Assembly: GCF_036588685.1 (NCBI RefSeq)
Contig: NC_086376.1
Coordinates: 45,074,001-45,138,000, forward strand
Direction of reading: 5' to 3'
DNA from: Mytilus trossulus
Lineage: Eukaryota
Length of the DNA stretch: 64,000 bases
In this document: positions 1 through 64,000 of the stretch, one piece after another
How the letters are laid out: the number at the start of each line of letters is the position of its first letter
How positions within the stretch are numbered: the first letter of the stretch is position 1
Program-made: the position numbers and the translations under genes
Notes under the pieces: generated by a model
Database searches by the model: none
What the model saw: only the letters and a program-made list of their open reading frames with translations
What the model was told of the DNA's origin: nothing

Positions 1-34
1 GAAGGATCGGTCGATTCTCTCTAATCACAACGGT

Positions 35-150
35 TCCTTCAACAATCCGGAAAAACTATGAGTAACCGCCACAACTATGATCACTATGCAGTAATAGTGA
101 AATCGGAGTTAAACATCAACCAATCAATTAATCAAACAATCAATCCATCA
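35..150 (+). mobile_element. 3' end of a SINE-like repeat with (CAAT)n-like tail
   Basis: 'aaaaactatgagtaaccgccac...gttaaacatcaaccaatcaattaatcaaacaatcaatcc' resembles 63388-63480. The family is assigned from recall of bivalve SINE tails. Confidence 0.4.
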
Positions 151-849
151 ATTACTCATACAATCGTTTACAATTGGTTGTAATTAAACAAATGAGTGAT
201 AAATTATAGTTAATTATAATAAATTTTAAGACATACTAAACATAAACAATTTATAAATTAACATATATATCAAGAGCCACTCTTAAAAAAGATTTATGAA
301 CTACTACGGATATTTTAAACAATATTTGAGAAAAACAAAATTTAATGAATCAATATATTAATATAGATTATATATCCGCGTCAAACGAGACGACGTGGGA
401 GCCCCATCATGCGTGACCGTATATTTAACTATAAAAGGTTCCACATGACAAAATGATCCAAAATGCGAACTTTCCAACGGAAAAAACAACGACGAACAAA
501 CAAAAAACACAACTTACAAAGACAAAGGACTCAAAATTGAAAATTATATTATAGTGGGTTTCCTTACATCATGTTTCCTATGTTGTTATTTTGTAACAAG
601 ATGTCTTTGTTTCCGAGACGAAGACGCTGCATTTCTTCCGTATACTTGTAATTTATGCAAGTTTTACGAATAAAATATTGTTTAAACTAAAAGACACAAA
701 GTACCAAGAGCACTCACAGTTACCGAAAGCTAGTTTGAATCACATACTAACTATCAAATAAATGTTCTCCCATGCATTTTTTCATTTGCGCCGATTTTAT
801 ATTTTTCCTAATTGGATTTACAGGTATGTTAAAGGTAAGTTCATACTTT

Positions 850-1030
850 TACATTGGCTGAGCAGAGAGTATAAAGACAAAGCAAGTGACATTGCAATTG
901 GTAAATGGCTATCCCAATGTTTCGGGTTACCATTCCTTTCCCTAAATGAAATCGATGACTGCTTCACGTTTGACATTGCCTGACGCTCCGCTCCTTCTGA
1001 TGACAAATGTCATACATTCTTAGACAACGT
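850..1030 (+). pseudogene. Relic of a Mutator/MULE-like DNA transposase
   Basis: Translation 'LSREYKDKASDIAIGKWLSQCFGLPFLSLNEIDDCFTFD' fits the GKWL..FFGLPFL...EV.DCF segment of animal MULE-type transposases. It is short and ends at a stop. Confidence 0.45.
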
Positions 1031-1049
1031 ACAAGTACACATTCGGAAT

Positions 1050-1147
1050 GAACGGTCAACCAATTCGTAATGGCGTCCATAAAATTAACGAAGGGATGAA
1101 TTCAACTTCACCATTTGGAACTCTTGGTTTAATAGTTTCCTTGTGAG
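1050..1147 (-). mobile_element. Fragment of a Penelope-like retroelement-derived repeat; uninterrupted homologue of the site split at 33703/36815
   Basis: 'acggtcaaccaattcgtaatggcgtccataaaattaacgaagggatgaattcaac' aligns to 33669-33703 joined to 36820-36870. Confidence 0.55.
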
Positions 1148-1658
1148 AAAATGCGATCTCTAGAAATGCCCCCCACCAGTACATGTACGTATGTCAGACA
1201 AAGAAAAGGTGGCCTTCGTTATCGACAATGACGCCAAATTAGAAGAGACGAAATCATAAGAAAGATGTGTTGCCTATGAATACTCGAAAAGAACAGATAT
1301 ATGATTTGAATGTATTCCGTTTTTATGGATTTGAATGCTGTACATATATTTTTAATTCGTCATTTTAGTATGAATAGTATGAAACAAAGTGCTTTTATCT
1401 TAGGTTTTTACTTCTTGATTTTAAGCAGGAGACAACAGTTATATACATGTTATGATTGACAATTCATAACATATTTACAACTGGCTAACGGAATAGGTCT
1501 TTAATGATAAATGAAAAAAGCATTTCTGGGATGGAGAGTTGTCTCATTGGCACTCATACCACATCTTCTTATAAAATTTCACCTGTAATTTACCTGTTAT
1601 TTACCTGTAAAACAATCGGCGCAAATGAAAAAAAAATCGGCGCAAATGCAAAACGGCG

Positions 1659-1771
1659 CATTTTTCATATCGCATGTATTATCAGCCCTAGGTTTACTAT
1701 CAGCCCAAGAGCCGCATGGCTCGAGGGCTGATATTGACCGAGGGCTGATAATACATGCGATATGAAAAATG
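1659..1771. repeat. 113-bp near-perfect palindrome/hairpin, probably part of a foldback/MITE-like element extending to about 2410
   Basis: Perfect 31-bp arms at 1659-1689 and 1741-1771, inner arms tatcagccc/gggctgata and gagcc/ggctc, and a 4-nt loop. Three catgtgataa direct repeats lie at about 2248-2299. Confidence 0.7.
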
Positions 1772-3460
1772 ACATGTTATGATCTTTTTATCATATGCTT
1801 CAACAGTAAAGAAAAATAACAGATTAATGTATTGATTCTTTTACGTGGTTCCCGAAGTTTAAAGAGTTAAATCGTTCACGGACGTCGGACCCAAAATTTG
1901 ATGCATTCAATATTAATTTTTTTCTATCATATGCCTCACACACAACAGAGAGAAAAAAAACCCAACAGTTTAATATAAACGAATCGAAAAAAAAATAATT
2001 CAACGATATACATAATTATCAACATTGTTTGGAAAAGTCTTTTTTTTAAAGAAACTTTCTAAATTATGTTTCAGAAAAAATCAAAAAATGCATTTATTTA
2101 ATAATGTGTTTGTTTTTTATTATTTTTATCATTTTACACGATAAACTATCCATTATAATTGTTTTGTACACTACTTTGTAATGTTTTTCACTGAAAACGT
2201 AACATTGGAGTGTATTTTCCGGAATTGGCCGAGTATCACCGGAATGCCATGTGATAACGTTACGGAAAGGCATGTGATAACAATCGAAGCATGTGATAAA
2301 CTACTCATATATCAGCCCGCTAAGCACCAATTCGAAAAATATGAAATTAACGTCAATTTAATGCTATTATCATACGGTAAAATTTATATGTTATTTAGTC
2401 TAAGTATATGATAATATTTAATATGTCATAAATGTACATGGTCTGAGATATAACATTATCTTGTGCAATGTCAAATTAAAAATATATGACAGAATGCAGG
2501 AACATAAGTTTACATAACTGTATAGCAATTTGTTTTAATCAATGATTAATGAAAACAGTCCTTTCTGCTATTCTTCTATTATCTCAACACTTTTATCTAG
2601 CCTCTAACTTGTACGTCCTTCTGTCCATTAATTTTAGTTTTAACAGAGTTGATCATTTCACAAACGGTGTTCCAATTTATATTTGCCTTAAAAAGTTCTG
2701 ATTGACCCAAACGTGACATTTAAGAGGACATTAAAACCAAGGTTAAATCCATCATGTTCTACATGCATGAATGCCTTTACCAAGTCAGAAATATGCCAGT
2801 TGTTATCCATTCGTTTAATGTTTTACAGCTTTTTTTTCTAAATTTGGAATTTTTTGAATGGTTGGTTATAGATTCCATCTCATTTCATCTTAACTTAACC
2901 AAATATCAAAATCAGAACTTTCCGTATATTATTTACGCACTGATGTCATATGAAATGAAAAAGTTCCCATTACAAAACTTAGTTTCATCATTCAATCTCG
3001 ATTCTAATCATCAACAAGCATTATAAAAAAATAATTATTTCTTGAAGACTAAGCAAAGGATATTTCTATTGTTGTCTCGACAGAGCAAGTATTTAAAAAA
3101 AAAAGCAATCAATGATGGTCGGGATTTTAAATTCATTCTACAATAAAACATTTTTCAAATACTTCAAGTCTAGGTATACATAAAAAAAAATGAGATGATG
3201 GCCTAAACTCCAAACTCAGTTGGACTTGGTGCCGATTAAAGCATCTCATATAAAACATTCGTTGTTTTTCACAGATTCACCCGTTATAAACGCAAAAGAT
3301 TTATATGTCTTTTTTATTAAACAAAAATCTCATATGAAATACAAATTCATAAATAAATAAAGGCAGGAAATAAATTTTCATAAATAAACAAACACACACA
3401 GAGAAACTACGAATGCAACTGTTCAACAAACTTGATCGGAGCAGGGTTTGACTTCAGGTT

Positions 3461-5448
3461 TTAATGTCTGTTCCGAATACATCCAACAAGGCTTCTGACA
3501 AAATCCATCAGCTTAGGTGTTTTCTGCTTAGATTCGCTAACCTCCGATTGATGTTTTTTCTGTGATGATTTAAATTCTTCTTTTCTTTTCTGTGTTTCTC
3601 CCTTTGCTATACATTTTTCATATTTCTTCTGGTTCTCAGCTTTCTTTTTATCAATCTTTCTTTTCTTCTTAATTTTTTTTTCTTCTCGTGCTTTTTTCTC
3701 CTTAGATTCCTGAGCCTCCATTTTCCTTTCAATCTCCCGGGCCTCCATTTTTCCTTTCTTTTTTGATTCGTTTTCTTTCAGTTTTCTTTTCTTCTCAGAT
3801 TCCTTTGCTTCCATTTTTTCCCTTTTCTTTGCTGCTTTGAAGAGTTCTTTGATTCCAACCTTGTAATCATTGATCTTTTCAGCAGATACTTTTTTGTTAT
3901 CCGTTTCATTTATTTCAAGTTTGTCTTCTGTCATCTGAAATTAAAAAAGGTATAAAAAGGTATAAGGCTTCAATCACTGATTTGTTGCCAACTTAATGCA
4001 TACAGTATCAAGCATAAAGCATACTGCCGTAACATGCATAAAGCATACCGCAGTATCAAGCATAAGGCATACTGCAAAACCAAGCATAAATTAATAAGCA
4101 TAATTTTCTTTAGCTTGAGTACATATACTGGACACTTCTACGGTATTTTGTGTGTTTTGGACAAGTCTTTGGTGGTCTGTTTAGATTTTTTATTGAAAAT
4201 TTCCCTCCATACGTTGCTTCTTTTAAAAGAACAAGGAGATGTAGCATGATTGCATATGAGACAACTATCCATCAGTTACAAGAGAGCAAAGTTGCTAACA
4301 ATCATGAGGCACTGTATTGCCTTCAGTAATGAGCAACCTATTAGTTTGTTTTATACTGTTTTGGGTTTGATGCCTCATTCACCTATGGAACTTATCTTTT
4401 ACCAACATAGTACGTACCTGTAAAGCTCTCAGTTCATTGTCATCTTCGTTTTCAAATGAATTCAGGGATTCACCTCTTAAAAAAATATATAAGAAAGATG
4501 CTACTAGAACTACATGGATTTTGTTTTATTTTGGTTCGATCTTTTAGATATTTCAGTATCGATAACACAATGGAAAAGGGTGAAGCGGTAAGATTGCCAA
4601 GTTAACAACTACTAGTTTCCATCAGCGACAATCAAAACTTTGACGTTACCAACTACAGGCCCAAGGCGTAAGACGTTTTTAAACTACAAACATTAAAATA
4701 TTTTCTGAAACAACACATTACAGTTGCTGTATCTTAAGATATTAAAGTCAAATCCATGATTAAATGTGAACAAATAAAAAAGGGTAAACAAACAATATGC
4801 TAAAAGATGAACAAATCAAATATGGCAAACGGAGAAAATATCAAGATGCATATGGAAAAATTAACAGTTAAAATTATCACTTGAAATCATGACATTGTTT
4901 TACATTGAGATAGAATGGTGTTCACGCGCTCTACAAATTGTTTTGATAATGTTTGTTATACCTGATATTAACTCTGTAAGAATCACATACATTGTTACTG
5001 GGTTTTTTTTTCTCAATAACTTACTAGTAGCGTTATGATTGAAGTCATGCTCCATGCCATCATTTTGGAATATAAAATCCTTTTTATGTACAGGTGTATC
5101 ATCCCCTGCTCCATGTTCCTTCTTAGGTATGTGGAATGTAACTGTATGTTCTTTTTTTAAACCCTTTTCTTCGTCTGCATTTTCTCCAGCAGCTGACTTC
5201 TTTTGAGTTATTTCTTCTTATATATATATAAAAAAAAAGTATGTGAAATTATTGTAATCATAAAACACAAAAAAACCTGTTCATCAGTAATAGTATAGTT
5301 ATTTGTAGACTAACTCTCCGTAGTTTTGTTATTTTTTAAATGGTTTTGTTGGATTGTCATTCAATTAAATGAATTCGTGTTGTCACTGTTCGTTTCTTCA
5401 GACTCATATTTAAGAATAAACAAGACTTTTTAGTGATGGAAGAAAATC

Positions 5449-5485
<37 letters not shown>

Positions 5486-8400
5486 AAACAGACCAACATT
5501 TTAAAAAACGACATTGTATATGACAATACACCTCAACTGGTCATTCATTCAAGCCTCTCCATGCATGTACTGTACATTTGTCGGAAAATACGCGAAGTAC
5601 TAACATTACGTTATGGTAACGTTGTAGATAAGGTACCAGATACAGCTTCAGATAATGGTATGTATAAAATTATTCATTAAGAGTAATGTATGTGCGAGTT
5701 ATGTTAACAAAAATATTTAAAATTTTCAGAGGAAGAGCGGCAATAATGGCGTTTTGTTTATGCTTTTAATATGTACATGTAGTAATTTTGTGTCCTGAAT
5801 TTATACATCATATCTCTTCTTTTCGATAATGTTGTTGAATAATCTAAGTAAATCGTGCGTTGTGTTTTCTATACGTTTAATCGTTGTGATAGCTAATGCA
5901 TATAATATAACGTCACACAGTATAGCGTTATGGTAACAACGTTACCATAACGTAATGTTAGTACTTCGCGTATTTTCCGACATTCTGGGGGCCGACAAAA
6001 GTGAAATTTTTATATGAAAATATTAAAAAATGTAAATTCACAATATAGATAAATAAATATTTAAAATTAATGTCCATCTCAAATAAAATAATCTACTTCC
6101 TTAACCTTAAATAAACACAATTAAAGTTTATTTCTTGGTCCATTCGTGGATGTTTCTCCTGGCACACACGGCGGCTTCACGAAACGGTAATCGTCTTTGT
6201 ATGTTACTAGTTCCCGGTTGTTGAGTTTCACGTGTTTCCTTTGGGTGGATATTGTCACATATCTCTAAGGGATATAATTTGACGATGTAACAGTAGAGGG
6301 ATTCGCTTTGACAAATGGTAACTACGAAACCGCAGTCAACCTTCTCAGAGATCGGTTCGGACAACCTAGCAAACTGATACATGCTTACATGAAAGCACTC
6401 ATGAATTTACCCGCACCGACGAATGATGCTTTTAGTTTAAGGTCTTACGGAGACAGATTAGAATCATACGTACGAGGATTAGAGTCACTTGGTCAAACAT
6501 CAGAGATGTATGGTTCGCTTTTGGTACCTGTAGTTTTGGACAAGTTACCGATTGACGTAAGAAAATCTATTGCAAGAGAACACGGGAGAGATAATTTGAT
6601 GTTGCAAAATCTACGAAAATCAATAACTAAAGAGATTGAAATACTTGAGGCAGGACAGGGAGTCATGGAACCGGACAAATTGCACACCACAGCATTTTTC
6701 ACAGGTACACAACCAAGATCACACAATAAAGGTAAATTAACTGACACACGGAAGAAGGTAAATACGCATACATGTATTTTTTGTTCAGGTCAGCACTATC
6801 CAACGGAGTGCTCTGAAGTAACAGACGCAAACGCTAGAAATCAAATAGTAAAACAGAAACAACTATGTTTTAACTGTTTAGGGTCACACCGGGTGGCCGC
6901 ATGTAAGTCTACAAAACGGTGTAAAAATTGTAATGGAATGCATCATACAAGCATATGTAAAGGGAAAGAGGTCATTACAGATACGAAGCAGGAGCCGAAA
7001 ATACAGCAGACAGCTATCAACGTGGTTGAAACATCAGACACAACTAGTGTATTGCATGCATCACAAGTAAGTCCCGACATTCTCCTAAAAACAGCAACTG
7101 CACCAGTTATATATAATGACGTAAAAACAGAATGTAACATCTTATTTGACGAAGGAGCGCAACGTTCCTTTATCACTCAGAAATTAGCCGATAAACTTGA
7201 AATTAAAACAACGGGGAAAGTCAGCATTCAACTGTCTGCGTTCGGAGATTTATCTCAGAAAGTTCGTAACTTGGAAACTGCAACAATACAATTACAGACC
7301 GACACGGGAGAAAATGTGCGTATAAACACACTCATTGTGCCGGAAATTGCCGTCCCGATTCATAACAGTATTTCACATACTACAAAGAGCTTGCCACATT
7401 TGAGAGGACTTAAACTTGCAAATTCTGTACACAGTGGAGAGCGTTTTGAGATCGACCTACTAATAGGCGCGGATTATTACTGGGAAATTATTGAGGACAA
7501 AATCATAAGAGGAAAAGGACCCACCGCTGTACAGTCAAAGATAGGATATCTGTTATCAGGACCAACTATTGGAAATATCAGCCAGCATTCAAGATCTACA
7601 GTTCTTTTAAACGTCATTTCATCCCATCAATTGGAGGAGACAGAGATTGAAAAGTTTTGGACACTTGAGTCAATAGGAATCAATACATGTGAAAACAAGG
7701 AGAACAACAACTATTTACAGACATACCAGAACACAGCTATTGATTACGAGAATGGAAAATACACAGCAAAGTTGCCTTGGAAAGTTGACCACCCAGATTT
7801 GCCTTCAAATATGGCCATTGCTAAAGGTAGGACCGATAATATAATTAGACGTCTAAACCGGGAACCGGACTTGCTACAAAAATACAGTGAAATAATCAAT
7901 GAACAAGAAAAGAGAGGATTTATAGAGAGGGTTCCAGATATGGAAGATGATAACAACAATCATATGATTCACTACATTCCTCACCATCCTGTTAAAAAAG
8001 ATTCCGAGACTACCCCTATTCGTATAGTGTACGACTGTAGTTGTAAACCACAGCAAGATTTAGCAAGCTTAAATGATTGCTTAATGTCAACACCACCAAA
8101 TCTAAATGACTTGACGAAAATATTAATGCGATTCAGAATCGGAAAATATGGTATCAGTACAGATATTGAAAAGGCATTTTTACAGATAGGACTTGACAAG
8201 AAGGATCGTGACGCTACACGTTTCTTTTGGCTAGCTGACCCCGACGACCCACGTAGCAATCTTACAACTTACAGGTTTAAATCGATATTGTTTGGCGCAA
8301 CATGCTCACCATTTATTTTAAATGCCACTCTACTTAAGCACTTGGACGAAAATGAAAATAGTATAACACAAACGATGAAAAGGGACTTATATGTAGACAA

Positions 8401-11400
8401 TATTCTGTCAAGCGTTGAGACTTATGACGAAGCCATTGCATATTTCAAGGATGCGAGAAATGTCATGTCAAAGGGAGGATTCAATTTGCGATCTTGGAGC
8501 TCAAACTGCAGTGATTTAACTGAAATTGCAAAAAACGAAAATTTAGCCGAAAAGAACATAACGGTAAAAATACTAGGAATGATATGGAACACTGAAAAAG
8601 ATACAATTTCTTTTCATAAAGTTAATGTAACGGATATTAAGGAACCAAACATAACAAAACGTGAAATACTGAGTCAATCATCTCGAATCTACGATCCTAT
8701 GGGATTACTTTCGCCAGTGTCCGTTAGGGCCAAAATCTTAATGCAAGACCTCTGGAAAGACAAACTTGAGTGGGATGAACCACTACCGTTAAACGTACAA
8801 CAACAGTGGATGGAATTAGCTAGAGACTTAGAATTTTCAACAAACACAGAGTTACCGAGACAGATTTTAACTAAGAGTACAGATGAACCAAAACAGTTAC
8901 ATGTTTTCGTTGATGCCAGCCAGAAAGCCTACGGATCAGCTGTTTATATTACAAATGGACAGCAGTCAACATTAGTATTTGCTAAGAGCCGTGTTGCACC
9001 TATAAAGACGTTGACATTACCACAATTAGAACTAATGGCCGCTGTGATAGGAGCTAGAATTGCAACACACGTAAAATCAGCTTTATCAATAAACAAAGTC
9101 ACGTATTGGTCGGACAGTCAAATAGTTTTACACTGGTTAACAACGACTAAACATTTGAAAAAATTCCTTCACAACAGAATTACAGAAATTAAATCTTTAA
9201 CACAGGATTCAGAGTGGAAATATTGTCCAACGAATGACAACCCTGCAGACCTATTGACAAGAGGAATCAGCGCTTCACAACTAGCAGATGCTAAACTGTG
9301 GTTTAATGGACCGGAATGGATCAATTGTTCAAAATCTTGGCCGCAGTGGACACCTAACACATGCATTCTTTTAACGAATATAGATCAAGAGGAGAACGTT
9401 ACAAATACAATTGAAGGGAATAATACACATGGCATTCATTGCATACTGGATATTATGAGATACAGTACATTAACAAAGATACTACGTGTTAGTTCGTGGA
9501 TTTACCGATTCATAGCGAATTGCCGCAAATCACGCTCACAGAGAATACAGAGCAAATTCATCACATGCGAGGAACTACAAGCTGCAACAGAAAAATGGAT
9601 AATAAGTGCTCAGAGGATTTCATTTGATAAAGAAATCAGGACTTTGAAGTCGCAATCGAACACACCCAATACTTTAATTCGACAATTACGACTATATATA
9701 GACGAGAAAGAAATTATTCGTTGCCGCGGGAGAATTCATAATGCTCCAATTAGTGAAAATTCAAGATTTCCGTGTTTATTACCAAATAATTATCATTTCA
9801 CTGAATTGCTTATATCGGAAGTTCATAAGAATTTAAAACATTCAGGAGTATTAGCCACAGTCACCGAGATTCGCCAAAATTATTGGATACCTAAAATACG
9901 TCAACAAGTGAAAAAAGTTCTTCGTAAATGCGTCACTTGTCGTAAAGTAACCGGAAAACCGTACAGTGCGCCAGATCCTCCACCTCTACCAAAGACAAGA
10001 TTAATGGAAGCACCACCGTTTACCGTCACAGGTGTTGATTTTACTGGAGCGTTATATGTTAAAGACAATAACGGACAAGGGAGCAAAGTATTCATATGCT
10101 TATTTACATGTGCGTCAACGCGCGCAGTGCATTTAGAGGTCGTCACAGATCTTAAAGAAAGATCTTTTTTACAAGCGTTCAGAAGATTTACGAGCCGCAA
10201 GTCTTTGCCGAGAGTGATGATATCTGACAATGCGTCAACATACATGGCCGCATCCGAGACTTTAGAGAGACTAACCAAATCTGAAACCTTAAATGATGCG
10301 TTATCCGTCTGTGGAACGACTTGGAAATTCATAATAAAACGAGCTCCCTGGTATGGTGGTTGGTGGGAGCGCTTAATAGGACTAACAAAAATGTGCTTAC
10401 GAAAAGTTCTTGGAAGATCGTACATTACATTGGAGGATTTACAAACAATAGTCACCGAAATTGAAGCCGTGTTGAACGATCGGCCTTTAACGTATGTGTC
10501 CACCGACATCGAGGATCAGGAACCTTTGACACCATCGCACCTGCTTTATGGGAGAAGGATTACAACTACACCGTATCCACGACAAGACATCGACGAAAAT
10601 ACAAGTTTCATAGAAAGAAGCGACATTTCTAAACGTGCTGAACTACAAAATTTCGTAATTGACCAATTTTGGTCACGATGGAAATCAGAATATCTTACGT
10701 CGCTACGTGAATACCACACCAGAACAGGAGATAACGACCAGACAATTAAAGTGGGAGATGTTGTTCAAATCCATGAAGACAAGTATCCAAGAAACAAATG
10801 GACAATTGGAGTCGTTGATTCTTTAATAACTGGAAATGATGGACTTACAAGAGCAGCCGAAGTGAGAACAAAATCCGGACGCTTTTCACGACCGATCGTC
10901 AAATTATATCCCTTAGAGATATGTGACAATATCCACCCAAAGGAAACACGTGAAACTCAACAACCGGGAACTAGTAACATACAAAGACGATTACCGTTTC
11001 GTGAAGCCGCCGTGTGTGCCAGGAGAAACATCCACGAATGGACCAAGAAATAAACTTTAATTGTGTTTATTTAAGGTTAAGGAAGTAGATTATTTTATTT
11101 GAGATGGACATTAATTTTAAATATTTATTTATCTATATTGTGAATTTACATTTTTTAATATTTTCATATAAAAATTTCACTTTTGTCGGCCCCCAGAATG
11201 TCGGAAAATACGCGAAGTACTAACATTACGTTATGGTAACGTTGTTACCATAACGCTATACTGTGTGACGTTATATTATATGCATTAGCTATCACAACGA
11301 TTAAACGTATAGAAAACACAACGCACGATTTACTTAGATTATTCAACAACATTATCGAAAAGAAGAGATATGATGTATAAATTCAGGACACAAAATTACT

Positions 11401-12129
11401 ACATGTACATATTAAAAGCATAAACAAAACGCCATTATTGCCGCTCTTCCTCTGAAAATTTTAAATATTTTTGTTAACATAACTCGCACATACATTACTC
11501 TTAATGAATAATTTTATACATACCATTATCTGAAGCTGTATCTGGTACCTTATCATCTGTTTTCTTGTCTTTATTCAGATTCTCTCCTTCGTCTGTTGAA
11601 ATTTTTAATATTACAATAAAAAGTTTATTTAATACCTACTTATCTGTGCGTCTAGATGAATATTAGTTTCATTTAAAAAAAAAAACTATATTATAATTTA
11701 AAAACAAAAGATGGAAATACAAATAGTTCTGGTACAAGCATGACTAAACAGACGAGTACGCCTTTAATTTTGTAGTTAACGGTTGTAAATTGCCCGGTTT
11801 TTTTTTTTATTTCATTCATGAAGATAATATGAAAATTTTTAAAAAAAGTGGTATAATTATCCTTATCCTTCAAAGACTTTTAAAAAAACGTATGCTCATT
11901 AACAAAGACCTCTCCTCCATGTACTATTGTGTATTTACTCACCTGTCGTATCTCCAAATGAACTATCCTCTTGTAAATGTGTATAATTATCTCTTACAAT
12001 TTCCATTCTTGTCCAAAATTCTAATTCTTGAGCGGACTTTGCATTTTCCTTAAATTCAATGATAAGCTGCTTTTTTGCAGCCTCTAACTGCTGGAACCGA
12101 GGCTGGAACGGATTATCTATGTCATCCAT
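3461..12129 (-). CDS. Uncharacterised ~325-aa protein with an acidic N-half and Lys/Glu-rich C-half; 5 coding exons; BEL element in an intron
   Basis: Exons 12129-11943 (MDDIDNPFQPRF...GDTT), 11592-11524, 5216-5025, 4473-4418 and 3934-3461 are all GT-AG and phase-compatible (1,1,1,0), giving 978 nt with no internal stop. The 4473 acceptor (GAG) is weak. Confidence 0.6.
4003..4088. repeat. Short tandem repeat (~27-bp unit, cagtatcaagcataaagcatactg-like, 3-4 degenerate copies)
   Basis: Repeated 'aagcataaagcatac' motifs read directly. Confidence 0.6.
5579..5625 (+). repeat. Remnant of the 5' LTR (first 47 bp)
   Basis: Identical to 11199-11245 and immediately follows the TSD ACATT. Confidence 0.88.
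5627..6286 (-). repeat. 660-bp inverted duplication of 10895-11554 (end of pol, 3' UTR, 3' LTR, TSD and ~200 bp of host flank)
   Basis: Reverse-complement match with no mismatch seen by eye. ORF 6128-6382(-) ends in the same residues as the pol C-terminus. Confidence 0.93.
6287..11053 (+). CDS. BEL/Pao Gag-Pol polyprotein, N-terminally truncated
   Basis: Three CCHC knuckles (CIFCSGQHYPTEC, CFNCLGSHRVAAC, CKNCNGMHHTSIC), protease LFDEGAQRSF, RT YVDN, RNase H FVDASQKAYG, integrase HHCC with GVDFTG/SDNA/GGWWER. The ORF begins mid-gag (VTVEGFALTNGNY) at the rearrangement junction, so the track's TTG start is not a real start. Confidence 0.93.
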   Translation, partial: VTVEGFALTNGNYETAVNLLRDRFGQPSKLIHAYMKALMNLPAPTNDAFSLRSYGDRLESYVRGLESLGQTSEMYGSLLVPVVLDKLPIDVRKSIAREHGRDNLMLQNLRKSITKEIEILEAGQGVMEPDKLHTTAFFTGTQPRSHNKGKLTDTRKKVNTHTCIFCSGQHYPTECSEVTDANARNQIVKQKQLCFNCLGSHRVAACKSTKRCKNCNGMHHTSICKGKEVITDTKQEPKIQQTAINVVETSDTTSVLHASQVSPDILLKTATAPVIYNDVKTECNILFDEGAQRSFITQKLADKLEIKTTGKVSIQLSAFGDLSQKVRNLETATIQLQTDTGENVRINTLIVPEIAVPIHNSISHTTKSLPHLRGLKLANSVHSGERFEIDLLIGADYYWEIIEDKIIRGKGPTAVQSKIGYLLSGPTIGNISQHSRSTVLLNVISSHQLEETEIEKFWTLESIGINTCENKENNNYLQTYQNTAIDYENGKYTAKLPWKVDHPDLPSNMAIAKGRTDNIIRRLNREPDLLQKYSEIINEQEKRGFIERVPDMEDDNNNHMIHYIPHHPVKKDSETTPIRIVYDCSCKPQQDLASLNDCLMSTPPNLNDLTKILMRFRIGKYGISTDIEKAFLQIGLDKKDRDATRFFWLADPDDPRSNLTTYRFKSILFGATCSPFILNATLLKHLDENENSITQTMKRDLYVDNILSSVETYDEAIAYFKDARNVMSKGGFNLRSWSSNCSDLTEIAKNENLAEKNITVKILGMIWNTEKDTISFHKVNVTDIKEPNITKREILSQSSRIYDPMGLLSPVSVRAKILMQDLWKDKLEWDEPLPLNVQQQWMELARDLEFSTNTELPRQILTKSTDEPKQLHVFVDASQKAYGSAVYITNGQQSTLVFAKSRVAPIKTLTLPQLELMAAVIGARIATHVKSALSINKVTYWSDSQIVLHWLTTTKHLKKFLHNRITEIKSLTQDSEWKYCPTNDNPADLLTRGISASQLADAKLWFNGPEWINCSKSWPQWTPNTCILLTNIDQEENVTNTIEGNNTHGIHCILDIMRYSTLTKILRVSSWIYRFIANCRKSRSQRIQSKFITCEELQAATEKWIISAQRISFDKEIRTLKSQSNTPNTLIRQLRLYIDEKEIIRCRGRIHNAPISENSRFPCLLPNNYHFTELLISEVHKNLKHSGVLATVTEIRQNYWIPKIRQQVKKVLRKCVTCRKVTGKPYSAPDPPPLPKTRLMEAPPFTVTGVDFTGALYVKDNNGQGSKVFICLFTCASTRAVHLEVVTDLKERSFLQAFRRFTSRKSLPRVMISDNASTYMAASETLERLTKSETLNDALSVCGTTWKFIIKRAPWYGGWWERLIGLTKMCLRKVLGRSYITLEDLQTIVTEIEAVLNDRPLTYVSTDIEDQEPLTPSHLLYGRRITTTPYPRQDIDENTSFIERSDISKRAELQNFVIDQFWSRWKSEYLTSLREYHTRTGDNDQTIKVGDVVQIHEDKYPRNKWTIGVVDSLITGNDGLTRAAEVRTKSGRFSRPIVKLYPLEICDNIHPKETRETQQPGTSNIQRRLPFREAAVCARRNIHEWTKK
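11199..11348 (+). repeat. 3' LTR (150 bp)
   Basis: TG...CA ends, preceded by cggcccccagaa at the PPT position, ATTAAA signal at about 11300, followed by TSD ACATT. Contains the hairpin CGTTATGGTAAC-GTT-GTTACCATAACG. Confidence 0.85.
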
Positions 12130-12761
12130 ATCTAAAATAAAGGTTTAACATGTGTGAATTAAATAAAAGGAGGTGATGAAAAATATATAGACAACTGGAA
12201 CAGGATTCCTACCTTTTACACTATTGTTTTTAAGTTCCGTATTGGTTATTGTGTTGGGAATCGTGTAAAGGCTTTATACAACGAATGCGCACGCTGCATG
12301 GATAACGTATTATAAAGCGCAATGCACAACGCTGAAATCAATTCGTGTGATTTCCCCGACTGTTTAACAATTATTGCTTTCATGGCTTTACTTTCTTATA
12401 ATGCAATTAAATATTGACTAATTTTGCGTTAAAAAAGATCTATTAATCTTGTACGGACAACACTAAAATGTTGACAGTACAAATACACTAAAATATTAAC
12501 AGAACAAAAAAACAACAACTATAAGCTCAATCTTTTTGTGCAGTTTACTTTAAGCACACAATTTGTTTTCAAAGTAAAATCATATTAAAATCAGAATTTC
12601 GTAAATTCTCCTTTCCGTCGCATTTATACAGAACCATGAGAATGCTTAATGTGATGAAAATATTTTTTTCAAGAATAAATTAATATCCATAAACTTTAAC
12701 TTATTTACATATTTCATACAGTAAAATCGAGAGAGAAAATAATTTTCATTTGTTTTCTTAC

Positions 12762-12935
12762 CTTACCGTCGGATAATTTCTCTCTCTTTAATTCTATTTT
12801 ATAAACAAGAATGAACGCTTCTTCGATTGTCTAAAAAATAGCTGTGTATCGATGAGATTTTTTCCTCAACGACGATCTGTAGTTAGCGATCCTAACTGTG
12901 ACGTCTTCATCAGCGATACCTTGACTTCCGTTTTA
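12762..12935 (-). promoter_or_regulatory. Probable non-coding first exon/promoter of the minus-strand gene
   Basis: Tandem donor sites (GACG|gtaag|gtaaga) at about 12761-12766. Locally CpG-richer, with an ETS-like CGGAAGT at about 12924-12930. Confidence 0.4.
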
Positions 12936-13270
12936 TATTCCAAATAACGAATAACTGCGCGCCATGGACAGTTATAATAAGGGATAAAAAAAAAACCTGT
13001 TTAATACCTAGATGTATTTCAAAATGTAAAAATTAATAAATAAAGATGCAGAGTAAACGACAGTGAGACAGCATCTCAACAACAAAAATACCCCTAACAC
13101 ACCGAAAACCTACAATAAGCAAATGTCTATACATTTCATTTTACAAATACAGTTAATATATATATTTTTTGTAAAAATTATTCTAAACAAAAAGGGACGT
13201 TATTTCAAACGTATTTGGCGATGTACAAAAAAAAACACGACAAAGCCATACCAGGCTTATAATTGTGTAT

Positions 13271-13310
13271 GCCGCGCGTTTCGTCTTCATAAGACTCATC
13301 AGTGATTCTC
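13271..13310 (-). ncRNA. Degenerate minimal type I hammerhead ribozyme (retrozyme repeat)
   Basis: Minus strand: CTGATGA-GTC-ttatgaa-GAC-GAAA-CGCGCG. The GUC cleavage site is lost. Confidence 0.65.
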
Positions 13311-13455
13311 ATTTAAAATCAGTAGGTAAAGTTGTGTAATATTGAACTGAGGAGGTATGGTATGGTTGTCAATAATACAACAATCTTCAAAAGATTTAGG
13401 AAAGCATATGTTAACCAATTTAGGAAAGTGTATTGCCTCAACAGTAAGGAAGAAA

Positions 13456-13545
13456 TAGATATAGGAAGATGTGGTGTGAGTGCCAATGAGACAACTCTCC
13501 ATCCAAATAACAATTTAAAAATTAAACCATTATAGGTTAAAATAC
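13456..13545 (-). repeat. Copy of an abundant short dispersed repeat (other copies at about 1530-1572, 17897-18010, 39200-39362, 40985-41065, 60080-60130, 62175-62295)
   Basis: Shared 'ggagagttgtctcattggca.tca.accacatcttc' core in both orientations. Confidence 0.75.
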
Positions 13546-13802
13546 ACACATGTAGTAAGCAATGAAAAAACAGTACGACAAAATGTGAAACAATTCTCTA
13601 AAGAGAGAAATTAAAAAAAAAATAAAGACACACAACAACAAACGACAACCACTGACTACAGACTAGAGACAAGAGTATGCATAATGTAGTGGTTTAACAT
13701 GTGTGTTAGCGCATGGAACAGTGGTGTAAAAGGGCGACAGAAGAACAACAATAAATATATAATTACCCAGACGAGGCACCCTCTTTATCAATACAAGATT
13801 AA

Positions 13803-16800
13803 AATATATATATATATATATATCTTTATTCTGACAAACCTTCGTAAATACAATGGTATACAGAAGTTACATGATTGTAATAAATAACACAGTTATAAAT
13901 TAATAACACAGTTATAAATTAGAGAAAACATAATATGTACACTATTTACAAATACATGTATAAGTTGAGTTTAGCCAGGAGAACACACACATGAATTAAT
14001 ATGCCTTATAAATGTACATAGCTTTTTTAAATATGATTGTTTTTTCATATTCATTATTTCCTTAAATTTAATTATATTTGGATAATCAATATACTTTTTA
14101 GCGATATACTTTTGTCTTTCTATAGCCATAAATTTACACTTCATTACATAGTGGAATTCATCTCCAAGATCTTTTAAGTCACATAGTTCGCATATTCTTT
14201 TATCTCTCTGAATTTTTTTCCATCTTCCACTTTCAATAGGTAATCTGTGGTTAATGAGTCTAAATTGACACAAAGTATAAATATCACGGGGTTCCAAAAT
14301 GTCTAAATACTTTTCGAATCCGAAAAGTTCCTTAAAAAGGCGATAATTTAATGTTTTTGAGCTCGTTTGAATATCTGGGTACCATGTTTGTTTAAATTAG
14401 AGATGTTCTTACAACAGTCTTTAACCAAATTTCATTTACACAAGTTTGAGATAACCATACATAAGATAAACCAGTTTCATTAAGGATAAATTCTATACAT
14501 TTCATCCAATAAAGTTTAACATTATTTCCATGATATAAACTAAACATTAATTTGTATGCAATTGCTGATAATTTACTGGGTTTGCTAAAAATCAGTTTCG
14601 CCCAGTATGAAATCATGCGAACCTTGATATCTAAACTAATAGGATAACGTCCTAATTCTCCATATATAACACAATTCGGGGTAGAAGATTTAAGATGTAG
14701 TAGAAGTTTACAAAATTTCAAATGAACCCTTTCTAATATATCATTATTTCCAAATCCCAAAAATTCACAGCCATAAAGTAAAACAGGTTTTACCAATTTA
14801 TCAAATAAATCTAATTGACAGCTTATGGATAAGCCATGCTTTCTCCCCTTTTTGATAACTTCATACATGGCTCTCGTCGCCTTTTCTGCGAGATGCTTCT
14901 TGTTTGCTTTAAATGAGCCATTTTTTGAAAAATAAATCCCAAGATAATTAAACTCATTTACAATTTCTAAATCAGTATTACCATAATTAAATTTAAGATC
15001 AGCAGGTTGTCTACCATTGCAAAAAAATCATGATTTTAGTCTTATCTACATTGACTTTCATTTTCCAAACATCACAATATGATTCGAATTTTTCTAATAA
15101 CAAATTAAGTTCTGTGGCTGATTCAGCCATTAATACAGTATCGTCTGCGTAAAGAATTGCAAACAGTTTAACATATTGTAACGGCCGCGGCCTGTCCCGT
15201 GGGGAGATTCAAGTTTAGGAGGGATATTTTTATTTTAAAATATTTTCATTATCAAGTACAAAAATACTGAATGTGATCACCGGTGAAATGGCACAGGACC
15301 CACCACTTCTTTTTCACGTTATTACAGTTATAAACATATTGAATTATTATTAAATGTGCTTCTTACCTTTACTCAATACTAGTTGGCATTTTCGTGGTAG
15401 TTTAACATATATTTTTAGGGGTTTATAAGGTATTGTGCAGCGTTAATGTTGCACGACACAGTCTGTTATGTTATATTGTCGTCAGCCATTATTGTTGACG
15501 TTATTGTATTGCATCTTGGGACAGCGCAGGTGGCATGACGTCACAGACGTTACCATGCTATTGGCGTTATGTCTTTAATGAACTTTGTGTCGCACCGTGT
15601 CGTACTCATTATAAATACGGAAGTTCGCATCTCTCGGGTTCAGTCTTGTCTTTTCTGGGCACCATATCCAAATAATATAAAGTCACCATTTGCACAATAA
15701 TATTGTCGTATTGTCGTTAAGGTGGGCACAATTAACATTAGTGTCGAAAGTAATTTCGATTCATTTTATCTATAACAATTCATTTATCCTCCTAAAGAAA
15801 ACAGTTAGCTTTTATTAAAGATAATATATTGTTTTAACTGTGTCTCGACACGACACGGTCCCGACACTGCTAGAGTATAATTTCTAGGAAATAGATGAAA
15901 TCCCTTTGAGAAGAATAGTAAAGATACACGAAATTTATTATCGAGTTACACAATTGAAATTAAGTCTCAACTACAAGATAATATTTATTATCATTTATTG
16001 AAGGCCAACGGGGTTTTTCATTGACACATATAGAATCAATTCAAAGTACGACACGCTAGTGACACAATTTAGAGCTATCATTTTGAATATTTATTACTGA
16101 ATCAGTATAAAGTAGATTGACACTCACAGAGACAATAAACTGTTAATTATACGAACAATCATAATATCAAACATTGTTTATTGAAGAATATAATTTTATT
16201 GTTAGAATTATTGTGTACTATTTGTGCTAATACCCTTGTGTCTATCATATTTTGATACCAGAGCTAACTACCACGAATGCCAGTAATACCCATATATTAA
16301 TTCCCCTTTTTCTCACTTGAGTTTTAGGTGCACCACATATTACTAGAGCAGCCAATAGTGTTTTAATTGTATATAATATACTTATTTATATAGATATTGT
16401 TCAGCCTGTATAAACCATAATTATTTTGGTTAATAAATCATTAACTTTATTCAGTATCATTCTATAAAAGCCATACAAGACTCAAACTCGGTACTGATTA
16501 CAGATTCGTAGGTTGCTACGCAAACACATACAAATATAGTAGCAATCCTCTGAGTACGTAACCTACGACCTGTTTTCAGGTATATAAAATTACCAGACAC
16601 ACAACGTTTATAAGAAAGTCGTCCGTCACCGGAAGTTGGAACCCTCAGCCCGCTACAATATATATCTAGTTCGTCTTCTAGGGCATCTGATATAGTTTTT
16701 AAGCCTATCAAATTCCCTTTACAAAAGTAAAATCTTCCAAATCGTTCAAAAAAAGCGAAAAAAGAAAAGGGGATAAATTCTCCCCTTGGCGTAGAACAAT

Positions 16801-17890
16801 GTTACTTGGAAAATAATCAGATTTTTCACCATTGTATGACAGGCATGATTTTATATCAGCATACATGTTATGAATAATCTTATACATATAACCATTAATA
16901 TCATTTACTAACATCTTATACCATAAAGCATCTCTAGTCACTGTGTCAAATGCTTTCTCAAAATCGACAAAAGCACAGAACATTTTTTTCTTTTTTAATT
17001 TCAAAATTTCAAAAAAAGAGTGTAATGTAAAGATACAATCACAAGTTGAGTAACCATTTCGAAATCCACACTGATTTTCATTGAGTAGTAAAACTTCATC
17101 AGAGAATTTTGCAAGTCTATTACTTAAAATAGCTGTAAATAATTTACCCATACAACTTACAATAGTAATGGGTCTATAGTTTTTAGGATCAAACTTATTG
17201 CCTTTGTTTTTATAAAATGGCTTAATCGTTCCAATCACCCAAGATACTGGTACTATTCCAGTTCTAAAAATCAGGTTAAACAATGCAGCATAAACATCAA
17301 TAAAAAAATCACCAGAAGTCTTAATATATTCGTTAATAATCATATCATCACCACAAGCTTTGTTATTTTTTAAATTCTTAATACATTTTAATATTTCTTC
17401 TTTCGTAATTGGACTATTCAAATTATCATTCAGTTCACTCATCAAATTTGTATCATTTGTTGGCAAGTCAATTGGATCTGAGTTACCTGAGTTTAGCTCT
17501 TTGAAAAAGTTGAGTAAATCCTCAAAATCAATATTCGGTTGTTTTGAATGTTCGCGTTGGTTCAAAATTTTCCAATACTCTTTGGTGTTTTGAGATCTAA
17601 GATTTTTTAATTTTCGAGCCATATCTTTTTTATGTTTTTTAATAGCCTTGTCCATGACCTTTTTATATCTTTTCTCAGATTCTTTGACTTTATTAGATAA
17701 TAAAGGCGAAGGCCTCGCCTTAAGCTTGCGCTTAAATTTCCTATAATTCTGTCTCTCAAATTTACACTCAAGGTAAAACAAATTAATTATTTACAATTTT
17801 TTGATAAATTATGATCAAATTAGCATCAATATCTTTATTTGTTTTTCCGATGGATCTTGGTAAACGTTAATTATATTATTTAAAAGAAAC
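13803..17890 (-). mobile_element. 5'-truncated, frameshifted non-LTR retrotransposon (LINE), split by a solo LTR
   Basis: ORF pieces 17781-16708 (NYRPITIVS, FVDFEKAFD, RQGENLSPFLF), YADD at about 15150, 14868-14392 and 14297-13971 (C-terminal CxxC...DEFH motif). The 3' end has AATAAA followed by a (TA)n tail at about 13803-13830. Confidence 0.9.
15177..16657 (+). mobile_element. Solo LTR, 1481 bp, Gypsy-like
   Basis: TGTAACGG...CCGCTACA terminal inverted repeats and 4-bp TSD ATAT (15173-15176, 16658-16661). Removing it restores the LINE RT reading ...DELDIY|VKLFAILYADD. The TATA box (~15611) and AATAAA signals are on the plus strand. Confidence 0.88.
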
Positions 17891-18429
17891 ATATATATAG
17901 ATATAGGAAGATGTGGTGTGAGTGCCAATGAGACAATTCTCCATCCAAATAACAATTTAAAAAGTAAACCATTATAGGTTAAAGTACGGTCTTCAACAAG
18001 GAGCCTTGGCTTATACAACTTAATAATTTGGAAATTTTCATAATTGGATATAACAATCAAGAAAGTTACGTTGCCATAGAATTAACACAGTTATGGTTTA
18101 AACTAGCCAGGTATGGCATTTTTTATTTGCAATGTGGACTCTTTAGAATAAATCTGAATTGAATATAAAAAATACTCTATAATTCCTGAAAAAAATATCA
18201 GGAAATTTGTAACTGATTAAATCTTAAAATTTCAGTGACAATGAAAAATTCTAAAACTCACTAGTAATTTTTAGGGATTATATATAAAATTTTACGAATT
18301 ATTTTATCAGAATTCTGGGAAAATAAAGTTTCTACATAATGACTGATTATACAAATTCTCTATAACATATATATACATATTTTTAGTATACTAGGGGTAG
18401 TAGTTCCCAAGGTCAATAAACTCATTATG

Positions 18430-18900
18430 GCGTCTATAAAACTCTCAACTGATGATTACTTTTAATTCACCAGATGTGATTAAAAAAACAACTTGTTATT
18501 GGTAAATGTACGGGAAAACTTGTTTCCGAATCACGTTGTATTACTGTTTATGTATGTGTATGTGTCATATAGGACCGACCTATATCTGATGTCTATAGTT
18601 TGATGTAAACCACAGCATGACAAGGCTTGATAGTATTCGGCAAAACTTGTTGAAATTTTTTGGTCCTCAGCATGCCAAGAAATTGCCTCCGTTGAAATTC
18701 TGACTTGAAACACACCATAGAGCAAATTACATGGATGATAAGTATCATGACCATTTGGCATATGGATGTGTTCTAAGCGACACGTATATATGAAGGTCAG
18801 ACATTAATTTGTTGAATGAAATCAAATCTTCAAATACTAATGGGTGCCGTAGGAGGTCGACGAGAATTTTTAGCGATGATTTCTTGGCATGATAGCTTTC
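18430..18900 (-). pseudogene. Highly degraded LINE endonuclease (APE)-like relic
   Basis: Fragments RRPP...CGLHQTID resemble the YRPP and L.Q.I..PT segments of APE domains. Many disruptions. Confidence 0.3.
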
Positions 18901-19301
18901 AAATCATTTACAATAACAGTAATGAAAACATAATCAACCTAGTTCAAGTTTCAGGGGCGGGTCCATTCATTTTAAAAGGGGGTTCCTAACCCAGAACAAG
19001 GTGGTCCAATATATGTTAAAGGCCATTGTTTACTGTTCACCTTTTACATAATAATAGAATTCACAAACATTTATGTTTTACAATTAATGTGGTCATGTAC
19101 CTTTTGCCATTTTAGATCTTTCTCGTTCTAATTTTACACCTTCAGTTTTCGGTTTTAAGCTACCGCTGCAGTTCCGTTTTTGATTTTAATATTACTATGT
19201 GTGGTTCACTTCCGTCAAAAAATATCACAATCTTCTTTGCTTTGGAAATATTTCTAAAGAGATTGTAATTTCATTTAAAGGAGATCCATTTTGGGCATTA
19301 A

Positions 19302-22300
19302 ATGTCTCTCGTCGCATACTATACTTCTAGTGACAATGACAGTGAAGACGAGACGGATGTCAAACACCATAAAAACAGCACCAATGGCAATGGGGAATCT
19401 GTAGTACAAACAACAACAAATGTTTCCTTAGAAAAAACGACGAAATCTGAAAATGAAAGGCCACACAAGACCCAAGAGTTTCAAAGTTTGATACATGATG
19501 TTGATGATTCTGTTAATTCCCTCTTAAAAAGTATGTCCATGTGTCTACTTCATTATTTTTTTTTTCTCATAATTTCTTCAAATAATTCAGTGTTCTCCCA
19601 AGGCTGTTTTATCATCACGGTACCATGAAGCAAATTATGTATTTTTCCTGTGATGCAATAAATAATTCCGTTATGCTATAATTGTTTTGAGGATGGAATT
19701 TTTCCTTTCATGTTACTACAGTACTAAACATTTGTACATAATACATTTCCATAAAAGTTAAAACCAATGTTCATATTTTAAATTTTGATCTACATGTTTG
19801 TATACTGCTTGTGATCATAAAAATTGTATCGCCTAAAATCACATACCTTTAAGTCGGACTATAGAGGCAATTGCCCTTAGGGTGATATCTGTTACGATAT
19901 GATAAAAAAAATTACAGACTTGTATGCACTGATTGCAAACTTTGACAAAACTACAAGTCAAATAACCATGAAAATATGATTTTCCTTAATCCACAAAAAT
20001 TGGTATTCACATCAGTGAATGAACCCATACTATATTATGATTAATCGTACTTCCTTCTTTAACATTAACAGATTTACCTGCACCAAAAACAGTGACACAA
20101 TCTGATAGAAAACAAGATGATTATCTTGAAGATGCAGTCAAAGCAAAACCATCACAGATAGCAGATGCACCGAAACCTCCATCAAAAACTAGAAAGCCGG
20201 TGAAAATATCTATCCCTACCATTGATTCGGTAAGATTATTTCTTTATATTTCAATTTAAGTTTGGAATATGCATGATTGTAAAACTCTTAAAGGGAAGTC
20301 ACTTAGTGAGTTTGGCAGTTTTCTATGAAGAAATTTTTCAATCTGTAAATACATGAAATAGTGATGGATGATTTCAATTTTTTATAAAGTCAGAACAATT
20401 GGGTGTCATAATTTATATTTCTTTCTTTCAAGCGGACATTTACATGTGCATCCAACATGCATTTTGTCTTAACCAAGGGAGCATGTTAAAAATAGTCAGA
20501 TACATTAGATTAAGATATGTGATATTTATTATGAGTAAGCAACCAAACAATAAAAAAGAAGCATAAAGGCATCTACAGATCAACATATGCATGGTATGCA
20601 ACAATAGACATATGCCCATACGGGTAATCAAGCTCTAAATTACACAAACTTCTTACATAAAGTTTGATTTTTAGTCATATTGTATGGAATTTTCATGTTC
20701 AAATTCTTCTTTTTTGCCATTTACATTTGTACTTATTTATCAATTTTGTTTAAGGGCTCATATAGTAGACATTTGAATATGATTCTCATGAATTTGTCAG
20801 GTGTTTATTAATTAAGTGTGCTAAAATCAGCAAAAAGATACATGTATGTATTTTTTAATTTTCAGGATTCAGATGATGAAAAGGAACCAAGAAAAAAGAA
20901 ACAGAAAATAGGTCCTCAGACAGTAGGTTATTGATTTACTATGAAAGAGAGGTCGTGTCAAGGGGACGACAGTAACCAAACTATGCAAACATGAAATCAA
21001 TAGACTTTGTCTGGCTGAGGGAGACAAATTCTGTTTGAATGTAGAAAAAGTACCAATTTAACTTTTTGCATTACAAAAAAATTTCATTAAAAGAATACTG
21101 TGACATAACTATTCAAATCATAAATGTTCATTTGGTAACTATTTTTATATATATATATACATCTTTAAAAAAAAACTTTACTAAGAAAATGTTCATTCAC
21201 GGTAAACATATTTGCAGATGATAATCTCATTTGCTGTGGAGAAGGATTTCATGACTTGACGACATTTTTACATACCATGAAAAGCAGTTAAGTTTAAGGA
21301 TTACAATCTCTTATCACTACAGTTTTCAATTGAGGTAATCAATAAATGTTGATGAAGTTCATTTTAGTTTTGTCAAATGCTGGTTGGGGCATGTGTTACC
21401 AACTTTTTATGTGTTTTTACACATGTATAAGAGATCCAACAGTAAATTTTAATAACCTTGTTAAATTTATATTGATTTGGTGATATCTATTTAATCACAT
21501 AATTAATATCATTACAGGGCAAAACAGGATTGACAGCAAGCTTACCTCCTCCTATTCATTCTTCAAGAAAAGAATCTGGTAGAACATTATTACCCTATGT
21601 ATTCACGAAGAAGAAACAAACAGACTCTAAGCCAGTGAAAAACAGTACTAACAACAGTGTGAAATCATCGACTGTTTCTAAACCTGATACTACATCATCT
21701 AAGACTTTAAATATTGCCACGTATGGTAGTGAAAGTGATGATAGTGGAAATGAAGATGACTCATCAAATTTCTTTTCTCTAGGTTCAGTTGAACAGACAG
21801 TTAAACCTGCTGAATCATCAAATTTTTTCTCATTAGATACTCAAATTCAGCCCATAAGATCTGGTGTGCAACCAACTATGCATTCAACTTTACCTAAAGT
21901 AAATTTAAATCTTCCTCCTCCAATTAAATCTGTTGAAACAAAAGTGACAATAGAGACTAACCAATCAGATCTATCGACACAACATACAAGTTTGAAGAGA
22001 GGTATTACTGGGAATGATTCCTCTATTGGGGAAAGTTCTAAAAATCAAGACAAGCCATCAAATATGAGCTCTACCATGGAAAATGCACCATTGTCTTTTA
22101 AATCTACAATGAAAAGACCTTATAGAAATTTTCAAAGTTTTCATACTCCAGAAAGTTCTTACCAACCAGGAAATTATGAAACAGACACAGTAGGTCCTAC
22201 TATCTGTGAACAGAACGCTGAGGTAATGGTTTATTTTGGTCAGAGTTATTTTCATGTTGGGCAAGTACATTTTAATTTCATAGTGCTTCAGATGAATGGG

Positions 22301-25009
22301 GAAACAGATTTAATAAATTTGACCCAGTAGAGTTCATTTGACTTTGGTGAGGAAGTTGCGTCTCTTTTTTGCTTTGCTTTGTCTGCCTGCCAAAAACTAC
22401 AATCGATTCATTCTGGAGTTGTAACAGTCCCTTTCTTTATCAATAATTTTATATTTTTGGTTAGGATGATGTAACTTCAATCTTTCATTTATAAGTAAAG
22501 AAATTAAAAGACAGAACCAATTTATATTCTTGTTCATCGAAACAAAGTAAAAGCATTGAACCTGGCTGTAGACTGATTGTATTTTATTTGAAGGAAAACA
22601 ATGTTTTATGTAAACACATCACCAGGTAGTTTATTTTCACTCTTTTTTTCTGTTTTAATTACATGTACCTTTACTCAGGGTTGGAAAATGTCCATTGAGA
22701 AAATTATAGATCTTGAAAGTTTTGTTGGAATCTCCTCTCATATATATTTAAGTGCTTTTACAAACAATTTTTAAACATCAATGCTGATGATTTCATTAGT
22801 AAAGTTGAATACCAAAAATCTCTTGGTAACGAGATGAAATAAATGTATAAGACCTTTACATAAAAAAGAAAGATGGACGTCCTTCACAAGAGAAAGGGTA
22901 ACATCACATCTCTTACTGTGTTTATTTTAGCATTACCTGCATGTATATGAAAGAAAGATGATTGCCACTAGATATTACCATGTGCTGTATCTTTTTATTT
23001 TAGGTTGAAGGCTATTCTAATGTAGATGACATCAATGTATTACAGCAAGATGAAGAGGTATGTATTTTCAAATTGAGGCTATAAAAGAAATTTGCAACCT
23101 TCCCATTTTATGCTTATATTTACTGGTAAAACTGAAACTTATGTTAAATTTAATTGCAAAGACTAGAACAAAATTAATATCTGATAATTAAAGCCTGTGT
23201 TTTAATTTTTGTCACACTTGTGTAAGTCAAATTTGGTTAAAAGAAGGAATTGCTTTTCTTTTATATCTACTATATATACATGTAATTTACATTTTTGTAC
23301 TACAAATTAATATGAATGAAATTAATTGAATATAATCAAATTTTGAAATTATTATGTAAAACTTAATGAATTGGAGAATATCACAATAATGCATCATCAA
23401 TTGTTCAAGATTCCTTTGAAACTTTTCACTAAAAAAAAACTTACAATAAAAAATACTTGAATGATTTGAACATTTTAAGTTGACTTGAAAAACAAGTTTT
23501 TTAGTGAAAAAAAACAGTGAATTGAAATTGAATTATAATTTATAAGGTTTTATTATGATAAATCAATTGAATACAAATATTCTCAACTTAGTAAAAAAGT
23601 AGTATTTAAGGAGAAAACATTTGTACAGTAAAAAGCAGTGATCATATGTTGATTGTTTGTTTTTTGTTATTTTGTAGTTTCTTAGGTTACAAGGTAAACA
23701 CTCACGAGGTAAAGAACCTATACAATTTGTAGATGTCAATGCTGATGATTTTATTAGTACAGCTGCATACCAAATAGCCCTGACTGAAGAGACAGAATAC
23801 AGACCTTCTCATAAAAAGGGAGAGGGACCTTCTTCACAACAGAAAAAAAAACATCACATCACTTATCTAGCTCACCAGGTAAAGTATCATTATTTTTAAA
23901 CATTTGACATTACTATTGAAGAACAAAATATCAGGAAAGTTAATACATGTACAGATAATAGATTTTTTTCAAATTACCAACTTTTGACCCTGAAGTATGT
24001 AAATTTTTGTCAGGCTACCTTCTATTTGGTGGTATATTCTGGTTCTTTGTCAAGTAAGAGCAACTAAATGAAGTAAAATCAAGCTTACAATCGGTGTAAT
24101 TTAAATGAAGCATAATTTTTATGCCCCACCTACGATAGTAGAGGGGCATTATGTTTTCTGGTCTGTGCGTCCGTCTGTCCGTCCTTCTTACCCTCTGTCC
24201 TTCCATCCATTCGTTCAGGTTTAAGTTTTAAGTCAAGTTAGTTTTTGATGAAGTTGAAGTCCAATCAACTTCATTCTTAGTATACATGTTCCCTATGATA
24301 TGATCTTTCTAATTTAATTGCCAAATTAGACTTTTAACTCAAATTCAGGGTCCACTGAACATAGAAAATGATAGTGCAAGTTTCAGGTTTAAGTTTTTGG
24401 TCAATGTAGTTTTTGATTTAGTTGAAGTCCAATTAACTTGAAACTGTGTACACATGTTCCTTAGGTTATGATCTTTCTAATTTAGAATTATATTTTTATC
24501 CCAATTTCACGGTCCACTAAACAGAAAATGATAATGGGAGTGGGTATCCGTGTACTATTGACACATTCTTGTTTTGTTTACTACACATAAGAAAAACTAC
24601 TGGCAAAAAGTTAATTTTTCCCCAAACTGTGTTTGTAGTCTAGAAAATAGACTTATTAAATAACCCAAGTGTATACTGATAAAAACTATCAATATCAACA
24701 AACTATCCTTTTTCACAAATATGTCAAGCTCTGAATTGTCTCAAGTCTAGAATACATGTAGTTGTGAATAAATCTTTCAGAGAACTATAAAGATTTCCAA
24801 GCAGTACAAAATTCACACGTTGACAAAATAATTAAAAATGCCTTCTTTTTCCATTATATTATATCAATTTGTATTTAGTGTGACAAAAATTCTTTAAAAA
24901 AATATATATATTTTAATTTCAGGCTAAAGAAAGAGAGATTGAGCTGAAAAATGCTTGGTCGCAGAATGCGATGTCCAAAAGACAAACACAAGCAAAATAT
25001 GGTTTCTAA
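19302..25009 (+). CDS. PRCC: Proline-rich protein PRCC homologue, ~496 aa, 7 exons
   Basis: Exons 19302-19530, 20072-20229, 20866-20922, 21518-22222, 23004-23057, 23678-23878 and 24923-25009 are all GT-AG and in phase. N-terminus MSLVAY..SSD; C-terminus FLRLQGK...KKHHITYLAHQAKEREIELKNAWSQNAMSKRQTQAKYGF. AATAAA at about 25108. Confidence 0.93.
22765..22914 (+). pseudogene. Degenerate duplicate of PRCC exon 6 within intron 4
   Basis: 'tcaatgctgatgatttcattagta...ttcacaagagaaa...acatcacatctctta' aligns to about 23722-23866, with in-frame stops and indels. Confidence 0.75.
24115..24573 (+). mobile_element. Helentron-associated non-autonomous (DINE-1/HINE-like) element
   Basis: T-rich start, 5' stem-loop atgcccc...ggggcat, (GTCC/GTCT)n microsatellite, two internal ~160-bp tandem units, 3' end gtgtactattgacacattcttgtt. 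Confidence 0.65.
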
Positions 25010-28000
25010 TAGTATGTGTAAATATAGAACAATTACAATACACGTGTGTCAGCTTAAATTATAAATGTGTACAAAGTGGAACATGTTGTACACATAAAGG
25101 ATGTAAAAATAAAAGTATGTGTCATTAAAAAAGATGTTCTGACAATTTATCTATACCCAGCCCTGTAGCAAAGACTAGGCCAGTGATGTTATGTTAACAT
25201 CCTGTCTTCCATTCTAATGTGCATGTGTCATTTGAACATGGTTTCTAGATTATCTCTTATTTCATTATCTAAATTTACTACTCTTAATTAACACTTCATT
25301 ATTTGCATTTCTAGATTATAGAGAAATTTATAAAACAAAAATCAATGAAAAACATTTGGATATTGTTTATTTTAAGCAATGAAATACATGTATTCATATT
25401 GTGGGGGAACATCCTTTGTGAAAAATGTAGAAAAAAAGAAACCCTGCATGAAGTTGTGGTCACATTAACTTAAAACTAAAGTACAAAATTATGATGAAAA
25501 CTTTTAAATATAAGGATTTGCAGAATTCTTGTATTTTATGGAAAAGATTAAAAAAAAAAAAACTAGAATGCCTTCAATTAAGTAATTCTTATAAACAACA
25601 ATAAATTATCAACTAACAACCTTACTCCATAACAAAGTTTGTCAAAAGCTACCCAATACAATAAAACTGTTTTAAGGAAACTAGCTTTTCAGGTAGATAT
25701 TTGCCCAATTAAGATTTTGCCAAAACAGTTGTTTGAAAAAAAAAGGAAAGGAAGGGCCAATCAGAAATGAAAGTTAAAAAAAGGACAACCATGGCAAAAA
25801 AAAAAAGTAAAAACACAAAAAGTCCACAAAACACACTATTGGTTGAGCATATCAAAATAAATTAAAAAATATGAGCGATGGGAACACCACCAAGAACTAA
25901 GGTAGGACTGATTTGTTTTTAAAGAGTAAGCATTTTAAACTCCACAAGTAGCACATGTCATGTTAACATTGGGTGATCAAATAAATAAGAGCACAAAGTT
26001 CTGAATTTGGACATATGTGACTGTTTACTTTGGTTAACCTCTGATAAATCATGTGAAATTTAAAAAAAAATAATAGTAAGGAACTACTCAACACAGGTCC
26101 ACTTTTAATTGACCAATTTCACACTTGTCTTTCCAGAGTTATGTTTCTTTATTAAATGGAAAATAGGAGAATCTTGTGTTGTTTTATCTAATTGGTTGCT
26201 TGTTGTTAAGAAACACTGTCTTAAGAGGATAACCTGGTTTCAAATCATGGAGAAAATAAACAAATGGTCCATTTCTAACAAGATTACTTTGTATAAAGGC
26301 TCATTTGAAATGTTTCTTTTTCATGGTTCAAAGAATGAAACCATTTAGTATTATTCTTTGATTTTTATTATTAGTAATGATTTAAGAAATTTCATTGGTA
26401 TTTAATCTTTGAGGGTAATTGAAGGAAAGTATGATTTATAAAATTTTTGTTTTGGCCTTTTAAATTCAGAAATAAGAAATATTGATTTTGAAAATCAGGA
26501 AGCAGTTTATTTTCATATAATGACTGCCAATACCAGGCTGTAAAATGTAAAATAACAAAAGTTAGAACTCATAGGAAAATTCAAAACAGAAAGTCCTAAT
26601 CAAATGGCAAAATCAAAAGTTCAGAAACATCAAACCGATGCATAACAACTGTTATATTCATGACTTGGAACAGACATTTTCTTATGTAGGAAATGACAGA
26701 TTGAACCTGGTTTTAAAGCTAGCTAAACTTATCCCTTCTATGACAGTCATATAAAATTCCTTTATATTGACAACAATGTGTGAACAAAACAAACAGACAT
26801 AATAAGTAAAAATGTTAAAACTAGGGGTACAGCAGTCAAAATTATGTTGTTATATTAATCACTATAGAAACAGACAAATATACCAACAATGTAAAAGAAA
26901 ACACATATCTACAAAGTACATTAGCAAAAACAAACGACAAGAACTCAAAATTGACCATAGCACAATAACACAATGGCAGGATGTACAGTACCCATCCTAG
27001 ACATAATAAAATTGAGAATGGCAATGGGGAATTTGTCAAAGAGACAATAACCTTGACCAAAGTACAGACAACAGCTGAAGGCCACCAATGGGTCTTTAAT
27101 GCAGCGACAAAATCCATCACGCATGGGTGGTCATCACCTGGCTCCTAAAAACAATGTTGTACTAAATCCAGTGGAATAGAAGTATATAATAAAAAATCCT
27201 GAGGGTATCTAGAATAAAGTTTGTGTTTTATTTTCTGTTTTGTCAAAAACATGGCCGCCATGGCTAAAATAGAACATGGGGGTAAAATGCAGTTTTTGGC
27301 TGAAGTATTTATAGCAAATCTGATATGAATTAAAAAAAAATCATAATTAGGTCAAGTTCTATCTGCCATGAAATTTTCAGATGAATCTATCAAGCCATTG
27401 TTGGGTTGCTGCCCCTAAATTAGTAATTTTAAGGAAATTTTGAAGTTTTTAGTTAATAAAAATTACTAATGTTAAAGATAAACTTTAACAGCAAAAATGT
27501 TCAGCAAAGTAGGATCTACAAATATGTTGATATGATCTAAATTGTCAATCCACCCCTTAAGGAGTTGCTGCCCTTTAAACAGATTTTTTTCTTAATTTGT
27601 TCATCTAGTTTGCTTGCTCTATAACTGCTGAATCAATTTCAGAATATCTAGTAAAAATTTTGTATTTCATTTCCTTGTACATCAAGAAACATAGCCACTT
27701 GGACTAAAATGGAACACGGGGTAAAATAAAATTGAGGATGGAAATGGGGAATGTGTTTAACATGAAACCCTATGGGAAAAAACAGGGAACTCTTTTTGTC
27801 AGAACACACTGTCAAACATTTACAAGTCATACTATCCACACTGATCTGTGTCCACACTTGTTAACATATAATATTGTTTTACAATGAATGTTATGTATAA
27901 CAGTATAAGCAAGGAGGTTGTATAATTTCCTTGGTATAGGCAAAGTTGGTCCAATTTAGTCCGACGGTTCAATAGTAAGTATGACAGTTCGATTGTCCGA

Positions 28001-28214
28001 CGGTTCGATAATCGACAGGATGACACATTAAAATAAAAGTCGAGGGTCATAAATATTTCCATATTCGGCCCTCTGTCACAGGGTGGTTATTCTGCCCTTT
28101 CAAACCATTTAAAAATTTCTTAGCTATTTCTCTTTTCATTCGCAAATTAACGGGCATGGTCGGAAGATAGATTCCTGGCTGCTGTACCGCATTAGCAATG
28201 ATTGAGGTGTTTAA

Positions 28215-29010
28215 ATATATTCAACGATATATGAAAGATGGCATATTTTGAATTAATATTGATTTACTAATAGTACCCTTGCATCGGAAATAAACACATC
28301 TATTCTAAATAAATCATTAAAGATGGCCTTTTTTTTATTATTAATTATATTGATTTACTAATAGGGACTTTTCTTCTAAACTAAGCACATTTATTCTAAT
28401 CATTAAAGATGGCATATTTTTGGAATTAATATTGGTTTACACATAGGGTCTTTGCATCGCGGGAAATCAACACATTTATTATAAAACCAGTTGTTGACAT
28501 GGCACGGTTTTGTGACAGTTCTCTCATATTTTATGATAGTATGATACTAAACCCCTAACATAAATGATTGTGCTCGATATGCACATGATGAAGACATAAT
28601 TTTTCAATCAGTGTAATTGAGGTGTGAGGCTTGCGTGTCAGTAACTGACGTAACAGCTAGTAAGCCTTTGTTAATGTATGTATCATTGTCACTTTGCTTA
28701 GTTTTTTTTGTTGCGTTTACTGGCATTGGACTCGGACTTCTTTTAATTAAACTGAGTTTTACTGTGCGTATTGCTGTGTGATAATAAATAAGCTTTATTT
28801 AGAGTCGGCAAGGTATACAAACATAGACAAAAATAAGCTCTAATTAGCTTTTAACAAACATGATTGTTTATCCTCATTGACTTGAAGTATAAAAGGGGGA
28901 CCGGGTTGAGATCTCACTAAACATGTTAAACCCCGCCGCATTTTTGTGCCTATCCCAAGTCCGGAGCCTCCTTCCTTTCAAGTGTTAGTCTTGTATGTGT
29001 GGGGTTTTTT
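28215..29010 (+). repeat. Abundant dispersed repeat with three ~85-bp tandem subunits at its start (duplicate at 31784-32579; related copy 52430-53175)
   Basis: Shares the 'aaaccagttgttg.catg...ggactcggacttctttt...gttgagatctc' sequence with 52430-52800. Confidence 0.7.
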
Positions 29011-29042
29011 TTTATTTACTCTGATTACGTTCTACTTCATAT

Positions 29043-29644
29043 GTACAATACAATACAATACAATATTTTATTAACGTCTCACCTTTTACAAAGCAATACA
29101 TAACACTTTGATTAAAACAAATTACACATATGTAAAAGCCATTCATATAGAATTATGAGAGACGATTATTTACAAATTCGAAACAAATTTCACACCGCTT
29201 AAAACATCAAATATATATATACTAAAAAAAATAATTTAAAAATATAAAAAAATTAAAAATTAAAAAACAAGCAAATACAAAACTATCTACATGTATATAA
29301 AAATCTACGTCTCCTATCTAAAATGTCTCTGCAGGTTTTGGCACACAAACGTATATTGTTAACACCACATAGAATCACAGATAGCTTATCTTGACTAGAA
29401 AAATTATCAAAACCATCAATATTTAAAGTATTAAAACAACTGTCCCTAATATCATCATACAGTGGGCAAAATAAAAGTACATGTTCTTCGTTTTCAATGG
29501 AGTCAGGACAGCAAAAGCAAGTTCGTTCTAGCAATCTTAGGTTCTCGTATCTCCCGGTCTCGACGCGAATTGGCGCTACTCCACACCTAAACTTAGCGTA
29601 AGCACTTCTGTACGATGTTGGCATGTAGTAGAACGTAATCAGAG
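29043..29644 (-). mobile_element. 3'-terminal LINE fragment with (ATTGT)n tail (duplicate at 32612-33213)
   Basis: ORF RSAYAKFRCGVAPIRVETGRY...CFCC...EEHVLLFCPLY is a LINE ORF2 C-terminal zinc-knuckle-like region. AATAAA and a short tandem tail follow at 29043-29072. Confidence 0.85.
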
Positions 29645-30134
29645 ATCAATATTTTAATTAGATTGGACCCCATAAAGTTAAATGGTTGCTCCCTTAAGTT
29701 AATTATATAATACGTGTCTTTGTCTTTCAATATTTTTTTTCTTTTGGGATTACCAAATAGAGGAGAAAGATACCAAAGGGATTGTCAAACTCTTAAGTCG
29801 AAAATAAACTTAAAACGCTAATTAAAAAAAAGACAAACCGACAAACAACAGCTAAAAAAACACAACATAGAAGACTAACGACTTAACAACACAAACCCAA
29901 CCAAACACTAGGGTTGCTACGGAAGGGTGACCAGGTCCTGTTCCGCACGTGGCACCCGTCGTGTTGCTCATGTTAGTACAAACTCTAATTGACTTAATAT
30001 AATTCAAATTCTGTATAAAAAAAGAAGAGACGATATTGATGTTAATATTACAATTAGAACATATTTGGCTGCTATCATCTTTGAAACGGATATTCTGTAA
30101 CGGTCAACCAACTCGTAATGGCATCCATACAATT

Positions 30135-30203
30135 CACGGTGGGTATGGTTGTCCTGCGAGAGAACGTACTGTGCTGGTGATTTGGTCCTGACGGGTGCTG
30201 GTG
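30135..30203 (+). repeat. Duplicated left TIR of the Transib-like element
   Basis: Identical to 33704-33772 and preceded by the same CAATT. Confidence 0.9.
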
Positions 30204-31409
30204 GGTCCTGATTCTGTGCTGGTGGGTTTGTTTACATTGTATCAGAACGGCAATAAAACGACTGTTTTGTTGCTTAATTGTTCTCTGATGTGTCATAAGT
30301 ACCATGCAAAGTATATTACAATAATATTATATTGTAAAAGTCGTGCAAGTTCGTTAAACGGAATTGTCCTGACGCTGTGCTGGTGATAAGAAAAAAGGTC
30401 CTGGTTCTGTGCTCCTATGTCCTGGTTCTGTGCTTTTATATTTAGTTAAAAGTGACATATATTCAAGATCATTGATGCTGTACTGTTATTGACTTATTAG
30501 CTGTTGTCTGCTTTCTTGAAATTGACATTGTTGTGAATCTGTTTACTGTTATTATGAGAGAAAAAATACCCCTATTTTTATTTTATTTTTTAAAACTAAC
30601 TTTAATCTTATTTATTGGCCTGTTAATGGGACCCTTCTTGCCCCCTTTTAAGATAAGAAAATATGTTTACGATTTTCGGGATTACTATCATTTTGCAAGA
30701 TCACCAAAATACGTGGTAATTTATACAATACTTATATAAAGTAGATGATGTGGTATGTTTGTTGTCAATGGACAAATCTCCATAAGAAACCAAAGGAAGT
30801 ATGTGTGAACAACCATACGTCATCGTACGACCTTCAACAATAACCCATAAAATAAAAATGGAAAGCAAAAATATAGAACAAAGGACTTTCTGAGCGTCTT
30901 TAGCAGCTTAAAACACATTTGTTTGTGAACAATTGAGTGCTGACTATAAGAATGACAATAGTATTGCAGGTTTGTTTGTTTTGTGGGTTGTTTTTTTTTT
31001 TGGAAAAGGGGGGGGGGGGTAAGTTATAGCGAAATTACAGTGAAAGCTTGGAATAGTTTCCCGTAAGATTTAAAAGTTGTATTGTAAAAGAAAAATGTAT
31101 CTTATAGCTATTAAGAATCACTTGCTGTAAGAATTTTCCAACACATTTTTTTGTTGTCTAAACGGTTATCAGGTATTTTTTTTTTCGAAAGTTCGATAGA
31201 ACACTAAAAAAAACACTATTTCATGAAAGGGCAGGCTAGAATATGTCAGAGAATGAAGACGAGATAACCTAGAGAACACTAATAAAATTAAGATTTCTTA
31301 GCTTTTTTCATTTCAAAATAATTTTTTTTTGATTAAGAATTACGGGGGAGGAAGTGAACAATGTGTCCTTCTTTTCTATATATAAATATTTTTCATGAAT
31401 AAAAATAAA

Positions 31410-34400
31410 CTGATCTGTGTCCACACTTGTTAACATATAATATTGTTTTACAATGAATGTTATGTATAACAGTATAAGCAAGGAGGTTGTATAATTTCCT
31501 TGGTATAGGCAAAGTTGGTCCAATTTAGTCCGACGGTTCAATAGTAAGTATGACAGTTCGATTGTCCGACGGTTCGATAATCGACAGGATGACACATTAA
31601 AATAAAAGTCGAGGGTCATAAATATTTCCATATTCGGCCCTCTGTCACAGGGTGGTTATTCTGCCCTTTCAAACCATTTAAAAATTTCTTAGCTATTTCT
31701 CTTTTCATTCGCAAATTAACGGGCATGGTCGGAAGATAGATTCCTGGCTGCTGTACCGCATTAGCAATGATTGAGGTGTTTAAATATATTCAACGATATA
31801 TGAAAGATGGCATATTTTGAATTAATATTGATTTACTAATAGTACCCTTGCATCGGAAATAAACACATCTATTCTAAATAAATCATTAAAGATGGCCTTT
31901 TTTTTATTATTAATTATATTGATTTACTAATAGGGACTTTTCTTCTAAACTAAGCACATTTATTCTAATCATTAAAGATGGCATATTTTTGGAATTAATA
32001 TTGGTTTACACATAGGGTCTTTGCATCGCGGGAAATCAACACATTTATTATAAAACCAGTTGTTGACATGGCACGGTTTTGTGACAGTTCTCTCATATTT
32101 TATGATAGTATGATACTAAACCCCTAACATAAATGATTGTGCTCGATATGCACATGATGAAGACATAATTTTTCAATCAGTGTAATTGAGGTGTGAGGCT
32201 TGCGTGTCAGTAACTGACGTAACAGCTAGTAAGCCTTTGTTAATGTATGTATCATTGTCACTTTGCTTAGTTTTTTTTGTTGCGTTTACTGGCATTGGAC
32301 TCGGACTTCTTTTAATTAAACTGAGTTTTACTGTGCGTATTGCTGTGTGATAATAAATAAGCTTTATTTAGAGTCGGCAAGGTATACAAACATAGACAAA
32401 AATAAGCTCTAATTAGCTTTTAACAAACATGATTGTTTATCCTCATTGACTTGAAGTATAAAAGGGGGACCGGGTTGAGATCTCACTAAACATGTTAAAC
32501 CCCGCCGCATTTTTGTGCCTATCCCAAGTCCGGAGCCTCCTTCCTTTCAAGTGTTAGTCTTGTATGTGTGGGGTTTTTTTTTATTTACTCTGATTACGTT
32601 CTACTTCATATGTACAATACAATACAATACAATATTTTATTAACGTCTCACCTTTTACAAAGCAATACATAACACTTTGATTAAAACAAATTACACATAT
32701 GTAAAAGCCATTCATATAGAATTATGAGAGACGATTATTTACAAATTCGAAACAAATTTCACACCGCTTAAAACATCAAATATATATATACTAAAAAAAA
32801 TAATTTAAAAATATAAAAAAATTAAAAATTAAAAAACAAGCAAATACAAAACTATCTACATGTATATAAAAATCTACGTCTCCTATCTAAAATGTCTCTG
32901 CAGGTTTTGGCACACAAACGTATATTGTTAACACCACATAGAATCACAGATAGCTTATCTTGACTAGAAAAATTATCAAAACCATCAATATTTAAAGTAT
33001 TAAAACAACTGTCCCTAATATCATCATACAGTGGGCAAAATAAAAGTACATGTTCTTCGTTTTCAATGGAGTCAGGACAGCAAAAGCAAGTTCGTTCTAG
33101 CAATCTTAGGTTCTCGTATCTCCCGGTCTCGACGCGAATTGGCGCTACTCCACACCTAAACTTAGCGTAAGCACTTCTGTACGATGTTGGCATGTAGTAG
33201 AACGTAATCAGAGATCAATATTTTAATTAGATTGGACCCCATAAAGTTAAATGGTTGCTCCCTTAAGTTAATTATATAATACGTGTCTTTGTCTTTCAAT
33301 ATTTTTTTTCTTTTGGGATTACCAAATAGAGGAGAAAGATACCAAAGGGATTGTCAAACTCTTAAGTCGAAAATAAACTTAAAACGCTAATTAAAAAAAA
33401 GACAAACCGACAAACAACAGCTAAAAAAACACAACATAGAAGACTAACGACTTAACAACACAAACCCAACCAAACACTAGGGTTGCTACGGAAGGGTGAC
33501 CAGGTCCTGTTCCGCACGTGGCACCCGTCGTGTTGCTCATGTTAGTACAAACTCTAATTGACTTAATATAATTCAAATTCTGTATAAAAAAAGAAGAGAC
33601 GATATTGATGTTAATATTACAATTAGAACATATTTGGCTGCTATCATCTTTGAAACGGATATTCTGTAACGGTCAACCAACTCGTAATGGCATCCATACA
33701 ATTCACGGTGGGTATGGTTGTCCTGCGAGAGAACGTACTGTGCTGGTGATTTGGTCCTGACGGGTGCTGGTGGGTCCTGATTCTGTGCTGGTGGGTTTGT
33801 TTACATTGTATCAGAACGGCAATAAAACGACTGTTTTGTTGCTTAATTGTTCTCTGATGTGTCATAAGTACCATGCAAAGTATATTACAATAATATTATA
33901 TTGTAAAAGTCGTGCAAGTTCGTTAAACGGAATTGTCCTGACGCTGTGCTGGTGATAAGAAAAAAGGTCCTGGTTCTGTGCTCCTATGTCCTGGTTCTGT
34001 GCTTTTATATTTAGTTAAAAGTGACATATATTCAAGATCATTGATGCTGTACTGTTATTGACTTATTAGCTGTTGTCTGCTTTCTTGAAATTGACATTGT
34101 TGTGAATCTGTTTACTGTTATTATGAGAGAAAAAATACCCCTATTTTTATTTTATTTTTTAAAACTAACTTTAATCTTATTTATTGGCCTGTTAATGGGA
34201 CCCTTCTTGCCCCCTTTTAAGATAAGAAAATATGTTTACGATTTTCGGGATTACTATCATTTTGCAAGATCACCAAAATACGTGGTAATTTATACAATAC
34301 TTATATAAAGTAGATGATGTGGTATGTTTGTTGTCAATGGACAAATCTCCATAAGAAACCAAAGGAAGTATGTGTGAACAACCATACGTCATCGTACGAC

Positions 34401-34980
34401 CTTCAACAATAACCCATAAAATAAAAATGGAAAGCAAAAATATAGAACAAAGGACTTTCTGAGCGTCTTTAGCAGCTTAAAACACATTTGTTTGTGAACA
34501 ATTGAGTGCTGACTATAAGAATGACAATAGTATTGCAGGTTTGTTTGTTTTGTGGGTTGTTTTTTTTTTTGGAAAAGGGGGGGGGGGGGGTAAGTTATAG
34601 CGAAATTACAGTGAAAGCTTGGAATAGTTTCCCGTAAGATTTAAAAGTTGTATTGTAAAAGAAAAATGTATCTTATAGCTATTAAGAATCACTTGCTGTA
34701 AGAATTTTCCAACACATTTTTTTGTTGTCTAAACGGTTATCAGGTATTTTTTTTTTCGAAAGTTCGATAGAACACTAAAAAAAACACTATTTCATGAAAG
34801 GGCAGGCTAGAATATGTCAGAGAATGAAGACGAGATAACCTAGAGAACACTAATAAAATTAAGATTTCTTAGCTTTTTTCATTTCAAAATAATTTTTTTT
34901 TGATTAAGAATTACGGGGGAGGAAGTGAACAATGTGTCCTTCTTTTCTATATATAAATATTTTTCATGAATAAAAATAAA
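31410..34980. repeat. Tandem segmental duplication, unit 2 (3571 bp)
   Basis: Matches unit 1. The only difference I found is a poly-G run (12 vs 14 G). Confidence 0.95.
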
Positions 34981-36814
34981 ATGTGCCTTGATTATAATTG
35001 AAAATGAGTAAATGGAAAAAATACCCAACTAAAATACACTTTTATTTTAATATTGGTAATATCACTAAGTAAAAGTTTTGTGTGTCAAACACACCATCTC
35101 TGTAGTAATGACTCCTTACTAAGATGTTTCACTTCATTCATTTTTTTTCTGCATTTTTTTATATTTTGAATTTATAGAATTATTATATTAAAATGTAGCC
35201 TTAATTTATATTTAAAAAAAAACAGAATCTAAAGCCAGATATATCAAACATTTGTGTTTCCATCTATCCGTTTTCAGGACTTTAACAATCAACAATAACA
35301 CGCCTGGAAAGTAAAATGCGTACTCGGCTGTCTGTAATCGACCATTTTTAGACACCCCAGGCTCCTAAAAAAACAAGCCGGGTGGGGGTTCAAAGATGCA
35401 AATTAAGTACTTATATCAATATTTTATCTTTTCGTGTACGGTTTATGACCCCTCCTGTGGCCTGTCAATTCCGAAATGTGCAAACTGCAATAGTATCAAA
35501 ACAGCACAGACAATGAATAATAGAGATATAATTTTGTACATATATCAAGGGGAAACTTCTTGCAAAGCATTATTATTTATAGTTCATTATTGTATTTAGT
35601 AGAAAAAGAGAATTAAGTGGAAAAAAAATCACTATTTTTGTAGAAAATTTCCAGACCTTTGTACAGAGATTTTTGTTATGTTTAGCATGGGATCAACACA
35701 ATGGTTTATTACCGACGGTAAAAAAAATCAAAATGTCTATCTACCTTGCACATTTCAGAAAATTCAGATCAGATAACGGAACTGGTTCCAGCAACATTTA
35801 TAAGCAATTTAAGATTGTGACCCTCACAGTTTCCATTCACCACAAATATTCTCGTTACAACGAATCATTTTCAATACAAAAAAATACGTGTTGCATGCAG
35901 CCTTTTGTTTATCTATTAATATATGTATACGGATAAAGTTAAGTAAGGCAGCAGGGTCATCAGGGTGAGGAGTCCATGTCATCTGAAATAAATGCTAAGT
36001 ATAGATCTAGAAAGCGAAATATAATCATGACATTAAAAAAGTCTCTTCTTTTCGACTTTTTTCGAACAAATTGACACATAAAATGAATTATATAGTATTG
36101 TGGAATTTTTAACTTATTTTAGAACCGGGCTGAAGTACGTATTTTAGATACTATATATAAATTGTTATCTGATATTGAACGAAAGATGTTGCCCTTTTAT
36201 GTTATTATGTAATACAAGTTAAGATAATTTGAAAACACATATTAAACAGCCAAATGGATGCACAAGAGCTAAAATAGGAGTCATAGATCCTGTTGGCAAC
36301 AATTATCTGGCTAATTTTATTGATTTTGTAACATTTGTTTCAAATATGACCAACTTCTTATCCAAAATCACCAGCACCGTATCAGGACCCACCAGCACAA
36401 TGACAGGACCCACCAGCACAGTATCAGGACATGAATAAATTGAGAAAATGCTAAATTTTGATAAATTGCAATGTTTTTTCACAAAATTGTTTTATCGTGT
36501 GGATTGCGGTATAGAAAGCGGACTCTATGAGCATTTTTGTTTTATTTTTTCAGTTCGAGATTTTCTGAAAATGAGCATTTTTGTGTTACGCTTACTGAAA
36601 CAGTTTAGAGGGTCATTTTTTAAATGGTTTATATATGAACCCCTAAGAAACGAAATGGAAAAATCTCAACTGTTTTCTTCCATTTTTTATGAGTGAAAAC
36701 GTCAAAAATCATCATTTTCGTCTTTGTTTACATTTTTTCATTGATCACCAGCACCCGTCAGGACCAAATCACCAGCACAGTACGTTCTCTCGCAGGACAA
36801 CCATACCCACCGTG
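33704..36814. mobile_element. Non-autonomous DNA transposon (3111 bp) with 69-bp perfect TIRs and 5-bp TSD; Transib/RAG-like
   Basis: TIRs at 33704-33772 and 36746-36814 begin CACGGTGGG. TSD CAATT at 33699-33703 and 36815-36819. Subterminal GTCCTG-N4/5-GTGCTGGTG repeats occur at both ends. No long ORF. Confidence 0.85.
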
Positions 36815-37030
36815 CAATTTACGAAGGGATGATTTCAACGTCACCACTTTGAACTCTTGGTTCAATTGCTTTTGTGAGCAGCAACCCTCTACCAAGGATA
36901 AAGAATAAAGATATATAATGAAATCGTGTTAGGAAACGCAAGCCCTGATATATCGTATCAACTGGGATAAAGATATAATTGCTCCTTATGCATGCGCTGC
37001 TGGAATACAAATAATTAAAATGCAAGGATA
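36815..37030 (-). mobile_element. Penelope-like retroelement relic (continues at about 33480-33703 across the transposon)
   Basis: Frameshifted remnants resemble the PAAPAYGVYISQLIRY...LLT.KLL.QG region of Penelope-like ORFs. Nucleotide match to 1050-1147. Confidence 0.55.
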
Positions 37031-37619
37031 AATGAAATCAAGAACACCATCATGTATAGAATTTTTGTAAAGGAATCCGAGCTAGTGGAGCACATGAAAT
37101 CCATATCTTTTTTTTCTAATTGAATATTTTTGCACATTTGTTAATCTCGGAATAATATTAACAGTCTGCACCAAAAACTTTTTCAACTACTAGTCCCAAG
37201 ACCAATATTCCAACATTTTTCTTATTGGTCAAAACAAAACAAAAATGACTGTAATGTCCTTTGTATTGCTCGAAATGTGTAAAAGAAAGTTTTGACCAAC
37301 ACGAGAGTGGTATATGTGTTACTTTATTTGTTTTGCTGTAAAGCTTCAAGTAGAAAATTAACACCTTTGCGAATACTTAGTTGTTAACTTTCATGACATA
37401 TGGCTTCTGGTGGAGTGTTGTTTCATTGGCAACCTTCTCATTCTTATATTTATATGAAAGTAATGTTACACACAATTACAGAAATTTTGACAATTTGATT
37501 TTGGTGGAATGATAATTTGCCGACAATATTTTAAAATGAATATATAAGAATTATGCTGATTACTGGAATATGTTAATTTAAATAGCTTTCATTGAAACAA
37601 AAAAATGATTTAAGTCATA

Positions 37620-37900
37620 CTAGTTATCAAATGTACCAGTCTTATCATTTGATACACTAGACGCGTGTTTCGTCTACATAAGACTCATAAGTGACGCTCA
37701 GATCAAAATTGTTAGAAAGCATAAAGTTGAAGAGATTTGAGGACCCAAAATTCCAAAAGGTTGTGCCAAATACGGCTAAGGTAATATAAGCCTGGAATAA
37801 GAAAATCCTATAGTATTTCGAATAATTCAAACTTTTGCAAACAGTAAATTTCTAAAAGTGACCATATAATTGGTAATCATGTCAACAACGAAGTGCTGTC
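37620..37900 (-). mobile_element. Retrozyme-type repeat with mutated hammerhead (37655-37699)
   Basis: Minus strand: gagcgtca-CTTATGA-GTC-ttatgta-GAC-GAAA-CACGCG-TC. The body matches 54340-54590. Confidence 0.7.
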
Positions 37901-38815
37901 AGTCATTCTAGTCATATTTAGTCCAAAACTTTTACAAATAAAGCAATTTTGTTTTCTTTTTGACACTTCTGTGTCCTTTATATCTTATTTTACGGAATGG
38001 GACTGATTAATTTTGCTCATGGTTGAAAGTCGTACGCTATGGTGTTGCTAAAATAACTTTACTTTTGGTATTGGGTGGAAAGTTGTCGTTTTGGCAATAA
38101 TAACCAATCAATCTCCTTTTCATAATGTAAAATGCATTGTTCGCAAGTAAATGTCATGGAAAAACAAGGATATTGAAAAAGTTGTTTATTTTTTACTTTT
38201 TAATTCTCATGTGTCTCCTTGAAAAATATACAACTTTCTAAAGTATTCTCCACAAGTGTAAGGCTTTAAGTTCGATAATGTCACAGTGTACTTCAAATGT
38301 TTTTGTTATTAGGAAACTTTAACTTCAAGCCCTGTGATAAAATAATAATGTAAACTTCGGCGTAGATACTCGTGAAATGTACAACAAAGCACTCCATTAA
38401 GAAATTTACATTTCAAATAATTTACTGAAATAACGCATTACTTGTCCAATAGTAACAAAGCAACATGAGCCAAATCGTCATTTTATCTTCTAGGATTAGT
38501 AACACAAGTCATTTTAATAATTCTGTTTTTAAACAATTTACACATTTAATTAACTTAAAACTTGATAAATACCAAAGGTCATTGTTGATATAGAAAGTTT
38601 CTCAAGCTGAGGACGATATCGACCTGATAAGCAACCAGTGGCTACAAACAAATACCAGAGTTCCCAGGGAAGGACATTCATCTTGGTATGATACATTGAT
38701 TCAAAATTTCTCTTACCTTTCATATGTTATATAAATATTTGTGCATCAAGTTTGTTGTTTTAACATCGGTCAAAGCTGTGGACGAAAGAGTTTACTTTTG
38801 ATTTAAAAACACACA

Positions 38816-40544
38816 ATGATAATTAAAACAGTATTGAGAATTTTATTTTTCACAATTCCATTGGTAAGTATATTTTAACGTATTTTGCACATATATATGC
38901 CAACGCACCAATTATTGTTAATTTTAAAGTTTTGCGATTTTCTAGAATTAAGAAAGTTAAAACGCTTATCTGTAGAATATTATTGTTTATTTAAACAAAC
39001 TTGGTTCTTATTAGATATATTTTGTATATTCCTGTCAAGCAAACATTTTGACCTTGAACATGTCTTCAATCGGCTTTATAAACTAATAATGACTACAGTA
39101 CTGATACAGCCTGCAACTTCTAATTGTATCTTGAGCTCCATTGTATTAAAACAATGCAAGTGCTGCTCATTTGAAATGTATTATTTCTCGTTTTAATTGT
39201 TTTACATTGTCTTATCGGGGCCTTTTATAGCTGACTATGCGGTATGGGATTTGCTCATTGTTGAAGGCCGTACGGTGACCTTTAGTTGTCAATGTTTGTG
39301 TCATTTTGGTCTTGTGTGGATAGTTGTCTCATTGGCAATCATACCACATCTTCTTTTTTATATTATAATTGTACGCTAGTGCTTTGTGTAATTGTATAGC
39401 ATGTACATCAAGGAAAATAATACCATATAATTGTTTTGCGTCTGACGCACTTTTCTTGATTAAGCTCGAATTGGAAAGCTGAAACACAAAACAAACTGGA
39501 AACCAATGGCCGGTTTATAATAAAACATAGCCTCCTTTCACGTTGAGACTGAAATCAAGCGAATGAAATACATTATGTATTAGGTGTTGTGTAGCTCTTG
39601 CATTATCAGAAACATTAGTATGAATAATGTCCCACAAAGAACTGTTCAGTGTAAGAAAATAACACACTTATGATCAATTATGTTCAAACTCCAAATATTT
39701 GTATAAAGTTGGTTATTTTCTTAATAATTGAATAAATATATTTCAAATTTCACAAAAAACTTACACAGATATATCGGGACATATTTTAAGACCGTTATAC
39801 ATATCACATTAAAAGTGCTTTAAATTTGTAGCTTGTGATTGTAAAAGAAATCAAGGAAAATTGACCGTGCTCATGGCTCAAATCAGATTTTAGTTTTTAT
39901 TTAAATCTTTTTTTGTAAAAGATCAAAATTTTCGAACTCTTAAAGGTTCAAGAATAAGTGAACCATCTTATGTTGACTGTTTTTTTTTTATTCTTCACTA
40001 TAATGACCTGAAAACTAAGAATGTTCAATAAACATTTTTGTAACGGTTATTGTGTTCGACCAAAATGTAATTAAGTTTTGTCTAATCAGATATAGACTTC
40101 ACCCTCCCTTCCACCTTACACCGACCTTCTTCCGTCTTTTTTCCCGAATATCTCAATGATAAACAAACAAGATAATTAATCTTATGGTTATCATGAGATA
40201 AAACACTAAATTTACCCATGATCATGTTTGTTATTGCTTTTATTCTTTAACAGGGACAAAATGCACAAACTACTTCATTCAAGGAAGTATTCACGGAGTT
40301 TGCTCTTGTTTTTATCCAACAAATTAAAGCAAATTCCCCTCAAGATTTTCATTTTCTCTTATATGATTTGAATCTTTCAATTGATTTGAAAAAACAACTT
40401 TGACTTGATTTCTAAAAACTGAAATCTGAAATACATGACCATTTATTTTACAAAGACTTAATTTAAACTATAATTGTTCAGACAGAATTGAAGAATGTTT
40501 ATAACAGGTGCTCAAAATTTCTTTGTGTTAAGATATCATAAACG

Positions 40545-40612
<68 letters not shown>

Positions 40613-43600
40613 ATGCTTAATATGGTTTTTTTTCTTTTTCTTTTCATTAATTTTAGATATGATTTAATTGTTTTGAAATGAATACAAATGTTCTCACTTA
40701 TTTTTATCGTCGTCTGTTATTTGTGTACGTAGTGGATTTTTTTCTTATATCTTTTGCTACGCGTTATCAGAGTCTTTGAAATGCATAAATTTCGTTTTTT
40801 TCTTTAGCTCAAATAAAAACTGAAAACAACATTTTATAAAAAGCCATTCGAATTCGTCTGATGCGCTTTTCTGAATTTAGTTCCAGCAGAACGCTCAAAG
40901 CCGGACAAGCCAATGGTGTATCATTTGAAGAGCATTATGACCAAAAATGACTAATCAGTGAAAATTCCCTTTGTAAAAGCATGGAATTGTAGTATGACTA
41001 CCAATGAGACAACGATCTACATAAATTAAAATGAAGTGGTTGTAAGCAATTATAGGTAACCGTACATGCATACACACGGAATGTAAAATGCATTTTTCTT
41101 GATTTTCAGTTAATAATAATAAGAAGGGACAGGCAATTACGTAAGATATACAGAACAACAAAAAATTAGGATTAAAATTCCTACAAAATTAAATGACGAG
41201 AAAAAAATACCCAAAATGTAAGCCTTGATATTGCGACGCCCATTATCTTATATATCTTATGTATGTCAGTCGATTTATCTGTATTTATTTTCGGATAAAC
41301 TTCTTTTTCAGTTACTCAAAACTTCATAAATATAGAGATTAATTAGGTATAAAGTAAGTAAATAAAGTCGACTGTCTGTAAAAGGAATTCAAAGTAAGCA
41401 GGTTTAATTTGCGTCCGAATGGGATATGTGTAATAAATGACTGTGCTATTACTAAATAGAATGATTGAAGACTTAAAATGCACTTTACGGTTTTATAGTA
41501 AGTCTTTAAAGACGTCTTCATAGCATAATTACAAACAGATAAGATATGATGGTAAACTTATTACTCTTAGCTGCAAATTATTTTATCAACGCAAAGCATT
41601 GACATGTCATCCTTTTTGCTAAAAGTTGTAGCTTCAATTGAAGTTGAGATTTTTTTATTTTTTTATACCCTTCTATAGAAAACCTCTACAATCAAGTCTT
41701 TTTTTTTTCTTTTTCTTTCTTCAAAAAATAGCAATGTGATTTTTTTAAATAAAGCAACACTTAAAAATAATCATATCGCCTTCTTACAAAATCCACGTCA
41801 TGTGGACTCTAGCTAGGGTATGGATAGTTGTCTAATCGCCCTCTTAAAAAATATACGTCATTTAAACTATAGCTAGGGTATGGATGATTTTCTAATCGCT
41901 CTCTTTCAAAATCCACTTCATTTGGACATAGTTAGGATATGGATAGCTGTTTAATCGCCATATGACATAAATTCATGTCATTTAGAATGTAGCGACGATA
42001 TGGATAGTTATCTACGTGCCCTCTAACCAAATCTGTGTCATTTGAAATATAGCTATGATATGGATAGTTGTCTAAACGCCCTCTTACAAAATCCATGTCA
42101 TTTGGACTTTAGCTAGGATATAGATAGCTGTTTAATCGCCGTCTAACAAAATCTGCGTCATTTGGACTCGAAGTATGATATATATAGTTGTTTACTTGCC
42201 CTCTAACAAAATCCGCGTCATTTGGACTGTAGCTATGATATGGATAGTTTTCTATACGCCCTCTTACAAAACCACGTCACTTGGTCTTTAGCTAGGATAT
42301 GGATAGCTGTCGCCGTCTAACAAAATTCATGTCATTTAGATTCTAGCGAGGATATGGATAATTGTCTACTTGCCCTCTAACAAAATCCGCGTCATTTTGA
42401 CTCTAGCGAGGGTATGGATAGTTGTCTAATCGCCCTTTAACAAAACCCACGTCATTTGGACTCTAGCTAGGGAATGGATAGTTGTCTAACACCCTCTAAC
42501 AAAATTCACGTCATTTTGGACTCTAGCTAGGGAATGGATAGTTGTCTTACACCCTCTTACAAAATTCACGTCATTTGGACTCTAGCTAGGGAATGGATAG
42601 TTGTCTAACACCCTCTTACAAAATCCACGTCATTTGGACTCTAGCTAGGGTATGGAAAGTTTTCTAATCGCCCTCTCACACAAAATCCACGTCATTTGGA
42701 CTCTAGCTCTAGGGTGTAGATTGTTGCCTTAACAACATATAACAAAACCCACGTCATTTGAAACTCTGGCTAAGGTATGGATGGTTTGCAATTTTCCTCT
42801 AACAAAATCAACTTCATTTGGACACTAGCTAGGGTATGGATTGTTGTCTAATCGCTCTCTCACAAAATCCACGTCTTTTGGAATCTAGCTAGGATATGGA
42901 TGGTTGTCTAATCTTCCTCTAACAAAATCCAAATCATTTGGACTCTAGCTAGGATATGGATGGTTGTTTAATATTCGTCTAACCAAATCTTCGTCATTTG
43001 GACTCTAGCTAGGGTATGAATTGTTGTCTAACCACCCTCTAACAGAATTCACGTCATTTGGACTATAGCGCATGGATAGTTGTCTTAACACCCTCTTACA
43101 AAATCCACGTCATTTGGACTCTAGCTAGGGAATGGATAGTTGTCTAATCGCCCTCTAACAAAATCCACGTCATTTGGACTCTAGCTAGGGTATGGATAAT
43201 AGTCTAATCGCCCTCTAACAAAATCCTCGTCATTTTGGATTCTAGCTAGGGTATGGATAGCTGTTTAATCACCCTCTAACAAAAGTCATGTCATTTGGAC
43301 TATAGCGCATTGATAGTGGTCTAATCGCCCTCTCCCAAATTCACGTCATTTGGACTCTAGCTAGGGTATGGATAGTTGTCTAATCGCCCTCTAACAAAAT
43401 TCACGTCATTTGGACTCTAGCTATGGTATGGATAGTTGTCTAATCGCCCTCTAACAAAATTCACGTCATTTGGACTCTAGCCAGGGTATGGATATTTGTC
43501 TAATCGCCCTCTAACAAAATCTACGTCATTTGGACTCTAGCTAGGTTATGGATAGTGGTCTAATCGCCCTCTAACAAAATGCACGTCATTTGAACCCGAG

Positions 43601-46600
43601 CTAGGGTATGGATAATAGTCTAATCGCCCTCTCACAAAATTTCACGTCATTTGGACTATGGCGCATATATTGTTGTTTTATTGACAATAGTAACACCATC
43701 ATCAATCTTCTTATGTCATACTGTAATATCAAGACAACACAAACAAACATACACGCAATGGTAAATAAAATGCCATACATATAATCAAACACAGCCTACC
43801 CCCCTATGATGAACTCGCAACCCGTTTCTTTTCAAGATTAGTACAAGTATATGAAGTCTTTATTAATTTCACATACTTCGTATTTAGATATAGATATGAT
43901 TTGTACCAGAGACATATGTAATGTCCCTATACTATACCATGCCTCTGTTTGTACTAACAAGAAACAAAAGCTTCTGTTTCTATTTAGCAACGGTATCTAT
44001 AAATTTTACTTCAATGACAATGACACAATTTTATAACTACTGAATAAATGATTAATTGCAATGTATTGTTTCAAAATGTTATGTTGCTACACTTTTAGTC
44101 TTTATAAAGATCCATGTTCTGAACATAAACAAAAACTAAATTTTCATTTTCGATCACCTTTTCATCAAACTTTTTTCATTTTAGTTATACAAAACAATAT
44201 ATGAAGGTTTTTTTGCCGTTCAGACTCTTTTGAAATTTGAATTGCTTTATTGTTTGAATAATTATGTATGTTACAGTTCTGGAATGACGATAAAAAAAAT
44301 ATCAGAAATGCCCACTTTTGTTTTGAAATTAATAAGCTGTAAAATAAACAACTCTTGCATAAGTTTTGTTTCTATTGAGTAGTTCCAAATCAAAACAAGT
44401 ACTTTTTTTCGCGTTGTTTGTTGGTTCGAGGTGTATATTCACTTAAGACACTAATTTTCATCTAAACAATGGCCTTCAATTCAAACATTTTCATATCAAT
44501 ATTTTCAATTTGTTCTCGGATTTGAAAATATTACTAGATGATAACTATTCTAAACATACAGAAAATGTAAATATTAACGTGGGTGTTTTTGGTGGTTGTA
44601 TTGTATCACATTGATATCACCAGGGAGGGATGAATATAGGTTAGCACTTTGGTTTAAGATCGAATGTACAAGAGGTCGGACAGCTATTATAACGAAAAAA
44701 GGGACTGGCAAGTATAGGAACATTTGCACATTTGCAAGAATATATTGCACCGACTGTGAATATATATCATGCATCTTCATACTTTTCGTGGTATTTAATA
44801 TAAAATGACGAGTCTTTTGTAGACGAAACGCGCATCTGGAGTGAAAACAATACTAAAATTTCAATCCTGGAAACTATGATGAATTTATTTACAGGTACTG
44901 AGTCGATGCCACTGCTGATGAGGTTTTTATTCCCCGAGGATATCACCAACCCAGTAGTCGACACTTCTGTGTTCACATTAACTAACATTGATATGGTCAT
45001 ATTTATAAATCAACTGTTTACAAAATTTGGATTTTTGAAATGCTAATGATTTTCTACAACAGTTGTAGATTATCTTAGCTGTGAAAACTTTTGGCAAAAC
45101 TTTAAGAACATTTGGTCCTCAATGCTCTCCATTTCGTACTATGTTTGGCCATTTTAACCTTTTTTTATTAGAGCGTCACTGATGAGTCTTTTGTAGTCGA
45201 AACCCTCATCTAGAGTAAATGCAAAATGTCAATCCTAGTATTTATGATGAGTTTACTCAGTTGTCCAGTCATGTTACAGAGCTGATAATTTGGACAGACA
45301 TTAAAAACGTTGGCCAAACGAGGGCCAAACATTGCTTCATTTTTTTATAATCTGAATAATAATGGGATTAGTTTTAGGTTTGATAAATAAAAATCATCTC
45401 TAACTAAAAGCTCACCAGAAGTGATCTTCGTCTGTATATAAGCCTAATAATCTGCGCTCGTACCAAAACAGTTGGAATTTCTAAACTTAAACAAGTTTTA
45501 CGGTTGAAAAGAAAGAAATTAAAAAATAATCATTTATGCATTGGGAAAACCTTAGTGATAACTAATTTTAACATTTTGTGCGCAGATTATTTATAACAAA
45601 TGACCTCATCCCAGCTCTTGAAGTGTTTACTACTGTGCCGCTGCGCTGGTGTTTCCATTTGGGACGGTTACTTTACCAGCAGTTTCACCAACCGTTTACT
45701 CAAGGAAAAAATCACTAAAATGATAATTGTCATACTAGTAACCAAAACATAGCTACTCTGAAAAAGAAGCATTTTTTTTTCTCTAAATTTCATTTTTTAT
45801 AATGTTCAATCAAGTTCTAATTGTCCCTTTTTGCATACACTTGACATGTACATATATAACTGACAAGTCAATGAAAATGTACAATGATTATCTAAACTGA
45901 AGGGTCGTCCAAGTAGAGTTGAAGCATACTGATTACCCGAACAACGAGTACATGTCAGTGTTATTTAAACTTTCCTTTCGTTTCATCTTTAGATAACCAT
46001 ACACATGATCTGATAAAATTGTTTAATAATAAGAATAAATATATGAGACATTTTTAATTTAGATCTTTTGAATTATTCTTTCACACGATAATTAATTTAA
46101 ATATAACGTTACAGACATTGACTCATTTCTTTCTCCCTCTTCCTTTTACGAGAAGATTAACAAGGAAATTAAAACAGGATGATGTCTTCTACATTAATTT
46201 TGTACGTTTAAAATCAAACAAAACATTACAAACATACTGCACTTGATAAACTGGTGACAAAATAGAACTCATCAATGTTTGGAATTTCTCCTTGAGACAC
46301 TATATTGAATATTAGTCGACAAGAAACGTTTCAGATTTATTATCAATAATGTAAATAAATTATTATATATCTTTATTTGCAAAACATACAAAAAACAAAT
46401 TTGGTTGTGGCAAATACATTGACAAACAAACATAATGAAACATAATGAAAACTCGACAATATTATAAGAAATATGATAAAAACAGTTACTGTTCTCCTTT
46501 CCTCTGTTCTAATGACTCTTTAAGGTAGCACAATACAAAGATTTTATAACTCCAACTCCCACGTTTTAAAATGTTGTAACTTTCTTAATAATGCTTGCAA

Positions 46601-49600
46601 AATTATATAAATTATAGTTTTGGATAGCTATAACAGATTACTCTTTCAAATTAATGCAATGTTAGTATTATGAAAACAATTATGTAACCAATTATAATTT
46701 TAACAGTGTCTAAAATATTTTCCCCCAAATTTCCACTTTCAAATGAATTTAGCTTCTTCATAGGTTTCCCTAGAGGGTTGATTTTATTACATGTTGTTCC
46801 TATGGCCATTATCTACAAAAGGGTGTCTCAGATTTCAGATAGAATGTATAGAACAAATTTTACACCTAATTAAACATTATCTTCTTTTATATGGTTAGGA
46901 TGTTTACACTAACTAGAGATTTATGAGAGAATGGAATACCATAGAGACAATCTGAGACACCCTTTTGAAGCCCATGATGTGTTGATTAAGATTTCGTTAA
47001 AATTTTCTGTATAGTATAAGAGACGATAGAGCTAAATTCATTCAAGTGAACTTACCTAGATTTTGCCACTAATTACGTAATAATTAATTACTAAATGATT
47101 GCATAATAAAAATATTGCATTCATTTAAAAGATTAAACTTTTATCTATCTATATATACCTCTTTTATTAATTTCTATGCATTCATAAGAAAGTTACAGCA
47201 TTTCAAAGGTTAGTGATTAAAAGTAAAAAAATCTTTGTATTGTGCTACATTAATAAAAGAAACAACTGCTTTTACATCATTTGGTGTTGATGGATTAAGT
47301 ATTATCACGAGTTTATCAGTAAAATTAAGTGTATTAAAATTTACATATTTTTGTTTATAATATTTTAGAAAGATTTCTCTTTTATTTTTATTTATTTTAC
47401 AGTTGAAGAAAAAATGAAATTCATAAATAACAATAAAAAAACAGTTGTGTACATTAACCCTCATTTGCAGCTGTAGGTTAAGGGGTTTTGTTTTAAACAG
47501 ATTAAATACGTTTTTAAATGATGTAAAGTTCTTAATTTATCGTTGAATAAAAACTGAATTATATACTGTGGATTCATTATAATTCGTGGGAAAACAATTT
47601 TCGTGAAGTTCGTAATCAAAGCTGTCGATACTAGACAGACAAAATGTTTATTTAGAATTTTCTTGATAGTCTTGAATGCATATTTAAATTTGTCATTTTT
47701 GTTTTTTTCGATCATCTCTTAAAACGTGTTGGCTTACCTGATTTAATAGACCGTTTTTACTTGTTTTTGTAAATATTATACTTCGCACTCATAATTATCA
47801 TTAATTGGTGAATTTCTCTTTTTCAGATAACTATTGCTTCCTCCGACAGCAAATTATATATCGGGTTTCTGGGATATTTGAATCCAAACAACACCGACAT
47901 AAGCGGAAATTGTTGTGATGGCACGAAACCACCATGTAATGCCTTATGTCACCTAATATTTAACGTCACGGTGCAGGGTAAATCAATGTAAGAACTTCTT
48001 TTTAAGTTCAGAATATTTATTTAAAAATGTATCTGTATCTGCACCAGCTTTGGCTTTCATTCAACAGGAGAGAGTGACACCTCTTGACGGTGTTGTAGAG
48101 CTGCCTTGAAGTTCTCAACTTTATTTACGCGACCAATTCTGTCTTCCAGTTGGTTCCTATATACATGTGCATGCTCGTGACAAAGAAAGAATAATTATAT
48201 GGATCCGTGTTGTATGGAATAGTGTATATTGCCTTCGTACTGTTCAGTGTTCAGAACTGAGTTTTTCGCTATATTGGCACTTTCAAGGTTATCAAATTTT
48301 GTCGGTTTGATTTTACTCTTATGTTTACTTTTAACAAGACAATCATTAGGATTAAAAGTCGGGGTCAAATTTTTAACCACTTTGTACAGAAATATCATCC
48401 GTTGACTGTAGATTGTTCAGCTCTAACTCGGCTAGTATTTTAGTAACCCTCTTCTTTAGACCTGTTATCGCCTGTTATGAACCTGGCTACATTCTTTCCA
48501 TACATTTCTTACAAACGATACATGTATTCTTTTTGCAATCTTTATAGCACAAACGTATATTTCTTCTTTTAAAAAAACATTGTTGATTTGGCTTTTTTGG
48601 CTACATTTGAGATGTGTGTAGTCCAGGTCTTCTGATATTTGCAATGTTTCCTGGTATCTTATGCCCATCCTTTGCAAGCCTATATGGATTATGCTGAACC
48701 TTTTGTAGTATGTGTTCTTAAATGCTGTATATGTTCTGGTTGTTGTTCTTAATGCTCGGAATATAGCACTTTTGCATTTAGGCGCATGTCCCAGTTTTTA
48801 GCCCATATTCTTAGGTGTGTGGTCATGTTATATTTTTATGTTCCTAATACCATATACAAAAAGTCTGACTGATGATTTAACTGCATCTGGTAGGTCGTTA
48901 ATGTGGCAAAGGAAGAGAACATTGTGTAACATCGCAACCAACTGGCAGTTTGTTGGTGGCATGGTGTTTATTGCTTTGGAGAAGTCACTGACAGCTACAT
49001 CAGTTTGTTTCGCTGCTGTGTTTAGGATTTCATAGAGTAGTAAAGTGAAACCATGTTTTAGTGATGTTTTAAATACCCTGAGGTTCACTACTTTTTTAAG
49101 CATATGTCTACATATAATTTGTTCTGTCAGCCTACATGGTACAGATGTTAAGGATACTGGTCTGTAGTGTTCTGGTGCGTGTTTTTCTCTCTTTTTAAGA
49201 CACTTGAGATGTTTGCATTGAGCCAGTCACTTGATAGTGTACCAGTATTTATGGATTATTGGAATATCAATGCAAGTCCAGGTGATACTTGTTTTAAGAA
49301 TATTTTTGATATAATGTTTGGTGCGCCGTCTGGTCCTGATGCCATTAATGTATTTATTTTTTTTAGCAACTTTTCAACTTCTTCCTAATTTATTTTCAGT
49401 ATATGTAGATTTTTATTGATAACTATGCATAACTTGTTTTTATCCATATAGTATAGTTAAGTCCATATATACTGCTTTGGTCATTTGAATATTTTCATTG
49501 TTTGTGGTGATGCTTTTTGTATAAATGATTAAAGTTCTACTGCAGAGTGACCTGCCAGATGATTGTCATAAATGATTATGTTTAATTTTCAAACCGTTTG

Positions 49601-52600
49601 TCGAGATTTTTCCTAAGCAGGACATTTTAATTCAAAGAGTAATTTAAAAGATCACATTATCATATTCATTGACCATAAAGATTTGTACTAGCTTATCAAT
49701 AGAAAATATATTAACCAACGTTTTATTTTATCAGTGAACAGCAAAGCCGTAAACTCTCCGCAAAACCAATAGAAAGCAGTGCCGCTGAGCATTTTCAGTT
49801 GAGTAACACAGACCCTGAAATTATTAACCCGCTTATGTTCACGTTTGGTACGTGGCCGGTGAGTTGAAATTAACATATAACCAGGAATCAGAACACTGCA
49901 CAGGGGCGGATGCAGGAATTTTCGAAAGGGGGGTGCTAACCCAGGGCAAAGGGGGGGTGCAAAACATATGTCCCGATACAAATGCAATGATCGGCAAAAA
50001 TAAAGGGGGGGGGTGCGCACCCCCGGAACCCCCCCTCTGGATCCGCCACTGCTGCATGAAGGAGACAATTCCTCAATTAAAAATATTTTCTAACATTTTG
50101 TAACAGCAAAATTTATAACAAAAAAGTCCGTATTTCATTCCAGTACCGAAGTACTGGTTACTGGACTGTTGAAACCCTCTGGGACTAACAGTACAAAAGG
50201 AATGACCAACACATATCTTCAAAGACACCTAACTTATGTTATAAATCGACAAACGCGCGTGTCATCTGAAAAAACAACCCAACACTATTCAGTAGCGTAT
50301 ACATCCAAATCGCTGGAAGACCAAATAAGTTGCCGTAAAAAAAAACATTATAGTGTTTCTAATGGTTTCAATATTCTATGAATTCTTAATCGATTATACT
50401 TTTATGTCTGCACCAGATTTCTAATCTGACAAGACATTCATTGGGATGAAAATTCAACCGGCAATAGTTTCGGCGTATCGACCCAGTTGTCGAAAAAAAT
50501 CGCATAGGATACCAGGCTTATTATAATTCAGTTATGGAAATAGTGTTTCGTCTTCAGATGACTCATAAGTTATTCTCTAATCCAAACAGATACAGACACA
50601 ATAGTTTCAAAGTTAAAGGATATCATAACAATAAAGACCCAACAGATTGTGTCGAATGCGGCTAGGGCATCTATGAATCGTGGTAAAAAAAATGAGTGTT
50701 TCGGACGTTTTTCACATTTGATTTTTTGATATTAAGTATACGCAGCTACTATTACATAGGTACTTTTTGCTGTACTAAAAATATGTAGTACTGGAAATTT
50801 ACTTTTAATATTTAGTTCTATTTCTTTACTTTAAAATTATTGTAATATTTAGGTACTTGTATTTTACAGTACTTGATTTGTACTAAATGTTTTGGTACAG
50901 AAATAATACAATATTCCATGTTTGAAAATTATAATTTTAAGAGATTTGAAATAGAAAACTTTCAAAATGCTGAAAATGTAACGGAAGTAACCAAAAATAT
51001 GCAGTACCTAAATTTCAAGTACAAATTATTATTAATAAGTACTGTAAAATACAGGTTCCTAAATATTACAATAATCAAAAGTACATTTCCAGTACTACAG
51101 ATTTTTAGTACAGAAATAGTACCTATGCAAAAGTAGACGTGTAAGAACCTGACTGATCCAATGATCTTTCACGTTAGCCTCTAGACTTGGGTTGCTAAAA
51201 ACAAAATCCAGCTTACCTTGTCATATACGGCGACGTGAGCTTTATAGAAAAATACTATTGTTGAATATCTATCACAATCTATATCATTATTTTTGTTATC
51301 TCCTATATACTTTATTTTCAACAGTATGAGGTGAATATAACGATCACAGTTTTTCATGACGACAACGGCGATGGAGGACAAAAAATTGTTGACAAATTTA
51401 CAGTTGCCTTAAATATTCAAAACCCATCTTGGCAGTATCATCATAAAAACGCTACTGGAACTAGATCTCATTCATTTTCTTTGTAAGTACTTTTCCGTTA
51501 GAGTATCACATTGGTAAATTTATTTGAAAGAAATGATAAATAAGGCACATTCATAACCACCTTCAAAAGACTCTTAAAAGATTTCTTTCACAAATGAATA
51601 AAGCATTGAAAATACGTAGGCTAAATGTAATCAAACTTTAAGAAACCATCAAATTTAACCTGCAGAAGTCAACAAATGACTTCAGTTATTGACAAACATC
51701 AACACCGTTTGTCTAGTTATAATGGCACCAGGTCTATTCGAGTTTTGAGTTTTATAATCCTGGTACCTTTGATAACTATTTGATATATTTCACAAAAAGA
51801 ATATCCCAGTTCCACAAAGGAACAAAAACTTATCTTATTCTTGCACAAACGGATTACTAAAATATTCTCATATTATATCAGCGGTCAATAAGCATGTGTG
51901 GGTCAAACAATACAGACGGAATACTAATAACTGGTAAACAGTTAGAGCAATTTGTTTTGGGCAACTGACAAATAATGAAACATTGCACCTTCAAAAAAGG
52001 CGCAGTTTATCAATTCAAAAAAATTAACTAATCTTTAAATCGAAGTTGTGTGTCTGTGTTTTAGAGAAAATTGACAAACAAATTATATCAAAGCAGTCAT
52101 AGTGAAGTTAAGAGTGATATAAAACTTTGTGAGTTCTAAAAGAGAACAAGAAATATTGGTTAATCATATAAAAATGCAACATACACACGTAAGCAAAGCT
52201 AACTGTCTCATTTTCTACAATTAATAAGAGGTAACCACAGATAAGGCAATAGCATAACACGAAACAATATAAATATAAGATGTGTTATGGATTTTAGAAA
52301 GAAAAAACATATATAGTTCAAATATATGGATTTCATTTATGGAAGCTCTAAAAGGAGTAAGCTTCCTTAACTAACCTCGAACCTATGCAAGTTGTTAAAG
52401 AATTCACTTATAAGGTCTTTGGATTAAAAAAAATAAACACATTTATTCTAAAACCAGTTGTTGGCATGATACGGTTTATGTTCTTCTCATATATTTTATG
52501 ATGGTATGATACTCAACCCTTCATGGGAGGGATTGTGCTGCTTGATATTTATATGATTTAGACATAATCTTTCAATCAGTTTAATTGAGGTCTAAAGGTA

Positions 52601-55600
52601 GAATGTCAGTGACTGCTAGTTGTCCTTTGTTAATGTATGTATTATTGTCATTTTGGGGTTTTATGTTTTTTTGTTACCTATTCTGGCATCGGACTCGGAC
52701 TTCTTTTAAACTGAGTTTTACTGTGTGCTTTACTGTGCGTTTGTTTTTGTTGGATGATGGTTGAGATCTCCAAAAAACATGTTTAACCCCGCAAGTCAGG
52801 AGCCTTTGTAAATCTTGTATGATTTTTAATTTTAGTTTTTTTAATATATTTCGGAGTTTAGTATGACGTCCATTTTGGTCCTCAAAGCTTTTCAACTTCG
52901 TACTTTATTTGGCCTTTTTTATCTTTTTGTTGGATTCGAGCGTCACTGATGTCTTTTGTAGACAAAACGCGCGTCTGGCGTATATACAAAATTTAGTCCT
53001 GGTATCTATGTTGAGTTTATTTATCACTGAACTAGTACACAGTTTGGTTTAAGGGCCAGCTGAAGCTCGCTTGTGGGTGCAGGATTTTTTCCCGTTGTAT
53101 TGAAGACCTATTGGTGGCTCTTTGGTCGGGTTGTTGTCTCTTTGACACATTCTCTATTTCCATTCTCAATTTTATGTAAAATTGGATGGCAAGTCATAGA
53201 TATTTGTGTTTTGATTTTTTTTCTCTTTTCTAGATTGAGTATGATATTTCGTTATGAATGTTTGAAGCCAAAGGAAAATGACAATGGATGCTTTAGTAGG
53301 GACTGTGTATTACACCAAAACGAAACGGAATGCCTTGATATCCTGCAACCAAACAATCAAGATAACACAACTGATATTGTGTTACAAACAACACCAAGCC
53401 CTTACGAATGTGAGCGTTTTGAAGTTCCAAATATCGGAGAGTTTCTGAATTGCACAAGTCAAATGACCGATACAACAGAACAAGTAACACAAGAGATAAC
53501 TACGCAAATGAACATTGAAGAAACAACCTTGTCAAATGAAATTACAACACATTTAGATAAACAAACAGACTCGGTAACGACAACAAAACCAACCGATGAG
53601 AAAAGCTCAACAATTACAACAGATATACCTACCAAAGAAACTTCTTCAGTAATCCCAGAAACTACACATACAGACATCTCTATAACTTCACAAAATTCAA
53701 ATTCAAAAGTAACGAGTGATATTGTGAAACATCATACGTCAGTTAACAGTGTAACGACAAATGAAAAACACACGTCTTTTAAGTCATCTACAAACTTACC
53801 ATCGACAAAACAAATTTCAGAAAGTACCAGTAAATCAACTACTGAGTCAATAAAAACATTTATGTCATCAACGCCGACAAACTCGTTGACAATTCTTGTT
53901 TCTACAAAAGATATGAATAAAACTGGAATACCAAGTGGTCCAGGTGTAGTAAGCAGTCCTCCAACGCATTCTACCGACATACCAGATATTAATACAACGA
54001 TAAAAGAAACAAATAGTGGACCAATGAAATACTGGCCTGGTATAGTTGGGGGAGTTTTAGGAGCTTGTGTAGTGGTTGCTGTAGTTTCTTACATAATATA
54101 CAGTAGAAGAAGAAGGTGAGTAAAATGTGGAGAAAATGATGATCACGTGTATCTGTTATGTAAAGATTTTCCTTGGTTGGAAATATTGAAGTATTTGTAT
54201 CGAAACTTGGCATCTATATATTTTAGACAGTACTAAGCCGAAATGAGGAAACATAAAAAAATGTTTATGATAGAAGATTATTTTTTTTATAAAATAGCCT
54301 AAAAAACTATATTGGTTGATTAAAAAATATATATGTTAATCTGTTTTTATAAATTTCCTGTTTACAAAACTTTGAATGTTTCGAAAAACTAAGGATTTTC
54401 TTATCCCAGGCATAGATTACCTTAGCCGTATTTGGAACAACTTTTTGTAATTTTGAATCCTCAATGATCTTCAACTTTGTACTTGTTTGGCTTTATAAAT
54501 ATTTTGATATAAACGTCACTGATGAGTCATGTGTAGACGAAACGCGCGTCTGGGTACTAAATTATAATCCTGGTATCTTTGATAACTATATACATCGACC
54601 GAAATTGTTCGAACCCCTGCTTCTATGACATCGTGGCAACACCACATCCACTGTGTCGAGCGCCATAAACTATTTCTCGAACTACTCAATAAACTGTAGC
54701 TTTCGTTAGTCGAAAACGAAAACAGTGCATAATTGTCTGGTTGTTCGTTACTTACAGATAGACAATACTTGACTAATGACAGATATATAGATAAAGGCAC
54801 CAGTAGTATACCGCTTTTCAAATGTCATAAGTCGATTAAGATAAATTAAATCCGAGTCGCAAACCAAAACCGAAGGACACACATTAACTTTCAGAGAAAA
54901 AACAACGAAATAACAGAAAATCTGGACTGTTATTAAAACAAACGAACTACATGTATGTGACATGTGTGATAACAACTATTACATTCCTGAATTGGTACAT
55001 GACATTACACTATAACATACTGCATACTAGTACCCATACTTTCAACAGTCACTCCACTGGTACGATATAATATTTTCAGTAATACACAGGAAATACCCAA
55101 TGTAAATGAGGACTCAAGTAAGTAGTATGTTAGTGATAACATTGAGAATGGAAATGGGGAATGTGGCAAAGCGACAACAACCTTACCATAGAGCAGACAA
55201 CAGGCAATTAAAAAACCTATGAATGACCGTCGCTGTTAACCAGACCTGCCTAGTATATCAGGCGACACTTGTGTACACTTAGATACCCTAACCACACGAT
55301 CACAGTGTCTTTAATTTTTGTTCTTTTCTAAAGATTGCCAACCTCTTTTCATTTTTATATTCATTAAAAGTAAAATATGTTTTTTTGTAGAATGAATAAA
55401 AGAAATAATGATATATACAATGTGAACCCGAAAAGATGGGTGCTTGAACCTCCAGAGGAGAATGGCACATCTGGAAAATCAGAAATAGCATTGGAAACTG
55501 AACAAGTTTGAGGATGAAAGAAGAACAAAACACTTTCTTATCAACTGTGATATGTTTCTGTGCTGAGGTACACAATTAGCACTGAGATTGCGAGGGCACT

Positions 55601-56157
55601 AGTGTGACCATTATATCATAAGGTCAAAAATTTGGGAGTAAAGTTTAAAGTTGGGCTAATGGTGTTTTTCAAATACAAATATCAAACCAATAAAAATGAA
55701 AATAATGTAACTATCAATTTTTAAACAATAAAAAATATTTTATGAAATATAATTATAATTCATTAAGCAGGCTAAACAGAATAACTTATACTTTCTTTGC
55801 ATACATGACACCAGACAAAAACCTTCAAATAAGGGAAAAGTTCGACAAACAACTCAATTATAGAATGTAAGCAATTTCTGTAGAAACAGTTCATTACAAA
55901 TATATAACTAGTTTTTTAATACTATTGGAAACATTTTGAAAAGCAAGTACAAGATAAATGAGAATCTACCATAGAATTTTTTGCTGCTCATATTACTATG
56001 ATGAAATCAGAATTCACTCTAAACTCTGCTATTAACTTTGAAAATATATATAATTTTTTTATAGACATTTTTAATTGTTTTCACATGAATTTTACACCCT
56101 GTTTGTTTTTAAATTAATATAGCATTATATTTATCTCATGAGAGAATACCATTTTGA
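38816..56157 (+). CDS. Notch-ligand-related type I membrane protein (~480 aa): signal peptide, MNNL/C2 domain, divergent 6-Cys module, Ser/Thr mucin-like stalk, TM helix, short tail
   Basis: Exons 38816-38863 (MIIKTVLRILFFTIPL), 47827-47987 (YLNPNNTDISGNCCDG...C...C), 49735-49858 (NPLMFTFGTWP), 51325-51482, 53234-54115 (LSMIFRYEC...TM YWPGIVGGVLGACVVVAVVSYIIY) and 55080-55117 are all GT-AG and in phase (0,2,0,2,2,1). The last exon, 56123-56157, is tentative. Confidence 0.78.
40545..40610. repeat. (ATT)22 microsatellite
   Basis: Read directly. Confidence 0.95.
41776..43665. repeat. 60-bp tandem satellite, about 32 copies
   Basis: Consensus ATCGCCCTCTAACAAAATCCACGTCATTTGGACTCTAGCTAGGGTATGGATAGTTGTCTA. 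The 5' copies are more diverged. Confidence 0.95.
44805..45256 (+). mobile_element. Full retrozyme-like monomer bounded by two degenerate hammerheads 374 nt apart
   Basis: HHR1 at 44805: ATGACGA-GTC-ttttgta-GAC-GAAA-CGCGCA-TC. HHR2 at 45179: CTGATGA-GTC-ttttgta-GTC-GAAA. The sequence after each motif is repeated. Confidence 0.75.
46524..47249. mobile_element. MITE with ~22-bp TIRs and TTAA target site (Kolobok-like)
   Basis: TTAA|GGTAGCACAATACAAAGATTTT ... AAAATCTTTGTATTGTGCTACA|TTAA, with an internal inverted pair aaaagggtgtctcagatt/aatctgagacaccctttt. Confidence 0.7.
48200..49450 (-). pseudogene. Degraded LINE reverse transcriptase
   Basis: Remnants YRPVSLTSVPC, DVAVSDFSKA and LFLCHINDLPDAVKSSVRLF, with deletions and stops. 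Confidence 0.75.
49901..50051. mobile_element. 151-bp GC-rich MITE (hAT-like CAG...CTG ends)
   Basis: CAGGGGCGGATGCAG ... CTGGATCCGCCACTG imperfect TIRs, flanked by CTGCA on both sides. A related fragment lies at about 18953-19000. Confidence 0.7.
50741..51141. mobile_element. Foldback/MITE with long imperfect inverted arms rich in GTAC
   Basis: 'cataggtact...ctgtactaaaaat.tgtagtactggaaat' is mirrored at about 51075-51135. Confidence 0.7.
52874..53022 (+). mobile_element. Retrozyme fragment with inactivated hammerhead, nested in the 52430-53175 repeat
   Basis: gagcgtca-CTGAT--GTC-ttttgta-GAC-AAAA-CGCGCG-TC-tggcgt. Stem I is intact and the core is mutated. Confidence 0.65.
54513..54555 (+). 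ncRNA. Minimal type I hammerhead ribozyme with intact catalytic core (in retrozyme repeat about 54340-54590)
   Basis: CTGATGA 54519-54525; stem II GTC/GAC; GAAA 54539-54542; C-GCGC-G palindromic stem III; GUC cleavage triplet 54548-54550. Stem I is shortened by a 1-nt deletion relative to the 52937 copy. Confidence 0.82.
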
Positions 56158-57734
56158 AGTTATGAGTTTATCGGTGGGAAAAAAGTATCCGATGTCCTCA
56201 TCAAAACACGCATCAGATTCATTATACTAGTAACCTTTAATGACCTCAAAAATCTCACATTTACAAGGGGATTAAAAGAGGAATATTTAAAAACAAACAA
56301 TTGAAGGTCAATAATATATTTGCGATAATGTATACTGTCATTTATATTTGAATAATTACATTGGATGTATGTTTCATTATAATGCGTTATCCTGATTGGC
56401 TAACAGCACATCACATGTTATTCCGTAAACAATTGCATGAGACAATAACATTTATCATGCATGATGACACGAGATCCCACAATAAAGTGCACAGGTGAAT
56501 TAAATAAAACTGGATAAAAATCGTGTTTTCATGATCCTAGCTAAAAAAATGTAATTATAAGTATTGAATGCTTCTTTTTGTAACTTTATAGGGTTGTAAA
56601 TGCGTTGACCGTGCGTACATTTTTAGAATGTGTGTTTTCATTTATTTATTCAAATTTTGGTCATGCACATATTAGCCGTATCATTACAACAGAGTCAAAT
56701 AAACGACATTTTGCTGTTTGCGATTGGCCTGATCGGCTTCCGCATCTTTCAGTAGTCAGCATTGTGAAACGGTAGCAATTTCTGTATGACTTTTTTAAAA
56801 GTAGATTTTTAAGTATTTTTTATGATGCTGTACATTGCGCTTGTATATTTTTTCGATAGTAAAAAATCAGAACCTTTATACTTTAATATGTCGCTGGCGA
56901 TTTTAACGATTCTGGTTGAATTATTTATTTTATTCAAATTGCATTTGTATTTTATGTTTATGAAAATCGATTATAAAATTATGCTAGAATATCATTCAGC
57001 GCGTTATCATTGAATCAAAATTCAATACTTAGCAAATAAATTAGGTCAGTTCAAACTTTAAAAACAATAATCGTTTTGTATGTGACAGAAGCATGAAATG
57101 TAAACAGATGCTGTAACCATGGTAACCGAACTTGCATATTATCGGTTGTGTGTGTATCCATCAAGCTAAGACTAATATTAGTAAAAAAAAGTCTCAGCAT
57201 CAAGGATTACTGTATCATGATCTTTCAAAATATTTGTAGTATTCATCTGTAAATTTTCATAATTATATTGTTTTGAATTAATCATTTTCATTAAAATGTA
57301 TTTTTAAATCATATTGCTTTATTTATTTTACGTGTATGTAAAGACAAATGATATGGAAACGTATGATCTATGGGTACTCACTAATCACATGGTATTATGC
57401 TTTCCTCGTGTTATGGGTTCTGGTTAGCCGAGTTGCAATGTATTCGAACTAATATAATATGTTGATACCGTATGCCTGTTATGTAGTACAGACGTCCATA
57501 TCGTCCAAACTCTGAATTTGGAAAAGAAGTTACTCCATAAACATACATCGTCTGGCTGTCCTGGTAAACATGGTAAACGACGCGCATCAAGAATTTGGTT
57601 TTTGAACAAAGTATTTCAACCACGATACTGTCGATTCTGAAATTGCAATTATTCTACTTTACTTGCATTCAATACTAAGTATATACTGACTTAACTGTTT
57701 ACAAAACTTCGAATTTTGAAATGCTAATGCCTTT

Positions 57735-58075
57735 CTACCTCATGAATATATTACCTTTGCTGTATTTAGCTAAACTTTTCAGTTCTCAATGCTATTCAAC
57801 TTCGTACTTAACATTTGCCATTTTAACTTTTGTTGATACGAGCATCACTGATGAGTCTTTTGTAGACGAAAAGCGAGTTGCGCAAATACAAAATTTCAAG
57901 CTGTCTACCTCAGTAATATATTACTGTTGTTGTATTTAGCTAAACTTTTCTGAGTTCTTAATGCTATTCAACTTCGTACTTAATATTTGTCATCTTAACT
58001 TTTGTTGATACGAGCATCACTGATGAGTCTTTTGTAGACGAAAAGCGAGTTGCGCAAATACAAAATTTCAATCTG
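57735..58075 (+). repeat. Tandem ~170-bp dimer of a retrozyme segment with two hammerhead cores (57848, 58020)
   Basis: Both read CTGATGA-GTC-ttttgta-GAC-GAAA-AGCGAGTTGCGC, sharing the same stem III lesion. Confidence 0.8.
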
Positions 58076-58659
58076 TGTATCCATGATGCGTTTATTCATA
58101 AGTAAGAACAAAGAATGATCAAAATAGCGTGTCTGAGTAGGATGATATATGATGGCTGCTGTGTCAGCTAGCACGGTAAATTTCTGAATTAGCGTGTCCG
58201 TCCTATACTAATTACAGGGTACAATTATACCTCAAGAATAAATTTCCACCATGAATTCGAATATTACACCAATCATTAAACTCGTGACATGAAACCCATG
58301 CGACAAGTTGATCTATTTCACGCTGGTCAGCATATATTGGTTCGTCAGAATCGTTTGCATAAAACTCCAGTACGCATGAAATCTTTGTTTCAAGGTTGCA
58401 AATCTTTGGTTGTAGTTATTGATTACTGTATGCAGAATTTGTACATTGTATCGAAAATTGGCAAAATAATTGGTTTCCAAGTCTGGATATTGGAAGGAAA
58501 AATAATTCAAAAACCGCAGACGCACTTTGACATGTGTGTAATCTTCGTGTGCAGATTTGTGGATTTGGGATGAAAACTGTAGGAGGTAATTAAGAACTGA
58601 CATATTTTGTCTTTACAGTTTCTTTTTAAGCTAAAATAGTTTTGAAGGTTACAACAAAA

Positions 58660-59630
58660 AACAAACAAGAGTACATACGCTGAAATGTTTCGCCTTGTTA
58701 AATTACTGACCATTGTTGAAAATCTTAATGCATTCAAGGTTTTACTGAAAGCTTTACAAACGCTAAACATTTTAATGTTATATGACAATATGTCAATGAC
58801 AAATAAACCGTGTCAGATAGACATTGAGACCTTACAACAATTAAACCATGAAAATGAGTCCAAGGCTAGATTACGTATACCGTACAATCATTTCATACAC
58901 GAAATATAGTTGAGCTAGTATTGCTTACAGTACTTGAAAACACAGACACAAATAGACAAAAGCTTAAAATTGAACAGGGAACCTTGAAAATGAAATAAAG
59001 CTCAGATGATACTAGACAGACAGTACACCTTATTATCATTCCATACATCAAATATAGACCGATTCCTTATAGTAATTGAAAAGAGACAGAAACTTAACAT
59101 TTTCAAATGAACATTGATAATCAAATTAAGGTAAGATTATACCAGCCAGACAGAAATGAACCCATAACAATCTTACCATACAACATACAAGTTCACCTAC
59201 TGCTATAGTATTTGATAAAAGGACATAATCACGTAATTTTAACATTCATCACAAATCCATGAAATGAGGTCGAGGTCAGGTGAACTCTTTCTGACGGATA
59301 TGTAAACTTTAGAAGGTTTCCAATTTGCAAGGAACCCATACACCAAATATAGTTATCCTATTACTCATAAGTGAGAAAATTCCAATGTCGCTGAACCATG
59401 AAAATGAGTTCATGAACCTCAAACAAGGACAATGAGGTCAAGGTCGTGAAAATGAGGTCAAGAACAATAGATTGGCGGACACTTTGTAACATAATGTATC
59501 TGCATACAAGATTTGAAGCATCCATGTCTTCTACTATCTAAAATATAATGCTTTATACCAATAGTTTATGCCATCGCCACATAGTGATACATATGTCTCG
59601 CATACATCGACAGTGGTTGAGGGCGAGACA
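58660..59630 (-). mobile_element. Degenerate Helentron-like non-autonomous repeat with internal 'ccatgaaaatgaggtcaaggt' tandem units
   Basis: Starts aaacaagag, has repeated ccatgaaaatgag motifs and a terminal hairpin tgtctcgc...gcgagaca. A similar relic lies at about 63550-63930. Confidence 0.45.
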
Positions 59631-61280
59631 GCAATGGGTTCAATTGTCGTTTATTATCAATGATTTCTATGAAGTGGCGATGAATGAACTCAATCATATG
59701 ACATATTTCTACCTTCGGATTACTGATCATTTTCTATTGTTCGTAGTTTCTGTCCATCTATTTTATCCTACTATCTGAGGATTGGTAGCACAGTTGGTGA
59801 CATTGGCTATAGGAGAGTTGGAACTGCTTAACATTTTTAAAAGAGCACCAGAGATTACCCTGATTTTTACATGTGTTGCTCATCCAATCTTTAATGTATA
59901 TATATATATATATTGACGTAAATACAAAATTTAATCCTGGCATCTATAATGAGTTTATTTTCAACCACTGGGCCGATCTTCTCCCTCTTTTAAAGATAAT
60001 AAACTAAAACCAGAAGAAACAAATTGTATGATTGCCATTAATCCCTGAAATGAACCAACTGACAGTTAAAATAAGTATAAAAAAGAATATGTGGTATGAT
60101 TGTTAATGAGACAACTCTCCACAAGAGACCACAAGACTTATTTGCAGAATATTTAAGTTTTTTTAAGGTTTTATCTATACTAATTTTCCAGATTCCAGTT
60201 AAATCTCTATAAATAGTCAAATATAGTCATTTAGGGTCAATAATTCCTGTTAGGAGTAAACTTTAATTTTACATATTTGTAGTTTTCCTTTTGTAGATCT
60301 TTTTTTTTTATTACATTTTCTGTCCATCTACTATATTTTCATACTATCAAAAATAATTTCAAGCAATTCTTTACAGTATCAATTTACGAGTTTTCTGTCC
60401 AACTATTATTTTTCAAGCAAATATACTAAAATCGGTGAAAATTCATTCTTTATGGGCAATAAGTATTTAAAGAATTATATCGCAAATATGGGCCATCTTT
60501 TTGGAGGCTAAATTGATGTTAGGTAGATAGTGACATTGAAGTTCTATACGTCGCCTAGATGGGTTCACGATTTTTGATGATTTGCCTGCATTTTACCCCT
60601 GCGTTCATATTAAGTCATGGTGATCAAAATCTTCAAATGTCTTATACTAAATACCCAAAAAGATGATTGTCAGTACCAATTTCCTTAGTTACTTCAGCGA
60701 AAAAGAGCATGCATCTAAAACGCTAACAAAAGAAAGACGAAGTGTGTCGGAAATAATTTACAAAAGTCCGTTGCGCAAGGATGAGCTAAACATTTTTTTT
60801 AACATGTTTAATTGATAGCAAACCAGGTTCTCTGAATTCTTAAATTAACCTTACATTTATATATATATTTTTTATTACACGAATTACAAGCTTTTCTCAA
60901 TAATGCAATAGACAGGAGTTTGAAAATGAATATTTGTAATCAAGCTACACGTAATCCTCAAGAATGGGTTCTACCCTGTATAGCGGTAATTATCCTCATA
61001 CATTAGTAATTTAGTTTTCAAATAAATGGCAAATGACTGATCCTTGTAAACCATCTTTGGGCTTATAAATTTAAATAAAAAAATGTATGAATGAAACTTG
61101 AAAGGGGGTATATATTGCTGGTTTCTCAGATATGAAATTGTCATATATTTTGTATGCACTGTACTGCATTGCAACGAATTGACACATGACGTTAAATCAC
61201 AAACAATGATCTAAAACGTCACAATTACGACTTGGAAACCTTAGTTCGGGATCAGAGTAAAACAAAACCAAAAGAAAAAA

Positions 61281-62574
61281 ATGGGAGCATCATTTGCTAA
61301 GCTCAATTGCTGTGGAAAAATACGCAATAACAAAATAGGCATTGTTCAAAGTTCGATCGAAATAATAAAAAGAACCGAAACTCGACCATCTCCAGAAATA
61401 TTGCAGGAGTTACAGAGTGTTGGAATTATTTCTGAACGTTCAGGTGGTATGAGCTTTATTGTCGAGACATTAACAGAAAATGAGATGATAAAACCAAGGA
61501 GACTTCCAGCTATATCTGTATCTAAAGTGTCACCAAGAAGACTCGCTGACAAATCCAGGGCTAGTACGTCAAAAGGTAATCTTTCAGATTAAGAAAAAAT
61601 AACTTGAAAGTTGAATTTGAGAACTATCGAGAACTATTGAGAACTCCGAAGCTGATATTGAGAAATGAATGGAATGTGAATTTGGGAATTAACTGGAAGA
61701 TTGAATTTGAGTTGTGAAGCATACTATGCATCACACATGCGGCTATGTTCATGAAGACACGAATAAGAAATTTTCATAGTTTAATCGTAGATAATTATAT
61801 AAAATCTACTGTATTTTTATTCTTTCAATATATTACTGCTTTCTTATTCAGGACTTTAAAGGGAACAGCAAATGTCGGTATATTGCATTTATGTAAAAAA
61901 CGATTTTTTAACAGCATTATGTTTTTTTTCTCGTTTAGAAATCGGTAGTATATATGATAATGCAGATAAGGAACTTATGGTCGAGATTCGACGCATGGAA
62001 ACCTTGGCTGATAAAGGTAATTCTTAACTGATTCGCAAAATCATTTTAATGTACACATCATAGTTAATTCGGTGACTTTAAAGATTGATATCATTTTTAT
62101 TAACGTATGTGGTATTGAGGCCGAGTTATGGAAGCCAAATATATTCAAAATTAGATGGAGCACATAAACCAATTTGCTTTGCTCATTGTTGAAGGCTGTA
62201 CGGTTATTTATATTTAATTTCAAATTTCTGTGTCATTTGGTTTCTTGTGGTGAAATGTTGTCTCGTTGGAAATCTTACCACATCTTCTTCTTTTTTAAAT
62301 TGTTAGATAAAAACATACAACAAACAAACATATACAAATTCGAACAACAGCAACCCGTACAATCGGTACAATCAAACGACTAGGGATTTAGTTAAATATA
62401 CGGATTTGGAACTTTAACTGCTATTTTGTTCGAATAGATAAACTCTCTTTATCATGTTTTTACAAAACAATACAATATACAATTTGTCTTTTGTTGTATT
62501 TAGGAAAAATGGCGAAAAAGTCGGAAAGAAGAAGGCAGGCAGCAAAAGAAAGAAGGGATAATCGAAATATATAA
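61281..62574 (+). CDS. Stathmin-domain-containing protein 1 (STMND1)-like, ~147 aa, 3 exons
   Basis: Exons 61281-61575, 61939-62016 and 62504-62574 (phases 1,1). MG start with a CC motif. RPSPEILQELQSVGII...GGMSFIV...KPRRLP resembles the STMND1 conserved block, followed by a basic helical tail. Confidence 0.6.
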
Positions 62575-63387
62575 AAATCAGAAAAAACGAAAATAAATTA
62601 AAGACAGGAAATAGAGTAGAACTAGCTATCTCTCAGACTAAAAGAGAAAAGAGAAGAAAACCTGCCAAACCTATCGTTTCCGTATAAACTTTACGATATA
62701 AAATAATTTAAAAAAGAATTAACGAATATTTTTTAATGCGAATACTTATTTATATTGTATTTCTTAATTTCAACGAATAAATTTATTTTTACTTTCAAAC
62801 TTAACATGTTTTATTTTTTATTTTGGAAATGGTTTGTGTTTGTTTTACTTTGAATATGATAATGGAGATGGAGAATTTTTCAAAAAGACACCAACCCGAC
62901 CAAAGAGCAGAAAACAGTCGAAGGTCACCAATCATCTAAAACTTCCGCTCCAGGAGGTGTGCTTAAGCTGGCCCCAAAACAAAAATGTGTACCTAGTACT
63001 AGTATGTCAAAAGCTCCTGATTTAGGACAGGGGCAAATATGAGCATGGTTTAACATGTGTTTTTCAAAGATCTATACTGCCCCTACCTCTAGCCAAAAGT
63101 AGAAAAAACAAACACACAGCAATACACGCACAGTAAAACTATACAATATATTACATCAGGTAGCGTCCTACAATGAAAAGACGAAATCAACATTTGATTG
63201 GTTGAAACTATCCCACTTGGGATCGAACAAAACTTCATATTCCCCTCTAAACGTCGGGATTGCTTTGTGTGACGTTACCATGAAACATTAACCGCTGGGC
63301 CTAGAAATAGTAGAAAAACTAAGATGTACTCAAATAGTATTACAGTAATGCAACTTTATACACATTATCATTATTCTATCATGGCAC

Positions 63388-63480
63388 TACGGCTTCCTCC
63401 ACGAAAAATAACTGGCCGCCACTAAATATCCCAAAAGCGGTGATTAAAAGTGGTGTTACAATACCAAAACCCAATCAAAC
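63388..63480 (+). mobile_element. 3' part of a SINE-like repeat
   Basis: 'ggcttcctccacgaaaaataactggccgccact...aaagtggtgttacaataccaaaacccaatcaa', similar to 35-150. Confidence 0.45.
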
Positions 63481-64000
63481 TCATTGTTCTATCACAAGTA
63501 GGTCCGATCACACTAACTCCAATCAACATTGAATATTGTCATTCAAAGTCATTCGACCATGTCATAGGGGTTATGGCACCAAAACAGTCATCAGACTGAT
63601 ATTTACTGATAACTTGAAACAAAAGTTCATTGATTTATCACAGTCAAGTAGTGCCTATAATTAAACCAACTTAGGCAGAAAACTTAACATTGGAAATTGT
63701 TCATTAATTCAAAGTTACTTTAGACCACGACTATGGGGGACAGGACATCAAAATGGTCGTTTAACTGATGTTTATTAATAGAAATGCAACTTCATGTCAA
63801 ATATCAGTAATGATCTATTGCAAGTAGTTCCTAACAAACTAATTCAACACAAAACTTAACAATTGTTGATGCCTCTGCCCAGTCCCTGCCAGAAAAGCAA
63901 TCTCTATGTCTCGCTGGCAAGCCAAAAACAAAGTGCTTGTATGAACTGAAGCCGGGTTGGGGATTTCTTTAATTCATCAGTGGAAGTAAAATATTGCACT

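Follow-up and report, generated by a model that had tools for sequence, protein, structure and literature searches.

The BEL/Pao elements of molluscs described in the relevant part of PMC6238403 (e.g., the Sailor lineage) share with the element considered here a domain set and order, short TG...CA LTRs and a 5-bp target-site duplication (TSD). Rearranged transposons in host transcription units are known from maize Mu killer (PMC3440606) and from Ac/Ds composite insertions (10.1101/2020.01.07.897926), which in the portions of these sources drawn on are deleted, partly duplicated and inverted derivatives of DNA transposons, with near-identical active relatives and shown silencing; the host is a plant, which has siRNA and RdDM pathways. 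Two further precedents concern the host transcript: in mammals, the poly(A) signals of sense-oriented intronic LTRs truncate it, according to the section cited of PMC1794541, and inverted Alu pairs, in the cited part of PMC13019027, cause loop-out skipping of an exon that lies in the loop between two imperfect repeats. Finally, “loss plus inverted duplication,” described as somatic in human cancers, fills a deletion with an inverted nearby copy on one derivative chromosome, leaving a copy-and-paste signature.

The locus lies in a stretch of 64,000 nucleotides of Mytilus trossulus DNA (the window), which contains no N; its features are collected in Table 1. On the assembled sequence, 5627–6286 is the exact reverse complement of 10895–11554 (660 of 660 positions), and of the 56 inverted pairs detected in the window, these arms alone exceed 100 bp, the next longest measuring 93 bp at 86%; a perfect inverted pair of this length is far beyond chance. 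The 47 bp of 5579–5625 are identical to the start of the 150-bp 3' LTR at 11199–11348, and 4608 nt (about 4.6 kb) separate the arms. What was copied comprises 159 bp of the pol end, 145 bp of 3' UTR, the 150-bp LTR, the 5-bp TSD and 201 bp of host DNA, so that 454 of the 660 bp match the family. The sequence-only reading of this stretch, according to which a reverse-complement copy reaching into about 200 bp of host flank had replaced the rest of the 5' LTR, the primer-binding site and the gag start, is thus borne out, as is its placing of the event after insertion, given that the TSD and flanking DNA of this haplotype were copied too. Its view that the event is recent agrees with the 0 differences between the arms. 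Of the two junctions that it gave, 5625/5627 and 6286/6287, the left one agrees in position with the assembled sequence; the right one has to be moved, as the arm ends at 6286 and family contigs of runs X1, X2 and X6 match only from 6289.

Table 1. Positions, within the window, of the rearranged element and the surrounding host gene
Feature	Position	Strand	Remarks
Left TSD	5574..5578	+	ACATT
5' LTR stub	5579..5625	+	47 bp; ends 2 nt past the loop of a palindrome with a 12-bp stem
Junction 1	5626..5626	.	one extra base; at most 1 base of microhomology
Left arm	5627..6286	-	inverted copy of 10895-11554
Exon piece in left arm	5627..5657		
Donor and intron in left arm	5658..5827		
TSD in left arm	5828..5832		
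Complete LTR copy in left arm	5833..5982	-	host-sense orientation; ATTAAA hexamer at 5876-5881, putatively used for polyadenylation
3' UTR in left arm	5983..6127		
pol end in left arm	6128..6286		
Junction 2	6287..6288	.	two bases unlike the arm or family contigs; no overlap
5'-truncated gag-pol ORF	6289..11053	+	gag C-part, protease, RT, RNase H region, integrase; first 224 codons absent
Right arm	10895..11554	+	template of the copy
3' LTR	11199..11348	+	150 bp, TG...CA; palindrome at 11229-11255
Right TSD	11349..11353	+	ACATT
Last two host exons	3461..4475	-	about 4418-4475 and 3461-3934
Downstream host coding exon	5025..5216	-	
Host intron	5217..11523	-	GT...AG; element inside in antisense orientation; joint 5216/11524 in X6, X7
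Host coding exon	11524..11592	-	69 nt; phase 1-1, skippable in frame
Upstream host coding exon	11943..12129	-	start Met at 12129

The element is a defective member of BEL/Pao. A single gag-protease-RT-RNaseH-integrase frame, 6278–11053, is open over 1591 codons (the pol frame had been described as still open, and is), with the Pao-type Pfam domains DUF1759, DUF1758, RVT_1 (score 29.5 against a cut-off of 29.6), Peptidase_A17, Integrase_H2C2 and DUF5641 in that order, and with TG...CA LTRs and ACATT on either side. Everything between LTR base 47 and gag codon 225 is absent, whereas an autonomous copy has a primer-binding site and a complete gag; full-length natural copies labelled Mytilus trossulus, which carry the 224 missing codons, are 99.0–99.5% identical in amino acids. 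Unlike the mollusc elements in the cited portion of PMC6238403, this copy is 5'-truncated and rearranged. Family contigs are present in RNA-type runs; a scan of JGI metagenome contigs with the LTR pattern gave 0 matches.

The host gene encodes a Mytilus protein rich in lysine and glutamate, and the host proteins P0136 and P0140 have no Pfam match. Its transcription, already supposed by the sequence-only reading, is supported by RNA contigs of runs X6 and X7, from animals that do not carry the rearrangement: these span the splice 5216/11524, and contigs about 99% identical to the last host exon occur in the same runs, although close paralogues of the gene are 76–84% identical and some of the RNA joints may derive from them. 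A joint 5114/11943 in run X7 was considered as exon skipping and rejected, other letters lying in between. Because the gene is transcribed and spliced across the site elsewhere, the pre-mRNA of a carrier would contain both arms. The insertion is polymorphic, since DNA runs X1 and X2 show the empty site, skipping 5775 bp; the rearranged allele may be private to one animal. The element itself does lie inside a host intron, as had been claimed, but the repeat is not wholly intronic: the right arm takes in the last 31 nt of the 69-nt exon and its GT donor (11523–11522), so that the outer 31 bp are coding and the 5' splice site is spanned. The earlier reading missed both this stem over a host splice donor and the fact that the inversion places an LTR in host-sense orientation.

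The reading favored here, at a probability of roughly 55%, is that a one-off repair scar of the “loss plus inverted duplication” kind disabled a young BEL/Pao copy, and that its main effect probably concerns the host gene and not the transposon family. In the assembled sequence there are a deletion, a nearby copy gain and two strand-switching junctions on one haplotype; unlike the cancer cases, the event is sub-kilobase, is seen in a mussel assembly, and affects host exon sequence as well as a retrotransposon. An in-cis template is shown by the host-derived letters of the copy, which match this haplotype exactly; the allele in run X2 differs from it by 18 letters plus gaps over 11348–11776. 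The process may have begun at the LTR palindrome, with a break or a stalled fork: all perfect hairpins in the window (stem at least 11 bp, loop 3–8) belong to LTR copies, and the left break lies inside one of them, a coincidence with a chance of about 1% by length, reckoned post hoc. In a local two-jump event, 660 bp would then have been copied from 4.6–6 kb downstream, on the same or the sister chromatid, and joined without homology. The term “template-switch-like,” used in the sequence-only reading, remains apt as a possibility, but microhomology of at most 1 base fits end joining equally well, and classical microhomology-mediated switching as the only route was rejected on the same count. 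Two other origins were rejected: one during reverse transcription before integration, because TSD and flank of the insertion site are part of the copy, and one by recombination, whether of LTR with LTR or through the LTR palindrome, as the template starts in a host exon and not in an LTR. With the LTR promoter region and all up to mid-gag lost, where a primer-binding site normally lies, the copy would be transposition-dead on its own.

On the host side, the pre-mRNA, read from 11554 to 5627, is predicted to fold into a 660-bp stem able to bury the donor of the 69-nt exon, since transcription of the second arm ends about 410 nt ahead of the 3' splice site. The predicted duplex energy is -1141 kcal/mol, vs. 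-80 for a competing 47-bp stem; pairing across the 4.6-kb loop would presumably be set against U1 binding. In-frame skipping or mis-splicing of the exon could follow, as could early polyadenylation at the now sense-oriented LTR. As in the mammalian cases in the section cited of PMC1794541, an entire LTR lies host-sense in an intron and contains a poly(A)-like hexamer; unlike them, it arose from local inversion of an antisense insertion, and the use of its hexamer is putative. With the inverted Alu pairs of the cited part of PMC13019027 the locus shares an inverted repeat in an intron whose pairing in the pre-mRNA is predicted to change exon inclusion. The resemblance is limited in that the stem of the mussel locus is perfect and would cover the donor together with 31 nt of the exon: the exon end is in the stem rather than the whole exon being flanked by repeats, and skipping by looping-out, or a circular RNA, was rejected, no exon being found between the arms. 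The stem would be expected to undergo A-to-I editing in the nucleus, with little or no siRNA output; ADAR genes exist in Mytilus, according to the part cited of PMC6651903. If the favored reading is right, this is a clean and very recent case of repair at an LTR palindrome disabling a retrotransposon copy, and the same step turned a tolerated antisense intronic insertion into a potential disturber of host splicing and termination. Given live carriers, the locus would also lend itself naturally to testing the fate of long endogenous dsRNA in molluscs, an open point in the passages cited of PMC12479628: editing, distributive dicing, or entry into piRNAs?

Another possibility, unlikely though deserving of real weight, is that the scar is genuine and of no measurable effect: the stem seldom forms or is resolved, splicing removes the intron, which is then degraded, and the allele is private and neutral. 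The polymorphism of the insertion is consistent with this, as is the nature of the exon, which can be skipped in frame and is absent in one of six homologues (P0139). The host allele itself may be weak, judging from its sequence: use of the first AG at host exon 6 shifts the frame, so that translation would end at 153 aa; with the AG lying two bases beyond it, 325 aa are obtained. Ten AATAAA/ATTAAA hexamers lie on the host strand of the element upstream of the second arm (8312–11154), five at most 500 nt from the donor, and transcripts might therefore end before that arm is made. In an AT-rich intron, rich in such hexamers, they are not discriminating by themselves. Against neutrality stands the strength of a perfect 660-bp duplex over the donor, completable before the acceptor is transcribed.

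That the structure is an assembly or library artefact (a chimeric or amplified molecule, or a misjoin) appears improbable. The perfect identity of the arms could be read in its favor, as could a 3.57-kb tandem duplication at 99.94% only 16 kb away. Neither rearrangement junction is among the joints listed (15 of 33), from contigs of 4 of the 22 listed runs, with no evident carrier; the run evidence consists of assembled contigs, which show presence and not absence, and this non-match neither supports nor refutes the junctions. Fold-back read artefacts have adjacent arms, and these arms are not adjacent. Two separate joins restore collinearity with a deletion, and an overlap-based misjoin would need homology, which neither join has, and would not need the 1 and 2 extra bases that they carry. 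A correspondingly truncated protein (P0002) comes from the same assembly, on a 96.3-Mb contig, and is not independent; the absence of N from the window also speaks against an artefact.

The sequence-only reading had proposed a possible silencing allele analogous to Mu killer, with the stem as a potential siRNA source against the family. In the form weighed here, host-driven RNA from the locus would be processed to small RNAs (Dicer products or piRNAs) acting in trans on the near-identical family. The siRNA step is weakened, and a silencer of this kind must be judged very unlikely. An inverted duplication of transposon sequence is indeed present (454 bp of each arm), potential targets are 99% identical at the protein level and are represented in RNA-type runs, Mu killer and the Ac/Ds composite insertions offer precedents, and somatic piRNAs occur in molluscs. 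However, the surveys of molluscs, in the portions cited, report no dedicated endo-siRNA pathway or signature (PMC12479628, PMC6085071), the repeat is nuclear and intronic with a 4.6-kb loop, and a plain antisense insertion already yields antisense RNA with no inversion; the hairpin model is contested by one study even in the case of Mu killer, in the part cited of PMC3440606. The mussel case differs further from those precedents, as far as they are described in the sources' cited parts, in being an LTR element in a clade reported to lack endo-siRNAs, at most a candidate silencer, with the 3' end duplicated and host exon sequence in the stem. Two RNAs could act as the silencer: the intron after its excision, or a capped RNA whose poly(A) site is in the inverted LTR and whose stem measures about 430 bp. 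Less probable again is that the repair accident made the antisense insertion into a self-contained hairpin gene, in which a host promoter, a donor-blocking stem and the poly(A) site of the flipped LTR would yield about 430 bp of family duplex, seeding small-RNA silencing of the active family; if true, Mu killer would have an equivalent among the LTR elements of animals, and this in an animal believed to have no endo-siRNAs.

Capture at a break of an insert reverse-transcribed from host pre-mRNA is barely credible, as a DNA template gives the same letters in fewer steps and the insert has no poly(A) tail, new TSD or splicing, even though, read on the + strand, it matches a segment of unspliced host pre-mRNA, and the family encodes an RT.

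In the assembled sequence of the window, which contains no Ns, the left arm of the inverted repeat matches the reverse complement of the right arm at 660 of 660 positions, as the sequence-only reading had held; the runner-up pair (of 56 inverted pairs in all) is 93 bp long and 86% identical. ACATT flanks the element at both ends as its TSD, and the left arm contains, in order, a piece of host exon, the splice donor with intron flank, the TSD, an entire LTR, the 3' UTR and 159 bp of pol. The locus, each component of which belongs to a known kind, fits the description of a repair scar with a captured host splice donor better than that of a silencing allele, and the rearrangement is probably real.

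Coordinates of the rearranged BEL/Pao copy and a host exon (window positions)
Feature	Position	Description
5' LTR stub	5579-5625	LTR bases 1-47
Junction 1	5626	LTR stub / left arm
Left arm	5627-6286	
LTR copy in left arm	5982-5833	own-sense direction on host strand
ATTAAA in LTR copy	5881-5876	
Palindrome copy	5926-5952	
Junction 2	6287-6288	left arm / resumed gag
ORF	6278-11053	open; BEL/Pao domain set
Right arm	10895-11554	
3' LTR	11199-11348	150 bp, TG...CA
LTR palindrome	11229-11255	perfect 12-bp stem, 3-nt loop
Host exon	11943-12129	minus strand

The truncated gag-pol protein of the window copy heads a 90% cluster of 14 proteins, 10 labelled Mytilus trossulus and 3 being unnamed ENA proteins; three members have unbroken ORFs (1811-1812 aa) that share 99.0-99.5% identity with the window's across 1587-1589 residues. 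The reading of pol as open is borne out, as are the proposed losses: the copy lacks the first 224 codons relative to P0124 (a family protein used for comparison), LTR bases 48-150, and the leader, the usual place of the primer-binding site. Because such near-identical full ORFs exist while the window copy has these losses, the family is, as judged from sequence, young and this copy defective, which is an already known kind of BEL/Pao element (PMC6238403). Family contigs were also found in X6 and X7, runs assigned to RNA by an automatic guess, both of which contain spliced joints.

Within the copied arm lie the TSD and 201 bp of the element's own flank, in keeping with the proposal that the event followed insertion. 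This flank is identical to the window haplotype, while the allele in X2, a DNA run, has 18 differing letters, besides gaps, across ~430 bp there, which places the template on that chromosome or its sister, no earlier than integration. The lack of differences between the arms (divergence <0.45%) likewise fits the suggested recency. A single extra base sits at junction 1, where no more than one base is shared; junction 2 carries two extra bases without overlap. The left break is 2 nt beyond the loop of the LTR palindrome, and no other perfect hairpin of that size occurs in the window besides its own copy; by length, the coincidence is ~1%, in a post hoc test. X2 contigs carry a different letter at 5950, inside the palindrome stem. 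The probable course is a break or stall at the LTR hairpin, then reverse copying from 4.6-6 kb downstream, then joining without homology; local inverted-duplication scars are a known kind of event.

Another possibility is that the arrangement is an artefact. Runs found for the locus number 22, of which 20 contain part of 4300-12200 and four were compared in detail; in these four, the rearrangement junctions have no match among the 15 joints listed of 33. X1 and X2 (both DNA) join 5572 to 11348, which is the empty site and makes the insertion polymorphic. In X1, X2 and X6, family contigs continue into normal gag upstream of 6289, and the animals behind the compared runs appear to be non-carriers. 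A metagenome scan with the LTR start gave no match. Two homology-free joins with extra bases, after which collinearity is restored, would be unlike overlap misjoins, and we consider an artefact unlikely.

The host exon at 11943-12129 is matched by six Mytilus proteins (76-84% identity), and tblastn with these homologues places further exons at ~11528-11593 (five of six), 5025-5217 and 3461-3940. In X6 and X7, contigs connect 5216 with 11524 and the ends read CT..AC; on the minus strand this is a GT-AG intron, 6307 nt long, for which the window has canonical splice sites. Because X6 and X7 contigs are near-identical over the last exon (2 differences in 278 letters, and 4 in 472), the window locus, and not paralogues alone, is likely expressed. 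The element had been placed inside a host intron; this intron does hold it, but the right arm reaches 31 nt into a coding exon of 69 nt, whose donor (11523-11522) it covers, a consequence new relative to the sequence-only reading. Two joints occur in X6 at this boundary, 5216/11524 and 5217/11528, which may reflect alleles or paralogues whose exon is shorter. At the exon 5-6 join (4473-4477, 5023-5025), the first AG shifts the frame in this haplotype (153 aa) and the AG two bases further leaves it open (325 aa); RNA contigs from other animals join 4475/5024, and the protein P0135 (151 aa) terminates at the same place.

Read along the host strand, carrier pre-mRNA would contain first the right arm, then 4608 nt of antisense element and last the left arm, whose end falls ~410 nt short of the acceptor at 5217. 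The duplex is predicted at -1141 kcal/mol, versus -80 for the competing 47-bp stem. Effects would likely fall in cis. Burial of the donor could cause in-frame skipping of the 69-nt exon, shortening the open model from 325 to 302 aa (one of the six homologues, P0139, lacks this exon). The sense-oriented LTR could cause early polyadenylation, as is known for mammalian intronic LTRs (PMC1794541), and A-to-I editing of the stem is likely, since Mytilus has ADAR genes (PMC6651903). Splice-altering inverted repeats are a known kind (PMC13019027), although there the exon is looped out and here it would be buried. Counting against cis effects are ten poly(A)-like hexamers upstream on the element's host strand, the need for pairing over a long loop to outcompete U1, and the possibility that the exon 5-6 join already impairs this host allele.

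Silencing of the family in trans, proposed by analogy with Mu killer, is very unlikely. Mu killer, a deleted, partly duplicated MuDR, silences its own family, usually explained by a hairpin model whose read-through part one study disputes (PMC3440606), and Ac/Ds composite insertions yield dsRNA, siRNAs and heritable repression (10.1101/2020.01.07.897926). The mussel locus has a like geometry, and 454 of the 660 bp of arm match family sequence. The siRNA step is disfavoured: a 32-mollusc survey, whose main text does not name Mytilus, reports no evidence for endo-siRNAs and proposes that endogenous dsRNA is edited instead (PMC12479628), and a second study describes TE-derived endo-siRNAs as absent from most animal phyla (PMC6085071). 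Molluscs do have piRNAs, but a plain antisense insertion would supply these equally, with no need of the inversion. Our literature search, of limited coverage and thus weak as evidence, found no killer allele of an animal LTR element. In its boldest form, with a ~430-bp hairpin that is polyadenylated and ends in the flipped LTR, the silencer idea is likewise very unlikely.

Elsewhere in the window, 27840-34980 holds two 3.57-kb head-to-tail copies (99.94% identity), which either arose by tandem duplication very recently or are an assembly error, and 41700-43700 a tandem array of a 60-nt unit with copies ~80% alike. Another insertion, starting TGTAAC, apparently breaks into LINE-like reverse transcriptase fragments (13971-17790, minus strand; RVT_1 at 16711-17790) near 15178. 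A multi-exon neighbour gene occupies 19300-23900 on the plus strand, its exon 23678-23878 matching Pfam PRCC.

Follow-up and report, generated by a model that had tools for sequence, protein, structure and literature searches.

Transposons of the CMCT clade share CAC tips and carry target-site duplications (TSDs) of 2–5 bp. The combination of a CAC tip with a 5-bp TSD is the signature of Transib, whereas CMC elements have TSDs of 2–4 bp. Among Transib elements, the TSD and the terminal inverted repeats (TIRs) are both described as labile. The ends of CACTA and hAT elements typically carry arrays of subterminal repeats. One survey of Transib termini (PMC1131882) reports AA as conserved at TIR positions 34 and 35.

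How does a DNA transposon of the mussel Mytilus trossulus compare with these systems? The window, by which we mean the whole 64,000-nucleotide stretch analysed, contains the features collected in table 1.

Table 1. Coordinates, in window positions, of the transposon, its insertion site and the associated features.
Feature	Position	Strand	Details
DNA transposon	33704–36814		3111 bp (~3.1 kb)
Dispersed repeat split by the element	33668–36878	+	33668–33703 and 36815–36878
Empty paralogous site, repeat unbroken	1051–1147	+	84/97 identities; one 5-mer
TSD, left	33699–33703	+	CAATT
TIR, left	33704–33772	+	69 bp; 58% GC; first bases CACGGTGGG
20-bp motif copy adjoining left TIR	33774–33793	+	
Left subterminal cluster	33935–34007	+	three motif copies: 33935–33954, 33967–33986, 33988–34007
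Non-coding interior	34008–36368	.	~30% GC; longest open frame 117 aa
Decayed piece of dispersed host repeat	34293–34410	-	72% to 39257–39373
Right subterminal cluster	36369–36430	-	three inverted motif copies; 21-bp spacing
TIR, right	36746–36814	-	69 bp; same sequence as left TIR
TSD, right	36815–36819	+	CAATT
Head-to-tail duplication	27840–34979	+	units 27840–31408 and 31409–34979
Truncated second left end	30135–31408	+	first 1.27 kb; CAATT before it; from duplication

Boundaries and insertion site

Where does the element begin and end? The two TIRs match perfectly over exactly 69 bp. When the flanks were compared at k = 2–11, CAATT/CAATT (k = 5) was the sole match; k = 3 and k = 4 fail. Random 5-bp flank matches are seen at ~0.2% of position pairs within the window, and the figure for a chance 3-bp match is ~2%. 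Since the alignment of the unbroken repeat to the excised site is gap-free at the insertion point, this paralog carries a single copy of the 5-mer. The perfect TIRs, the TSD and the paralog with one 5-mer had all been reported in a first-pass annotation of this DNA, and comparison recovered each of them. The empty paralog fixes the boundaries of the element. Judged from this one site (n = 1), the GC-rich target of Transib is not found here: GC content is 37% over 35 bp and 33% over 15 bp, against 32.5% for the window.

A 3.57-kb tandem duplication at the left end had been overlooked in the first-pass annotation. Its two units are identical except for one 2-base indel in a run of G, and each spans 2.3 kb to the left of the element plus the first 1.27 kb of the element itself, which places another left end, again preceded by CAATT, at 30135. 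This near-perfect duplication may be an assembly artefact.

Subterminal arrays and interior

The motif GTCCTG-N4/5-GTGCT occurs nine times in the element; with the element and its duplicate set aside, the window has none. In 500 shuffles its mean count was 0.002, and never more than 1. Within the left TIR, GTCCTG lies at positions 17 and 51 and GTGCTGGTG at 37 and 61. Further inward, the 20-bp motif GTCCTG-N4/5-GTGCTGGTG has the same orientation as seen from each end, and the left-cluster copies at 33967 and 33988 are degenerate. The asymmetric clusters on left and right lie where they had first been described. The earlier observation that a nonamer is lacking also held: with spacers of 8–29 all tried, the best match to ACAAAAACC reached 4/9.

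Does the element encode anything? Its longest open frame is equalled by 9.6% of shuffles. This frame had no counterpart among longer proteins (0/84 candidates; atlas best 0.79). The six read-through frames yielded no Pfam family above cut-off, and the lone sub-threshold match, to Utp12 (E 0.054), was rejected. A cysteine-containing 76-aa frame has no Pfam family and no atlas match; two of its five candidates are open-frame calls on other copies of the element, and both matches run through stops and shift frame. For one of the six frames phmmer returned five matches of 64–217 aa, all of them fragments of the same non-coding element and themselves free of any Pfam family above cut-off. The single Rfam match (E 0.61) is attributable to chance, and shuffled sequence folds at least as well as the left 97 nt. 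The element is gene-less, and no coding remnant was found in it.

Other copies of the family

The element belongs to a multi-copy family. A second full copy, L001, is 3102 bp long and lies on an independent contig; it has both TIRs with a 68/69 TIR match and differs from the window element at 79 of 3050 aligned bases. Its two flanks have 3 bp (AAA) in common rather than 5, so that in this check on another copy (n = 1) a 5-bp TSD is seen in one of two copies, the window site. One L001 flank matches a window repeat (36/43 at 17966–18008), while the other shows no match to the upstream part of that repeat. Judged from these sequences, the flanks look like different sites and the contig is probably chimeric. 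Seven spurious open-frame calls on other contigs also match the element. The sequence P0019 follows the right end to the TIR tip and then enters a third, unrelated flank.

An exact 20-mer TIR scan found one contig in metagenomes and none in viral contigs or GTDB genomes. A search with a degenerate form of the motif turned up 51 loci in GTDB, none of which (0/51) aligns to the element, and one viral 17-mer match had no support beyond 18 bp; both were taken as chance. Among the sequencing-run matches listed, 20 of 24 contain 0.31–0.65 of the words of 33000–37500, under seven coded organism labels and 'mollusc metagenome'. These shares were not used as evidence, because L001 alone contains 0.35 of the 31-mers of that interval and the flanks make up 0.31 of the query.

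Was the element mobilised recently, as had been proposed from its identical TIRs? The identity stands. The case for recency is weak, a perfect 69-bp pair being expected with a frequency of 16–43% at the divergence between the two full copies, and P0020, at 59% amino acid identity, indicates that much older copies exist.

Which transposase moves the element?

Since no transposase was found, the family link is drawn from the ends. The 5'-CA..TG-3' termini and a TSD within 2–5 bp agree with the CMCT clade. The tip CACGGTGGG agrees with CACAGTGGG of TransibN3_AG and Transib-N1_SP at 8/9 positions, and its 5'-CAC and heptamer are of the CACAATG-like kind found in Transib. CAATT shares 4/5 positions with CAWTG, the target of Transib-N2_AG, and with CARTG, the target of Nozomi. 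The pattern CAC-N-N-TGG is shared with all seven Transib termini read in Fig. S4 of PMC1131882. That the TIRs of HzTransib likewise show little or no nonamer similarity is also in favour of Transib. On the other hand, TIR positions 34–35 read A,C in place of the nonamer-like AA. By the Repbase rule for non-autonomous elements (equal TSD length, and termini 1–11 with at most one mismatch), 0/7 published Transib termini pass, the best having two mismatches; the comparison covered seven of many families. Also against Transib are the AT-rich target, the 3-bp flank match of L001, the subterminal arrays, the lability of TSD and TIR within Transib and the rarity of intact Transib open frames in molluscs. 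We consider it somewhat probable that this is a non-autonomous CAC-ended element of the CMCT clade, moved in trans by a transposase that is probably of Transib type. The first reading as Transib/RAG-like is supported in part, namely in non-autonomous cut-and-paste movement, the CAC tip, the 5-bp TSD and the resemblance to published Transib termini. That CACGGTG is one base from the RSS heptamer, which had been stressed as well, adds little beyond the CAC start common to the clade.

How might such an element move? The likely agent, acting in trans from another locus, is a single-gene transposase of Transib type, similar to the RAG1 core. By analogy with the biochemistry of HzTransib (PMC6941560 and PMC4840297), the enzyme would pair both tips, cut by nick and hairpin to leave blunt transposon ends, and insert them with a 5-bp offset, the repair of which would yield CAATT/CAATT. 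The repeated 20-bp motif may provide putative extra transposase binding sites that replace the nonamer, and its uneven placing may distinguish left from right end; both suggestions come from the anatomy of the ends.

Could another CMCT transposase be responsible, from Chapaev, EnSpm/CACTA or an unnamed branch, with a 5-bp or variable 3–5-bp TSD and binding to subterminal repeats? We hold this to be possible although rather unlikely. CAC tips and TSDs of 2–5 bp occur clade-wide, the CAC...GTG termini of Chapaev and Chapaev3 are present here, and Chapaev-3 elements are found in bivalve libraries. The absence of a nonamer, the AT-rich target, subterminal arrays of a CACTA-like kind, and the 3-bp flank match of L001 all favour it too. 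However, the window TSD is a clean 5 bp supported by the empty paralog, which accords neither with the 3–4 bp of Chapaev nor with the 2–4 bp of EnSpm/CACTA. Chapaev3 has TWA between A and T, which the AAA of L001 does not fit, and the 3-bp flanks of L001 look like two different sites.

It is improbable that the element derives, in non-autonomous form, from a RAG-like (RAG1L+RAG2L) transposon of the type known in oysters, mussels and ribbon worms. Such elements, with non-autonomous forms, CAC tips and 5-bp TSDs, do occur in bivalves (PMC7204232). However, the protostome consensus is matched at 7/17 positions, and its conserved AAA at positions 8–10 is GGT here. Their TSDs are reported to be GC-rich, the supplements of PMC7204232 and PMC9435367 yielded no termini with the TIR motifs, and Pfam, across six frames, detected no RAG1/RAG2 remnant above cut-off. 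Because the adenine-rich block beside the heptamer is missing and nothing is coding, the 'RAG-like' half of the first reading is unsupported.

A group with 5-bp TSDs outside CMCT, such as hAT5, is if anything slightly more improbable still: the third base is G in 22/22 hAT termini of families other than hAT5 (Fig. S7 of PMC1131882), whereas here it is C. That chance or faulty assembly produced the structure is a negligible prospect, ruled out, despite the near-perfect tandem duplication around the left end, by the independent contig L001 with the whole element and both TIRs, by the empty paralog that sets the boundaries, and by P0019, which sets the right end.

Significance

As it stands, this is one further non-autonomous CAC-ended family. 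A bolder proposal, which we regard as doubtful, is that it represents an undescribed mollusc branch of the RAG1 fold, combining a Transib-type tip and 5-bp stagger with unequal 20-bp arrays that replace nonamer/TR2, with AT-rich targets and perhaps with TSDs of 3–5 bp. If true, this would be a third way in which RAG1-fold enzymes recognise and distinguish two ends, and would bear on the origin of the 12/23 asymmetry. The 69-bp TIR and the 20-bp motif provide a bait that should make the autonomous partner easy to find in an assembly from a mollusc, a group where intact Transib open frames are rare (one among 14,275 DDE/D elements; PMC10294476). If the partner proves RAG1-like, the motif arrays would offer a direct test of nonamer-free end binding by such enzymes.

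Comparison with known systems

CACTA ends carry subterminal repeat arrays, a likeness to the element, and the tip of HzTransib is probably CACGGTG. Chapaev/Chapaev3 and EnSpm-CACTA have CAC...GTG ends like those described here (PMC4079192, PMC3014272, PMC12730594), with TSDs of 2–4 bp (TWA in Chapaev3) as against 5 bp at the window site. Protostome RAGL and ProtoRAG share the CAC start, the 5-bp TSD and mollusc hosts, and non-autonomous forms are known (PMC7204232 for protostome RAGL); they have the AAA/TR2 block beside the heptamer and RAG1L/RAG2L, whereas the element has neither. HzTransib of Helicoverpa zea, at 3518 bp, is of similar size and shares the 5-bp TSD, the long TIRs and little or no similarity to the nonamer (PMC1852546, PMC4840297, PMC6941560); unlike the element, it carries a transposase gene of its own, and its TSDs show a slight GC enrichment. 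The non-autonomous Transib families TransibN3_AG, Transib-N1_SP, TransibN2_AG and Hopper/Kodama have an A-rich nonamer-like block at 30–38, TIRs of ~38 bp and lengths of ~0.5–2 kb, whereas the element lacks that block, has 69-bp TIRs, spans 3.1 kb, carries nine subterminal copies of the 20-bp motif and sits in an AT-rich site. With these same families it shares the CAC-N-N-TGG(G) tip, the 5-bp TSD, the absence of coding sequence and a CAWTG-like 5-mer target (PMC1131882 with Fig. S4; bioRxiv 10.64898/2026.08.26.747230).

Structure of the element and its insertion site

What marks the element as a transposon? Its terminal inverted repeat (TIR) is perfect over 69 bp and ends abruptly beyond them, and CAATT stands on both sides; among flank lengths of 2–11 bp, only 5 bp matches (random chance about 0.2%). 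Once the element is excised together with one CAATT, what remains is identical to the paralogous empty site at 84 of 97 positions, gapless at the insertion point, which independently fixes the length of the target-site duplication (TSD) here. The element holds nine occurrences of the motif GTCCTG-N4/5-GTGCT, and none of 500 shuffled sequences holds more than one. GTCCTG lies at positions 17, 51, 71, 232, 264 and 285 from the left end and at 17, 51, 385, 406 and 427 from the right. The perfect TIR, the CAATT TSD with a single 5-mer in the uninterrupted homologue, and the GTCCTG repeats in the TIR and in asymmetric subterminal clusters had all been described in the first-pass annotation, and all stand.

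That description overlooked a head-to-tail duplication of 3.57 kb that takes in the left end. Its units are identical except for one 2-base indel within a G run and join at about 1 base of microhomology. The duplication yields a second left end, again preceded by CAATT, so that a longer unit also has TIRs and a TSD. Since one breakpoint lies within the element, away from either tip, the element's transposase is unlikely to have made the duplication. The duplication may be real or an assembly artefact.

Among the 20 listed sequencing runs that share sequence words with this region, two carry the label ‘mollusc metagenome’, and the dispersed repeats resemble those of mussels.

Features of the window, with positions and strand where assigned
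Feature	Position	Strand	Remarks
Element	33704–36814		3111 bp; about 8.7 kb beyond last PRCC exon, surrounded by retroelement fragments
Decayed host-repeat piece	34293–34410		within element interior
Paralogous empty site	1051–1147		same dispersed repeat as interrupted by element
Duplication units	27840–31408; 31409–34979		
Second left end	30135		
Possible composite unit	30135–36814		6.68 kb; holds 2.3 kb host DNA
Repeat resembling one L001 flank	17966–18008		36/43
PRCC gene	19302–25006	+	multi-exon; matched by protein P0003 (PF10253)
Decayed second copy of one PRCC exon	near 22768–22925		
Bel/Pao retroelement	5579–11554		rearranged; no TSD at 4–7 bp
Bel/Pao open frame	6278–11053		1591 aa, beginning mid-gag
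Bel/Pao inverted copy	5627–6286		perfect, of 10895–11554
Bel/Pao direct repeat	5579–5625		of 11199–11245
LINE-type reverse transcriptase frames	13971–17790	−	broken; RVT_1 E 5e-23 in 16711–17790
Tandem array	41766–43681		units of about 60 bp, about 80% alike
Open frame	53064–54119	+	351 aa, Thr/Ser-rich, hydrophobic stretch at end; resembles an exon of a mucin-type membrane protein; Pfam found nothing

Coding content and copies

Does the element encode anything? Pfam found no family above cut-off in its six read-through frames. No open frame exceeds 117 aa, a length reached in 9.6% of 500 shuffles, and the frame of that length is broken in L001, a metagenome contig with a second full copy. One of the six frames, compared with 1.84 billion proteins, gave no match longer than 217 aa; the other five were covered by Pfam, plus a word-index search for one 76-aa ORF. 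Seven ORF calls from other contigs (P0004, P0005, P0018–P0022) match parts of the element; they run through stop codons and change frame from copy to copy. We conclude that the element is non-coding, in keeping with its earlier description as non-autonomous. These calls stand in public protein collections as spurious ORFs, with stops read as Q or W.

Scanning the metagenome collection for exact 20-mers gave a single matching contig, L001 (3224 bp). Its complete 3102-bp copy has TIRs identical at 68 of 69 positions; aligned with the copy in the window over 3050 bases, it shows 79 differences (2.6%) and a further 20 indels. P0019 matches the element's right end as far as the TIR tip, beyond which it continues into unrelated flank; this confirms the boundary at a third insertion. 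P0018 appears to derive from a copy by internal deletion; P0020, with 59% amino-acid identity, is an old copy. The family thus has young as well as old members. At the observed divergence a perfect 69-bp TIR pair is expected 16–43% of the time, so the TIR identity behind the earlier claim of recent mobilisation is weak evidence for very recent movement.

L001 is an animal transposon standing alone as a 3.2-kb contig among metagenomes. Similarly, the contig with the ‘bacterial’ CthTransib is 4563 bp long and comes from the assembly of an uncultured bacterium (PMC9435367); host carry-over in that case is speculation.

Is the 5-bp TSD general? It is seen in one of the two full copies. The flanks of L001 agree over 3 bp (AAA) and disagree at 4 and 5, a match with a chance of about 2%, somewhat higher in A-rich flanks. 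One flank belongs to a repeat that also occurs in the window; the other (31 bp) bears no likeness to the upstream sequence in the two window paralogs compared. A whole element with short flanks (31 and 91 bp) is typical of multi-copy repeats that short-read assembly has collapsed, and the two flanks therefore probably derive from different insertions. A true 3-bp TSD would require the target repeat to be truncated at the insertion point, and a chimera is more likely.

Which transposase moves the element?

The CACTA-Mirage-Chapaev-Transib (CMCT) clade shares CA..TG ends and TSDs of 2–5 bp (excerpt of PMC12730594). Within it, according to the excerpts cited, 5 bp marks Transib and RAG-like (RAGL) transposons and 2–4 bp marks CMC (PMC1131882; bioRxiv 10.64898/2026.08.26.747230; PMC4079192; PMC3014272). 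CAC-N-N-TGG fits all seven Transib termini in Fig. S4, the part of PMC1131882 compared, as well as the element's tip, which agrees with the Transib tip CACAGTGGG at eight of nine positions. With the protostome RAGL consensus (PMC7204232, in part) it agrees at 7 of 17 and, unlike RAGL, lacks the conserved AAA at positions 8–10, a block typical of RAGL in excerpts of PMC10629977 and PMC8355894. The tip is therefore Transib-like, not RAG-like, and of the earlier label ‘Transib/RAG-like’ the first half is supported for the tip, as is the 5-bp TSD at the window site.

A Transib-type transposase is, on balance, the mover we favour. Another CMCT transposase is a lesser but serious candidate: CA..TG ends are clade-wide and L001 has its 3-bp flank match, against which stand CMC TSDs of 2–4 bp and 5 bp at the window site. 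A RAGL mover is very improbable on the consensus mismatch and missing AAA, and hAT5 or some other enzyme marginally more so.

The end likely functions like a Transib end. We nevertheless assign no Transib membership, because three Transib features fail: AA is absent from TIR positions 34–35, the window target is not GC-rich, and the Repbase 11-base rule (PMC4455052, in part) is broken, with two mismatches at best among seven termini. Moreover, TSDs of 2, 3 and 5 bp occur within Transib, and transposase homology should outrank ends in classification (both bioRxiv 10.64898/2026.08.26.747230, in part).

A literature text search found no paper containing any of three 14-base end motifs of the element, and Transib literature on Mytilus and bivalves, mostly at title level, yielded no description of the family. 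Nor do the motifs appear as termini in the supplementary material of PMC7204232, in the text or supplement of PMC9435367, or in the 33 supplementary files of PMC10294476, whose long sequence lines were covered in part; Repbase, Dfam or Table S2 of the preprint may hold a match. Transib-superfamily remnants are reported from oyster (excerpt of PMC4411706).

Comparison with known systems

Paired ends, a 5-bp duplication at the window site, many copies and no coding are established. By analogy with Helicoverpa zea Transib (HzTransib; excerpts of PMC6941560 and PMC1852546), a transposase provided in trans would excise the element by nicking and hairpin formation, leaving blunt transposon ends, and join them to the target by staggered strand transfer. 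Judged by anatomy alone, the transposase may have additional sites in the 20-bp motifs; that the autonomous partner is a new RAG1-fold branch using such arrays is possible but unlikely. HzTransib, in the excerpt of PMC4840297, likewise has little or no nonamer similarity.

Follow-up and report, generated by a model that had tools for sequence, protein, structure and literature searches.

The Mytilus trossulus locus described here is an expressed, single-copy gene for a 497-aa type I membrane glycoprotein whose N-terminal domain, judged from sequence profiles and predicted folds, is homologous to the C2/MNNL domain of the Delta/Serrate/Jagged Notch ligands. Sequence comparisons place the gene in an old, uncharacterised family common to Bivalvia and Gastropoda, which, on the same grounds, descended from a Delta-type Notch ligand through the loss of the EGF repeats and most of the DSL domain. 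We consider it fairly probable that the product is a stalked C2 receptor for membrane or lipid recognition, built from such a ligand with a DSL relic, a transmembrane (TM) helix and a cytoplasmic tail, and non-canonical in its behavior toward Notch.

An expressed, single-copy gene with six exons

Within the window, by which we mean the whole 64-kb stretch of DNA that was analysed, the coding sequence spans 38816-55511 on the + strand and comprises six exons, 497 codons and 1494 nt, with GT..AG boundaries at every intron. A preliminary description, made from the sequence alone, had proposed six in-phase exons; the count is right, but the phases are mixed (0, 2, 0, 2 and 2, in order). Exon 1 (38816..38863, + strand, as are all the others) provides the start codon and residues 1-16 of the signal peptide and ends at the donor GTAAGT. 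Exon 2 (47827..47987; peptide YLNPNNTDISGNCCDG...LIFNVTVQ) completes the signal peptide and encodes C2 strand 1, the CC-x6-C-x3-C loop and strand 2, followed by exon 3 (49735..49858), with a shortened, cysteine-free strand 2-3 loop and the NPLMFTFGTWP motif, and exon 4 (51325..51482), with C2 strands 5-7, the acidic strand 5-6 loop FHDDNGDGG and an invariant VD.

Exon 5 (53234-54115) is a single open frame that takes in the last C2 strand, the stalk and the TM helix. Its start (53234..53261) encodes the final strand LSMIFRYEC, whose closing cysteine is also the first of the DSL relic, and a Cys-rich segment (53259..53453) contains the C-x9-C-x4-C-x8-C relic and two more cysteines at spacings of x25 and x13. 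A Thr/Ser-rich, mucin-like stalk of ~190 aa, predicted to be disordered, occupies 53454..54020, and the remainder (54021..54115) encodes the juxtamembrane PMKYWP, a TM helix with GGVLG (small-xxx-small) and the RRRR stop-transfer signal, up to the donor AG/GTGAGT. The stop codon after RRRR (54117-54119) sits within this donor GTGAGT, so the tail runs on into exon 6 (55391..55511), which encodes its …NDIYNVNP…EENGTSGKSEIALETEQV portion and the TGA stop. The motifs quoted in the preliminary description are all present on the + strand (YLNPNNTD...NCCDG at 47875, NPLMF/FGTWP at 49826-49858 and LSMIFRYEC at 53235), a GT donor directly adjoins the WP codons, and the cysteine spacing, stalk and TM helix are as it had read them. 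The end that it gives, 56157, would take in a presumed 3' UTR; AATAAA motifs are uninformative in DNA this AT-rich.

Splicing was followed in four public RNA runs from three studies under two organism labels, which covered exons 2-3-4-5. Each of the junctions 47987>49735, 49858>51325 and 51482>53234 is represented by a spliced contig in 4/4 runs, as the RNA-seq check suggested earlier had envisaged, and these contigs contain no extra exon between exons 2, 3, 4 and 5; in run X3, one spliced contig continues for 84 nt on the 5' side of exon 2. Canonical splice sites and agreement with annotated Mytilus orthologues are the basis for exon 1 and for the exon 5>6 junction: the exon 1 product is identical at 15/16 residues to the start of P0001, the orthologue from M. 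galloprovincialis, and the exon 6 residues are identical at 38-39/39 positions in the annotated orthologues (39/39 for M. coruscus). Own-genome searches found exon 6 once and, with exons 2, 4, 5 and 6, revealed no paralogues; exon 2 weakly resembled canonical ligand loci on contig C1 and nothing else. The Delta-like subgroup on that contig, from which the gene may derive, has in common with it a phase-2 intron after strand 2. Rfam gave no match at gathering level across 38000-57000, and nothing convincing emerged for the abundant intron-4 repeat.

The short, widely spaced exons, the repeat-rich and AT-rich region and the failure of the Mytilus protein by itself to reach the Pfam MNNL cut-off could be taken as signs of a misassembled or misread Delta/Jagged gene with missed DSL and EGF exons, or of a decaying pseudogene. 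Such an artefact is highly improbable, and we reject both versions: exons 2-5 are joined directly in the spliced contigs, exon 5 is open throughout, DSL has no match in the window at E<=10, no EGF-like cysteine pattern occurs on the + strand between 38000 and 57000, and the architecture recurs in >15 mollusc genera. The earlier statement that canonical DSL and EGF repeats are missing thus holds for both the transcript (exons 2-5) and the window.

A Notch-ligand-type C2 domain in a molluscan family

Database searches and fold predictions used P0001 (87-96% identical) as a stand-in for the joined protein of the window. Against Pfam MNNL (PF07657; gathering cut-off 22.5 bits), P0001 reaches 19.1 bits (E=9.5e-4), below the cut-off, in a match to profile positions 11-147 of 157, and window exon 2 alone scores 15.6 bits (E=0.012, positions 10-45); exons 3 and 4, scanned singly, give no MNNL match because the pieces are too short. 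Four relatives pass the cut-off, namely those of Pecten (24.3 bits), Saccostrea (27.7), and Littorina and Nucella (28.8 each). Searching the PDB with a profile made solely from the family's own sequences retrieves fly Delta (7alk, 2.4e-10), DLL1 (4xbm, 8.6e-7), JAG1 (4cbz, 9.2e-6) and DLL4 (5mvx, 1.6e-5), and no protein besides Notch ligands at E<0.3. This family profile was needed for significance, as phmmer with P0001 produced a single weak PDB match, DLL1 at E=0.43. With phmmer, searches of 1.8 billion proteins reached bona fide MNNL-DSL-EGF Delta-like proteins at E ~3-5e-4, and a word-index protein search with the C2 region returned Mytilus proteins only. In the alignments, the strand 1-2 loop cysteines C45, C46, C53 and C57 (CC...C...C) are invariant in 15/15 family sequences and coincide with those of canonical ligands, and the last strand, LSMIFRYEC, aligns to Y-R-F/V-x-C of the solved ligands.

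Two AF2 models, one of them built from the family-only alignment, predict a beta-sandwich over residues 22-176 with pLDDT about 90, in which the LSMIFRYEC strand (residues 165-175) reaches ~95. In Foldseek, C2 domains of Notch ligands take all of the first 13 places. By VIA-align, the family-only model lies closest to the C2 domain of fly Delta (7alk; Z 16.0, 2.2 Å, 142 aligned residues), followed by DLL1 (4xbm, Z 13.7) and Serrate (7alt, Z 13.4), with generic C2 domains at Z <=12.7. Family profile, Foldseek and structural alignment all lead to the ligands, in line with the assignment first proposed from motifs and with the structure check that had been recommended for it.

The search for relatives of the same architecture, also recommended earlier, found them across Bivalvia and Gastropoda and in >15 mollusc genera overall. 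Besides M. galloprovincialis (P0001) and M. coruscus (P0003), orthologues occur in the bivalves Pecten, Argopecten, Saccostrea, Mactra, Mercenaria, Potamilus, Solemya, Dreissena and Ruditapes and in the gastropods Littorina, Nucella, Babylonia, Gigantopelta, Plakobranchus and Elysia. Members range from 393 to 789 aa overall, with highly variable stalk length. Bivalve and gastropod sequences alike retain the C2 core residues, the four cysteines of the DSL relic, the TM helix and the tail. The preliminary description had called the gene a lineage-specific Notch-ligand derivative; derivation from a ligand stands, but the gene is neither species- nor genus-specific, and a Mytilus-specific novelty is rejected in view of these orthologues. 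Databases name the proteins “uncharacterized,” save for a “mucin-2-like” oyster member and one sea slug “delta-like protein d” (an automatic name), and literature searches found no publications on the family in the library searched.

A DSL relic, a variable stalk and a conserved tail

A canonical DSL domain has six cysteines together with YYG, F-C-RPRDD and GW.G, of which the family keeps only C-x8/9-C-x3/4-C-x8/9-C; the alignment contains no F-C-RPRDD and no third loop with GW.G. Pfam DSL (PF01414) had no match at E<=1 in any family member scanned, and no EGF family in Pfam matched P0001 or the members scanned, while all other MNNL loci of the genome have a DSL exon nearby. In scallop, Solemya and sea-slug members, C-x3-[YF][YA]G-x2-C-x3-C aligns to the start of DSL, with YYG itself retained in scallops and Solemya and lost in Mytilus, and the alignment of the family-only profile extends into the DSL domains of fly Delta, DLL1, JAG1 and DLL4. 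These alignments identify the first four post-C2 cysteines as what is left of DSL disulfide loops one and two. The segment is modelled with low confidence (pLDDT 30-45) in both AF2 models. The absence of YYG, F-C-RPRDD and GW.G from the Mytilus cysteine segment had been recognized correctly; what the relatives' alignment adds is that four of its cysteines are still DSL-related.

The consequences for Notch binding bear on one alternative, in which the protein would be a non-activating modulator of the pathway (a cis-inhibitor, a decoy or a weak trans-ligand) acting through its C2 face and the DSL relic. The protein's derivation from a Delta-type ligand favors such a role, as does the automatic naming of the sea-slug member, and DLL3, with its degenerate DSL and purely cis-acting behavior, offers a precedent. 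Moreover, the ligand C2 domain provides binding site 1 for Notch EGF12 (PMC5538765). In ligands, however, a disulfide between strand 2 and the strand 2-3 loop stabilizes the site-1 loop that contacts EGF12 (PMC5538765), and whereas P0025, P0033, P0035 and P0037, canonical mollusc sequences, have both of its cysteines, every family member lacks them and has a strand 2-3 loop ~5 residues shorter than that of canonical ligands. The DSL contact motif is likewise missing, with nothing returned by Pfam DSL, and in Jagged-1 a single DSL substitution, F207A, abolishes Notch binding (PMC3888931). The loss of both the contact motif and the site-1 disulfide argues at the sequence level against canonical Notch engagement, and canonical Notch activation is probably not the function of this protein. 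Repeats EGF1-3 are absent as well, and all seven MNNL-plus-DSL loci persist in the genome (or six, should C42 be a duplicate haplotype of C3), so that there is no evident need for a modulator. We regard this role as unlikely, though not negligible.

Lipid binding has a precedent in Jagged-1, DLL1 and Serrate, whose C2 domains bind liposomes (PMC3888931). The position equivalent to Jagged-1 D140, in the strand 5-6 loop with the Asp ligands D140/D144, is Asp in 10/14 family members and in M. coruscus, and His in M. trossulus and M. galloprovincialis, where three Asp flank it (FHDDNGD). The DLL4 equivalent is also His (His-123), and DLL4 does not bind Ca2+ (PMC5538765); Ca2+-dependent lipid binding by the M. 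trossulus C2 domain is therefore uncertain.

The stalk consists of 39% Ser+Thr, carries many N-x-S/T sites and has a pLDDT of about 30 in the AF2 models; it is the least conserved part of the protein (71-89% identity between Mytilus species). The TM helix, by comparison, is predicted at residues 436-476 with pLDDT ~90, its segment is identical at 31/31 positions in M. galloprovincialis and M. coruscus, and a W and two G of the juxtamembrane/TM region are invariant across the family; its match to Pfam TM_ErbB1 is sub-threshold (E=3.4e-5). The cytoplasmic tail comprises 44 aa, SRRRR plus 39 residues from exon 6. It had been described as very short, which is fair next to Delta's, but it is a conserved module, longer than the RRRR of the unspliced frame. 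A tail motif kept from bivalves to gastropods includes an invariant Tyr, NGT and the C-terminal E-T-E-Q-V/Y, and matches no curated family; the Tyr may be a phosphotyrosine site, and the C-terminus resembles a PDZ ligand.

This distribution of constraint also weighs on the possibility that the protein is a membrane-tethered mucin, serving as glycocalyx, barrier or anti-adhesive coat, with C2 as a mere folded cap lacking specific recognition. The composition and glycosylation sites of its 190-aa stalk, the variation in stalk length among members and the name of the oyster protein would all suit a mucin. Yet it is the stalk that varies, while the C2 core, relic cysteines, TM helix and tail were kept between bivalves and gastropods, a pattern that fits a receptor and not a bulk mucin; we judge the mucin explanation improbable. 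Within Mytilus, too, a near-invariant TM helix and tail beside a less conserved stalk form a receptor-like pattern of constraint.

Proposed role and comparison with known systems

The preliminary description had suggested a lipid or membrane sensor, a receptor in adhesion or immunity, or a Notch decoy as conceivable functions. A stalk-presented membrane or lipid receptor is, from sequence, the most likely role, ahead of a canonical Notch activator. In such a receptor, the stalk would keep the C2 domain at a distance from its own cell surface, and the apex loops of C2 (the CC-C-C loop and the acidic strand 5-6 loop) would touch the membrane or lipid of an apposed cell or particle, a contact modelled on the liposome binding by ligand C2 domains. 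Occupancy of C2 might then be relayed through the conserved TM helix and tail to signalling or endocytic partners. More tentatively, the domain may have been freed from Notch altogether and work as a lone sensor of lipids on cells, apoptotic bodies or microbes, with a Tyr/PDZ-ligand tail; we hold this stronger version to be possible rather than probable.

The C2 domain of Notch ligands was recognized only in 2013, and to our knowledge its lipid binding has so far been understood only as a tuning of Notch activation. A family that keeps C2 without the Notch-binding DSL and EGF modules is a natural separation-of-function experiment on ligand C2 alone. It documents the remodelling of a core developmental ligand into another type of protein, and mollusc biology gains a new candidate cell-surface receptor. 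If the lone lipid sensor is real, it would be the first extracellular C2 domain working by itself, in a receptor family kept through the entire bivalve-gastropod history.

Like the DSL ligands (7alk, 4xbm, 4cbz, 5mvx), the mussel protein is a type I membrane protein whose N-terminal domain is of the C2/MNNL kind, and it has in common with them the CC-x-C-x-C loop, the NP-x-x-F-x-F-x-x-W-P motif, the acidic strand 5-6 loop and the strand L-x-x-x-[FY]-R-[YF]-x-C that enters the first DSL cysteines. Unlike them, the molluscan family has only a four-cysteine DSL relic without the Notch-contact motif, has lost the site-1 disulfide and carries a mucin stalk in place of the EGF rod; the 44-aa tail is unrelated to the tails of DSL ligands. 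Among remodelled relatives, vertebrate DLL3, a relative of Delta, has ceased to activate Notch in trans and acts only in cis. Its MNNL domain is kept and its DSL is degenerate or unrecognised (PMC12166595). DLL3 nevertheless retains EGF repeats and works within the Notch pathway, whereas the molluscan family has a mucin stalk and no EGF repeats. DLK1 and DLK2 are truncated relatives of DSL ligands that are still single-pass membrane proteins, and their truncation is the reverse, since they keep EGF repeats without MNNL/DSL while the molluscan family keeps MNNL without EGF repeats. Finally, the TIM phosphatidylserine receptors combine a lipid-recognition head with a Ser/Thr-rich mucin stalk, a single TM helix and, in a short tail, a conserved Tyr. 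The likeness is an analogy of architecture with no relationship of sequence or fold, the TIM head being an IgV domain that recognises lipid and the mussel head a C2 domain with putative lipid binding, and the mussel protein, if it is indeed a lone lipid sensor, would represent a convergent counterpart to receptors of the TIM type.

Gene structure and transcripts

The 64-kb window is taken from contig C4 of a Mytilus genome of 1.3 Gb, and the gene studied lies on the plus strand of the window. The motifs quoted in the preliminary description were all found on that strand (YLNPNNTDISGNCCDG at 47875, NPLMFTFGTWP ending at 49858 with GTGAGT directly 3', and LSMIFRYEC at 53235), and the sequence around them was read as six coding exons, at 38816-38863, 47827-47987, 49735-49858, 51325-51482, 53234-54115 and 55391-55511, which sum to 1494 nt, or 497 codons plus TGA. 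Every intron is GT..AG with a good polypyrimidine tract, the phases being 0, 2, 0, 2 and 2. The stop following RRRR (54117-54119) falls within the donor GTGAGT, and the protein therefore runs on into exon 6. Exon 1 and the exon 5-6 junction are based on splice consensus and identity to annotated Mytilus proteins (15/16; 38-39/39), exon 6 being supported also by the presence of the tail in all full-length relatives. The gene is single-copy, as exons 4, 5 and 6 match nothing but themselves in an own-genome search.

RNA contigs from four runs (three studies, two organism labels) were mapped on 47820-53819, an interval that leaves exon 1 and the exon 5-6 junction outside. In every run, a single contig links 47987 to 49735, 49858 to 51325 and 51482 to 53234, each with GT..AG ends, and includes no further piece of the interval, while the introns are without RNA cover apart from a few very abundant repeats. 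Such contigs can only derive from spliced RNA and, by joining exons 2 to 5 directly, exclude any additional DSL or EGF exon lying between those for C2 and the one for the stalk. The exon chain of the preliminary description is thus borne out from exon 2 to exon 5, as is its lack of DSL and EGF exons, and no family member matches Pfam DSL or EGF at E<=1. That the gene model is artefactual, or that a canonical ligand was mis-read, is scarcely credible, being contradicted by the spliced contigs, by the single open frame that runs in exon 5 from the final C2 strand across the stalk to the TM helix, by a six-frame scan that found no DSL in the window at E<=10 and by a pattern scan that found no EGF-like cysteine pattern on the plus strand of the gene.

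The repeats of introns 3 and 4 (52820-53220, 51620-51819, 49820-50219) are very abundant in each of the four RNA-type runs, where the summed depth of contigs reaches up to ~72,000 versus 6-60 for exons, and "go back" joints linking ~52982 to ~51752 recur in the contigs. No Rfam family explained them, and they probably represent an element, SINE-like or tandem or circular, that is transcribed at a high level. Across 38000-57000, Rfam gave no match at gathering level; a sub-threshold match to RF00163, the type I hammerhead ribozyme, at 25.5 bits versus gathering 34 (E=6e-4 with 551 bases searched), lies in intron 5 at 54516-54553 (+). Upstream of the gene, a 1581-aa open frame at 6308-11053 (+), with features of gag zinc knuckles, protease, RT, RNase H and integrase, is a largely intact LTR-type (BEL/Pao-like) retroelement, and identical 113-aa ORFs at 29283-29624 and 32852-33193 (-), 3569 bases apart, indicate that one mobile element is present twice or that a tandem duplication took place recently.

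The C2 domain and the cysteines that follow it

Exons were searched singly, and full-length analyses were run on the M. galloprovincialis orthologue P0001 (LOC143072334, "uncharacterized protein", 506 aa), whose identity to the window gene is 96% for exons 2 and 4, ~92% for exon 3 and for the Cys-rich portion of exon 5, 89% for the stalk and 100% for the TM segment, with 38/39 for the tail. Pfam MNNL matches its residues 33-158 (profile positions 11-147 of 157) at 19.1 bits, just below the 22.5-bit cut-off, and the Pecten, Saccostrea, Littorina and Nucella members exceed that cut-off at 24.3-28.8 bits. A profile built from family members only (A2), with no canonical ligand, was run against all PDB sequences and retrieved fly Delta (2.4e-10), DLL1 (8.6e-7), Jagged-1 (9.2e-6) and DLL4 (1.6e-5), with no other match below E=0.3. 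AlphaFold2 predicted the same beta-sandwich (residues 22-176, pLDDT ~90) from an alignment including canonical sequences and from one of family members only. All of the top 13 hits from Foldseek are C2 domains of Notch ligands, and exhaustive VIA-align with the family-only model ranked fly Delta first (Z 16.0, 2.2 Å, 142 residues), then DLL1 (13.7) and Serrate (13.4), with generic C2 domains at <=12.7. By sequence and predicted fold, therefore, the N-terminal domain is of the Delta/Jagged C2 type, which upholds the assignment first made from short motifs. We have very high confidence in the gene model, the architecture and the homology.

After C2, scallops, Solemya and sea slugs have C-[DS]-x-x-Y-[YA]-G-x-x-C-x-x-x-C-x(8-9)-C, a segment that aligns position by position with C-D-E-N-Y-Y-G-x-x-C-x-x-x-C in canonical ligands; the family profile alignment extends through this segment into the DSL domain of each of the four solved ligands. 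From this alignment, the family is judged to keep the first two DSL disulfide loops, having lost the R-P-R-D-D contact stretch and the G-W-x-G third loop. Mytilus has the most eroded relic, C-x9-C-x4-C-x8-C without YYG, and both AlphaFold2 models place the segment at low confidence (pLDDT 30-45).

A mollusc family and its possible origin

Searching 1.84 billion representatives, phmmer returned 34 matches at E<=0.001, the weakest of which, P0035 and P0037 (E ~3-5e-4, whole library), are genuine Delta-like proteins with MNNL, DSL and EGF; a profile word search added two genera. Named sources comprise the bivalves Mytilus, Pecten, Argopecten, Saccostrea, Mactra, Mercenaria, Ruditapes, Dreissena, Potamilus and Solemya and the gastropods Littorina, Nucella, Babylonia, Gigantopelta, Plakobranchus and Elysia. 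No non-mollusc member was among the matches of either search, neither of which can prove absence. Database names are all "uncharacterized", "hypothetical" or automatic ("mucin-2-like" etc.).

Full-length members share one architecture: signal peptide, C2, few cysteines, Thr/Ser stretch, TM helix and tail. After the signal peptide come G-x-[LF]-[FY]-V-G-x-L-x-[YF]-x-N ... CCDG ... C-x3-C-x-L-I-F-E-V, then NP-x-x-F-x-F-x-x-W-[PT]-G, V-D-x-F and L-x-x-x-F-R-Y-x-C, followed by the few cysteines and a Thr/Ser-rich stretch of very variable length, P-M-x-Y-W-P-x-I-V-G-G-V-L-G with the TM helix, and the tail R-Q-[DE]-I-Y-x-V-x-P ... E-E-N-G-T-[ST]-G-[RK]-S-[DE]-[IV] ... E-T-E-Q-[VYI].

The Mytilus genome retains seven MNNL-plus-DSL loci, and the six-frame scan found a DSL exon adjoining each of them. 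Two, C3:9938868-9965367 and C42:1973601-1991865, have near-identical scores and equal exon spacing, the latter probably being an uncollapsed haplotype or recent duplicate of the former. Three Delta-like loci with MNNL and DSL exons (L005-L007, L019) lie at C1:3655829-3666271, C1:3691496-3703813 and C1:53881962-53888697, two of them in tandem ~36 kb apart. In the four strongest ligand loci, MNNL profile positions 1-100 fall within a single exon; in the three C1 loci, an intron directly after strand 2 splits the C2 domain. Read in two of these three (L005/L019), this intron is of phase 2 and <=1 codon from the one ending exon 2 here, and exon 2 is 43% identical to one C1 locus. Together, the shared intron and this identity give thin hints that the family may have arisen from the C1 Delta-like subgroup.

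Conservation and proposed function

Among Mytilus species, the TM segment is invariant (31/31), the tail is 39/39 against M. coruscus, the C2 exons keep 88-96% identity and the stalk just 71-89%. Family-wide invariant positions are the four loop cysteines, F108, W111, D135 and the four relic cysteines, W440, G445 and G449 in the membrane region, and Y476, P480, N-G-T and the C-terminal Thr in the tail. Judged from these alignments, conservation is as expected of a receptor that combines a binding head with a spacer and has a partner inside the cell, unlike that of bulk mucin, and a tethered mucin bearing the C2 domain as an inert cap seems distinctly improbable.

The C2 domains of Jagged-1, DLL1 and Serrate bind liposomes, which in Jagged-1 requires Ca2+ held by D72 and D140 (PMC3888931). 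The D140-equivalent is Asp in 10/14 family members, also in M. coruscus, and His, inside FHDDNGD, in the window species and M. galloprovincialis; DLL4 has His there too and binds lipid without Ca2+ (PMC5538765). Canonical Notch binding needs the DSL face, because F207A in DSL abolishes Jagged-1 binding to Notch (PMC3888931), and also employs the site-1 loop of C2 (PMC5538765). Both are degraded in the gene studied. In the alignment, the two cysteines whose disulfide ties strand 2 to the site-1 loop, where Notch EGF12 binds, are missing from every family member, and the loop is shortened. That the protein modulates the Notch pathway, for instance as a cis-inhibitor or decoy, is a rather unlikely reading.

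We consider it somewhat probable that the protein is a membrane or lipid-recognition receptor, in which the stalk would present the C2 domain and the conserved TM helix and tail would relay the signal. We take the tail Tyr to be a putative phosphorylatable site, its C-terminus presumably a PDZ-type ligand and the TM helix a presumed carrier of a small-xxx-small motif; the TM region has a sub-threshold Pfam match to TM_ErbB1.

A literature search found no published description of the family, whose predictions sit uncharacterised in public databases. The C2/MNNL domain and its parent ligand family are already well known; what is new is an architecture lacking EGF repeats, in which a mucin stalk carries a ligand C2 and a DSL relic, and the conservation of that architecture across two mollusc classes.
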